From Octopus sinensis (lineage: Eukaryota), in NCBI RefSeq assembly GCF_006345805.1, contig NC_043013.1:13268001-13332000 (forward strand): a stretch of DNA of 64,000 bases, written 5' to 3'. The translations under genes were made by a program, and so were the position numbers. Under the pieces are notes generated by a model. That model saw nothing but the letters and a program-made list of their open reading frames with translations. It had not been told where the DNA came from and searched no databases. How positions within the stretch are numbered: the first letter of the stretch is position 1; every line of letters starts with the position of its first letter. Below are positions 1 through 64,000 of the stretch, piece by piece.

Positions 1-1010
1 AGTTTACACAGTTCGTCCTAACCAACAAGAATTATTTTACTTTTGCCTACTGCTGCATGAGGTCATGGGACTGACATCTTTTGACAACCTGAAAAACTTC
101 GCGAGCCTGCTGTAAAGCAGACTGCTAGAAGACGACGCTCAGTCTGACGCAACAATGGTGGAAGCTGTTACAATACGCTCAGTGAGGAGTCTTCAAAAAC
201 TCTTTACAGTGCTATTGCAAACATGTGAACTCAGTGATCCTGTCACCTTATGGGAGAAATACAAGGAAGACCTTTCAGAGGACTACCACCACCAAGAACA
301 ACTTCTGTTGCCACTTAAACATCAGTTTCAACGATGAATTCTTCAACAGAGCACTCGACATTGAGGGCAGCCTACTTACTGCCGGCGGTAACGATCTTTC
401 ATTTTATAGTCTACCAAAAGTCAGCAGAACGAGCTCACACATACTACCAATATGCGTTATTCAGGAAACAGCCTCCGACATCGATGCTCTTCAATAATAC
501 ATCGACGGAACTGAGCCGAGGTTGCTTCAGGACCAGCAGCACACATACAGCGCTGTCTACACTTCCATTCGTGAATGCAAAGGTGGTATTTTCTTTTTAG
601 ATGTCCCAGGAGGAACTGGTAAAACATTCGTGACTAAACTTCTCCTTGCAAAAGTACGCCAACAAAAGGAGATCTCTTTAGCTGTAGCTTCTTCTGGAAT
701 TGCCATGACTCTACTGCCCGGGAGTAGGCTGGCTCATTCGATCTTCAAACTCCCAGTTAATGCTTCTGTGTCCGACTCAGCCACCTGCAATAATACAAAA
801 GACTCCGGCAAGGCAGAAGTGCTACAAAGGTGCCAGCTCATTGTTTGGGATGAATGCACCATGGCACATAAAGGATCCCATGAAGCACTGGACAGGACCC
901 TGAAAGACATTAGGGGCTGCATTAACCCCATAGGAGGCATTTCCCTCCTGTCTAGTGATTTCAGACAAACCCTATCCATAATTCCAAAAGGCACCTGAGC
1001 CGACGCTGTA
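1..1010 (+). mobile_element. Helitron RepHel fragment (PIF1-family helicase), frameshifted relic
   Basis: ORF 522-998 carries the Walker A motif FLDVPGGTGKT, plus AVASSGIA, LIVWDECTM and DFRQTL-IIPKG, all typical of Helitron/PIF1 helicases. Upstream ORF 155-337 (LFTVLLQTCELSDPVTLWEKYKEDLSED) is the typical pre-helicase region. Confidence 0.88.
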
Positions 1011-1439
1011 ATGGCTTCATTATTTTATCTTTCCTGTGACAGGACGTGACAATTTTGACTTGTACAACAAGCGTGTGCATTACAACCACATGTGCCCGAC
1101 ATAGTGATCTCATGAAGATTAAAAGCGCATGACCTTGCAGGTTAGAATTTTCTTCAGGGTGAATAGCTCATCCCACTCAAAAAGTCCCTGAATAAAGGTT
1201 GCTTAAGGGTATTGAATGAAACACCCATGTTTCCAGAGGTGAATTATTTAAACCCCAAAGAATTCCTCTCAACACATGGTTATGATGCACACTAATCACA
1301 TTACTTCAGGTTGTGATTAAAGATGCACATATTGTCAGCCACTAAGGTGGTAAAGGCCAAACAACTGACAAGCAAATCTATAGTATTGGGCAGAATATTG
1401 TCATCACCATCACTATTATCGTTGTTGTTGTTATTATTT

Positions 1440-1596
1440 ATATTAATACTCCAGGAAACATATACGGTTTAAGGATTATCTATTTGGAATAAACCAATTA
1501 TAACAGAATTTATATGCTAACCGCTGAAATTAACCAATTTTTCAAAACCCGTAAGGAAAACAGTAAACATTTGGAGAAATACCTTATAACATACCT

Positions 1597-1629
<33 letters not shown>

Positions 1630-3620
1630 CGCGCGTATCAGGTGGAAGTTATTTTCAATCGAATTTTACGACTGTATAAAATTCTTCAAATGCTTCGATT
1701 ATGTGTGTGTACATACATTTACTTGATAGCTGGCATTTATCAATGTTTTCTCCTACTGTGTTGATGTGCTGTTTTGTATCATCAATAAAATTGCCTGCAT
1801 TTTTGATGACATGGGTATGCTAGTGTATGATACTTTTCATAACCCCTTTAGTGTAATCCTCCACCACATCTTAGAAATTTGGTGATTACTATTTTCTGTG
1901 TTATTATGCTTCATAAGGAATATTATAAAGCCACTGCAACAATGGCAGAGAGAGAGAGAGAGAGAGAGGAGTCAGCATGACTCTCTATTAGACATTAAGT
2001 GAATGCTTAATCAGTCATGTGGCTTTTCTTTTCACATGTTCCAGGATGTCACTTTGTGTAGCAACAGTACCATCTCAAGTATATGAGAACTACATATTTG
2101 ATGGTTTCATCTGAGCTTTATAGAGGATCTGTAGAGTTGATGGGGATGAAATACTGTTTGGTTATGAAGAAGAAGAAGACCAGTTTATTCAGTATTATTT
2201 TTTTTCTATGCAAGATATATTTTTGTTTGTTACAAGAAGTCTTCGGGTATGGTGAGGCCAAGTTGCTTTAGTAACCATCAGTCTTGGAATATTTTCTTGA
2301 TAGGTTTACTGAATGTGTCTTTGTGCTTTTCATTGGAATACGACTAAATTACTCATGTTATCTCTGTAGGGATCTAAATTTTATGTAAATTAAGGTGAAA
2401 TGTATATCTCTATATATCTCTAGTATCTCATCCAGATCTGTTAATGTATGAAAGGAATCAGATACAGAGCAAAGTTACCAAACAAGGGCTTTGACTGCTC
2501 AATATTTGTTTCAGCTATATTCTGTCAGGAATATGTTGTATGGAATCATGATTGTGTTCTTCTGGGAATTATTCAGATGCCTTATGGAATGATTTGTTCC
2601 AGTTGCAATTATTATCAATCTAAGAGAGAGGTTGTTTGGAATTTTGATTTTAAAATGTTAATCAGGGCTGTAGGTGCAATTTTCTTTCAAGTTACGTCAA
2701 ATAAAAGATCGTCCAATACATGAAAATTAAATGACTATTCAGTAACATGTCCTTTTAATTGTTCTCTATTTACACTCTTTCATCTCTTCTTTTTAGTCAT
2801 TTTTAAAGCTAGTTGTGGGGTATTGTATACATTTCTAAGTCTCATATGACTTTGAATGTTACACAAAAGTTTAAATTGATTAAATAAAAATTCTCATATC
2901 ATCATTTGACACTGTTTTTAGTTTAAAAGTTTTCTTCCATTCAAATCCTATGTCAAAACCAGTGTACCATGCTAAAACTATAAATAAGAAGAAAAGAAAT
3001 CATGTGTATCTGTGATAATATGGATTGCATAATCTCCATCAGATAATTGTCACTACTCTCACCTGTTGTACTATTTATATTCAGTAAGGTCTTCTCTCAG
3101 TATAATCTGTTGTAACAAGTTGGAATTCTGTCATTCCTTCTAACATTCAATATCATTTCTTTTAATTTCAGAAAGACGAAATGGACTGCTCAGATGAAGA
3201 GAGGTAATGCAAGAAACATATGCCTAAATCTGTTAATATATAAGTACATATATATATAGCAGGGTTCCAATTATGGTGTATAGGGGATCAGCTGAGATTA
3301 TCCCAGTAATTAGAGATATCTGATCAGTTGAGATTATTTCAGTTATTAGCAAACAAAAACCTCTCCTGGAAATGTTGATAATTTTAAAGCAATGAGCAAG
3401 GGAGATTGTTGATTTCCTTGTAAATTATTATCTCATAATATGATGGATATGTATACTAAATTGCTATACTTCCAAATCTTACTCCATTAGAATATTGGTA
3501 TTATTGATGAATAGTAGAAGGATGGAAATCAACAGAAGGCACAAAAGAATATTTGTTTGGCATTTAATATAATAATCCATCATTTCTCTAGGTTCATATC
3601 TCTTAAGGCAGCTATTTCAT
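1440..3620 (+). repeat. Duplicated intron module A, copy 1 (contains micro-exon A1)
   Basis: Colinear with 8850-10680, 19390-20380 and, inverted, about 39400-40230. ORF-track artefacts 2448-2723 and 9530-9805 are almost identical. Confidence 0.9.
3172..3203 (+). CDS. Micro-exon A1 (32 nt, phase 0->2): KDEMDCSDEE(S)
   Basis: Context atttcttttaatttcAG|AAAGACGAAATGGACTGCTCAGATGAAGAGAG|GTaatg. Splice sites sit at the same positions in four paralogous modules. Confidence 0.68.
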
Positions 3621-4320
3621 TAATAATGCTGATCAACAAAATTCAAATTTTTTGCTGACCTATGCACTAAAGAAAGGACCAAACAAAGGGTCCTCAAGTT
3701 GCCAGATCCTTCTTTTCCAGACTGGCTGCTTCTTAGCATCTTTCTGGCCTGGAGTCTAAAGTCACTAATGACTAGTCTATGCTGGGCTACATTTTTCACC
3801 AGGGTGGGTCTTTGCATTTAAGAGTAGTCATGCATCACGCAGTCTGGTGAGAATGAAATCTATCTGCCTAACAGAGTCACCTAAGTAATAGGTTATCAGG
3901 TGGCTGGCTGGCTTCCTGAAGTTGGTGTTGGAGATCAAAAAGTTATTTGCATCACAGAACTCCAGTCGCCTTGCTCCCTCCTCGCTTCAGGGACCAATTC
4001 CATGGCCCCCATGAACACGATGGTAGATGCTGGGCTGCCGTCCAACATGCCCATTGAAATCCCCAGTCATGAATATGAAATCATTGTCACTCATCTTGGA
4101 GGTAGCCTGCAGAAGAATATCATAAAAGTGGTCCTTCTGTTCATTTTGTAGGCCCACTTGTTGGGTGCAGACAGATATAATTGTAGCTATACTATTCTGC
4201 AAGACTAGCCTGAGCATAAGTACTCTGTCACATACTCTAACTACTTCTATGATCTTATCCACCCATTTCTCGGTTAGGAGTATGCCCACACGACCAACTC
4301 CATCACTATTACCTTCCCAT
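3620..4320 (-). mobile_element. RTE-clade LINE fragment (AP endonuclease region)
   Basis: ORF 3987-4289 reads GILLTEKWVDKIIEV.RVCDRVL...GDFNGHVG. Confidence 0.85.
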
Positions 4321-4767
4321 GTGTGTACGTGTGTGTGTGTGTGTAAATAAATCTAATTTTAAGGTGTGTGTGTGAATAAATCTATTTTTAAAGTATGGTT
4401 CCTCTTATTTGTTACTTGCCTCTGTCACAAATAGTTTCTCCATCTTTTCTCCCACTCTTACAATTTTCAGTATATTCCTACTTATCTTTCTTTGAGAAAT
4501 TGCTTTTTTCAAACTACTGCCTTAATTTCTTAGTTTCCTTTACTCCTTGTTCACCTCTCACCTTTCTTCTCTGATCCAATCACTCTCACTGGGTATAACT
4601 TTTCAGCTGCCATACAATTCCTTAAATTTTAGTTTCACTTCCATTTTCTTGATTCCATTTCATTCTTTCTTTCAGTTAAAAGATAAAGACTGAAATATTA
4701 GACTCTAGCCTCATAATGACAGATTCACTTTACTAATCTGGAATTTTCACATTTACATATTTTGCAG

Positions 4768-4804
4768 TGACTTACTTGATGAATATTTCGAGCAACTAAA
4801 AAGA
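4768..4804 (+). CDS. Micro-exon B1 (37 nt, phase 2->0): DLLDEYFEQLKR
   Basis: Context acatattttgcAG|TGACTTACTTGATGAATATTTCGAGCAACTAAAAAGA|GTaagt. It completes the A1 codon (AG+T) with no stop, and its flanks are homologous to B2 and B'. Confidence 0.68.
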
Positions 4805-5667
4805 GTAAGTCTTTTTTTTAAGTTTTAAATTTTGATTTATTTTTGTTGTTTTCATAAATTGTGATAAAGGAATTGTTGAGAATTTCATCACTGGATCGTG
4901 TAAAATGAACTTTGCATATCCTCTTTGTGAATATTTTCATATATTTCCTCACATTGGTACAAAATGCTTCTATTAGGTCATAAATTATGAAATTTGTAGA
5001 AAAGAAAAATGTTTGCTCATGTTTTATAAATACAAGGAATAGTTTTATTCATCAAGGTATGCACCTATATTGTCAATACACTTTTGCCATTTTAGTGGTA
5101 GCTTGTCAAGCCTGGAACTGTAAAGGCCTAGCAATCTAGAGAAATAATTAGTACTGCTTATAGACCAGGGACAAATAAATAAGACCTGTGCATAGAAGAA
5201 TTTTATCAAAAAGTATAATGTAATAAATTTTAGACACGAACAAAAATTAAGATGTTTACATAAGAAGAGAAATTAATTTTACACAATATAAATAAGTGCT
5301 AAATAATCAATCATAATATAATCAATCGAACGATATATTTTGAAATAACTGACTCTAAAAAACAAACGAGAAATTATCCAATCAATTCTTGGAATTTAAA
5401 ATAAAATTCACATCTGAATTAACGTTTAACACCACTTTATTTAATGTAATACTAAAATTAACATGAAACTTTCACCAGTTCGATCAGAAAGGATATCACA
5501 ATGAAGACCTTCAAGAAACTGCACCAGTATTACAGTAAAGTTACAATTACAATGGTTACTAACCAATGTAATAGAAACATGTGTAGGTCAATATTCAGTT
5601 GCATTTAAATCAAAATGAAAATTAAAATTCATGAAATGCTACTTCATACTCCTTTATAATAATAATA

Positions 5668-5709
<42 letters not shown>

Positions 5710-5724
5710 GATTGATTGATTGAT

Positions 5725-8497
5725 TAACTCTAGTTTCAGCTCACGAGCTGTGGCCATGCTGGGGCACCGCCATTTGGTGTTGCTACATGGTTTTACTTCA
5801 CGAATGCTTTTTAGCAACTGCCATTTGGTGCATGAGAGAGTTCGATGCAGCTGCCCTCATCTGCACCTCCTGCCGTGAAGTTGGTTCATCTGGGATACCT
5901 GACAAGAAGAGATCCAGTTTCCTTTTAAAGACATCTGCATCCACCCCATGCAGGTCTCTTAGGTTCTTCGGGAGGATATTGAAGAGCTGTGGGCCTCGGA
6001 AGCCCAGGCTATCACAGTATCTTGTCCTACATCTTGATGGCAAATTTGGAGTCCTTGGCACCACGGAGTGGCGCCCAGTTCTGGCATTTGTGTAACTCTC
6101 GATGCCAAAGTTTGGGACAAGTCCTTCCAGGATCTTCCAGATGTATATTATAGCATATCTTTCTCGCCTACGCTCCAAGGAATAGAGTTTTAATCTCTTG
6201 AGTCTTTCCCAGTAGCTTATATTCTGCACAGAGGCTATCTTCTTCGTGTAGCTACGTTGGATCGCCTCAAGTTCTGTGATCAACTTGACACTGGATGGTG
6301 ATTATAGCTGAGAGCAATAGTCAAAGTGGCTTAGGACAAGTGTCCTCCAGAGGACCATCATGGTTTCTTGTTCTCTTGTTCTAAAGGTTCTAAGAATCCA
6401 TCCGGCCAGTCGTGTACATTTCATTGCCAATTTAGCAACATGCACACAAAAGGTTGCGTCATCACTCATGTAAATACCCAGGTCACGCACTGATTGTGCC
6501 TCTGGGATTGCAATTCCCCTGGGTCCAGTGTATTCATTGGGTATTGCATTTAGTTTTGCATGCTGATAGCATAAAGCTTGAAACTTTTCAGCATTGAACT
6601 GCATGCTATTCTTTTCAGCCCACTTGTATATTTTGTCCAGCTCACATTGCAGGCGTTTAGTGTCCTCAGGGTTCTGTATTGCCTGTGAAACTTTTGTATC
6701 ATCTGCATAACTTATGATTGTGGCTCTCTGCGTGGCTGAGGGCATGTCTGAGAGGGCCATTATGAACAGTAGTGGTCCCAAAACAGTGCCCTGCGGAACA
6801 CCGCTCACTACCACCTGACTTCTATCTTTCAGAAAGTCATGAAGCCATTCTCCCAGTTTTCCAACTATGCTAAGATCACGTAGTTTGTGACATATCATTC
6901 CATGATCGACTTTATCAAAGGCCTTTGCAAAGTCGAGATATATCACTTCCACATTTGAGTGGTTGAGCAGTCGTTTCAGCACCCAGGCATAGTGTTGTAG
7001 GAGCTGAGTTAAGCAGCTTCTTCCTGGTCGGAAATCATGTTAGGTGTCAGGCAGCAAGTCATTTTCTTCAAGGAGGGTGATCAGTTTCCTTCTGACTATT
7101 CGTTCCATGACCTTGCTGATGTGTGAGGTCAGAAAGATAGGTCTGTAGTTCTGCTACCTCCTTTATGAATAGGGCATATTTTACCTTCCTTCAGTTTTCT
7201 TGGAAGTTTGCCAGCTGCAAGGAAGCTCTGAAAGAGGAACTGCAGTGGTCTTGCTAGGACTCTCTTACATACTTTTAGGAGGATTGCCGGGAATCCATCA
7301 GGGCCAGTAGCTGAGTCTGTTTTCATTTCATCTATAGCCTTTATTACATCATCTTCCTTTATATCGATGTAATCTATCGTCGCTGCCTCTGATTTTATAT
7401 CTGCAGTGGTAAAGAAGTCAGTTGGATTAGTGATTTGGAAATGCCCAAGGGGTGGAGTGAAAACACTCTTGAATTGCTCATTCAGTATTTCACTTACCCT
7501 CATTGGTTTTCCTGTGAGTGTGCCATCCTTTTCAAGGAGTGGCCCTATCCTACAGTGCACCGTAGCTGTTTCTTTGGCATACCTGTAGAAAGCTCTGGGG
7601 TTAGATTTTGTGTTGTCTATAGCCCAGGCTTCTTTGTCTGCTCTTTCCTTTTCATGGGAGAGTTGCAGACATTTTTCAATTTCCAACAGTTTTATTTTCA
7701 GGCGGGACTTTTCACTGCTTTCAATTTGTTTGTTTAGGCGATTTGAAATTTTTGTACGCTGTCTCATTAAAATTTTCCTCTCTCTGGGGATGATTTTGTT
7801 CTTGTGTACAGTGGCCTTTCTCTCTGGGACACATTTGTAGCATATGGCTTGCATTACAGACATGAATTGTTGAAGTTTCACGTCGATGTCTGGCGAGGAG
7901 AGACATTCAGGCCAGTTTTGTTTGAGGATCTCTTTCTCAATTTGTTTCCAGTTTGCCTTATGGAAGTTCAAGCTGGAAAGATTCTGAGGGTTTCTTGTAG
8001 GCTGCATGTCCATGCTTTCCTTTGGCCCGTACATGGTCAGCTCTACCATGTTGTGATCCGAGAGTAGTGTCAGTGTCACTTTCACATTATGGATGAGATC
8101 CATATTATTTGTGAAGCAGAGATCCAGTGTGTTACATGCCCTGGTTGGTTGGAGTATTACTTGCTCCATGTACAGGGTGTTGATGAGGTTCAGGAGGGAC
8201 CTCGCCTGTCCTCGTTCACATCTTGTCATTCCTGGGAGAGAAAAGCCATCAGGCCATCTGACATTGGGTAGATTGAAGTCTCCCATAAGAAGTACACTTA
8301 TGTGTTGTTCTAATGTGATTAGAACTTCTTCTATTCTTATAAGGCAGTCTTCAAACTTGCCTACATGGCTTGGGGCATCTGGAGGGCGATATGTAGCACA
8401 CACAACTACATCAAGTTGCCTTATATGTACAATTAGTGTGTCACACACCGAGTTTGAGTATGACAAAAGGACCTGGGGTGTGAGGTCCTCACGGATG
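5725..8497 (-). mobile_element. CR1-clade LINE, 5'-truncated ORF2 (APE + RT + C-terminal), few frameshifts, 3' stem-loop tail and microsatellite
   Basis: ORFs 7129-8502 (ATYRPP, MGDFNLP, LDLCF, SDHNMV), 6302-6982 (YLDFAKAFDKVDH, GVPQGTVLGP, YADDTK) and 5798-6283 (LKLYSLERRRERY). Confidence 0.92.
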
Positions 8498-8501
8498 TAC
8501 A

Positions 8502-8549
<48 letters not shown>

Positions 8550-8550
<1 letters not shown>

Positions 8551-8712
8551 ATATAAAGGATTGAGGTAACTCCTTTAGATATAGAAGCAAAAATAAAAGA
8601 GTGCCATTGTCATCATGTGAAGGATATTTTGACATCTTGTGACTTGATGACAATGACACTCTTCTTTTATTTTGTTTCTATATCTGGAGGAGGTACCTCA
8701 ATCCTTTATATA
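8550..8712. repeat. Short fold-back/MITE-like inverted repeat (about 65-bp imperfect arms), with a partial third copy to about 8825
   Basis: tataaaggattgaggtaactcc...gagtgccattgtcatca versus tgatgacaatgacactc...ggaggtacctcaatcctttata. Confidence 0.65.
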
Positions 8713-8849
8713 TTCACCAAAATGAAGTAGATTGACAAAATTATTTTTTGAACCTGTTGAAGACACACGAGATGTCAAACTATCGTTCACTTGATAACAA
8801 TGGCACTCTTCTTTTATTTTTGCTTTTATTATTATCATTATTATTTTAA

Positions 8850-10680
8850 TTATTAATTTATATTAAAACTCCATGAAACCTACATGCTTAAGGGTTATCT
8901 ATTTGGAATAAACCAATGGAATATATCTCTAAATTCTTATCTAGTAAGAATCATAACAGAATTTATATACTAGTCATTGAATTTAATCAGGTTTTCAAAA
9001 ATTATGAGGAAAACAGTAAATGTTTGGAGAAATACCTTATAACATACCTCTTTATATATATATATATATATATATATACGCTTATATGTTTTCTCCCCCT
9101 GCACTCATGTGCCATTTTGTATCATTAATAAAGTTGCCTGCATTTTTGAGGACATAGGTATGCTAGTGTATAATACTTTTCATAACTCCTGTATTGTAGG
9201 CCTCTACCACATCGTAGAAATTCGGTGATTATTATTTTCTGTGTTATTCTACTTCATAATGAGTATTATAAAGCTGCACCAATAGTGGCAGAAATACATT
9301 TGTGTTTGTTACGAGAGGTCTTCAGGGATGGTGAGGCTTTAATGTTGCTTTAGTAACCATCAGTCTTGGAATATTTTCTTGATCGGTTTACTGAATGTGT
9401 CTTTTTGCTTTTCATTGGAATATGAATAAATTACTCATGTTATCTGTGTAGGGATCTAAATTTTATGTAAATTAAGGTGAAATGTATATCTCTATATATC
9501 TCTAGTATCTCATCCAGATCTGTCAATGTATGAAAGGAATCAGATACAGAGCAAAGTTACCAAACAAGGGCTTTGACTGCTCAATATTTGTTTCAGCTAT
9601 ATTCTGTCAGGAATATGTTGTATGGAATCATGATTGTGTTCTTCTGGGAATTATTCAGATGCCTTATGGAATGATTTGTTCCAGTTGTAATTATTATCAA
9701 TCTGAGAGAGAGGTTGTTTGGAATTTTGATTTTAAAATGTTAATCAGGGCTGTAGGTGCAATTTTCTTTCAAGTTACGTCAAATAAAAGATCGTCCAATA
9801 CATGAAAATTAAATGACTATTCAGTAACATGACCTTTTAATTGTTCTCTATTTACACTCTTTCATCTCTTCTTTTTAGTCATTTTTAAAGCTAGTTGTGG
9901 GGTATCGTATACATTTCTAAGTCTCATATGACTTTGAATTTTACACAAAAGTTTAAATTGATTAAATAAAAATTCTCATATCATTGTTTGACGTGGTTTC
10001 TAGTTAAAAGATTTCTTCCATTCAAATCCTATGTCAAAACCAGTGTACCATACTAAAACTATAAATAAGAAGAAAAGAAATCATGTGTATCTGTGATAAT
10101 ATGGATTGCATAATCTCCATCAGATAATTGTCACTACTCTCACCTGTTGTACTATTTATATTCAGTAAGGTCTTCTCTCAGTATAATCTGTTGTAACAAG
10201 TTGGAATTCTGTCATTCCTTCTAACATTCAATATCATTTCTTTTAATTTCAGAAAGACGATAAGGACAGCTCAGAGGAAGACAGGTAATGCATGAGATAT
10301 GTCCCTAAATTTGATAATATATAAGTACATATATATATAGCAGGGTTTCAGTTATGGTATATTGTAAGCTGCAATTATCCCAGTAATTAGAAAACAAAAA
10401 TTTCTTTTGTGGACAGTGGCACCCCAAAAACAATAAGTAAGGGAGATAACAAAGAATATCAGTTTTTTATTGATTTCTATATACCTCATTTCATATTTGT
10501 TTGAAATATACTAAATTGCTACTCTTCCAAATTCTACCCGATTAGATCACTGGTACTATTTGCAAATAGCAGAAAGAAATTAATAAAAGGTTTAAAAAAT
10601 TCAAAATTTGGTTAGCATTTAATATCCATCATCTCTCTACACTTATTTCTCTTAACACAGCTATAGCATTAACAATTTTA
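8850..10680 (+). repeat. Duplicated intron module A, copy 2 (contains micro-exon A2)
   Basis: Colinear with 1440-3620; about 9350-10252 is nearly identical to 2270-3171. Confidence 0.9.
10253..10284 (+). CDS. Micro-exon A2 (32 nt, phase 0->2): KDDKDSSEED(R)
   Basis: Context ttttaatttcAG|AAAGACGATAAGGACAGCTCAGAGGAAGACAG|GTaatg. Confidence 0.68.
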
Positions 10681-11024
10681 ACAATCACACACAATTTTAT
10701 TGGTGAAAGAAATTAGATTCTGTGATATTGATTTCTTTCTCTATTATATGAAGAAAAGACTTATGCAAATTAACAGAAGTTAGAACTCTGTGGGAAATCC
10801 ATAGCTTCTACTAATAATAATTTTAATCATATTCATAAACAGTGTGAGAAGGGCAGAGAGAGTAAGGACATGAAAGAAGGATGGAGGGAGAAAGAGGGAG
10901 GAAGAGAGAGATAGAGTCAGAGAAGAGAGAGAGAAAATAGATAGATTAATTGATCGACTGACAGACATACAGACAGATAGGCAGGCAGACAGACAGACAG
11001 AAAGACAGACAGATAGATAGATAT

Positions 11025-14000
11025 CTTTCTTTATTGGCCACACAGGGCTGAACAGAGAGGGGACAAATACAAATGTAAAGCTTTTCTTTTTGAAAATGAA
11101 AAAGAAAAAGGGAAAAATTGAGAAAAAAAATGTAAAATTCTGATCAAAAGGGATCGGTGGGGGATAAAGACGGTCAAAAGTGATCGTGTATCACAGAAGA
11201 ATTTTTTAAATGTGAAAAGCAAGATTATGTTTATCCGTGGAAAGAAAAGCCTATGGAAAAGACCACGGTATCCTCAGGCAGGGAGGGAATAAACACATGA
11301 GAGCAAAGTGCTCTCTCTCTCTCTACCTCTCTGTTTTCGATTTACAGGATCATGCTCAAAGTAGTTTCGTCACTCACATGCACCATCTATGCTACGTTCA
11401 CCCACCTTTTTTTGAAACTTTCACAAGACAAAACCTACCTCTCCATTCTCACCTTCCTTTTCAAGTGGTACTTGAAAAAGTTGATGAGCGATTGGCCAGA
11501 GAGGTAAGTGTTTGTCTCTAATCCTTTCGCTCGAGTCTACCACACACATTCTTTCACCATGGCTACCATTACGATGAAGACTGTCTTGCCTTTCAAGTTG
11601 AAGGAAGATGGTGGAGCAGTTTGCACGATAGACTCGGCCAACAGGCGGACTTGTCTCACACTTGACAACAGCCGTTTGGCATAAGCCCACAGGTCCGAAA
11701 TGGTTAGAGACTGTATGAGTGCGTGTAGAATGGTTTCATCGTTCTGACTGCATCTCGGGCAAGTCGGTCCAGTGTGTCTCGAACCGTGCCTGTAGAGCTT
11801 ATCCCGAACAGGTAATGCTTTTGGATAGCACTGCCAGGCCAGGGATCTTTGGTGATTGTCCATAGGTCCCGGCCCGAAAGGTGTTCTGAACAGGCAGGTC
11901 AGGTGTTCCTCATCGACGCCCAGATTCTGCCCAAGAATGTCATCGCACCTCCCCTCCACTAAGCCTCTATAGAATTCCTTTGTTGTAATGAAGTCACACA
12001 AGTTTGGTCCCGGACAGCAGAGTTGCTTGACAGCAATGCGACACTCACAGTCCCATTCACCTAGCCTCGGTCTCTGTTTATTCCACAACTGCAGTTCAGC
12101 CAAGAAGATGAGCTGCAGGAAAGCACACCACACAAACAGCGACCACACGTCTATGAAGTGCCGAAGATGACACAGTCTCAGCGCATCATCAACCACCTCA
12201 TGCCTAGCCCTCCATTTAGCGGGTGTTGACAGCAAATGGACTGCTTAACCATTGGAATGCTTCCCTTCCACAAAAAATGGAAGAGTATGCGTTCCAGTTT
12301 GGTGATGGTAGGGTTGGGACAAGGCACGATGGTCAGATGATAATTGATGACGGATGTGATGTATGCGACCTTTTAGGCCACTCTAGTCTTTATTTCGCCC
12401 CAGTTCTTCTTCATTTGGAAATCTGAACCGAATCAGACCCTGAGCAATTGAACCGGTCTGTTGGTCAAACGTCCAATGATGGAGACACTGTTGGATGGCA
12501 TGGGCTTGCTTCTCCAGGTGCCGAGCCGCAAGCCCACTGACTTTTCTCGATTAACTTTTGCTCCCATTACCGCTTCATGTTCTTTTAGTGTCTCTCCGAC
12601 CAGGTCGATGTGCTTGTGGCTTGACATTATGATGGTGACGTCGTCCACATATGCAGACACGCTCCTCTCACAACCCAGCATGCCCCTCAGCATTGCCAGC
12701 TTCCACAATAGTGGCTGAAGAGTCAAAACATACAGAAGCAACGAGAGGGGGCATCCTTGATGAACCAAACGCATGATGTTAAATGATCTGGATAGATGAC
12801 CATTTACGCGAAATACCGAGCGGATGCCGCTGTATAAGGCAGCGATCCAACCACAGAAGACGGCACTGAAACCAGCTGCTTTGAGGACAGCCTCCAAGTA
12901 GTGATGGTCTACCCTATCAAAAGCTTTTGATTGATCTAAATTGATCATCACCCCACCCATGCCAGGTTCCTTAACTACCCTGTCTATGATGTAGTGCATC
13001 AGATGGAGGTTGACCCCTCTTGTTTGTCCTCTCTATGTTTAGCCCCTTGTGGGCAATAAAGAAATAAGATGGAGGTTGTCATGGATACTCCTATCTGGCA
13101 TGGCGCGCGTTTGTGCCTTGTCGAATAGTTTCTTGATGACAGGCGCCAACCTCTTGGCTAATACCTTGGCCAAAATTTTTAAATCTGCGTTGAGCAGAGT
13201 GATGGACCTGAAGTTATCTACGTCGTTTCCCTTGTTTGGATCACTACTCCTTGCTTTACAAAGACTGGGATATTTCCGTTTTGCTGCCAGTTGCAGTAGA
13301 CAGCTACCAAGATGCCTCCAAGTAAGTTTGGCATATGGCAATAAAGTTCATAGGGCAGACCATCCAAGCCTGGTGACTTGTCTCTCGCGCAGCCTGCCAT
13401 CACATCCCATACATCTGCGGCTGTGATGGGTCTTTCACAACACTCCGCCTCTCTTGCTGAGAGTCGTGGCAGGCCACTAAGGTAGGCACTAAAGACCACT
13501 CTGCATTCTGACCCACCAGTTGTCCTGAACAGTCGGGCAAAGTGTTGTTAAAAGGCCTCACACATCTTTTCAGGCTCAAGTAATTCACACCCCTCTTCAT
13601 CTGTAAGTGACCTAATGGTGGCTCTATTGCCTCGTTGCACCTCCGCCACTTGGGCCTCTTGGGTGGCTCCAACTCCTTTATTCCTCAGAGCATGCATCCT
13701 AGATCTGACATTGTATCCTTCGTGTTTCGTGTTGAAGTGTTGGTCGGGGGCCAACCTCACTGCCAGTACATTGGATGTGATGCCAGATCTAAGTGCCTCT
13801 TCTATTTTCTTAACTAACTTTCCCTCTATTCTATTTCGGTCTAATGTTAGGGCCTTATTGTACCTCACTGATTTTACTTTAATTGCTTTCTTTAGGGCAT
13901 ACCACCATCTGTTGTTGATGATGGCACCTGTCAATGCCCTCTTAACTAATATGCTAATCCAGTCCCTGTAAGCCTGGCATGCTGTGAACGACATGTTCAG

Positions 14001-14700
14001 CTTCCAGTAACTGGGACTCCCCCTATATGTCTTAACTAAGTCAAGTGTACAAGTCACAAGTTTGTGGTCTGTGTAGCTGACTATATGGAATTGTGGACAA
14101 CCTACACTAACTTTATCCACTGTCCTACAGAATACTTAAGTACAATCTGGATGACCCAATGTAGTTGCTTCATGTCCACATTGGCACATTCAGGTGGTCC
14201 AGTCGTTTCCTGTCAAATAGTTGAAAATATCTGAGCAGGTCTTTGAGGCATTTGCATCTCCACATAGTCTAGATGCGTGTCCAGGTAGTGTTCCAATCCC
14301 CCAGTAAAAGTAAAGGTTGAGACATACCCAGGAAAACCTCTAGACGTCGAAAGAAATCTGGCCGGCCTGTTAAGGATGGTGCATAAACTGTAATCAGTCA
14401 AAAAGCACACCCATTGCTGCCATTGACATCCAAACAACCAGCCTACCCTCCGGGTCTAGGAAAATTGCTCTTACTTTGAGGTCCAGACACTTCCGAAGAA
14501 GCACCACGGTGCCACCTCTGCCCATTCTCGGCAGACATGGAAAAAATGTTGAAATGTCCGCCGAACATGTGCTGGAGTGCCCGCAGGCTGTGGAGTCTGG
14601 TCTCACTGATAGAGTCTGGTCTGCAGATTTTGTGACTTGATGTCGTTTAACAGGTAGCCTTGTTTCCAAGGTGACCCCAAGCCATGTACATTTATACTGC
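11025..14700 (-). mobile_element. Tx1/L1-clade LINE ORF2 relic (APE, RT, C-terminal zinc-binding region), with a SINE tail inserted at about 13005-13068
   Basis: Fragments read RGSPSYWKLN; RDKSPGLDGLPYELY; NFRSITLLNADLKILAKVLAKRL; INLDQSKAFDRVDH; QGCPLS; AYVDDVT; CPRCSQNDETILHAL. Confidence 0.88.
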
Positions 14701-16236
14701 CAATGTTGAGCATGTTCCTATTGAAAGTTGTGTGTAGACATGTATATATAATGCGTATATATGTACATATTTAATGCGTATGTGTATATATATTTATGTG
14801 TGTGTGTGTAATGTGTGCATATGTGGTCGGACTGAGCTGAAAATATGCACACCTATGTTAAAAGTGCTAGCGAGTTTGCATGGCACCTTTGAGTTTGCTC
14901 AATTGAAAGGCATGGCCTCTAGGACAAAATACCTCATCTTTTAAAATGTGACCCGCATAGACCCAAATGAAATCGGGTTATAATACCGAAACAAGCAAAA
15001 CAATAATAAACTATTTTAATCCTAAGTAAGGCCGGGTATATCTGTCTAATCTATAAAATGAAGAAGGCGAACAGTGATACAAATTGATTTTTATGTAAAA
15101 AGGGGTCTAAATGGGGCTGGATGAGGATTAAAATTTACAGGAGGGGGTAACTTGAGGTGAGAAATTGATTGGAAGACATTTTGGGGCGCTACAGTGGTTG
15201 TTTTGGTGTGCAAACGGGGATTTTATTGATTTCTGGGGGACACTTGGGGGTCTAGATTGGACACCTTTTGCCCAACTTCAATTAAATTTTCAACATGGTA
15301 AAGTGGAAGCGGATTTGTAATTTAAGCGCGGAAATCTAATTTTTTTTATAAATGGGAGAGAGATAGATAAAGATAGAGAGTAAGAGAAAGCAAGGGAGAG
15401 TCTGAGAGAAAGGAGGAGTAAGAGAGTGGGAAAGTGAGAGAGAAAGGAGAGAGAAACAAAGAGGGAACATGTGGTGATAAGAAACAGAAAGTAACAACCC
15501 TCACCCATGCGTAGAGTGGGTCACCTTAAGCTAGTCCATTTATATATTTGTTGTCAAGACTTCTGCCCGTCCCCTCCCAAAAACCACCCTTCAAAAAAAA
15601 TTTTTTTTTTTTACACAAACCTGCTCCTTTTTGGCTATGGGAAATACGAATATGCAAAAAAATTGGCAAAAATCAGCATTTTTAAATTACCCCCACCCCC
15701 ATTTACTTCATTTTTTTACTTTTTTCAGAATTTTCTTTCCCCAAAATATGTGGAAAAATACAGAGATTATGATTCTGAAAAAATTTCCAAAAATTTTTGT
15801 AAAACTCTTTTTTAAGAATTTTTTTTTCTAAATATGCGGAAAAATTTGCAAGAAAATATAATTCTCAAAATTTGCTAAGATATTATTAATATTGTTATTA
15901 TCTGGAATGACTATTTTAAAAACTGACAACAGATTTAATATATAGGTGATTGCAGGCCCAAGAAAAGCATTAAATAGCTGAAGGATTAAAATTAAAATTA
16001 ATCAATGCCTTCTTTTTTTCTGTCGAGGGTTTATATGCCCCTTTATTAGACTATTTTCCTTAGTCATTGCACGGTGATCGCCATAAGCTTTAAGCTTATA
16101 TAAAAATACTATTATTATAGCTATCTATCTGTCTGTCTGTCTATCTGTTTACATATATATATATCCATCCATATAGGCTATCTTGTTCTCGTAACGAAAG
16201 ATCGCCACTTTTGAATAAAACTTAAATTTTACGCCA

Positions 16237-16470
16237 TAAGGCGGCGAGCTAGCAGAAACGTTAGCACACTGGGCGAAATGCGTAGCCGTATTTCGTCTGT
16301 CATATCATTCTGAGTTCAAATTCCACCGAGGTGGACATTGCCTTTCATCCTTTCGGGGTCGATAAATAAAGTACCAGTTTCCAAAAGGGTTGATGTAATT
16401 GACTTAATCCCTTTGTCTGTCCTTGTTTGTCCCCTCTATGTTTAGCCCATTGTGGGCAGTAAAGAAATAC
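16237..16470 (+). mobile_element. tRNA-head SINE (aaggcggcgagctagcagaa... family)
   Basis: tRNA-like head with B-box-like gagttcaaattcc. Related copies lie at about 32760-32955 and 33945-34085. Confidence 0.7.
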
Positions 16471-16744
16471 ATTAATAATTTGAAATGCAGGATATATATA
16501 CTTGTGTGCATGTGTGTGTGTGTGAGTGCATACGCATGTGTGAACTGATCTATTTTACGGTATAATTTCTTTTTGCCAGTTACCTCTTTCCAACTTCCGT
16601 CTTAATTTCTTCTCTTTCTTCGCCTCTCACCTTTTATCTCTGGCTGAAACACCTTTTGTCTATTCCTCATGCTAAGTTTAAAAGTAAAGACTGAAAATGG
16701 TTACTGTAGTTCGCTGGAAGCATTGTATATTGTTTTTGAAATGT

Positions 16745-18440
16745 AATGTGTCTTGAGTGGACAATAATAGCTGTTAAATAATTTAATTATTCATAGTCTA
16801 ATATAATATTTCGGAATATAAAAATTCATTCTTCAGATATTGCTCGGAAATTATCGAGTCACTGTTATAATCGGTTTTCCAACGGTTACTGAATTTTTTT
16901 CGGAAGTGTGTCTGTAGTGGTCTCACGAAGCCCCTTCCAAAACTCCTTTTGAGAAGTGCACAAGGGCAGCCCTTTCTTGAGTTTATGTGTGTTGGCATTT
17001 CCGTAGCGCTGCTTCTAAGTTATGTATTATACATGCATTTTTTTTATACATAAGCATGTTACCATTGTACATGAGACATGTCAATGTAGTTAAATAATAG
17101 TGATTGTTAATTTCCAATCTGTTGTTAATTTGAGGCCCCTAGTCTGTCTATGAGGATAGCTTCTTTAATTCTTAAATTTCCTAAATTTCTGTCATTGGCT
17201 TCAATTGTGATTGTTATGCTTTTGTCTGGAAGTTTTCTGAAGGAGGGGGCTCATGTTTAGTTCTTTGGTGCGAATGTGTAATCTACACACCGAAAAACCT
17301 CCACAGCTATTGACCAATGCTTCAAGCACTGTGTTGACCAAGAGAAGAAACGCCTCAAACTTAAATTCTTGTAGCTTTGTACCAAATACTGCCACAACTC
17401 AGTCTATTACACTGACACAGATAAATGGGACATCCACTGATCAAGATAACCCTAACATCAGGGGCACCAGCATACCATCAACAATGAAACCCCTAGTCAC
17501 ACACTTGAGTGGGTCACTCTCCCATGAAGAGCTAGAACTCATCAGTCTGGGCCCTAAATTTATCTTGAGCCAACAGCCGAACAAGAAAATCTTACTCAAC
17601 CTGGAAGCCTACCTTTTCCTGAACAGCCGATCAACTCAAATGGCAATTGGTAATAAAGAGAAACAGCAACAACACACTCAGTAAATTTCCAACGTACAAA
17701 CTAGACCACCCACTCCTTCCCCCCCCCCCACCCCAACAAACTGAGAACCCAACCACAAACTATCCGCGACACAGATTTATGCCAACAAGTAAATGCTGTG
17801 TATAGAATCCAATGTAACAAATGCAACAATTTCTAAGTGGGTGGCACAACCAGACTGTCACACATTCGCATCAAAGAATATTTAAACACGTGAGCCTCCT
17901 CCTTCAGAAAACATCTGGACAGATGCCAGAACACTGACAAAAACATAACAATCACAATTGAAGCCAATGACAGAAATTTCAGAATTAAAGAAGCTATCCT
18001 CACAGACAGATTAGGGCCCCAAATTAACAACAGGTTGGAAATTAGCAATCACTATATTATTTTACATTGACATCCTGCACGCACAATAGTAACATGCTTA
18101 TGTATAAAAAAATGCACGTATAATACATAACTTAGAAGCAATGTTGCAGATATGCCAACACACATAAGCTTGAGACATGGCCACCCTCAAGCACTCCTCA
18201 TGAGGAATTTCAGAAGGAGCTTCATGAGACCACTGCAGAGACACTTCCAAAAAAAGAAAAAAAAATCAGTAACCGTTTGAAAACTAATTATAACAGTGAC
18301 TCGATTAATTCCAAGCAATATCTGAAGAATGAATTTTTATATTCCTAAATATTATATTAGACTATAAATAATTAAATTATTTCACAGTTATTACAGTCCA
18401 CTCAGCATTGTTGAGCCATTCAAGACACATTACATTTCAT
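16745..18440 (+). mobile_element. Internally deleted Penelope-like element with an inverted copy of its 3' end (about 500-bp imperfect arms)
   Basis: About 16745-17330 is the reverse complement of about 17850-18440. The middle encodes a PLE N-terminal fragment (EELELISLGPKF) and a GIY-YIG remnant (NAVYRIQCNKCNNF.VGGTTR..HIRIKEY). Confidence 0.75.
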
Positions 18441-18523
18441 AAAGCCTGAACTATAAGATGCTTCACTCATTATGATAGGCTCATTTTACTAATCTGGAAT
18501 TTTCTCATTTTCTGATTTTGCAG

Positions 18524-18551
18524 ATCAGCTGACGATTCATGGCTAGAAAAT
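18524..18551 (+). CDS. Micro-exon B2 (28 nt, phase 2->0): SADDSWLEN
   Basis: Context ttttctgattttgcAG|ATCAGCTGACGATTCATGGCTAGAAAAT|GTaagt, in frame with A2 and A3. Confidence 0.68.
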
Positions 18552-19173
18552 GTAAGTCATTTAAAACTTTCATGTATGCTTAATTAGTTCTGTTTGTATA
18601 AATTATGATGAAATTTTTGTTGAGAATTTCATCAATGCATTTGTATAAAAGGAATTTTGTATATCCTGTTTATGAATATTTTTATATATTTTCTCATCTT
18701 GGTACAAGCTACTATTTCTGATACTGGTAGCCCAAGCTATGATTCTTCAGACGGGAAGACCTAACTACTATTTTCCAATAAGTAGAACTGTTTGCGTTAT
18801 CTCCTATTGGTAGATCCAGCAACTATATTTCATATATTTACAGCAGTCTTCTATGTTTTTAAATATTATTATGGTCAGTGTATTAGTTTCCATTTTAATA
18901 TGGCTGGATACTATTTATAATATTAGAAGAACCAGCTACTGTATACCATATTGTTAGACCAGGCTAGTATTTTTGATATTTGAATAAGTTGCTAGTTTTT
19001 ACATTATACAGGTCTTTGAAAGAAAAGTTTCTGAAAACTGTTTTGATAATTTTATGTTACTTCATAGAATGTTTGTGGTGGTCATTTGAAATATCAAAAT
19101 TACTCTTTCCTATCACTTAATGTTTTCCTACAATCCAATGAGAAGAGAATATCATAATCTGTAGATAAATACA

Positions 19174-19217
<44 letters not shown>

Positions 19218-19826
19218 TGTATTTTTATATATCTATGTGTGTGTCTGTGTTTGTACCCTACCATTGCATAACCGATGTTGGTGTGTTTATGTCCCTGTAA
19301 GTTAGCGGTTCAGCAAAAAGAACCAATAGAATAGGTACTAGGCTTACAAAGAATAGTCTATCTGGCTTATGTGCCCACCAGACTGATTAGTGATTAGGTG
19401 GATGGCTGGTTTTCTGAGAGGTTGTTTAAAATATTGATTGTAAAATATTTACCACGACTGGAGGTGCAATTTTCTGTCAAGTCTTACACAAATGTTTAAA
19501 ATGATTAAATAAAATAGTTATCATCATGTGAAACTATTTTGATCCAGACGATTTCATCCATTCAAATCTCATATCAAAACCAGTGTACCACACTAAAAAC
19601 TGTAAATAGGAAAAAAGAAATCGTATATCTCTGTTAATAGCTATTGGATTATCTCCACCAGATAATCTTGGCTACATTTATATCTTAAACGTGTACACTT
19701 TGTATTCAATTATGTTTCTCTGCATAAATTGTTGTAAAAATTTAATCTATGTATTATTTCATTAATGTCAGAAGTTTGAACTCCATTATTCCTTCTAACG
19801 TTTGCTATTCTTTCTCTTATTTTCAG

Positions 19827-19858
19827 GAACCTGAAATAGACCAACTATTCACAAAAAT
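19827..19858 (+). CDS. Micro-exon A3 (32 nt, phase 0->2): EPEIDQLFTK
   Basis: Context ctcttattttcAG|GAACCTGAAATAGACCAACTATTCACAAAAAT|GTaatg. Flanks at 19390-20380 are homologous to the other A modules. Confidence 0.62.
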
Positions 19859-19901
19859 GTAATGCAATAAATATGTCCTTATATTTGATAATAAATAAGT
19901 G

Positions 19902-19939
<38 letters not shown>

Positions 19940-20739
19940 ATGATTTCAACTATGGTGTATAGTGAATTTAAGAACTTTGCTTAGCTCAGATTATCCCAGT
20001 AAATACTAAACAAAAAACTTTTGGGGATGTCGATAATGCAAAGAAAAAAAAAAGAAACGAACAACGGAGATTACTCTTATGATCAGTTGATTGTTAATTT
20101 CCTTAAAACATTTTTTCATGTGTCGGAAATGCAATAAACTGCTCAACTTTCAAACCTGATTCCATTAGGACACAGGTATTATTTCTGAATAGTAGAAGAA
20201 TTAAAATAAAGCAGAGAGGTCAGAAAAGCAAAATTTGGTTGGCGTTTAAGATAACAATCCATCATTTCTCTACGCTTACTTGTCTTAACACAGCTATAGA
20301 TTTATTGATTTTAAAAATCAGACATATTTTTTTATTGGTGAAAGAAGTTAGATTTTTGTGATACTGATTTCTTTCTCTACTATGAACAATAATAATTCTC
20401 CACTACCTTCTACTAAAATTCATATATACCATCAACCCACTTCCTGTGTCTGTTACCATCTTAGCCTGAAATAACAGTATTTTCTTTAATTTCTCTCTTC
20501 TTTACCTAAATAGAAGGGCTGATACTTGAAGCATTGATGATTTATTCCCTTTCGAATTAACTTAATATACTGACTTCATTATATTTTTTATCAAATGTTT
20601 GTTATTTGTTCAAATGTAAACATGCTTGCATCTAGTTATAACTGATTTGCATAACAGTAAAAGGTTGATGACTAGATGATACTACACTATGGGTTAGGAA
20701 TAAATAAATATATGTAATATATATATTGGTACCCTGTCA

Positions 20740-21045
20740 GTTACAATGATTTGGGTTCCAGTTGATCCGATCAATGGATCAGCTTGCTCAGGAAATTAGC
20801 ACTGCAAGTGGCTGAGCATTCCTTAGACACACGTACCTTTGTTGCAGTTCTCACGGAGATTCAGCATGACACACTGAATGTCACAAGGCTGGCCTTTTGC
20901 AATATGGGAACAACTCATTTTTTCCAGCTGCATTGACTGAAGCAACACGAAATAAAGTGTCTTGCCCAAGCACACAGTGCACTGTTAGATATCAGACTGA
21001 AGACCTTATGATCATGGGCCAAATACCCCAACCACTAAGCCACAC
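20740..21045 (-). mobile_element. tRNA-derived SINE
   Basis: Reverse complement starts gtgtggcttagtggttgg (A-box-like) and contains the core tgggcaagacactttattt. Confidence 0.6.
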
Positions 21046-21189
21046 ATCTTCACATATATGCGATGATAGCCAAATGGATTCTATGAATTTTGATGAATTG
21101 CAAAAAAACAATAAAACTAGTCACTTTGATTCTTATCCTAAATGGCTGAGACCTCATCTGACATAATTGCAAAGAAACACTAAATATAT

Positions 21190-21524
21190 AGGCGCAGGAG
21201 TGGCTGTGTGGTATGTAGCTTGCTTGCCAACTACATGGTTCCAGGTTCAGTCCCATTGTGAGGCACCTTGAGCAAGTGTCTTCTACTATAGCCTTGGGCC
21301 AACCAAAGCCTTGTGAGTGGATTTGGTAGATGGAAACTGTAAGAAGCTCGTCGTATATATGTATATATATGTGTGTGTCTGTGTTTGTTCCCCCCACCCC
21401 CAGCAACATCACTTGACATGTGATGCTGGTGTGTTTCCGTCCCCGTAACTTAGCAGTTCAGCAAAAAGAGACCAATAGAATAAGTACCAGGCTTACAAGG
21501 AACAAGTCCTGGAGCGGGGGGGGG
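21190..21524 (+). mobile_element. tRNA-derived SINE (ggcgcaggagtggctgtgtggt... family), cut by the gap
   Basis: A/B-box-like head (ggttcagtccc). Same family as 44580-44920 and the partial copy at 19240-19355. Confidence 0.75.
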
Positions 21525-21624
21525 NNNNNNNNNNNNNNNNNNNNNNNNNNNNNNNNNNNNNNNNNNNNNNNNNNNNNNNNNNNNNNNNNNNNNNNNNNNN
21601 NNNNNNNNNNNNNNNNNNNNNNNN
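21525..21624. other. Assembly gap (exactly 100 N, size and orientation across it uncertain)
   Basis: Run of 100 N. Confidence 0.99.
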
Positions 21625-21639
21625 TTGTTTCCTAATTCC

Positions 21640-23260
21640 TTGCTCCTAGAAAGTATGGAAAAATGGCTCTAATATTTGCTTCAAACTTGCTTCTGTTACA
21701 TTTATTGAAACCCCAGAGAGAATTCCCTTGAAGTCAAAAAAAATGGAAATGATGTAAAGATCCTCCTGAAATAATGAGTAGATGGGAGAGAATGCTTTGC
21801 AGATCTTTTCCACAGTCCTTCTGTGGTAAACATGGATGTCATAAATAACATTCCGCAAAGAGAGCTAGTGTAGCACATGACTAAAACACTTTCAACAGAA
21901 GAAATTAAATCTGGCATTGTATAAATTGAAATCAGTTAAAGTTCCTGGATGGTGGTGGGAATCATATTTCATCAGAAATTCATAGCCTTTTAAGAATAAA
22001 GGGCCAAAATCAGTGTGTAGTAGTATTCTAAAGGGATAACACCACTGGAACATACTGGGTAGATACTTCCAAGGATCATGTTAAATCGTCACATTGAAAT
22101 GTGTGTCACCATGCAATTTCCGAGAAAACAGTGTGGTTTCAGACCTGAGCAAGGAACAACGGAAATGATATTTTCTGTGAGGCAGGTTCAGGAGAAATGC
22201 ATAGGGGAACAAATGCCACTATACAAGGTCTTCATAAATTTAACCAAGGCATTTGCCACAATAAACAGAGAGGCTCTGTAGATCGTTTTGTGCAAACTTG
22301 GTTGCCCAACACATTTTGTATGAATCTATAAGAACTACATAGAAATGTGAAGGTCAGGTGGTCTTTAATGGGGAGCTATCTTGTGAATTTTCGGTGAAGA
22401 ACGGTGTCAAACAGGGAGACATTCCTGTTCCTTGACGCTTCTCTATGTGTGTTGCTACATTGATTTGGTATGCCTTCAACGATTGCAACAGGGGAATCAG
22501 GATCGGATTTCGGATATCTAGTCACATTTATAATTGACCTGATCTAAATGCAAAGCAAAGACTTCTAAAACGCTTGTTAGAGAATTGTTTTACGCTGTTG
22601 GTGCTGATTTGTTTGGGACACTCAGAGGAGGATATTCGACAAATAACAGACAGATCTTTCACTACATATGCACTTTTCGGTTTCACAATTAGTCTTGGGA
22701 AAATCAAAGTAATGTTTGCTCCCGCTCTCTGGGCAAATATATTCTGAATCAAACATTTTTGTGAACGGAACAAGGTTAGAAGTCATTGATTCTTTTATAT
22801 ATTTGGAAGCACACTGTCAAGAGATGTTGGTCTTGATGTAGAGATGTACTATCAAATAGGAAAGGCAAATGTTGCATTTGGAGAACTGGAAAAACGAGTA
22901 TGATTGGATAGTGGTATTTCCTTGCAAACAAAAACCGATGTCTATAAAACATGTGTATTGACTGCACTTTTTTTTATTCAAGTGAGATGTGAACCACCCA
23001 GAGGCGTCATATGAAAATACTGGAGCGATTTCACCAAAAGTGAAATGGATGCTCTGGATTGGAACAAGTGGAGAAGTGCTGTTGCAAGACTTGGAACAAA
23101 AAGATGATTCAGTGCTTTGAGCTTAAAAAGGTTCTGTCAGAAAGGAAGAATTGTAACCGAAATCGACAGTGAATATTGGCTATGTATTGTGTGCAATCGC
23201 GTTCTGTTGTCAAAAGCAGAAATGTAAATAATATGAAGTCACATGAAAGTTGGAATACTC
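21640..23260 (+). mobile_element. Decayed RTE-clade LINE (RT and 3' end)
   Basis: QCGFRPEQGTTEMIFSVRQVQEKC...FINLTKAFATINREAL; GVKQG; C-terminal zinc-knuckle remnant. Confidence 0.82.
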
Positions 23261-24236
23261 AGGCAGATAATAATCTTGAACCCTGGCCATTTTAACAACG
23301 TATAACATGTCACAAAATTTGTAAGATAATATCTAGACTTAATATACGTATGCTGGTTCATAAAAAACATTCCTTCAGAATCAGGTTCCAGAGGACAACA
23401 AAGTAAAAGAGATTTGATTATCTATCACTTGTGTTTTATATCGTCAGTTAGCAGCTGGCCCCAAAAGGTCATCTGAGGGTTCATCAATTGAAAGATTTTG
23501 CCATGTGATGGGGTACTGTGTGTGCGTTGATGGGATAGCTATCATCTGTCAAGATGAAGAAGTACATCATCATCATCATCATCATCATCATTATCAGAAG
23601 AAAAAAACAACAATGCACGAGAACGTGGTACATACAAAGTATTATTTAGATGCTCACAGAAGGAAAAAAAGGCTGTCTTATATTTCGAGCAAAGCTCTTC
23701 TTCAGAAACAGGAGACAGAGGAAAGTCCAAGAGAAAAGGAAGATAGAAGAAAAAAATCACCAACAATTCACATGTAGTTACGTTTTGGAATGACCAGAAG
23801 GAGATAGACAAAGAAAAAGTTCTTTCTAAGACAGGAGAGTGTAAAAGGAGGGATATATGTGTATCTGTAAGTATATGCGTGTGTGTGATAGCATGTGTGT
23901 ATGTGTTTGTGTGTGTATATGTGTGTGTAGCAGTAACTGAGTGTGTGAGTGTATGTGGGTGGTGGTAACTGCGTGTGTGTGCATATGTGTTGTAAGTGGT
24001 AATAACTGTTTATATGTATGTGTGAGTGATCTTTGTATCTGTTAACGCTGGAGGAAGAATTCGGCAGCAATGGTACCAGAAGTAGTGGTCTTTGGTGTAG
24101 TTGTGTGGGCGCATATATCATGTATGTATTAATTTCATCCTTGTGTACAAGTCGAAGCGGTGGTTTTGAGTCGTTTTGACTGCCATCTTTCACCTGCTGG
24201 TGCTACAAGTATTACCTTCATTTTACTATATATATA

Positions 24237-24280
<44 letters not shown>

Positions 24281-24689
24281 TATATATTAATATATATATA
24301 TAAGCAATAATAAATCTCTGAACGAGATGTAAACAGTAAGCGCTCGACAACGTAAAGTATACTAGCCATCTCAATATGGCTAACCACTTGGGGTGGGTGT
24401 TACTGTAGCTTTTTAGCCCCAGGAGATCATCGTCTCCAGCTGGCTTTAGACACAATTTCTGTGCCCTTATGATATTTGCAAAGGGAAGTCATCCCCTCTC
24501 GTAAACCTAAGTGATACGCATGGACTGCAGTTTCGAGATTATTGTCTCTTGTCAACACACGGTAATCACCGGTTTTCGATGAGGAGAGACCTGTTTGCGA
24601 ATATCTATTTAATGTTTTTCCCAGTAACCACTGTCACTGATTTCGAAAAACGGTCTGAAAGCAATAATAAATCTCTGAACGAGATTTTA

Positions 24690-25450
24690 GACACAAATTA
24701 AAAATTCAATATACCAGTGTAAAATTACTACTGGTAATGAAGTATTTTTTTTATATAGGAAGCACATCTTCTCAGTTATCTAAAAGAATTTCTAATCATT
24801 ACTCTACATTTAGGGATAGGAATAAACATAACAGAACAGGGCTTAGTAAATTAATTTGAGATCTAATAGACCACAGTAAACAATTTAATCTAGATTGGTT
24901 GATTCTCTCAATCTTGATACCTTATGACAAATGCAAGGAATTCTATCTTCTCTGTAATTCTGAACTATTTTTTATTCTTTTTTTAAAAGTCCCCTTGTAA
25001 ACACGATTATAGAGCATGCGTACTGATGTAAACATTGGCAGAAATACCCCTTTAGTTCATATAAGTGATATCAATCATTATATATAATTTAAACATTAAA
25101 TTTCTTACATTTCAAATTCACTAGATATATCTTTTCCAAGTCTATATAGTTTTATTTAATATACATATAGTTATATACTTCTCATTTATTTGGTTTTTCT
25201 TTCCTTTATCTCTCCTCTTTCTATAGGCTACCTTTGATGTTATATCCTATAACGTTTTTTTTAAGTATAGTTAATCACTATACATATCCATCATTTTCTG
25301 TTAAAATGTCTTATTGATGAGTTTCATTTCTTCATTTCGCTGAAGAGAAGATTACATTGTTTTACACCATTTTATTCCTTTGGAATAAAACCAGTGATGT
25401 CTTCGAAACGTGTCGGAAGTAAAAGAATTTAAATAACACCTGTGTTTAAC
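24690..25450 (+). mobile_element. Decayed Penelope-like GIY-YIG 3' fragment plus tail; same family as the element at 62595-63527
   Basis: Manual translation KNSIYQCKITTGNEVFFYIGSTSSQLSKRISNHYSTFRD...CKHWQKYPFSSYK matches the C-terminus of ORF 62535-63527. Stops and a frameshift are present. Confidence 0.85.
25335..25419 (+). ncRNA. Degenerate type I hammerhead ribozyme in PLE tail
   Basis: CTGAAGA-GAAGA...TCTTC-GAAAC-gt-GTC. Stem II GAAGA/TCTTC pairs; stem I has a mismatch next to the core. Confidence 0.45.
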
Positions 25451-25471
25451 TCCATTATATATAACATATAT

Positions 25472-25611
<140 letters not shown>

Positions 25612-25959
25612 GGGATACAACCTTTTTGCAACTCCATTGACCCGTATCATATTCTTGCTTGAAGATGTATTATTGTATGCTGCTGATGACAAAAATTGCT
25701 ATCATTTTTTATAGAGATTAATAATAATGAAGTTACAAGTATTTAAATTTATGAGATTTTAGCCATTCAAAGACATCCACATGCTGGCAGATCTTATGTA
25801 AAGATTTTTCTATCCATGAAGTGTGGTGTCGTTGAGTTAGCCTACTCGGGATTTCTGCAGTGCAACCGTACAAGAATTCCTCTAGAAAAGTTAGGGCAAA
25901 CCTTGGACACCATTCATTTCCTTGACTGACTTACCAAGGCCATTGGTAACCCATTACAG

Positions 25960-27720
25960 AGGAAGCAAAAGCAAAAAGAAAAACTTTCTTTTTTGTGAGA
26001 AGTTGGAATGTGCGCACACTCCTGGCTCTGGATGACACAGACAGACCCAAACAGTGCACTGCTTGTTTGAGCGGAGAACTGAATCCTTACAGTGTGAACA
26101 TCACAAACCTACCCGAAACAAGACTCACTGGCAGTCTTTGTGAAGAAGGAAGGGTTTACACCTTTTTCTGTAAAGGTTGAAATCTTACAGAGCAGTGAAT
26201 CCTCGGTCATGGTTTTGTGAAGAATTCCGTAGTGAACAGACACAATCTGTCTCCCACCTCTATCATTGAGTGCCTCAAGAACAATCGTCTTGCGTTAATC
26301 CTAGTTACTGCTGCTACCCTTGATTCTAGATATGAGATCAAAGATTTGTAATACTCTAATCTCAACAGGACAAGCCAAGTTGTGCTAAAATGAAATAAAC
26401 TCCTCATACTGAGAGATTTTAATGCCAGGGTTGATGAACTAATGAACACTGGATGGGAATTCTTGGAAAACAGGATGTTGGAAACTGAAACTCAAACATA
26501 CCGCTGTTCATTGGCTTATGAGCTGAGAATGAGCTTATGGTTATTTACATTTTCCCAACCAGCAAAAGACCACGTAAGAGCATCCAAGATAAAAGTGCTG
26601 GCACAACCTGGACTACTTTCTCACTTGACCCTGTGATGAGAGCAACGTACCAATGAACCACAGCCTCCCTGCCACAGAGGACTGCTGGAGGGATCATTGA
26701 CTGCACAGGTTTTAGTTGCGAAACCTTCCATATCGCAATGTATCTACAAAGATAGAGTGGACACTTTGATGGTTTTGTTTCTAAACTGAAGACCTACGAT
26801 GTTGGGGCGATTACTCATCACACCTCATGGAACTTTCTGAAGAAGGTACCCCACCATTATCATTGACGGGCTGTGGACAGTGTGGAAGTATATTGGTTTG
26901 ATTTAGGCAAAACGATCACCAAAGCTCCTGGGGGAATAACTGGCTTTTACAAACACGCTCATTAAGACTGGTTTGACCAAAATGACGACCATATTGCCAA
27001 GCTGATCGATCAGAAGAGAGAATTTCGTCTGGTATAGGATTTCCCAATGTGAACCCACTTGCGATGCTTCTGGTAGGCCAAGCAGCAATGCCAGTGCAGG
27101 ATCCATGAACTCCAAAATCTCTGGTGGCTAGCAAAAGCAGGGGAGATACAGTTGTTCGCAGACAGTAAAGACCCTAGGCAGGCGTTTCTATGCTGGGAAA
27201 AGGGGAATCGTTGGTTCTCCTAGTAGAGTAAACAATACACTCATATCCACCGCCAGATTAACCCCTTTGATGGACAATCAAGACACACTTAAAACATGGA
27301 AGGAATACTCTTGTCAACCGGCCATCTACTGCAATGATTGACCTCCTCTGAAGTATCCCCTAATATCCTATCTGAGACTGGATGTTACTCCTTCCAAATT
27401 ATCTTGAGCTGGAAAAGGCTCTAAAACGCATGAAGAAATGGGGAGCACCTGGTCATGACAACATAGTTCTGAAGCTCCTGCCTCACGGTTGTCAAACTGT
27501 GAAGATCAAGTTGTATAGGTTTATCCAACGCATGTGGGAAGCAGCAGTAGTTCCTGGAGACCTTAACAATGTGACTATCATCACAGTCTTCAACAGAGGT
27601 GACTGAGCAATCTGTGAATACAGTTACAGCATCTCTCTTCTCAGCATCTTTGGGAAGATCTTCATGAGAATCTTGCTAGAGAGATTAGAGGTCATCGCCG
27701 AGGAAGCTCTGGAGTTGTAT
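25960..27720 (+). mobile_element. Decayed RTE (BovB-like) LINE
   Basis: SWNVRTLL...; ELEKALKRMKKWGAPGHDNI; GDLNNVTIITVFNRGD; ISLLSIFGKIFMRILL. Confidence 0.82.
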
Positions 27721-28276
27721 TGCGGCTTTGTTGAGTCATATTCATTGCACACTGATTCTAATCAGAATCAGAAACTGGATCCGATGTGAAACAAGCGACT
27801 AAGATGATTGATAGTATTTGAGAAGAGACGGAACATTGCCAAATTGATGTTTTATTTACTTTTGATAACTAAGGAAACCGAGCAATGTAGAATAAAATGT
27901 TTTTCCTTAGAAACTATGAAATACCGGCAGAAGAATTGAACCAATTCTCTATGATCAGATAATTTATCTCTTTATTCACTCAGACACTTTTGCTATTAAA
28001 ATCCAACTAAAACAGAAAATAATACACGAAACTGAAAAACCTTGAATGTATTACTTCCCCTATCACAAAATTAGCATTGTATCATAAATGGAAATCATAT
28101 GGGCCTTTTTTTTTAATCCTTTGATGTAAGCTAATGTTTTAAGTTTACCCTACAATGAATATTGAAATTCTAAGAATCAATACTATAATGTTAAAAATCA
28201 GTATTTAATATTAATATAGAACAAGAATATACTTAGAAGTTTAAAAATAAGGAAAATAACTTAAACAGAAATTTAC

Positions 28277-28440
28277 CTCTTCATTCACAAGGGATTCCTT
28301 GTTTTGTACACAGTTCCATGATGCAATACCTATTGTTACCACTTTCTTCTTGCCAGTCATTGCAGCTTCATTATCATGTATAGCCTTCCCAATATGTTTT
28401 GCAACTCCAGTATGTAAGCCATCACTTATGATCCAGGCAC
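28277..28440 (-). CDS. TRPM: TRPM-like channel, SLOG/MHR1-2 exon (164 nt, phase 1->0): (G)AWIISDGLHTGVAKHIGKAIHDNEAAMTGKKKVVTIGIASWNCVQNKESLVNEE
   Basis: Matches the TRPM motif GAWIITGGxHTGVMKxVGEAV...TIGVAxWG, with canonical ttttgcAG and GTaaat boundaries. Confidence 0.88.
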
Positions 28441-30448
28441 CTGCAAAACAAGAGAACAATAATTATATTCAAACATTGATTGCTTATTCTAAATGATTGT
28501 AGATTTTGGGACAAAATAATTTCTGGTATTTTGGGACAAAATAATTTCTGGTATTCAGACTTCAAATCACACAAAAGGAGTGAAGTTTCTTTTTGTGCAT
28601 GTAAGGTTAATGGGAAATTCACCAGTAATTAACTTAGGTTGATTTAATTATTGACATAGTTCTCGTTATTGAAGCCTTGATTTACTGTGTTGAATCAATC
28701 CAGGACTCTCCTATTGATTTTTTAAAATCAATTCTTGACAAGATAATAAGCAAAATAAAATTTCACCTCTGATAGAATTTGAACTCATAACCAAAAGCTA
28801 AATACTACAATAGATTTAGTCCAGCATTTTTCAGTTACAGTCGTCTGCTCCCAGTATATTGCTATTGATTCCATATTGCTAACTGGAAATGTGTTGTGTG
28901 TTAGAGAGAAAGATTAAAGTCTTACATGAAAGTGTGGCATGGTTTCACTTATTGGCCCAAGTCTAGTAATGCTATGGAATAATATATGAATATCACTCTT
29001 TCCGTTTTCTCATACCTCACGTAACCTCTACATGGTCATTTGACCTTCAGAAAACAACAATTATGTCTCCGCCATCAAATTATACCCTACTGCCTTTGAA
29101 AACGACTGAACACATTGGATAAAGTTGTCTGACGAACCTGTATAAGGTGGGATGGTCATTGCAGCAATGATTTTGAGCATGAATCTGTTCAATTAAGCTG
29201 GACTTTGGTTTAAATCACAAACACTTAAACTATAAAATCTTTATAACAAATCAAAATAAATTATTATTACAAAAAGAGATAAAAAAAAATTGCCAAGGAA
29301 TATATTTGTAAGTCATTCAAGAACACAAAAACCGTTAGTTTCACTTCAACATTTAATTTTCATTTGTGTCAAGATATTTTCATTGCTTTCAAACAGCGAC
29401 CTGTTCACTGAAAAGACTTGGTGCTGAATCTGAGGGAATAGCAGTTTTTTAGTAATACATGTGTGTTTTATTTCAAGATTTCTTGCCAATAAAGAAAGAG
29501 CCAGTCTCCATCCTAGATCCAAGGCTCCTTCATTGGAATTTCATCATCAACAACTGTATGTATATATGCAGATTTTTGCTTTATGTATGTATTCTCATGC
29601 ATATTGTTACATGTCTAAACATGCTCATATATATTTAAATGATACACTTCTGGAAAGTTTTCTAGATTTTTACAGTTCCAGTGATGGATTGGATCTGTAG
29701 TTTCAGAATTAGCTTTCTCCTTTCTGGATTTGAGAAGCCTAATTTCTCAAGATTGGTATTTAGGAAGTGTATTGCATATCCCAGAGCCCCAATAACTACA
29801 GGTACAAACCTGAACTTGTAATCTGGATAGAGTAACTACAAATTTCTCAATAGGTCGGCGGAGGTATTCTCTTATTCACTGATCCTCGGCTTTACGTTAA
29901 CATCCGCTTGGCAGGTAATTCTCACAACTGTACTCAGTATGTATATATGTATGTATGCATATATGTATGCATGGATGTGTGCATATATGTATGCATGGAT
30001 GTATGCATATACGTATGTATGGATGTATGCATATATCTATATGTTTCGCACATGCATGCATATATGCATTTACGCTTGTATGTATGTATGTGAGCATTTA
30101 CGTAAGTGTATAAACATGTCTGTGTGTGTGTGTATATGTGTATGTACATGTAAAGGAATGTTTATGTACTTATATGTATGTCTGTTCAAGTTGTACATAT
30201 AACTGTTACTCCGTTGAAGGTTGTAGATATATATTTTCCTTTTACCACTGTCTAAGGGTGAATAGATACAATGTCTTAGATACATACATGCAAATATAAA
30301 CATACTTATGCTTATTTACAAGCACACACAATAAACATGTATACAAGCAGATATCACACATATATACGTATAATCTTACAATTTGCACTTATACACGTTT
30401 ATCCACCTAGACAGATATGTCTCTAGTTTCACAGACAACGGCTAAACC

Positions 30449-30501
<53 letters not shown>

Positions 30502-30532
30502 AGAGTAATATAATAATAGTCCCTTATATTAC

Positions 30533-30567
<35 letters not shown>

Positions 30568-31413
30568 GTATGTATTTACATAGACTTATCTACTACAAGT
30601 TGCTGTGCAGACTGAACAAAGAATACTACAAGCCGAAGTTGTTGGAAAATTATTACTGCTATCCTAAGTGGTAATGCCTTCGTCGGTACAACAAATACAC
30701 AAATATTATTTGGATGGGTGTTGAGTCTTCAGAGTTCATCCACCCCAAGAAAAGTTTTGTTTTTCGTCCTGCAGGAGATCCAAATAAGCAAAAAAGATCC
30801 TCCTCACAGAGTGCGCTCTGGGGGTGTTGCCGGTTTGGTCGAGAATGGCCCAACTTTGTGGAAGTTGATCTCCATTCAGTCATTCAGATATGATTTGATT
30901 TCACTATTTCAGTCTTGGTGGTGGCGGTGAGGTGAATGTCACGTGTCTGAATCAATTAAGTACAAGAGAGATGAGTGAAGAAGAGGAAGTAAAGGGAAGA
31001 TAGAGAAATGAGAGAGGAAAGAAAATGTACTTCCTAGTGTGACTGTACACAAGAGATGGTGGTGGAAGTGGTGAATTCAGAGGGTGAGTGCATTGGTCAC
31101 GAGAGAAGGTGGGAAAGTCTGTTACTGAGTGAGGAAGCAAAAGAGCAACACATACATCGATGAGAGAGAGAAAGAACGTGAGAAATATAGTGATGTAGGT
31201 AGTTAAATATTTTGGGATTAATACACAACGATCTTCAAAAAAAAAAAAAAAACCTATATTGTTATGATTAAAAAATAGCTCACTTTCCATTAAAATAGGA
31301 ATTTAGAATTTAGAGTCAGTTTCATACATGTTGTTAGGGAAATGAAGGTGAATTGTATGATTAGAGGAAGTGTGGTGCAGTTTATAGTATTGTATAAAAT
31401 CATCAAAAGTATC

Positions 31414-31460
<47 letters not shown>

Positions 31461-31559
31461 TAGAGAGGGGGAGAAAGAGAAGAGAGAAAGAGAGGGAGGG
31501 AGGGATCAAAAGATAGTGATACAGGAAGTTAAGGATTTTGGGTTTAACAAAATGTTCTT

Positions 31560-32954
31560 TCGATAAAAACTATGATAATCATTATCATTATTATTATTTG
31601 ATGAAAACTCAGCTTATTTTGCTGGGTATAATAGAAAGTGTCACTCTGTGTAGAATTCTTGCAGCTCCAAACAATGCTGATTTTTCTAGGTGTTCTATCT
31701 TCACACTTTCACCAATCTTTTTCAGCCACATTGGTAGCTGAGTGCTGATATTTCTAAGGGCACCAATTACTATTGGTATCACATCAACTCTCCTCATTGA
31801 CTACAACTTTCGTGTTTCCCACTTCAAATCGTCAGCGTTGTTTACTTTTACTTTTTTCTCTTTGATCCTATTGTCACTGGGACATGCTATGTCGATTATC
31901 GTGCATTTTCTTTCTTCCTTATTCACCACAACGATGTCCAGTTTCCGATGCATGGTCAAGTTATCACACTGAATCATTGCATCTCATAGGACATTGCACT
32001 TCTCATTCTCGGTGACTCTTGGGTTTTCTTATACCACGTCTTTGCTCTTTGTTGGCCATGATTTTAACGGAGCTTCCAACGGATCATTCTTACTAAATTG
32101 TCATGTCGTCTTTTGCATTCGAGTTGTACCAATTTTGGGCATTCACTAACGATGTGCAATACCGTTTCATTCATCTCACCACACATTCTGCTTTTGTTGC
32201 TGTCGGTAGTGTTGTTGATTCTGCATTTCTCATAGTTAGTCCTTAACACTTGTTCTTGAGCTGCGTGTATAAGTGCTTCTGTCTATATTTTCAGGTTACA
32301 ACTACTCACCGATATCTCTGGCAAACTGAACGTACATTTTTGTTTCCATCCATGCTGTTTTCTTCCCCTATAAATTTTTCTTTCTTGACACATTTCTCAG
32401 TTTTAATGGCACCAGCCTCCTTCGCATGTTTCTACAATGGGCCTATGGCATTTTTATGTATCACAATAAGCCTTTTTCATCTGCTAAGATAAAATCCTGG
32501 CAACTGATCAAACCTCCCCCAACCTTTCTTCTGTAAAAGTACATCCTATCGGTCTCACTCCCAGGGTAGTAGGATTCTTGCGTTGTCAACATTCTTTTCA
32601 CTTCATATCTATTTTCATCAGTTCTTTCTTTTTGTAATTTTATAATTCCAGCTCCATACTGATGTGATGCTATCGTTCATGTATTACCTGCTTGGATTTT
32701 ATTCCACCCAGTCAGTTTTGAGCACCACACCAACCTTAATTTTCGAGTGAGCAGGCAGAATCATTATCACGCCGGATGGAATGCTTAGCAGCATTTCGTC
32801 CGTCTCTGCGTTCTGAATCCAAATTACATGAGGAGCAACTTTGCCTTACATTATTTCAGAGTCGATAAAATAAATACCAGTGAAATACTGGGGCTGATGT
32901 AATCGACTAGCCCCCTCCCCTAAAATCTCAGGTCTTGTGCCCATAGTAGAATGG

Positions 32955-33015
<61 letters not shown>

Positions 33016-33890
33016 CTCTTTATCTACTCTATTGCAGATGCAGTACAGTGGAAACACTTTCTCATTTCTCAGGTTGATGCTTTGGTCTTGCTCTACCAGT
33101 ATAGTGCTCTCGGTCTCTCTTTTAGAGTTACTTTCATCAGCCACTCCCACCTATTTTCCAGCAACTTCTGTTATGGCTACATGGAATTGATTGCGTAGTC
33201 CCTTCTGGTGTAATTCTTCAATTTTTGTACTTCTTCTTTTGTTTTCCCTTTTTTCTCTGCTCTAAATACTCCTTCATTCCTAACTGTCACTAGCAAGGTT
33301 TCATTACTTTGGACTAGGTATCTCATTAAGCTCTCGATTTCGATATGGACGCAGTCTTTCACACTTATCAGTCCCCTGTATCCATTGGCTCTCTTCGTGT
33401 GCATGTGATCAGTGTCTGCACGTGGATGATGGGCTCCATGCATCGGTAGCATCTTTCTTGACTTCCTGTCCATCTCCTTTAGCTCCTCCCTCTCTGTCCA
33501 CTTCATGATTCCATTGCCATATCAAACTCCTGCGATTGCGCCCGAATTTATTGCTGAAATTATGTTTCTGGCATTCCGTTTGAAGGCAATATTTATTCTC
33601 ACTCACTGCAGGTACTCTCTTTTTGTCTTTTTCTTCATGTCATTGTGTTTGATTCTATCTGCCTCAAGTATTCTCAGGTATTTATAATTGGATTGAGGTT
33701 GACTTGCCTTCATCATTTCACCACCTGATAAACCTGTACCTTTTGTCCTGGCAAGCTTTCCTCATCTCATCACCATTGTAGCACATTTTGAGAGTCTAAA
33801 CTCCATCTTAATATCATTGGGGGAAATCCAGACAGACTGGACTAGGCTGTTCAGTTCTGCTCCAATTTTTGTTCCCGTACCTCTTCCCAG
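31560..33890 (-). mobile_element. Decayed R4/Dong-type non-LTR retrotransposon (RT C-terminal, CCHC knuckle, restriction-like endonuclease)
   Basis: DRKSRKML..HGAHHPRAD..; C.MCGEMNETVLHIVSEC..L....KRRHD; KLDIVV...IIDIACP; VIPIVIGAL. Confidence 0.85.
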
Positions 33891-34121
33891 GTGATACCCC
33901 AACTTTGTTTCCATTCTCACTATTATTGTTGTTGTTGTTGTTGTAAAGGCGGCAAGCTGGCAGAATCGTTAGCACGTCGGTTGAAATGCTTAGTGGTATT
34001 CCGTTTACCGCTGTGTTATGAATTCAAATTCCACCGAGGTCGATTTTGCCCAAAATTTCAGGCCTGGTGCCTATAATAGAAAAGATTATTGTTGTTGTTA
34101 TTATTAAATAAAACTTTATAC

Positions 34122-34302
34122 CTGTGATTTGTGCAGCTTTAACCAAACCACGCCCAAGAGCTTCTCTAGCAAATGGATCCAACTGAAAGTCTTGTCTTTC
34201 TCCAATCACAGAAATAAGTAAGTTTGGCAATGATGAATACCATAGGCGTTTTATCAAATTAATTGTAATTTCCATAGAGATTTGGTGATCCACACGGACA
34301 AA
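34122..34302 (-). CDS. TRPM: TRPM-like exon (181 nt, phase 0->1): FVRVDHQISMEITINLIKRLWYSSLPNLLISVIGERQDFQLDPFAREALGRGLVKAAQIT
   Basis: Matches TRPM YVRVS.DT....LM...W.L..PNLLISVTGGA.NF...RGLVK.A. Boundaries ctctcgtacAG and GTataa; phases fit both neighbours. Confidence 0.88.
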
Positions 34303-34775
34303 CTGTACGAGAGAAAAAGAAATAAAAAACAGATTTACGTAATCTAATGTTTAATATAATGGGAAAAAGCAATTTAGTGAATAAATTTTATTGTAAAGAT
34401 TTATTGTATGTATCCATAATATAGAGATTGTGGTATTTGACGTTAAATAATTGAGAAGTTATAGGTTTATCCTGTCTCAGATGAAGTTAAGACAATTTAA
34501 GCAACAACTTCATTGAATATTGGACATTGATTTTATTGTAATAATTATTTATCATAATATGTTGACTGGAAAACAATCATCATCCTACAGATACCAACTG
34601 GAGAAATAAATATAGCCATCTCATACCTCCTGACTTTCATTATATTCTATATATATATACGAATTCAGATGAATATTGTACTTATGTTGAGTCACCAGAA
34701 CTTAGTACGGTATTATCCATCAATTTCAAAATAAGGTGATTCAAATCAAAATAAGCAACAAGGATATCCAGAGGT

Positions 34776-34865
34776 AATGCAGTACGATCGTTTCAAGCAA
34801 CTCCATTTAATTGAACAATGCAATCATTACATCAATTTAAATGCAGAACAATCCTCAGCTACATA
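34776..34865 (-). ncRNA. Hammerhead-like ribozyme (type I), left member of an inverted pair
   Basis: Reverse complement reads tatgtag-CTGAGGA-...-GAAAC-GATC-GTA-ctgcatt. First stem II pair is non-canonical. Confidence 0.55.
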
Positions 34866-35196
34866 AAGACACAGAATTTAATTAAATTAGCAAATCTCAT
34901 GATATTGCTTCAAATAAATCTTGACAGTTTTTATGACTATACCTACTATGATTTCTGTCGACTCCCCCAGTCTCCTTCCTAACAGGCACTGCTCCTTGTG
35001 ATAAACTAGTCTATAAATTAAAACTGAACCCATAAAACAATGGCAAGCAAATCTGTAATTAGTCTTTCTTCCTGATACCTTTGTAGCTGAAGTGAAAATA
35101 TCATGTTCTTTATCTATCTCCTTACCTTCCAGGAAAATTTAGGTAAAATTATATTAATATGTCCATCTGTTTTAGTTTAATTAAATTCTATGTCTT

Positions 35197-35286
35197 AATG
35201 CAGCTGAGGATTGCTCTGCATTTAAATTGATGTAATGATTGCATTGTTGAATTAAATGGAGTTGCTTGAAACGATTGTACTGCATT
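35197..35286 (+). ncRNA. Hammerhead-like ribozyme (type I), right member of an inverted pair
   Basis: aatgcag-CTGAGGA-...-GAAAC-gatt-GTA-ctgcatt, with a perfect 7-bp stem I. Confidence 0.55.
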
Positions 35287-35454
35287 ACCTCTGGATATCC
35301 TTGTAGCTTCTATATATATATATATATATATAAAGCAATGTGCATGCCTGAAACCTCTTAAAGTGTGAAAAGGCTATTTCCAGGACCCCCATTTACATGC
35401 ATACACGCACACAAACACACACATGCAGCAGGCTCTCACACACATATGTATATA

Positions 35455-37420
35455 ACATCATCATCATTTAATGTCCATTTACCATGCTAGTGTGAGTAGG
35501 ACGATTTGAGGGGGACAGGCAAATCAGAAGACTACACCAAGCTCTTCAGTTTATTTTGGCATGGTTTCTACAACTGGATGCCTTTCCTAATGCCAACCAC
35601 TTTACTGAGTGTACTGGGTGCTCTTTACGTGACTGCAGCAACCATGAGGTCACCAAGTAACTTGCAGTACAAGACCCCCTCAAATGGAGTGTAAGATGTA
35701 GTGTGGAGGGAAGTTGGTTCAGTGAAGAGGGAAAAGCAAAGGTAATTTGATAGCATTGAAAAGGTGGGGGATACTCAGTGTAAAATAAGAGTGGAGAGGG
35801 ACAATGTTAAGGATCAAGCATCGACATAAAATGAAGCAGTTTTTGGTAGTAAGAAAGATAACTGATATCACAGAAGGGTAGATGATATATACATTTATTT
35901 TCCCCAGTTAACTATAGCAGCAAAATATTGCAGTTAGGAAAGTGATGGAGAGAGCAGTGATAGGAAAATGAAGGGGGTGAAAGTTTTATGAAGAATTTAA
36001 GTGAGGTAGTGGTAGAGTATTCATAGACATTATGATTCTAGAACCTTTGTTTATTCAAGATGTGTGGCCTTCTCAAGCACCGCATATGGTCAGGTGTCCT
36101 CTTTGTCATCTCTGTGAAATTTAAAGTTCTAAGATCACTATTTCATCTCATGTCAACCCCAATCTCCCTTTTCCACAAGTTCCATCGATTTTCAGTAACC
36201 AGCATTTCGTTATACAGCTAACCTCACCCAAAAGCATCCATGAACATATTCGTACAGTCTTGAACAAAACATCGATTCCTTTTCTGCTCACATTTTTCTC
36301 AATATGTTTGTACATTATTGTTCATATAGACAGATTTTATACATCTTCGCATATCCACTGTGTTTAGAGTCCACATCTCATTACTATGTCTATGTAGCAC
36401 TGTCGTTCGTACATAATCATCATACCATCAGTTTTTCATTATGAGAGAAATGTTTTGTTACCAACAAAAGGTAAAACTCCTTCAAATTTCTCCAGCTTCA
36501 TTTTTTTTCTAGTCGATATAATTTCCGAACAACACCATCTCCACTGCTATGTAATAATAACTATCTTTTCTGTCGAAGGATCATCCTGGGCATTTCACAA
36601 AATCTATTTCCCATGTACATATAGAATTGTTTTTGCATGTGTATCAGCTGCATATGAAGTTTACTTTCTCTATTAAATTGTCTGTGATACTATGCAACTC
36701 CTGTGTTTCTATAGTTTTCACTGAGGACACTGCGTGGAATTTATTTCTAACAGCCATTCTATACAGGGTTTGTGTGGCTATCACAAGCCATTTGTCTTCT
36801 GCTATCTCCCTCTGTAACTACCATCATAGAATAAGGATCTCTGTCAAAGGTTTTCTGCAGGCCAATGAATGTTCAGTAGAGAAGCTTACTTTTAACTAAA
36901 TGCTTCTGCAGCAGTTACTTCGCCAAAAAAGAAAAGACTTCTCTAGTACTTGTCCCTAATAAAAAACCAAACTATATCTTGTCTAGTGTAACTTTTTCTC
37001 TAATTATTTGAGCTGTAGTTGTTCCCATAACTTTGTCCAGCTATTTGATACTTCTGTGATTACCTTTCTCTAGTATCTTCTTTATCCTTGTGATAGTCGG
37101 TTGTAATAATGTAATGCCTGTCACTGGGCAGACCACTTTCCTGTATAATCTGATTGACTATACAAGTAACTAAGCCATAACCCACACTGCAAATTATTTT
37201 AAACATTATAGCAGTCATTCCTAATGGTTCATGGAGTTTTTCCTGCTTTTATATTCTTCAGTATTTTATTTATGATACTGCTACCATCTAGAATTACTAG
37301 TCCCTCTGTTGGGTCCATATTTGAAAGACCTTTCTTTCATGCCATCTCCACATATATGAACCTTTAACGAGGTCACCTTTACACTTCTTTCTTTTCAGAA
37401 TCATTAAGTGCAAGTGTACT
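35455..37420 (-). mobile_element. Highly decayed RTE LINE fragments and RTE-type 3' tail
   Basis: 35455-35700 matches the reverse complement of the RTE 3' UTR at 57660-57880. 36000-37420 carries RT-like remnants. Confidence 0.55.
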
Positions 37421-37627
37421 GCTATCCATTATTACTCACCAATAGGAAAAATAAGAGCCAACTGTACCAGAAAAGGAAAAGGTATGTAAATACATTTTTA
37501 AAAATGCATGTAAATTGTTGCTGTTATTGAAATTCTTTGGCAAAATCATGAACTAATTATTCAATAAAATTTCTACTGACAAACGTTAGCAATAAAAATT
37601 AAAAAGAAAAACATTAAAAGCAATTAC

Positions 37628-37712
37628 CTTTGCAATATTCCAACCATCTTCTGGAAACTTTACCTCACCAAATGCATCACAGGGTTTTGATAGCTCTTTA
37701 TCTGTAGCGTTT
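37628..37712 (-). CDS. TRPM: TRPM-like exon (85 nt, phase 2->0): (R)NATDKELSKPCDAFGEVKFPEDGWNIAK
   Basis: PCDAFGEVKF matches TRPM PTDAFGDIxF. The acceptor tttctgtttgtctttgatAG gives phase 2; a weaker AG 11 nt downstream would give phase 1. Donor GTaatt. Confidence 0.8.
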
Positions 37713-38217
37713 CTATCAAAGACAAACAGAAACCAAATGAACAACTGAAATAAAGTTGTGATGGGGAAGGTAGAAAAAGAAAGATAACAAAATCAAGAGA
37801 AAAAGAACAACTCCAATGAAAGATACAAAGTTCCACAGATGTAGATACATAAATCCATTCATGGAAGTAAACATCTTTTAATTTAGTTAAATAAAATAAT
37901 GATTCATTTTAAATAAACTGAAAGGAATACAAGAAGTTATTTTACTGTCAGAAGTAAATGAAGAAAATGGGGTACACAGTCGAATAGTGATTCTACATCT
38001 GGGATGGTGCTTCTGCTACACATACAGGTATCATAAGACAACATCCAGAAAAAGGTTACTCAATTGACTGGCATGAAGTCACCAATATACATCAAATTCT
38101 GACACACAGATGTGCTGTGTCTTCTCTTTGCCTTTTCAACCACTACTAAAATAGCCTCTGCGTCTAAGAGCTAGTTAGTCTCTTGTAACCCTACCTGGAT
38201 ATCATTGATACACACAC

Positions 38218-38600
38218 TTTTACCATCTAGTTTCCTGGACCAGTTGGTTTCTGATTTTAGTTTAGCAAATAAATAATATTCGCTAGGTGAAATCTTCTTC
38301 AACAGGTACACCTTAGATTAAATATATGAAACATGAGGCAAATCAGAAACCAATTGGTCCAGGAAACTAGATGGTAAAAGTTTTTATTTTTTCATTTTGT
38401 TCCTGTCGAATTTTATCCCTAATTTTGTGGTTATAGAACCTAGCTGTTCTTTCTAGCATGTTGAATCCCACGAGTGGATTTCTTATGTGTTTAAATGTAC
38501 ACTGTATTTTATGAGTAGTACATAGTCTTTGGACTAAATTTTTACACGCTAGGCCACTGGAAGTGAAAATTTCTATCAATTTCCATTTCCCTTCGATATG
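38218..38600 (-). mobile_element. Penelope-like GIY-YIG relic with a 40-bp inverted repeat (38218-38257 / 38340-38379)
   Basis: ORF 38367-38681 CKNLVQRLCTTHKIQCTFKHIRNPLVGFNM resembles a degenerate GIY-YIG; the inverted repeat is visible in the sequence. Confidence 0.5.
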
Positions 38601-38605
38601 ATTAA

Positions 38606-38675
<70 letters not shown>

Positions 38676-39535
38676 GAGCAAAACGCCCCGACCCTCCGTT
38701 CAATGGATGGCGCTGAGTTGTCAAATATTTAAACCAAATTTTCTCAAAACAACTTGTCCGACCGTCCCATTTTGTGGCATTATTTCAAGCCAGCCGGCTT
38801 TTTTTGCACAAACTGCACGTGCATTTTTCTCGCGTATATGTAGTATCGATCGCAACAGCTGATGTACTTGCGCATACAAATGCACGTTGCCATGGCTTTA
38901 TCGATCGCATTCTCACCTGGAATAAATTTTTGTGATATTGAGTGACAGACACACCAGATTGAGCTCTCACTGGCAGCCGTTAGCTGCTCAAGACCAGAGC
39001 AAGATCTCACAAACTTCCGGTGGGCATACGCAATGAGACAGTAGGCCTTTCCGGAAGGACACCTATATAAGACAGCTCTTGATTGTTTTCATTCTCTGTT
39101 CCTGCACGCCTCTCATGCTAGAATCAGCTCATCTCACTAGCAGCAACCCACTGTCTCACACATACAACATGCCAGACGATACACTGCACTAGTGATGGTT
39201 AATGAGAGCCAAACTTCGAGCCTGTAAATAAATGTTATTCAGATTTGTTATCTCACTTTGTCTTCAACTTGATACTTTGACTGGATTTAAATTTATAATG
39301 GGAGACACAAGATACCCTACCTTATCTTGGCTAACAATGGCCTCCCATTATTAGTATCTCTCAAGCATATAAAAAGAGACATATGAAAATCAACACGTAA
39401 GCTTAAGAGTTATCTCCCTTATTGACATCCTTAGAAGAAGTTGTCTACTAATTACTGGGATAATTTCAGCTGATCAAAGTTTTTCAACTCACTATATACC
39501 ACAACTGAAAACCAGGGACATATTTTTTGTATTAC

Positions 39536-39573
39536 CTCAATTTTATGTTTTCCTGCATCCATTTCTTTATATC
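39536..39573 (-). CDS. TRPM: Micro-exon A4 (38 nt, phase 0->2): DIKKWMQENIKL(R), splicing in frame into the TRPM exons
   Basis: Context tttattttatttcAG|GATATAAAGAAATGGATGCAGGAAAACATAAAATTGAG|GTaata. Flanks at about 39400-40230 are homologous to the A1-A3 modules, and the peptide resembles TRPM2 SWIPENIKKK. Confidence 0.75.
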
Positions 39574-40896
39574 CTGAAATAAAATAAAAAAGATGTAATT
39601 TGAATGTTTGAAGGAATGATGGAGTTCTGTTTAACATTAATTCTATAACATGGAGTTTCAAATTTTACAACAAATTATACCTTGAAGACAAAAGTGAATA
39701 CTTGTAGTGCAAAACATGAATGGAGACATGATTATCTGGTGGTGATAATCCAATCCATACTAACAAAGACACATGATTTCTTTTAATCTTATTTATAGTT
39801 TTTAGTATGGTACACTGGAATATGAATGGATGGAATATGAATGAATGAATGAAATCATCTGGGTTGAAACAGAATTTCAACCAATTTAAATAACTGTTTA
39901 AAACTTGTAAGCTATGTCAGATTATGAAATGTATACAGTATCTCTCATATACTTTTTAAAAATGGCTAAAAAGAATGGAAAATGAGTATAGAAAACAGTT
40001 GAATGATCCTGTTATTGAATATTTTGTAGCTCCCATATATTAAGTTGCAACTTCAGTCTTGTTAGACCTTTTAAAACTAATATTCTAAACTTTCTTTCTA
40101 TCAGGCTGCTAATATTTGGAACTGGATCTAATAATTCCATAAGATTTCTGAATAACCTGCATAAGGTGATTCCATATGACATATTCATAATAGAATATAG
40201 CTTAAAGAAATATGGCTCATTCAAAGCCAACACTTTGTCTATGATGCATTTTATACATTGAGAGGTTTGGCTGAGAAAATGGAGGTATATAGAGAAGAGT
40301 ATAACTAATTATGAGGTACTGGAAGAAATGGTGAACTGTGACACGAGAATGCAGGGTTTAACAAATAAAATTATGCAGGGTCAACAGGATTTGTGATATA
40401 CAATAGAATTGACCTATGCAACAATGTGTCACCACAGAAAAATAGATGTTTAAATGATAATGATGATGTTTAATAGTACTTATCATCTTGGTTGTTTTAT
40501 ACGAAGCACATGACAACAATTTTATTGGAAGAGAAATACAAAGCTATGATAACTTCTTATTTCTCTTCAAACAGAAACTGAAACTAGGACTTGAAACTGA
40601 GAATTAAAACCAGGTGACTGCCTCAGTTCACTGGGTGTTTATCTTCCAATGTAAGAGGCTTAGTAATGTCCAACTATAAGTACATTCTTCAAAGTCTTTC
40701 TTCCTTTGTTTATGAAGCCAGTGCCATTCAACTTCATAATTATACTCTCTGATTAGTTTTCTCTTTTTGCTTTAAATAGAAATCACAGTGGAGCTCAAAA
40801 CAGTCCTCCAAATCAGTGGATCCTATTGGATCATCCAACCCATGCCAGCAGGGAAGATAGAAGTAAAAGGATTATATTACTACATTATTATATGTT

Positions 40897-40944
<48 letters not shown>

Positions 40945-40982
40945 AAAAAGGAGATGTGGAACACGAGTTGTGATATATAAAA

Positions 40983-41299
40983 AAAGGAAATGAAGAAAAT
41001 GCTGACAAAATAATTTAAGTAAGGGAGAGTGTATTTAATTAGGTGAAAGTTCTTTTTACCGGTTGCGCATTTGTTATGCTTATCAAAAGATATTTTTTTA
41101 AGTGAGATAGAGTTCCTTTCTGATAGATTTTTTCTCTTATCTGATAAGAGAAAAAAATCTATCAGAAAGGAACTCTATCTCACTTTAAAAATATATCTTT
41201 TGATAAGCATAACAAATGCGCAACCGGTAAAAAGAACTTTCACCTAATTAAATACACTCTCCCTTACTTAAATTATTTTGTCAGCATTTTCTTCATTTC

Positions 41300-41303
<4 letters not shown>
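40983..41303. repeat. Near-perfect 320-bp hairpin (about 160-bp arms, 1-nt loop at 41142) flanked by (TA)n
   Basis: Centre ...ttctcttatc T gataagagaa...; the arms differ only by a few homopolymer indels and substitutions. Confidence 0.9.
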
Positions 41304-41382
<79 letters not shown>

Positions 41383-42569
41383 GGTAAGGCTTCAACAATT
41401 CATATAGCACTCAATCAGCTAACAAAGTAAAGAAATTATTAGTATAATAAAACCCCAACTCTTATGGAATAAAACTAATCAGGGTTTCCTGGTTGAAATA
41501 TTAATTTATTTCACCATTTTTCAAGCTGGTAATAACAAGACACTTATTCAGTTGCATTCAAAGCAGTTGACAACTGAATACGAACGCTCATTTAGAAAAA
41601 GGCAGAAAGAAAGAATGCAGAGAGGAAAGCACAGGGGAGATAACCAATGTTACAACAAACATTATTCATATAACAATTACACAGATCAAATTGGAATGGT
41701 TTATGATGTGTCCAATGGTCTTTAATTTCTGCTAAGATGCATTTTTTGAAATGCAGATGTAAAGAAGAAACCTTGTTCCTGGAATTTACATGGTCATTAG
41801 AGACCTTCAAGTTCTTTAAATGATAATTTTTGGAGGGAACATTCAAACATCTTTTTTGACTCTTAATGTATAAGTAGCACAGAGGGGATAGAGTATATGT
41901 GGCATAAGAATGTGAAGGGACAGTCATGGTCGTACAGGACATGCCTGTATGTATGGATGACCACGATTTTACTTTGCTTGACATGTTTTTTTCAAGCCTA
42001 GCAAATCGTGAGAAGTCTCAGCCCTTCATCATCTACTCAGTGAGTTTATATATGGGAATATATAAGTAGATTTGTGTGTGTGAATGTATGTGTGATTCTC
42101 TCTATGTGTATGTGTGTATGTGTCTGACCAATGACTACTAAAGGTCATAGTGGGAAATTCACATGTGCAGCCAACCATGCAGAACAAATGGGAAATACAG
42201 CCAAACAAAAGTCAATACCACTGAAGGTTTAGCCTGTGTCACACACTACCCTCAATAGTAGTCGGACAAACATGCTATCAGAGTTCACACCATGAGGTTC
42301 TCAGCCACAACCAAATTCAAACTACTACAAACAGAAAGAATGGCCTTGAAGTGGAAGATTTTAAACTAACAGAGATAATACTTGTATACTGCCTGAGGAA
42401 ACACAACTAGATCTCTTTATGCAAGCAAACAGTTGCATAATTAAATACTTGTATCCTTGGAGAACTATGTAGTGAATAACAAACAAATGTCCAACAGTAC
42501 TCCCTATTCATGACTTCAATTTCTTCAATTATATATGTGTGTGTGTGTAGATATATACAGAGTGACAAA

Positions 42570-42600
<31 letters not shown>

Positions 42601-43219
42601 GAGAAAAAGAAAGAGAGAGAGAAGGAGAAGTAATGTTTATGTAATGTTTATCACTATCTGAAACCGGGGTGTTTAAAAGGTGTGACATGCAGTGTCTGAT
42701 TTTGCAACAAGCATACTAGCAAGTTAAGAAAACGCATATAAGAAATGAAAGCAGATTTTACACAGAGCAGTAAATTTTCTATATATTGTGAGAAGGGGAG
42801 AACTACTGCTATGTCTCGCAGATGAGTATCCACCACCAAGGATGACCATAAGAAGATCCAAACCCTACGGCCTAGTAATCTCGGGGCTAAAATAGTAGGG
42901 AGCTATCTCCACTCTTGTAATATATATCAAGTGCAGAGTGCATTGAATAACAAGCTGGAGCTAAACTAGCAGTATCGTCGGTTCCAAGAGAACACCCGTA
43001 TTTAGGTGGCGGTAAACTCCCAGTATAAATACCGCTTTATCTCTGATAAAGATTGTCTTAACTAGCTAGTTTATTTGATATATATATAAGGATTTCCAGA
43101 TGAAACGACTGGTCATACTGACACCAGTTTCTGTAAGAATCAGTCAATTACTCCTTGAGATATTTTGCAAAGAAAGAGTACAGGCTGCAATAGTTTTGTG
43201 CCAGCCTCAGTATCTCTTC

Positions 43220-44210
43220 CAAAATGAGAAATGTTGAGAGGACTAAGTTCATCCAGGCCTTCAGTAATGGTACCAATATTCATTCTCTGGCTTCCATCTT
43301 CAAAATCCATTTAAAAACCAACAAAAGAATTGGGAATAAGTTTGAAAATGTGGGTATAGAGAAGGAGGGGAGCTGGATCAGGATGTCATAACTACAAAAG
43401 AGATCATCATTTTAATCTGGACCTGAAGAGATCGGTCAGAAGAGATCCATCTCAATCCATAAGACATTTGGCCCATAAGAGTGGATTTTCGGCTACGAAA
43501 TTTCCAAGAATGGTGATAAAAGACTTGAAAAGGAAGTAGTACCGAGACCTGTGAGGTACCTTGTTACTCCGGGACAAAAGGTTAGAAGGTTGGAGAGAGT
43601 GAAGATCATGTTGAACAACGGGAAACACAACCCTAGATTGAGCTTTGCTCAAATGAGATTTTCACCCAAGATAAGCATACAAACATGCAACAACCACGTT
43701 TTGGCTTCAGCTCCTCAGGAGAGAGAGCCAAAAGTGTCATTTTTTGGTGCAAAACGCTACTAAGATGATGCTTTTCGCCCATGTGGCCTCTGATGGCATG
43801 AAAATGCAACTGATTATGTTTGAGAAGACTGACAGGAGTTTGTTATGTTCAGATTTTGAAAGATGTAAAAACCTGGATTCTTTCTTAATATCCTGAGACA
43901 AATCACGAGGGATACCCCAACAATTTCGCTAAGGATTTCAAGTTTACATGTCCTTGTCTATCAAGTACAGTGGCTGGAAAGTTCCTCAGGGATGAGCTTG
44001 AGAACAGGTTTGAGGATTTGAACCATCTAGATGTCAGCATCTGGGATGAACTGATAAGAAAAAGTTTGAGTGAAGATTCACAGTAACTTGCACACCTGCA
44101 AAACATCCATGGGAGGAGAGCATTGATAAGGAATTCATTAAGATAGCTTAGTAAATCTTGATGCCGAACAGGTAGGATTTCAGCTAGGCATATCTTTGGC
44201 ACCTCAAAAT
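43220..44210 (+). mobile_element. Decayed Tc1/mariner transposase relic
   Basis: Manual translation gives KRSVRRDPSQSIRHLAHKSG (HTH), YLVTPGQKVRRLERVKIML and DLNHLDVSIWDEL (SPDLNPxD-like), with stops and frameshifts. Confidence 0.7.
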
Positions 44211-44579
44211 AAATTTTGAAGTTTCTATTCGATCTTTACTCGAATCATCTATGAGCTTTGAATACTGAGCTATGGTTAATTATTTATGAACATGTCATTT
44301 CTATGAATCAAATGTTTGAAACCAAAGTTTGGACAATTTTGTTGATACACCCAGGATATACATCTGGTCCATGTTGATTTGCTGAATTCTACAAGCTCTT
44401 TTCATTCTCTCTCTGTTTATTTTCTCTTATTCTCTTCTGTTGAAGAGCGTAGGCTTGAAACGTAAAAGACTTTTTATTTTTCCCATTCTTCAAATTAATA
44501 CACTTGCTTGTTTTTCATACACCTGTCATCGTCTTTATTTTTCTATAAATTTCAGCTATATATATATATATATATATAT

Positions 44580-44920
44580 ATAGTCCCACAGCGTGGCACC
44601 TTGGGCAAGTGTCTTCTACTATAGCCTCAGGCCGACCAAAGCCTTGTGAGTGGATTTGGTAGACAGAAACTGAAAGAAGCCCATCGTATATATATGTGAG
44701 TGTGTGTGTTTGTATGTCTGTGTTTGTCCCCCACAACATCGCTTGACATCCGATGCTTGTGTGTTTATGTCTCCATAACTTAGCGGTTCGGTAAAAAGCG
44801 ACCGATAGAATAAGTACTAGGCTTACAAAAAATAAGTCCTGCGGTTGATTTGCTCGACTAAAGGTGGTGCTCCAGCATGACCACAGTCAAATGACTGAAA
44901 CAAGTAAAAGAATAAAAGAA
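44580..44920 (+). mobile_element. SINE (5'-truncated) ending in a CR1-like 3' tail
   Basis: Same body as 21190-21524; tail ggtggtgctccagcatgaccacagtcaaatgactgaaacaag. Confidence 0.78.
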
Positions 44921-45199
44921 ATAAAAGAATATATATGTATGTCTGTCTGTTGGAAATAACAGTCAAAACTCTTATTTAAATTGCCAAAAATTAACACTGA
45001 TGATAACTTAATTCTAATTATAATCATTCAGCTATTTAATGCTTTTTCAGGGCTTGCAGTCGCCTATATTATTGATTCTGTTATTATCCTTTTTATAATA
45101 GTCATTCCAGATGATAACAAAATAATGTCTAAGCAAATTAATTTTCGAGAATTACATTTTTCTTCTCACGAATTGTTTGCTCTTGTATATATATATATA

Positions 45200-45425
45200 T
45201 CATCATCATCGTTTACCGTCCGTTTTCCATGCTGGCATGGGTTGGACGCTTCGACCGGGGTCTGGGAAGCCAGGAGGCTGCACCAGGCTCCAGTATGATC
45301 TGGCAGTGTTTCTACAGCTGGATGCCCTTCCTAACACCAACCACTCTGTGAGTGTAGTGGGTGCTTTTTATGTGCCAGGGGAGGTTGGCAACGGCCACGA
45401 TCGGTTGGTGCTTTTTACGTGCCAT
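45200..45425 (-). mobile_element. RTE-type 3' tail (short retroposed fragment); a second copy lies at 55023-55170
   Basis: Reverse complement matches the RTE 3' UTR at 57660-57880 and ends in (gat)n. Confidence 0.65.
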
Positions 45426-45437
45426 ATATATATAAGC

Positions 45438-45468
<31 letters not shown>

Positions 45469-45488
45469 TGTATGTATGTATGTATGTA

Positions 45489-45677
45489 TAGGACAATCAG
45501 TAAGTTGTCATAATAGGACTCAGAGTTTCAAATGCCAGAGCTAAGAGCTACGATCCATTCTCATCAGCTATGATGACAACCGACGCAATAAAAAAACGTT
45601 TGAATATATGGAAAGTTATTCTAATAGCTTAGCTCCGGCATTCTGAGTCCTATTATGACAATTTACTGATTGTCCTA
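45489..45677. mobile_element. MITE-like element with about 36-bp terminal inverted repeats
   Basis: taggacaatcagtaagttgtcataataggactcaga ... tctgagtcctattatgacaatttactgattgtccta. Confidence 0.7.
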
Positions 45678-45859
45678 AACTATACATATATAAATTCCTC
45701 TATTTACCTAATATTGGGGTCTCATTTATTTGTTGTCATTTTATTATTGTCATTTTTTCCTTCTTTCTTCAAATTTTCTTCCGTTTCTCGCCAAGTGTTT
45801 TCCGCACACCTAGGGCAGAGAAGCTCATTGTATGCATTCCCAGATTACACATGCAAATT

Positions 45860-46608
45860 CACAGGTAGAATATGTATTTAAAAATTAATAAATAAATAAA
45901 TTCATGAATTGATGTTTTCACAGCGATAATGCTCTTCTCAGTACATGAGCCGTTCCAGTTAATACGAGTTTTTGCAATTCCTGTAGGGATGGTAAACCTG
46001 GTATCATTTTCAAATAGGTTTCTGTACCTTTTTTTATCATTCCTAGAGGTCCTACAATCACTGGTACAGTAGCCGCCTTGAGATGCCACATTTTTTTCAA
46101 TTTCTATTAGCAAGTCTTTATATTTACTGATCTTGTCAAATTCTTTCGCCGCTATATTCTGATCGCAAGGAATACTCATGTCAATTAATAAACACATCCT
46201 TTTTGTCTGATCTTTTATAATAATATCCGGTTTATTAGCTTTTATAGTTTTGTCAGTATGTACGGTGAAGTCCCATAGAATCGACACATTTTCTCCCTCA
46301 GTCACAGCTTCAGGATGGTGTTTATACCATTTGTCAGCGGTTTTGATTTTATAATGCCGACATATTGTCCAATGTAAATACTGGCCGACTCTGTCATGTC
46401 TTGCTTTATATTCTACAGGTGCTAAGACTCTACACCCTGAGATTAGGTGGTCTATAGTTTCAATCTCATCGTTACAGAATTGACATTTTGGGTCAGCTCC
46501 ATTTTTTATCACATTGGCTTGATAGTTCCAGGTTAATAAGCTTTGGTCTTGAGCAGCTAATATGAAGCCTTTACTCTCTGCTTTTAGCCCTGAGCTTCGT
46601 AAGTGCAT
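45860..46608 (-). mobile_element. R4/Dong-type RLE retrotransposon 3' fragment
   Basis: ESKGFILAAQDQSL; CQFCNDEIETIDHLISGC..LA..Y..RHD; ANKPDIII...LIDMSIP..(PD..D/E.K endonuclease). Confidence 0.88.
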
Positions 46609-47431
46609 CTATATATATATATATATATTTATTTAATTATAATATATATAGATGTGTGTGTGTGTGCGTGTATTCCCTTTTCTTTTGCCTTTGCAACGGG
46701 TACATTCTCTCTCACTCTCTCTGACTCTATCCATCTATCATCGTCCCTCCTTCGCTATTTCAATTGATAGGCAAATAATGCCAAACTAGTTGTAATGTAT
46801 ATGCGTACTCATTAAGGATTTCTTGGACTAAAGGAAATTGAAACTGTAATTGTGATATTTTTTAAACTAAGCACAGGGACCAGCAGCCTCCTGGCCTTTG
46901 GTCTTTAAAATGTTTTTCTTTTCAGAATATTTCTCCAACCTTCTTCCCATTTCTAGAAGCTCTGAGATATCACAATCAATGTTGGCACTATGAAAGGTTG
47001 GTATGGAGTGATAGTCGAGATGCTTGAGTGGAGACATGTAAATGTATGTTGTACCCAAGAGGTACGATGAAGGGGATCCTCTGCTAGACTGCTTATGAGC
47101 AAAGGGCATAGATGCACATTTTTCAGAGTAGGCAACAATGAAATCATAAGTGGCGTAGGTATTCTACCAGTGGAGAAATGGATGGATAAGGTGATCGAGG
47201 TAGTCAGGGTATGTGATAGGATTATTAAGCTAAGAATAGCCTTGTTTGAGATAATTGTCAGTTATTTCCACACGCGGGACTCGCAGATACTCAGAAGGAC
47301 CACTTCTACGAATCCCTTCTAACGACTACCTCGACGATGAAAGACGGCGACATTCTCTTCATGAGAGTAGAATTCAATGGACATGTTGGAGAACACTCTG
47401 ATTGATATGTATGATTGATATTGTTTGCCCT

Positions 47432-47480
<49 letters not shown>

Positions 47481-47510
47481 GCGAGAAAGAAGCAACAAGA
47501 ATGGATAGGT

Positions 47511-47601
47511 TTTTAGTACGATCGTTTCATACAAGGACAGGTTTTATTAAAAGTTGCAAAGATTACAGCATATAAACGAGTCCCGTACTCATCAGCTAAA
47601 A
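47511..47601 (-). ncRNA. Type I hammerhead ribozyme (mirror copy)
   Basis: Exact reverse complement of 54761-54851. Confidence 0.8.
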
Positions 47602-50496
47602 TACATGTAAGTTCTCTAGACATCCTAGTGTTTGAGGCTATACTCATGAAGTAATGTAGATAATTAAACAGATTTCTAAAGTTCATTAAAGTTCTTTAAA
47701 GATGATGCATAGTCTTATCACAGAATTTTAAAAAAGTTTTGGTAGCATCACAGAGAAGGTGACCTAATCCATATGAATTTCCATAGATATGATGAGGGAT
47801 TATATACTCACAGAAGACAAATTTATCCATTGTTATTAGCATTACAGAGAGGGTGAATTAATCCTTTGTATATATGCACAGATTCCAATGGTGTAGATGT
47901 AAATTTCCAGAGAAATGGAGATGAATTTCATATTCACAGGCGATAAATTTTACAATGGTTGAACACAATGAGGTAGGTACCAATCCTTGTTATATGATTA
48001 GGTGTTTGCCATATTAATCACATTACTGCTATTCACAAGAGGCTGCAGCTATTTAACTCTTAAAGGTTGAAGGGCTTACTAGATCGGCCAAGAATAGAGA
48101 AGGGAATAGAAGAAAAGAGAGAAAATAATGGAGGAGGGAGCAAAAAAGGGGGGGGAAAGGGGGACTAAAAGAGAAGAGAAAAGGGAACAGAGAATAAGAA
48201 GAAGAAAAAGAAAGAGAAAAGAGAAAGGAATAGGGAAAGAAGGGAAAAAAAGAAAAAGAAAAAAGAAAAAAGAGGGTTCTAGTTATACAGAAGAGCTAGT
48301 AGACTGTAAGTCTGGTTTTAATCAACAGGCATCTGGGAACTGGAGGGGAATATTATTATTCTTTGACCAGTAAACCGTTAATTTATTGCTGTTGAAATCA
48401 GCCATGAGTTTAAAGAGAATCTAAAGAGATAACACAGTCAGGGGTTAAGGGGTCAGATGCTAAAATCACCAGAAAATACATTAGGAAAATCTAAGTATAA
48501 TCTTATCAAAAAGTCATTAAAAATTTACTTATTTAATTTATTCATTTTATTGTCTTAAGGAGTTGTCGTTATTATTCATACATTGACCGACTACAGGTCA
48601 AATCTTATAAGATCATTTACAAGGTGTTAGGGGATTGTCTATCCTAATGAAGATAATCATATTATCACCGAGGGAATAGCCTTATTTATTTAATTATGAA
48701 ATAGAATTATGGGGCTACAGTAACTAATTATAATTTATTAGAGTTATGCTATTTAAATTAGATTAAGTTAGGAATTAAAATTAAATATTACAATTAAGAT
48801 TTAAAATTAAGAATTTAAAAATTGTGAGTTTGAAATTAAATAAAGCCTCAATTAAGTAGCGAATAAGCACTATTCATTTCTCTGTTCTCAAAAAACTGAT
48901 GTAGATATAAGGAAAAAGATAAAGATAACTGTAATGTGAGAACTCTTAGTTATCTACTTAAAGCAGTGCTATACTAGTAGAAATCAAGTTATATCTATCT
49001 ATCTAGCTATGAATATTCCAATCATTTAAAATATTTTAAAGTCTTCAATTTAGCGTGGACACAAACTTGACCTAGTTCGATATGGTTATTCAATAAGTTT
49101 CTATGTTTACTATGCTTTAGAATTTCGTACGTCTCCATGGAGCATAGTTGACAACCAACCCTACTATTTTTATACGGAATTGCTCTCCTAACTATTTCCC
49201 AATTAAGGGTATAATTTTTGTTATTATTTTTGAGTTCCCAGATTTTGTTTGAAAGTGTGGTGGTACCAGCTTTATGACGTAATTTAAAAGTCGAGATGTG
49301 ATTTCTAACTCTGGCTAAAAAATTAATTGTACAGCCAATGTAAAAATATTTGTTATTCTCCGTGGATATGGTACATTTATAGATTACATTATTTTCCCTA
49401 CATAGACCAGGTGCCGGGCATTTTGATTTTATTCTACACTTACACACAGGAGGAACAACTTCAGGCCTTGGATTATTCCTGGGTAGATGTTTAAGGTTCC
49501 TATTATTTTGATTATCATTTCTATAGTTGGTACTGATATCTAAAGTATTGTTATTATTTATTGATCCTTCCGTTTCATCATTTAGGCGTAAAGTCCTACC
49601 AAGATTTCTTATATTATTCGTAATGTTATTATTATTGTTAGTCTTTTTATCCAACTGTATATTATTGTTATAGATATCACTGATATTTTCATTCTCCTTA
49701 TTTTCTCCATTAGCCTTATTTCTATTATTTCTATTATTAACAATATTACTTCTATTAATATCGGCATTGTTATTATTACTATTAATGTTAATGTTATTAG
49801 TCATTCTGTGGTTACTAATTTCACCTATGTTTTGATAGTTCCTATTGCTGTTTTTATTGTTGGTAGTATTATTGTTATTGCTATTGGTATTCATTCTGAT
49901 ATTATTATTTTTATTTCTATCTTTCCTGGCTAGTTTAATGTTGTTATTATTAATTTTAGCTATTAAAGTGGACATATTTGGGAGGGTTGAATAAGAAATC
50001 CTAACTGTTTTCCTAGAAATAATTCTATGATATCTATGAGAGATAGGGAAATTTTTTTCCAGAATTACTTTGAATTTGTTCTGTATATCCGATTGTATCG
50101 CACAGTTGAAAGGAATATTCAGCCATAATATATCTTTTTTATAAAATTTAGGGTTCGTAGAATTACTACTATTCATCTCACCGGAGTTATTGTATTTATT
50201 ACCATTATTTTTATTTTTATTTGTGTGCATCTTAGGTTTATCTACTTCAATCTTATCCGAGTTACCTATGTTCTGGTCAATGCTTCTATTTGAATTGTTG
50301 GGCCTGTACTCTAGATTGGCGTTTACCGTTAATTTAATTCTACTTTTATTTCGGGTTTGGTCTTTTTTGCTGCTTACTTGATTACTGATAACTTCATTAT
50401 TAGGAATACGTGAGTTCTCCCTATCAACGAATGTAATCTTTTGGTTGTATCCAGCCTTAGTTAACGCCGCATTATAATGCTCAGAATGGGAGTTAA

Positions 50497-53340
50497 ATGA
50501 TTAAAGTAAACATTAAGTTCTCCCCTAAAGACATCCCCTTACATAGTATAGATGAATATAATTGGCTTCTCATTCATAGGATTAACGATTTCATTAGAAG
50601 AATCAGGTGGAAAACGTACCATTTTGATGTCAAACAGAAGAAGAAACCTCAGGAAATGAATACCGAAAAGAATTTTAGAAGAATTTTTAAAAGTAGAAAA
50701 AGCCCACCTCAGAACCCATTCCTGGAGAACTTTGAGAAAGACCTGCTGAATCTTATAGATGATATTAGCTTCAATGAACACCCGTTAAGATATAACCCTC
50801 ACCTTAGACACCTTAGGAACTTTATTCAGTCAACCCGGTGCAAACATGGAATCCTAGTACCAGCAGATAAAACGGGTAATATGTATAGAGTTGATTACGA
50901 TATTTATAGCAAATTAATTAGGAAAGAACTAAACTCCAAATATAAAATTACAACTAAGAACAATTTGAAAAAAGTAAACATGGAAATGAAAGAGATCATG
51001 GAGAAACTAAATTTAACAGATAGAACGGAGCCACTTAAACCCTGTGAGCCCAGGATCAACCTTAAAGACCACAAAAAGGACTTCTTGGATAACCCTTCAG
51101 TAAGGCTGATCTGTCCAACTAAGTCGGACATTGGCCGACTTAGTAAATCTATCCTGGATACTGTTCTACCCCAAATAACCCCTCTTCTCCCCTTAAACCT
51201 ATGGCTAAGTACCGACGAAGTTCTAAAATGGTTTAACTCTCTAACTAATACTAGTAGTCTGTCCTTTATTCAGTTCGATATTAATAGTTATTACTCTAGC
51301 ATTTCCCCTATCTTACTCAACAAATCACTAATATTTGCCATGAATCGCTCCCTCATAACTAGAGAAGAAATCAATATTGTGCTACTAGCTAGGAAGACAT
51401 TTATTGAATTTGAAGATAAATTATGGACTAGAGCAGATACACCAAATTTTTTTGATATACCAATGGGTTCCAGTGATTCGGCTGAGGTAACCAACCTAGT
51501 AGGCGCATATCTATTAAAATGCATAAGCAAGGATATCCCAGAAATACAGGGGGGTCTATATAGAGATGATGCTCTGTTTGTTATCCCTAGTAATAATAAA
51601 TCTGTTATAGAAAGGATTAGAAAGAAAATTAATAAGTTCTTTAAGGATTTCAACCTCAGTATAACGTATGAACCGGGCACTAAAATAGCTAATTTCCTAG
51701 ATATTACCCTAGACCTTAACTCCAAGCTACATTACCCATTTAGAAAGGAAGGCGAAGTCACGAATTACGTAAATAAATTATCAAATCATCCCCCAAATAT
51801 AATAGAATCTTTAGTAAGAAATATTTCATTAAGAATTTCAAAATTATCATCCAATAAGGATATATTTAACTCCCATTCTGAGCATTATAATGCGGCGTTA
51901 ACTAAGGCTGGATACAACCAAAAGATTACATTCGTTGATAGGGAGAACTCACGTATTCCTAATAATGAAGTTATCAGTAATCAAGTAAGCAGCAAAAAAG
52001 ACCAAACCCGAAATAAAAGTAGAATTAAATTAACGGTAAACGCCAATCTAGAGTACAGGCCCAACAATTCAAATAGAAGCATTGACCAGAACATAGGTAA
52101 CTCGGATAAGATTGAAGTAGATAAACCTAAGATGCACACAAATAAAAATAAAAATAATGGTAATAAATACAATAACTCCGGTGAGATGAATAGTAGTAAT
52201 TCTACGAACCCTAAATTTTATAAAAAAGATATATTATGGCTGAATATTCCTTTCAACTGTGCGATACAATCGGATATACAGAACAAATTCAAAGTAATTC
52301 TGGAAAAAAATTTCCCTATCTCTCATAGATATCATAGAATTATTTCTAGGAAAACAGTTAGGATTTCTTATTCAACCCTCCCAAATATGTCCACTTTAAT
52401 AGCTAAAATTAATAATAACAACATTAAACTAGCCAGGAAAGATAGAAATAAAAATAATAATATCAGAATGAATACCAATAGCAATAACAATAATACTACC
52501 AACAATAAAAACAGCAATAGGAACTATCAAAACATAGGTGAAATTAGTAACCACAGAATGACTAATAACATTAACATTAATAGTAATAATAACAATGCCG
52601 ATATTAATAGAAGTAATATTGTTAATAATAGAAATAATAGAAATAAGGCTAATGGAGAAAATAAGGAGAATGAAAATATCAGTGATATCTATAACAATAA
52701 TATACAGTTGGATAAAAAGACTAACAATAATAATAACATTACGAATAATATAAGAAATCTTGGTAGGACTTTACGCCTAAATGATGAAACGGAAGGATCA
52801 ATAAATAATAACAATACTTTAGATATCAGTACCAACTATAGAAATGATAATCAAAATAATAGGAACCTTAAACATCTACCCAGGAATAATCCAAGGCCTG
52901 AAGTTGTTCCTCCTGTGTGTAAGTGTAGAATAAAATCAAAATGCCCGGCACCTGGTCTATGTAGGGAAAATAATGTAATCTATAAATGTACCATATCCAC
53001 GGAGAATAACAAATATTTTTACATTGGCTGTACAATTAATTTTTTAGCCAGAGTTAGAAATCACATCTCGACTTTTAAATTACGTCATAAAGCTGGTACC
53101 ACCACACTTTCAAACAAAATCTGGGAACTCAAAAATAATAACAAAAATTATACCCTTAATTGGGAAATAGTTAGGAGAGCAATTCCGTATAAAAATAGTA
53201 GGGTTGGTTGTCAACTATGCTCCATGGAGACGTACGAAATTCTAAAGCATAGTAAACATAGAAACTTATTGAATAACCATATCGAACTAGGTCAAGTTTG
53301 TGTCCACGCTAAATTGAAGACTTTAAAATATTTTAAATGA
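50497..53340 (+). CDS. Intact 947-aa PLE polyprotein: N-terminal domain, RT, thumb, two Asn-rich linkers, Cys-rich linker, GIY-YIG endonuclease (Neptune/Nematis-like)
   Basis: FSPKDIP..RRIRWK; FIQFDINSYYSSI; PMGS; GLYRDDAL; NFLDITLDL; CKCRIKSKCPAPGLC; VIYKC..YIGCT; CQLCSMETYEI. Confidence 0.95.
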   Translation: MIKVNIKFSPKDIPLHSIDEYNWLLIHRINDFIRRIRWKTYHFDVKQKKKPQEMNTEKNFRRIFKSRKSPPQNPFLENFEKDLLNLIDDISFNEHPLRYNPHLRHLRNFIQSTRCKHGILVPADKTGNMYRVDYDIYSKLIRKELNSKYKITTKNNLKKVNMEMKEIMEKLNLTDRTEPLKPCEPRINLKDHKKDFLDNPSVRLICPTKSDIGRLSKSILDTVLPQITPLLPLNLWLSTDEVLKWFNSLTNTSSLSFIQFDINSYYSSISPILLNKSLIFAMNRSLITREEINIVLLARKTFIEFEDKLWTRADTPNFFDIPMGSSDSAEVTNLVGAYLLKCISKDIPEIQGGLYRDDALFVIPSNNKSVIERIRKKINKFFKDFNLSITYEPGTKIANFLDITLDLNSKLHYPFRKEGEVTNYVNKLSNHPPNIIESLVRNISLRISKLSSNKDIFNSHSEHYNAALTKAGYNQKITFVDRENSRIPNNEVISNQVSSKKDQTRNKSRIKLTVNANLEYRPNNSNRSIDQNIGNSDKIEVDKPKMHTNKNKNNGNKYNNSGEMNSSNSTNPKFYKKDILWLNIPFNCAIQSDIQNKFKVILEKNFPISHRYHRIISRKTVRISYSTLPNMSTLIAKINNNNIKLARKDRNKNNNIRMNTNSNNNNTTNNKNSNRNYQNIGEISNHRMTNNININSNNNNADINRSNIVNNRNNRNKANGENKENENISDIYNNNIQLDKKTNNNNNITNNIRNLGRTLRLNDETEGSINNNNTLDISTNYRNDNQNNRNLKHLPRNNPRPEVVPPVCKCRIKSKCPAPGLCRENNVIYKCTISTENNKYFYIGCTINFLARVRNHISTFKLRHKAGTTTLSNKIWELKNNNKNYTLNWEIVRRAIPYKNSRVGCQLCSMETYEILKHSKHRNLLNNHIELGQVCVHAKLKTLKYFK

Positions 53341-54760
53341 TTGGAATATTCATAGCTAGATAGATAGATATAACTTGATTTCTACTAGTATAGCACTGCT
53401 TTAAGTAGATAACTAAGAGTTCTCACATTACAGTTATCTTTATCTTTTTCCTTATATCTACATCAGTTTTTTGAGAACAGAGAAATGAATAGTGCTTATT
53501 CGCTACTTAATTGAGGCTTTATTTAATTTCAAACTCACAATTTTTAAATTCTTAATTTTAAATCTTAATTGTAATATTTAATTTTAATTCCTAACTTAAT
53601 CTAATTTAAATAGCATAACTCTAATAAATTATAATTAGTTACTGTAGCCCCATAATTCTATTTCATAATTAAATAAATAAGGCTATTCCCTCGGTGATAA
53701 TATGATTATCTTCATTAGGATAGACAATCCCCTAACACCTTGTAAATGATCTTATAAGATTTGACCTGTAGTCGGTCAATGTATGAATAATAACGACAAC
53801 TCCTTAAGACAATAAAATGAATAAATTAAATAAGTAAATTTTTAATGACTTTTTGATAAGATTATACTTAGATTTTCCTAATGTATTTTCTGGTGATTTT
53901 AGCATCTGACCCCTTAACCCCTGACTGTGTTATCTCTTTAGATTCTCTTTAAACTCATGGCTGATTTCAACAGCAATAAATTAACGGTTTACTGGTCAAA
54001 GAATAATAATATTCCCCTCCAGTTCCCAGATGCCTGTTGATTAAAACCAGACTTACAGTCTACTAGCTCTTCTGTATAACTAGAACCCTCTTTTTTCTTT
54101 TTTCTTTTTCTTTTTTTCCCTTCTTTCCCTATTCCTTTCTCTTTTCTCTTTCTTTTTCTTCTTCTTATTCTCTGTTCCCTTTTCTCTTCTCTTTTAGTCC
54201 CCCTTTCCCCCCCCTTTTTTGCTCCCTCCTCCATTATTTTCTCTCTTTTCTTCTATTCCCTTCTCTATTCTTGGCCGATCTAGTAAGCCCTTCAACCTTT
54301 AAGAGTTAAATAGCTGCAGCCTCTTGTGAATAGCAGTAATGTGATTAATATGGCAAACACCTAATCATATAACAAGGATTGGTACCTACCTCATTGTGTT
54401 CAACCATTGTAAAATTTATCGCCTGTGAATATGAAATTCATCTCCATTTCTCTGGAAATTTACATCTACACCATTGGAATCTGTGCATATATACAAAGGA
54501 TTAATTCACCCTCTCTGTAATGCTAATAACAATGGATAAATTTGTCTTCTGTGAGTATATAATCCCTCATCATATCTATGGAAATTCATATGGATTAGGT
54601 CACCTTCTCTGTGATGCTACCAAAACTTTTTTAAAATTCTGTGATAAGACTATGCATCATCTTTAAAGAACTTTAATGAACTTTAGAAATCTGTTTAATT
54701 ATCTACATTACTTCATGAGTATAGCCTCAAACACTAGGATGTCTAGAGAACTTACATGTA

Positions 54761-54851
54761 TTTTAGCTGATGAGTACGGGACTCGTTTATATGCTGTAAT
54801 CTTTGCAACTTTTAATAAAACCTGTCCTTGTATGAAACGATCGTACTAAAA
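54761..54851 (+). ncRNA. Type I hammerhead ribozyme in the PLE 3' pLTR
   Basis: TTTTAG-CTGATGA-GTACGGGAC...GTCCTTGTAT-GAAAC-GATC-GTA^CTAAAA. Stem I is 6 bp, stem II about 9 bp, and stem III is minimal with a palindromic GATC loop. Confidence 0.82.
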
Positions 54852-55903
54852 ACCTATCCATTCTTGTTGCTTCTTTCTCGCTTATAATCACCCCACATTA
54901 CTGTATTGTTAAATCAGTATAGTTTTTTTTTTTGGTGCATCTAAGTTAGGTACCATATTCAAGTAAATTTTTTTAAATTAACTTGAATCTTTATTGCTCT
55001 TTGTATATATATATATATATATATCATCATCATCATCGTTTAACGTCCGTTTTCCATGCTGGCATGGGTTGGACGCTTCGACCGGGGTCTGGGAAGCCAG
55101 GAGGCTGCCCCAGGCTTCAGTCTGATCTGGCAGTGTTTCCACAGCTGGATGCCCTTCCTAACACCAACCACCGGAAATAAGGAGGAGACAAGGTTATTGG
55201 GGTTTTGTGATGCTCATGGCTTACTGGTCTGTAACACTAACTTCAGAAAACCAGCCAACCATTTATCAATCTGGGGGTTACACCAGTCAGATTGACTACA
55301 TCCTCACCAGACACAGGGATAGATATATGCTCATAAATGCAAAATCTTATCCAGGTGAAGAATGTACAACTCAGTATAAGCTAATGGTTGGTGACTTCAG
55401 GCTTTGGGACAGAAAGATCCAGAGACACAAGCCAATATCGAAAAAAAGTTGTAGAAGCTTAAGGATTCTCAAAGAGGGCAAAAATTTAGATATGTCCTTA
55501 ATGAGGCCTTTGATGAGAAAGAAGAAGCGGCAAAGACATGACACAGAGAACAACTGGAAGTTCCTACGGAAGAGCAACAGACCAAGTTTTTGGTTGGTTA
55601 CAAAGCCTCATCCAGACCAATGATGATAGATATATGTGGTGTAGAATAGTGACGTTGCCATGGCCATAAAACAGAAGAGATGGGTCTAGAGAGAGTGGAA
55701 AAGAAAGGGTGGCAAAGAATCATGTCAGAAAGCTAAACATCAGGTATCTAGCAAGGGTAGAAGTAGAAAAGACTAGAGACTGTAAATGTTCTGGATTGCT
55801 AGACAATTTGCCAGAAGGAATCGAGACAATGTGGGAGAGACGTGTGTATGGATGAATAATGTGAACAAGAAGGATACATGGAAAAGTTACTGAAATTTTC
55901 TCA

Positions 55904-55970
55904 TTTGCTGATTTTGCAGATCACTTGATATATTTTGGCGAAAAATTGTAAGTCTTTTAAAATTCCTATA
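55904..55970 (+). repeat. Inverted copy of micro-exon B' with its splice sites, embedded in the RTE LINE
   Basis: 65/67 nt identical to the reverse complement of 58728-58794; the 28-nt exon part (55920-55947) is identical. Confidence 0.9.
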
Positions 55971-57880
55971 GGGCCAGCTATCCTAGTCAACAGCAGTATG
56001 GTACAGAAAGCAATTAAAGGCATGTAAACTGGTCCATCCGTAATTACTGACTAGATACTCAAATTATCCAGTAAGGTAGGATATGGACTTGTCACCCGCA
56101 TATTTAGTCAGGTCATTCAGGAGGGTGTAATGCTCAGTGACTGGCATAGCAGCTTTATTGTTAGCTGCTACAAGGGTAAGGGTTATGCTTTTGATAGAAG
56201 CAATTATAGAGTCATCACACTCCTAGACCAGGCGAGGAAAATTACGAAGAGAATTATAGCCCTATTAATTAGGAGCTTAATTAGCCTAGACGAAATGCTG
56301 TTCGGTTTCTTCCGGGGAAGAAGCACTACCGATGTTATTTTCTTAGTCAGGCAAACTGAAAGAGAAGTACTTAGCTAAGAATAAACTAATACATTTGGCA
56401 TTCGTTGATTTAGACAGAGTCTTTGATAGAATACTCTGCTGTGTAATATGGTGGGTTCTGAGGAATTGAGTGATAGATGAGTGGCTTGGAAACGCTGCAC
56501 AGGCTAAGTACAGCGATGCTATTAGTAAGGTGAGAGTTAACCACGAGTACAGTGAAGAATTGGTGTAAAGGTTGGTGTTCATCAAGGCTCATTCCTCAGT
56601 CTCCTCCTTTGCATCATTGTCCTCCATGCCATAACAAAGGAATTCAAAACCGACCACCCCTGGGAGTTGCTATATGTTGGTGATCTTGCCTTTATAGCAG
56701 ATTCCATATCAGAGCTGGAAGAGAAATTACAAGTTTGGTAGCAAAACCTGAAAACTAAAGGATTTACGGTAATCTTAGCAAAGACTAAGATCTTAGTAAG
56801 CGAGAAAACAGTCAGGATGCTACACACTTCATGTAGGTGGCCCTGCTCGATTTGTAGGAAAAGTGTAGGCAAGAACTTCATATGTTGCACTCAGTGTAAG
56901 CAATGGACCACACATGAGGTGCAGTAGATTAATAGGAAGTTTATTGGAGGCAGACGTGTTTGTATATAGAAGATGTACATGATCCATAAAAATTACTGAA
57001 ACTCAGGAAATTGATTCTTCCAAATGCTGTGGAGGCTCGTTAGAAGTAGTAATTTCTGATGCCTATCAGATCAAATTAGTTGTGAGGGGATGCACAAAGT
57101 GTGTGATGGTTAGAATATGAATAGGATGGAGGACATTCAGTGAGATTTTACCTCAGTTGGCTAGGAAAGGTTTCTCTCTCCGAGTAAAAGGTAGACTGTA
57201 TGATGCGTGTACATGGAGAGTAAATACATGGTAGTGAGATGTGGGTCTTAAATGCAAAGGGCATGTGAAGGTTTGAGAGGAATGAGGCAAGTATGCCCCA
57301 CTGGATGTAAAATATAAGTGTACATGTTCATCAGAGTCCTAGTGTTTTGAGAGAGAAGTTAGGCATAAGAAGAATTAGATGGAGTACACAAGACAAAGAG
57401 TGTGCTGGTTTGGTCATATGATGCAAATGGATACTGACAGCTCCATAAAGAAGTGCCGATCTCTTATAATTGATGGAACACGTGGAAGTGGGAGGACCAG
57501 GTACACATGGGACGAAGTACTGAAAAATGACGTCACGAGGTTTAAATTTTCAGACGAGATGACAAAGGACCTAGATGCCTGGCACCTTATTGTACTTAGG
57601 AAGACCCCACCCCTCATCAGAAGTGATGAAGTCACTTCCCCCGAAAGAGACGAGTGTTCTGCAAGAGTCCTGTGCTGATGCCAGGTAAACATGCTTGTGC
57701 AGTTCCACTTAAAACACCCATCACACTCTGTAAAGTGGTTGGTGTTAGGAAGGACATCCAGCTGTAGAAAACATGCCAAATCAGACTGGAATCTGATGCA
57801 GCTCTCCAGCTTGCCAGCACTGATAAAACCGTTCAACTCACGCCATCATGGACAATGGACATTAAATGATGATGGTGACA

Positions 57881-57930
<50 letters not shown>

Positions 57931-58237
57931 TATGTGTGTGTGTGTAAAGATTTTTTACGAACATAATGTGACAATCCTGATTTGGACGAATGTTACTGTT
58001 ATTTAGCCACAGGAAACATGGTCTCCAGCTGGCTAACGACGCACTATTCCCTTTCAAATAAGGGAGCTTAATGTCCTCACTCAGCTCAAAGCAATATCTG
58101 TGTATCAATGCTTTCAGGTTTATTTCCCTTCATCAACATAGAATAACTGTTCGGCTAGAGATGGCGACACTAGTCACTTGTTTGATAGATATACTTTTCA
58201 AAGTGACATAAAATAACTGATCTCAAAAATAGAAATA

Positions 58238-58305
<68 letters not shown>

Positions 58306-58329
58306 TATAATAATGATAATACATATATA

Positions 58330-59300
58330 TATATATATATATATTTATGGCTCTACTAATATGTGATATAGTAGCTGCAAATACTAAAAGCAGTATCCAA
58401 CCATACTAAAAGAAAAACTACTACACTGGCCATAATATTATAATAAATAGAAGCCTACTGTAAATATATAAAATATATAACACATATATATAGATCTATC
58501 AATAAGACAGTTCTACTAATTGGAAAAATAATAGATGGCTCTTCTAGTCTGAAGAATAATAGTTTGGTGTATCAGAATAAAAAAATAATAACTTGTACCA
58601 ATGTGTGAAAATATATAAAAATATTCATAAACAAGATATACAACATTCGTTTTATATAAATTCATTGATGAAATTTTCAACAAAGTAGTCATCACAATTC
58701 ATGCAAACAGATCAAGCGAAAATAAAATATAGGAATTTAAAAAGACTTACAATTTTTCGCCAAAATATATCAAGTGATCTGCAAAATCGGCAAAAAATAG
58801 AAGAAAAATTGTTTTTGTATGAAATGGAATAAAGGAAATGTAAAAGGAACTAAAATTTAAGGAATTATATGGCATTTGAAAAGTTATACCAAGAGAAATT
58901 GATTCAGTCAGAGATGAAGGGTGAGAGGTAAGCAAAGAATAAAGGTAAGAATTTAGAAAGAGGTAATTTCTCAAAGAAAGACAAGTAGTAATGTGATGAA
59001 AATTCCTAAGAGTGGCAGAAAAGGTGGAGAAAACGCTATGTGACAGAGGCAAGTGACAAAGATAAGGAATCAAACCATAAAAAATAGATCTATTCACACA
59101 CTCCCTCACACATGTACATTTACAACTTTACCAATATAAAATAGGTTATTAAATAAATATATCAAATCATATCCATGTATATTTAGCGTTTCTGTAAAAT
59201 TATATCCAATGAGGGCTCAGCCATTTAGGATAAGAATCAAACTTGGCAGTTTCATAGATACTTTGCAATTCAACTAGATTCACAGAATCCATATGGCTAA
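58330..59300 (-). repeat. Intron module B, inverted paralog (homologous to 4370-5040, 16540-16720/18440-18960 and 21067-21190)
   Basis: Reverse complement aligns by eye with the B1 and B2 flanks and with segment C. Confidence 0.85.
58751..58778 (-). CDS. Micro-exon B' (28 nt, phase 2->0): SLDIFWRKI
   Basis: Context ttgccgattttgcAG|ATCACTTGATATATTTTGGCGAAAAATT|GTaagt. Same length and S-x-D-x-x-W pattern as B2, and phase-compatible with A4 downstream. Confidence 0.68.
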
Positions 59301-59339
59301 TGTTCGTTTCTACTCTAGGTGCAAGGCATGAAATTGCAT

Positions 59340-60560
59340 GCTGCATTTGCTTCATCTTATGCCCAACTTTTCTCTCAATACGTTTGCACTTTGTCATATA
59401 TGCACACTGATATTGCACTTTCCCCCAGTCTACGCATGTTGTCTATATTCATAGCCATTCATAGCCCATGTCTCGCTACCATGGAGTATAGCCATTCGCA
59501 CACAAGCATCATTTAATCTATTTTAACTCTGAGAAAGAGAGAGTCCTTTTCTTGCCAACAGAAGTAATAGTTCTCTGAACTTCCTCCATCCTATTCTTAT
59601 TTTGAAAACAATATTTTCAGAGCATTGCTAATTTGGTCACCTAGGTAACAGAAAATATCTACAACCACAAGAGAGCCTCCTGCGCATTTGAGAGTATCCA
59701 AGTCCCCTGTGCTTTTAGAGATTATTGTTCCTGCACATGTCATATACGAAGACTTTATTTGTTAATCTACCTCTGATTCCACTACGCCTCTTATGTGTCC
59801 CTGACTTACACTGGATGTAATGAATGGTATTACTTCCCACTACTTTCCTACAAAGTGACCAATTTAAATGATGGAAATAGAATCTTATCTGCTTTCTTGT
59901 TAACAATAACTTTGCTCTTTACTAGGTTAACTTTAAGGCCTTTGATTCTAGGTTTTTCTTCTGTACCTGAAATTTCTTCTCTAGTTCTACTATTGATTCG
60001 GCCAGAAGACCAAGATCATCAGCGTATATTAGTTTTCTTTAGCATCCAGCTTTGAATTCCTCAGTTATGGTCTGGAGGACTATAATGAAAAAGTGTGGGC
60101 TGAGAACTGAACATTGGTGAACCCCTACTTGTATGCTAAGTTCCTCACTGTATTCATGGCCGACTTCACCTTACTGACTGCATCACTTACAGGGCTTGTG
60201 CATCTTTAACGAGTCACTGATCAATTCCTAACTTCCTTAGACACCAGCAGATAACAAAGTGGGGTATCTGTCGAAAGCTTTCTCCAGGTCAATGAAAGTT
60301 AATTTGGGCCAAATACGTTTCCTGCAGCTGTTTCATTTGGAACATGGTATCTGCGGCAGGTACAAAACAAAACTGCATCACATCTAGACTAATTCTATAC
60401 CTAATCAACTGAATTATAACCTTCTCAGTAACTTTCATGACCTGGTCTAGCAGTTTGGTACCTTTGTAGTTGTTTCTATATAAGGCATCACCTTTATCCT
60501 TGTTACAGCTAACTATAATACTACTACATCAGTCATTGAGGATGGTGTCTTACTGAATAA
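59340..60560 (-). mobile_element. Decayed RTE LINE fragments (59340-59530, 60170-60560)
   Basis: Remnants read ..CVRMAILHGSETWAM.. and KLLDQVMKVTEKVIIQLIR..FIDLEKAFDR. Confidence 0.65.
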
Positions 60561-61500
60561 CTCGATTAACTATACAGGTGGTTAGGCTGTATCCTACATC
60601 ACCGTTCATTTTAACTATGACATTCAATTACAAAATGTATGGTACGTAGTATAGCAGTCTGGAAATATTGCAATCTCTCTCCTCCCTCTCCAGCGAACAA
60701 TACAAAATGCTGGTGAGCCAACAATCTATCAAGCTGCCATGTCTATGTAGTGTACAAGAACAGCACTTTCAGATACTAATTTTCCATGTAAGATAGTAAG
60801 AAACATGGCCCCTAAATAGATTGAAAGTGAAGCAACATCTATCAACCCCATATTTTTTGCCAACAACACTGGAGAGCATTAAATACAGTCACTTATAAAA
60901 CACATACATACACAACACACACAAAATATTACGGTTCTTTGAACTGTGACAAAGACAAATTATTGGTTGAAATGGATATAATTATTAGATAGTCTGATAC
61001 AGGAAAGATGGTTGCTGAGATGCCAGAGTTCAGTATTGTAAACATCAGACCTCTACACCAATACAACTCCATATTTGTTGGCTCCTTTGACAATAGTGCA
61101 GTGTCAAAGTTGTCAATGGTAAGGTGCAATGAGCTCCATCAGAATAATATTGATATATCTCAACTCCTAGTTTCAAAAGCAATCTTAAGAAAGCTGGTAC
61201 ATACTGATTGATAGATTCAACAATTTTGAATTGACCAAGAGCTCTCTTAGTGCTAATATTTTGCATAATAAAATTGATATTGAATAGACTAGTTTTCCAC
61301 TTCAGAACCAAAGAATATTTCATCTCATCAACTTCAAAAACCTGCTATTAAGCTCAGGTGAACCCAAAATATATGTAATTCTCATATATGGGATGTTATA
61401 GTTGCTACACACACAGATATCCTGAAACATATGAAAAAATATCCACGTGACTGATTAACTAGAAGGTACTCAATGAACGTCTAATCCAGAGACATGCAGA

Positions 61501-61548
<48 letters not shown>

Positions 61549-62075
61549 CCTACCATTATTGCAGTGGCCTTTTTTTCTCAGGGTCAGGTGCTCTTGTGGC
61601 ACCTCTAGATCATTTCGCCTCTTCCGTCACACATCTCACGTCCCTTTTAAGCCTTGCTATAAACATTACGCCCACTTTCTCTTCCTAGAACATTCGCTTT
61701 CTAAAATTCTCTCACTGCATAGAGGAATGCTAATTGTCTCATTCTTACGAATCTCAGAAAGCCTGGTGAAGGCCAGGCATACGGCCCCTTTCCCCACGTA
61801 AATTCAATGAAAGAAAATTACCTTAATTAGATATAAAACATAGCACACTACACAGATAACAAAGTGTAAATTTGCATTATTTCTTAATGTTAGTCAGAAG
61901 AATTACAGATAAGAGATTTTCAACAAGTATAGCTAAGTAACTCTTATCTTGTAATGAAGCACGGATGATATGTAATTAAAAAGTACCAAATGTGTTCTTG
62001 TTCTAATCTGATATATATACATACATACATACATACATACATACATACATACATACATACATACATACATACATG

Positions 62076-62141
<66 letters not shown>

Positions 62142-62159
62142 CACGTGCTCTTTCAAAGG

Positions 62160-62500
62160 TATCGACACCCTCCTTAACCTGTCTCCTCCATCTGTGGCGA
62201 TGACAGGCATTGCTCACCCAGTCGGTCTCCTGCATATCACAAGCCTTTAAAGAGGACTTGACAGTCCTTAAATCGCAGGCTTGGTTTCTGTCAGGGTCTC
62301 TTCCCACTAACAAGTTCTCCATATAACCTCTCTTTAGAAAGGGTACGTATTCTTCATGAAGAATTTAAACACGCTGCTCAAAAGCGTATTGCTAGCGTAG
62401 TGAATGAGGAAAGGTTGGTTTGTAATGTTTGCAGTCATATACACTTACAAGAGCAAGGCTCTTGTGCCACCAACGAACTGTAAATGCAAAATAAAAGTTT
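62160..62500. mobile_element. RTE 3' end, rearranged (62160-62322 on -, continuation on +)
   Basis: [10 protein letters not shown]...W...[17 protein letters not shown] on the minus strand; LVCNVCSH zinc-knuckle remnant on the plus strand. Confidence 0.55.
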
Positions 62501-62594
62501 GTCCTAGAGCGCACAATGTTCCTGAAGGTCAACAATGATCTTCCTTGGTCACGAACAGATGGCAATCATTTATAAATATATATATATATATTAT

Positions 62595-64000
62595 ATATTT
62601 ATCTGGATTGTAATACCTTTTGGAAAACAAATTAAATCGAACCTTCCCTTACAGTTCCGTGAAGCCGTTGCTAGGAACTTTCCCAGAAATTCTAGATATC
62701 ATTCTATTATCAATTCCCACAAGGTCAGAATAGCTTTCTCTAACACTAGGAATCTTTCACAAATTATATCTTCCCACAATAACAAGCTGTTAAACAAAGA
62801 TTCTTCACCCGGGAGTTCCAACACTAATCTTGCCAATTCCAACCCATTATACAATCATAATAATAGGAATAGTATTAATAGTAGCAGCATTAGTAGCAGC
62901 GAAAGTGTTAACAATGATAATAATAATAGTATTAGTCATGTTAATAACAATGGTAGTGTTGATGGTAACAACAATAACGGTATTATTGTCGGTGGTATTA
63001 CTGGTTGTAATGCCATTAATAATACTAATAATAATAGAAATAGTGTAGTTGTCAGCGCTAATAATAATGGTAACAACAATCATAACAATAAAAACTTCGT
63101 CTCGATCTCGGAGGACAACCCCAACAGAATTAAATTTTTGTCTAGTAATTCTAAGATTAAGAATTCTGTTTACCAGTGTAGAATTTCTTCCGGTACCGAT
63201 GTCTTCTTCTATATAGGAGCGTCCACTTCCCAGTTATCAAAAAGAATTTCAAACCACTACTCAACATTCAGGGATAGTAAAAAACGACATAGCACATGCC
63301 TAAGTAAATTAGTTTGGCGTCTCAAAGACAACAATATAATTTTCAAGTTAGATTGGTTCATACTGTCTGTATCCTTTCCTTTTGATAAGGGCAGGAGATT
63401 TTGTAACATTTGTAACTCTGAACTCTTCGATATTATTTTCTCTAAGGTTCCCCTAGTAAACACACTCATAGAAAAATCGTACAAATGTAAACATTGGCAG
63501 AAACACACTTTCTACTCATATAAATGATAACGATAGTCACTGTGGTTTGAACAATTAGCTTTACGTCCACCCAACTGCTATAGAGAAATTCTTTCAATCA
63601 ATGTACCCTTCCCTCTCCAATTGTTCCCTACATATTATTCATTTATACCTTCTCTTCCAACTATCTATCTTTGACGTCTGTCTCTCTCTCTCTCACACAC
63701 ACAATCACACACACAGACACAAATGCAGTTATACACACACACATACACACACACAAACACACGCACTCATTAACACAAGCACACACCCACACATTTCCAT
63801 GCATACAGCAAACGTACTGTTCCCTAACTATCACTACTTTATCCCTTCTCTTCCTACTATCTATTTTTGACGTCTATTCTTCTAACGGTTTAAAAAAAAA
63901 ACACTCATTATCGCTTTGTTTACCATGTAGGCAATCATCGAAATTTTTGTTTGTCTTCTTGTCGAGAGAGGCTCCCTTTCTTTCCTGATGAGAAGATTGC
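62595..64000 (+). mobile_element. Second Penelope-like family: 5'-truncated thumb/Asn-rich linker/GIY-YIG plus 3' tail; probable hammerhead core start CTGATGA at 63985, cut by the window edge
   Basis: WIVIPFGKQIKSN...; SVYQCRIS..FFYIGASTSQLSKRISNHYSTF; FCNICNSEL; CKHWQKH. Confidence 0.88.

Follow-up and report, generated by a model that had tools for sequence, protein, structure and literature searches.

Class 2 templated sequence insertions (TSIs) are short patches of distant, often transcribed or intronic sequence, which fill a break and are found together with microdeletion and microhomology (PMC5110952, Onozawa and Aplan). The events are polymorphic or lineage-private, and the donor is left intact (PMC5110952). 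Insertions by MMBIR or FoSTeS are known by inverted orientation near a homologous copy plus microhomology at the junctions (PMC8421209). On the RNA level, the editing-complementary sequences (ECSs) of ADAR, as at GluA2 Q/R and in insect Syt1, and the inducer hairpins of Gabra-3 (PMC3479170) are intronic elements that act on a nearby exon. In known ECSs the sequence is conserved and the pairing imperfect, and the coding site which they serve is known to be edited (PMC5705066). Inverted Alu pairs in primate introns, finally, form young, near-perfect, repeat-derived long-range dsRNA; they are associated with hyper-editing and with exon skipping by loop-out, and can affect exon use as a by-product (PMC13019027, PMC13019944).

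Here we compare with these systems a locus from Octopus sinensis, which lies in a 64,000-nt stretch of contig NC_043013.1 (positions 13,268,001 to 13,332,000; the window). A repeat search of the window found two inverted arms of 67 nt, which are 97% complementary and spaced by 2757 nt (Table 1). Direct comparison of arm 1 with the reverse complement of arm 2 gave 65/67 identical positions, the same value as in the preliminary description of this DNA; the BLAST E-value for the match is 1e-27. The 28-nt core of the arms, ATCACTTGATATATTTTGGCGAAAAATT, has exactly two occurrences in the window, at 55920-55947 (+) and in U3 on the minus strand, and the number expected by chance is 0 (100 shuffles, 3 mismatches tolerated). 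The division of arm 2 into acceptor, core and donor portions (ttttgcag/.../gtaagtc), which had already been proposed for this exon-like unit (U3, formerly B'), is correct.

Arm 1 is part of a foreign patch, S, which was delimited by alignment with two empty sites. One of them (L001) is the O. vulgaris counterpart and the other (L002) is a second O. sinensis scaffold, VCDQ01003106.1. Both carry 65 native nucleotides of a LINE in place of S, and this native sequence is identical between them. It runs ATGCAAGAG...CAACAGA, comprises ~22 codons and translates as WKSYYARVVNAENE*DKG... The two empty sites thus bear out the earlier view that the copy was swapped in, as a templated replacement, for coding sequence of an old LINE between ..WKSY and GPAIL..; the loss of "roughly 25 codons" was a close estimate, only slightly above the actual value. 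The flanks on either side of S can be aligned and are 98-99% identical to L001 and L002. S itself is unrelated to the target-site sequence, and the region is also unlike the related element LINE-C.

In the window the junctions read GTTACT/GAAATTTTC on the left and TTCCTAT/AGGGCC on the right. The CT at 55890-91 and the A at 55970 can be assigned either to the LINE or to the donor, which corresponds to a microhomology of 1-2 nt. A target-site duplication and a poly(A) were sought at the junctions of S and neither is present. Private substitutions amount to ~0.6-1.3% in each of the three lineages (window, L001 and L002), and where differences private to the window are concentrated in a dense block, this block is S alone. 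Because O. vulgaris and L002 both keep the native sequence, S is young and private to the window lineage. L001 and L002 are related to the window in a mosaic fashion, so that the term "orthologue" is approximate; the polarity argument is valid for paralogues too.

In these properties S resembles a class 2 TSI or TSIP: there is an empty site in relatives, inserted sequence and target site are unrelated, the event is lineage-private, and a microdeletion (65 nt) and junction microhomology occur without target-site duplication or poly(A). S differs from this class in that it replaces 65 nt rather than being a pure insertion, and in that the paralogous unit of which it is an inverted copy lies in the same intron, at a distance of 2.76 kb. 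The fact that S is known from a single assembly raises the question of an artefact of assembly or polishing, in which case the animal itself would not carry the patch here. The scaffold does contain a discontinuous join, at a 100-N gap, and the region abounds in multi-copy LINEs and paralogous modules, which can mislead read-based polishing. However, S lies well within a contig whose order follows that of O. vulgaris for 42 kb, its junctions are clean on both sides with the LINE resuming in register, and an internal substitution of 78 nt is atypical of a chimera. We therefore regard an artefact as very unlikely.

Table 1. Features of the window discussed in the text (positions are those of the 64,000-nt stretch).
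Feature	Coordinates	Strand	Description
S	55892..55969	+	foreign 78-nt patch; empty-site alignment with L001 and L002
Arm 1	55904..55970	+	portion of S complementary to U3; 65/67, paired in MFE fold
Arm 2	58728..58794	-	U3 (B'): 16 nt acceptor, 28-nt core, 23 nt donor
U3 core	58751..58778	-	28 nt, frame 2 SLDIFWRKI; orphan paralogue of U2-type coding micro-exon
U3 long unit	58352..59101	-	~750 nt; flanks homologous to introns around U1 and U2
LINE-A	55200..57700	+	decayed non-LTR retrotransposon hosting S; frames and stops
Penelope-like element (PLE)	47450..55010		inserted in (TA)n tract; two 3023-nt inverted arms
R3 exon	39536..39573	-	DIKKWMQENIKL, 38 nt, phase 0 to 2; first exon recognised downstream of U3
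E_c exon	37628..37712	-	(R)NATDKELSKPCDAFGEVKFPEDGWNIAK of SLOG module; acceptor gatag/A set by P0003
E_d exon	34122..34302	-	FVRVDHQ...VKAAQIT(G), SLOG module
E_e exon	28277..28440	-	(G)AWIISDGLHTGV...SLVNEE, SLOG module
U2 (B2)	18524..18551	+	coding micro-exon (R)SADDSWLEN, LOC115221041 linker; exact match to P0002 / XP_036366207.1
U1	4768..4804	+	coding micro-exon (S)DLLDEYFEQLKR, LOC115221041 linker; exact match to P0002

The preliminary description had taken S for a copy of B' itself, and had remarked that its distal acceptor flank is closer to B2 than to B'. The remark is correct, with 28/30 positions of this flank identical to U2, while the homology with U3 ends upstream of -16. Just upstream of -16 the long unit of U3 has a net deletion of ~63 nt, in which a TACTAAT branch-like motif was lost. 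S has 15 further nucleotides of ancestral flank that are missing from U3, and at both S/U3 mismatches it carries the state common to U2. U3, on the other hand, matches its O. vulgaris counterpart at 115/115 positions, among them the rearranged flank upstream and the two bases by which it differs from S. U3 was not the template of S because S has 15 flank nucleotides and two ancestral bases that U3 lacks; it is also excluded because the present form of U3 predates the split between the window and L001, while S postdates it. On these sequence comparisons the template of S would be a sister paralogue of U3 and not B' itself, contrary to the earlier claim. Neither the window nor L001 nor L002 contains the donor copy, which would be marked by the flank CTGAAATTTTCTCATTTGCTG. 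Between this donor type and U3 the core is 28/28 identical, which could hint at a possible constraint on U3-type units.

The same diagnostic positions bear on a local template switch of the MMBIR/FoSTeS kind, which would have copied the resident U3 from 2.76 kb away in inverted orientation. S does look like such insertions in being inverted with respect to a nearby homologue, with microhomology at both joints (PMC8421209), and U3 is the closest available match. S departs from them in that its flank and the two diagnostic bases exclude this nearby copy as the source; given the relative ages of U3 and S, a local switch would need an unlikely long-lived polymorphism. A copy of the resident unit is hence, in our view, very improbable indeed.

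The best explanation, and probably the right one, is that S is a recent, lineage-private repair patch, which was templated by the sister paralogue of U3 and accidentally forms an intronic dsRNA. We infer that 65 nt of LINE sequence were lost when the decayed LINE-A suffered a break or gap, and that a 78-nt copy of a U3-type unit, from a sister paralogue elsewhere in the SLOG array, took their place. The donor would come from the tandem array of TRPM-like SLOG genes, and the template was possibly DNA or a cDNA derived from pre-mRNA. The joints would be of the end-joining type with their 1-2 nt of microhomology. Since S is, on the plus strand, a sense copy of a U3-type unit with acceptor flank, core and donor flank, it is antisense in the minus-strand pre-mRNA; the patch would thus have landed antisense to the host gene and downstream of the resident U3 in the same intron.

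LINE-A, which is antisense to the host gene, still gives a Pfam RVT_1 match downstream of S (E=1.3e-10). An orthologous copy is present in L001 at 47161-49636, and two related copies, LINE-B and LINE-C, occur in the window. At a distance of 882 nt from S, in the same intron, there is a Penelope-like element whose arms are 3022/3023 identical and which is private to the window lineage. The only hints of a possible RNA intermediate are circumstantial, namely that intron and exon-like sequence of a transcribed family was copied and that this private Penelope-like retroelement is nearby.

The host of S is a minus-strand gene of TRPM-like SLOG modules; SLOG exons and gene models both confirm the orientation assumed previously. 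The TRPM exons were found by eye in stop-to-stop translated segments. They give a match to SLOG (LSDAT_euk, Pfam PF18139, E=1.5e-27), the homologue of TRPM MHR1/2, and PDB matches to TRPM4/7/3/5/2/8 with E-values down to 1e-23. A homologous-protein search with the TRPM pieces or the LINE returned no matches, and an exact look-up of the ORF of the Penelope-like element gave no record. NCBI names members of the family TRPM2-like or TRPM4-like. The window encodes only residues ~55-205 of one SLOG module, and the neighbouring gene models are chains of three or four truncated modules; a transmembrane channel domain in the same product was found neither in the window nor in these models. A TM-containing member exists in O. 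bimaculoides (P0007). The RefSeq minus-strand gene with four SLOG modules ends at E_e. One 30-kb intron of the O. vulgaris model contains both U3 and the LINE site; gene models thus agree with the intronic placement of the copy in a minus-strand gene, 2.76 kb downstream of B'. S is located in the 19-kb interval from U3 to R3. Further downstream, the acceptor of E_c in the O. vulgaris model is tttcag/TTG, unlike that of P0003.

U1 and U2 belong to a convergent plus-strand gene, LOC115221041, in which they are consecutive U exons of an acidic linker. The U exons alternate with R-type exons, which restore the reading frame. XP_036366207.1 has the U1 and U2 peptides one after the other, and so do proteins of O. 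vulgaris and O. bimaculoides. Mutually exclusive exons, suggested by unit lengths that are all 1 mod 3, were rejected on this ground, as P0002, P0001 and P0007 hold U1 and U2 serially; a cluster of alternative exons made of B, B2 and B' is incompatible with the presence of U1 and U2 together in one protein.

Several other origins of the units were considered and rejected. Cargo of a Helitron or other TE, an idea that arose from the inversion of U3 relative to U1/U2 and from recurring R blocks, was dismissed because the R blocks bear partner coding exons. An exonised LINE was suggested by the resemblance of EYFEQL in U1 to W.EYFE.LLN in the LINE; we take this for a coincidence, as LINE homology is absent from the flanks and the native LINE sequence at the site does not resemble S. 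The peptide VRECV near 59.1 kb is not a TRPM KREC exon, since it comes from a GT microsatellite and is out of order. A conserved intronic block of the units with GTGATGA/ATGATGA prompted the idea of a snoRNA host gene; Rfam gave nothing window-wide at gathering thresholds and only noise with E>2 when these were relaxed, and RNAalifold gave weak hairpins and no covariation.

U3 retains perfect GTAAGT and CAG splice signals, and U1 and U2 are only 54-64% identical to its core. The peptide SLDIFWRKI was found in none of the retrieved proteins. In O. vulgaris the counterpart of the U3 arm is at 46046-46112 of L001, a locus without S, and the gene model there splices past U3. The reading phase of U3 demands an R-type partner exon and none was found at U3. 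When U3 is joined after the annotated upstream exon of the O. vulgaris model the product is DHLIYFGEKLI*, i.e. it ends in a stop codon. These results give no support to B' as a used exon, as which it had been described. The proposed recoding of its I/K codons has no established coding context, because U3 is apparently unused, partnerless and frame-breaking. Masking is unnecessary for the skipping of U3, because the O. vulgaris model skips it without S.

Co-folding of the two segments, which the preliminary description had suggested, gave a very stable predicted duplex over both splice sites. Its energy is -94.8 kcal/mol as compared to -14.5 +/- 3.1 for shuffles, 65/67 of the long-range arm pairs are kept in the MFE fold of a 3201-nt RNA, and the only mismatches are one C.A and one U.U. 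By this prediction the pre-mRNA of the window haplotype can fold into a 67-bp duplex that buries acceptor, core and donor of U3. According to the gene models S and U3 would be transcribed together, so that they would pair in cis in a single pre-mRNA as an ECS does with its target. Near-perfect long duplexes are edited by ADAR broadly, as in inverted Alu pairs, and not site-selectively. The duplex would hence be a broad ADAR substrate, and it would further suppress a pseudo-exon that is already unused and frame-breaking.

Does this structure make S a functional ECS or exon-masking element, which acts by A-to-I recoding, by loss of the acceptor AG or by hiding B' from the spliceosome? Apart from the stability of the predicted duplex, 13 of the 19 adenosines in the U3 arm have a favoured 5' U/A neighbour, and both arms are within one annotated intron. 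Masking would be beneficial if U3, with its perfect splice signals, were a poison pseudo-exon. Coleoids edit heavily, but ECSs are recognised by their conservation (PMC5705066), and the inverted copy is missing from the O. vulgaris counterpart and from the second O. sinensis scaffold; the preliminary description had recommended to look for conservation in other species and individuals. Like ECSs and inducer hairpins, S is intronic and downstream and could pair with an exon-like target. Unlike an ECS it is lineage-private, its duplex is near-perfect at 65/67 paired positions and has no selective bulges, and its target is only exon-like: U3 is absent from the retrieved proteins and skipped in the S-less O. 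vulgaris model, and the frame-2 reading requires the missing upstream R-type exon. Furthermore, S would be transcribed 2.76 kb after U3, which would give splicing a head start. Together these results indicate that a functional element is unlikely. An evolved role of S in editing or exon masking is unsupported at the level of sequence, and we regard the consequences of the duplex as incidental and not selected; a new function that was acquired recently may be compatible with the absence of conservation.

Inverted Alu pairs are comparable in that S and U3 would also form a young, near-perfect intronic dsRNA, with possible side effects on the use of exons. In an Alu pair the two arms lie on either side of an exon, which is looped out, whereas in S/U3 one arm is itself the exon-like unit with both splice sites, and the stem has 67 bp as compared to ~300 bp. 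Hairpin RNA and young miRNA loci arise via inverted duplication of target-gene fragments. The near-perfect stem of 67 bp could be a nascent source of hpRNA or endo-siRNA against the U-type exons of paralogous genes. However, U1 and U2 are, at their level of identity to the core, too diverged for siRNA targeting, the loop has 2.76 kb and the stem is intronic; this interpretation appears extremely unlikely.

On the present evidence S is probably a common side product of DNA repair, in which a short templated patch has by chance made an intronic inverted repeat, and the tempting claim of an ECS with recoding is removed as unsupported. The analysis also points to a probable fault in the scaffolding of the O. 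sinensis assembly. B, B2 and B' belong to a linker of alternating R and U micro-exons in the octopus array of TRPM-like SLOG genes. A more speculative possibility, which we consider a long shot, is that S is a newborn and possibly polymorphic cis-antisense patch that silences U3, or starts hyper-editing by ADAR in a neuronal TRPM-like gene, or both. If this were true, S+ (window) and S- (L002-type, O. vulgaris) would make a natural allelic series, which would show the birth of exon-masking or ECS elements from repair patches in a heavily editing animal. Should S prove real and polymorphic, the effect of a new 67-bp duplex covering an exon on editing and on the use of splice sites could be followed in a coleoid by a clean natural test.

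The inverted repeat reported in the preliminary description was re-found by a repeat search of the window, which returned two 67-nt arms with 97% complementarity at a spacing of 2757 nt. Direct comparison of the arms gave 65 identical positions out of 67, so that this observation is fully confirmed. Read at 55904 on the plus strand and at 58794 on the minus strand, the unit is ttttgcag-ATCACTTGATATATTTTGGCGAAAAATT-gtaagtc: the 28-nt core stands between an acceptor and a donor of consensus type. The core occurs twice in the window, versus zero occurrences expected, even when three mismatches are allowed.

Self-comparison showed that the copies of the unit differ in extent. The minus-strand arm is part of U3 (previously B'), an exon-like unit with about 750 nt of flank homology to two older copies, U1 and U2 (previously B2); the other arm, in a patch called S inside a LINE (LINE-A), has only about 80 nt. 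Identity between the three long units is 81-100% in the splice-site motifs and only 54-64% in the cores. An intronic block of about 120 nt, at +46 to +165 past each U-type donor, is with 76-85% identity better conserved than the exon core. Within it are GTGATGA/ATGATGA and a hairpin (TGATGAAAT...ATTTCATCA); no Rfam match and, in the three sequences, no covariation was found. The block may enhance splicing of the micro-exons. An element of about 1.65 kb, with inverted terminal arms of 81-83% identity, interrupts the upstream flank of U2, which resumes beyond it.

Features of the window and of the O. vulgaris counterpart locus (window coordinates unless stated)
Feature	Position	Strand	Remark
Inverted arms	55904-55970 / 58728-58794		
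S	55892-55969		78 nt
U1	4768-4804	+	37-nt core
U2	18524-18551	+	28-nt core
U3, long unit	58352-59101	-	73-78% identity to U1/U2
Intronic block, downstream of U1	4845-4965	+	
Intronic block, downstream of U2	18590-18712	+	
Intronic block, downstream of U3	58595-58715	-	
Element in U2 flank, arms	16754-17279 / 17860-18404		
U2 distal flank	~16580-16651		
Linker micro-exons	3172-3203, 4768-4804, 10253-10284, 18524-18551, 19827-19858	+	tail pieces match from each start
Linker-type units	39536-39573, 58751-58778	-	
R3 exon	39536-39573	-	DIKKWMQENIKL
E_c exon	37628-37712	-	
E_d exon	34122-34302	-	
E_e exon	28277-28440	-	
R3 / E_c sites, window	39536-39573 / 37628-37745		
R3 / E_c sites, O. vulgaris	L001 58018-58055 / 59829-59954		
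Gap	21525-21624		100 N
Penelope-like element	~47450-55010		7.4 kb
Its inverted arms	47476-50498 / 51864-54886		3023 nt each
Its ORF	50497-53340		947 aa
Transposon content	522-998, 62535-63527	+	
Transposon content	3987-4289, 5798-8502, 11537-14120, 37060-37420, 45859-46608, 59502-60618	-	

Stop-to-stop segments on the minus strand contained TRPM-type exons. When joined, these matched PDB entries that include TRPM4, TRPM7 and TRPM3, with E down to 1e-23; in Pfam they matched LSDAT_euk ('SLOG in TRPM') at 1.5e-27. The proteins found by an exhaustive profile search were from Octopus, among them XP_036366207.1 (O. sinensis LOC115221041), whose C-terminal end is ...KDEMDCSDEES DLLDEYFEQLKR KDDKDSSEEDR SADDSWLEN EPEIDQLFTKM. 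Because all five pieces of this tail map exactly to the plus strand of the window, U1 and U2 are genuine coding micro-exons, consecutive rather than alternative. U-type exons are 28 or 37 nt long and run from phase 2 to phase 0. They alternate with paralogous exons of R type, which measure 32 or 38 nt, run from phase 0 to phase 2 and have a common acceptor context and a gtaatgc donor; R or U alone shifts the frame, and only the R+U pair preserves it. The earlier framing as an exon cluster B/B2/B' gives way to this alternating linker, in which XP_036366207.1 has U1 and U2 in series. The acidic linker precedes the SLOG module and is constitutive in O. bimaculoides isoforms X1-X3; the alternation evidently came from tandem duplication of a two-exon unit plus introns.

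The gene on the minus strand, convergent with LOC115221041, encodes 1423 aa and four SLOG modules. Its 3' end lies 8.4 kb past the plus-strand gene, coincident with E_e. The assignment of B' to the minus strand and of the copy to its downstream side is correct. Their intronic placement also holds, since the O. vulgaris gene model has U3 and the LINE site within one 30-kb intron. CAI9735598.1 and CAI9735606.1 of O. vulgaris read R3 in another frame (GYKEMDAGKHKIE); they take an E_c acceptor further upstream (LFIWFLFVFDRNATD..) or leave E_c out. Paralogues share the frame DIKKWMQENIKL(R)NATD...; the odd models are probably annotation artefacts, from the phase-1 end of the previous module's last exon. 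Both O. sinensis and O. vulgaris have gene models of 200-250 kb in which three or four truncated SLOG modules of the TRPM N-terminus follow one another; these models (P0001, P0002, P0005 and the 1423-aa neighbour) are devoid of a channel domain. This 'SLOG-only' TRPM2-like tandem array adjoins, or is upstream of, a full-length member, and O. bimaculoides P0007 runs on towards the transmembrane region. A published survey of cephalopod TRP channels counts, in each species, about one TRPM of the alpha and one of the beta type, and leaves the SLOG array unmentioned (PMC13402157).

Between the convergent models lies a gap, and both RefSeq-type models end by reading into the gap-side intron (..EPEIDQLFTKM* at ~19860, plus; ..SLVNEEVNFCLSYFPYF* at ~28244, minus). 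At two related loci, L001 (O. vulgaris OX597830.1, collinear over 42 kb with the window's contig 2) and L002 (an unplaced O. sinensis scaffold), the minus-strand gene runs on past the site that corresponds to 21625, and another SLOG exon follows ~0.66 kb further on; in O. bimaculoides linker and following module are on one strand. Together, these results suggest a mis-join or mis-orientation at this gap in GCA_006345805.1, or a real rearrangement.

U3 has splice signals: a CAG with its polypyrimidine tract, and a GTAAGT. Apart from these, all the evidence points to an orphan relic. The family-frame peptide of U3, SLDIFWRKI, has lost the conserved acidic ..DD.SWLE.. signature of U2-type exons (SADDSWLEN, SADDSWLAN, PDDKSWLET) and was found in none of the retrieved proteins. 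Upstream, a net deletion of ~63 nt removed the TACTAAT branch-like motif retained in U1 and U2, and neither the window nor 17 kb of the O. vulgaris counterpart has an R-type partner exon upstream of U3. The O. vulgaris gene model skips U3. When placed after the annotated upstream exon (...TTC AAA G/gtaag), U3 yields DHLIYFGEKLI-stop.

S is flanked by decayed LINE sequence with broken frames and an RVT_1 domain downstream; the related LINE-B and LINE-C are also in the window. LINE-B (minus) and LINE-A (plus) form a weak inverted pair on either side of U3 (64% over 1.1 kb). As the preliminary description held, the copy replaces LINE codons: L001 and L002 keep 65 native nt (ATGCAAGAG...CAACAGA, reading WKSYYARVVNAENE*DKG...) between ...AAAAGTTACT and AGGGCCAGC..., where the window has 78 foreign nt. 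S is therefore derived, a replacement confined to the lineage of the window, and it is very young. CT at the left joint and A at the right are common to LINE and donor type; neither a target-site duplication nor poly(A) was found at S. In a three-way polarised comparison over 18 kb the substitution pattern was a mosaic, private substitutions amounted to ~1.0% (window without S), 0.6% (L001) and 1.3% (L002), and there was no mutation shower around S.

U3 is identical between the window and O. vulgaris along 115 nt, a stretch that takes in the rearranged upstream flank as well as the two bases at which U3 and S differ; hence U3 had its present form before the lineages separated, and S came later. 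S carries 15 further nt of ancestral acceptor flank (CTGAAATTTTCTCAT). Its 30-nt acceptor flank matches U2 at 28 positions, which bears out the B2-like distal flank noted before, and at both mismatches with U3 it has the U2-shared state. The earlier proposal of a templated insertion from B' thus stands as to the templated patch and fails as to the template. Because U3 is without these 15 nt and two bases, the template must have been a sister unit of the U3 type at another place; a different spacer of the tandem array is the most plausible one. The same donor argument excludes a local MMBIR-type switch (PMC8421209) to the nearby inverted U3. The anatomy of S fits class 2 templated sequence insertions, which are patches from distant sequence, often transcribed and intronic, with microdeletion and microhomology joints (PMC5110952); S is a fresh instance of this known kind of event.

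A Penelope-like element (PLE), inserted in a (TA)n tract, is separated from S by 882 nt. L001 and L002 have an intact (TA)n empty site, so the element is private to the window's lineage. Its ORF has a GIY-YIG-like C-terminus and no Pfam match. The inverted arms, with a 1365-nt spacer, are identical at 3022 of 3023 positions; this palindrome may be a long-read artefact. A link between the private PLE and S, e.g. by reverse-transcriptase activity at a break, is speculation. In the pre-mRNA the arms would form a perfect 3-kb hairpin, 0.9 kb from S in the same intron, which would be a far larger dsRNA than the S/U3 duplex. Transposon content is dense across the window. It includes part of a PIF1 helicase of Helitron type (Pfam E=1.8e-42), several non-LTR elements that carry endonuclease and RT domains (one a nearly intact 457+226-aa pair) and a second GIY-YIG-like ORF.

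The models imply that both arms are in one pre-mRNA, where their duplex would be strong. Co-folding of the two segments, as had been proposed, predicted -94.8 kcal/mol versus -14.5 +/- 3.1 for shuffles, and the MFE fold of a 3201-nt stretch paired all 65 complementary positions long-range. Just two positions are mismatched, C.A at 58789/55909 and U.U at 58739/55959; the U3 arm has 19 adenosines and the S arm 28. From the established behaviour of ADAR on long near-perfect stems, editing of the S/U3 stem would be broad, as in inverted Alu pairs, with no single chosen codon. The suggestion that the copy is an ADAR editing-site complementary sequence (ECS) recoding the I/K codons is unsupported: ECS elements are recognised by conservation (PMC5705066), whereas S has none and is absent from both L001 and L002. 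The duplex could also occlude the U3 splice sites, as the masking proposal had it. However, the O. vulgaris gene model, at a locus without S, already skips U3, so that masking explains nothing that needs explanation; this reading is also unsupported. S would be useful mainly as a natural comparison, in a coleoid, between presence and absence of a new duplex that covers an exon.
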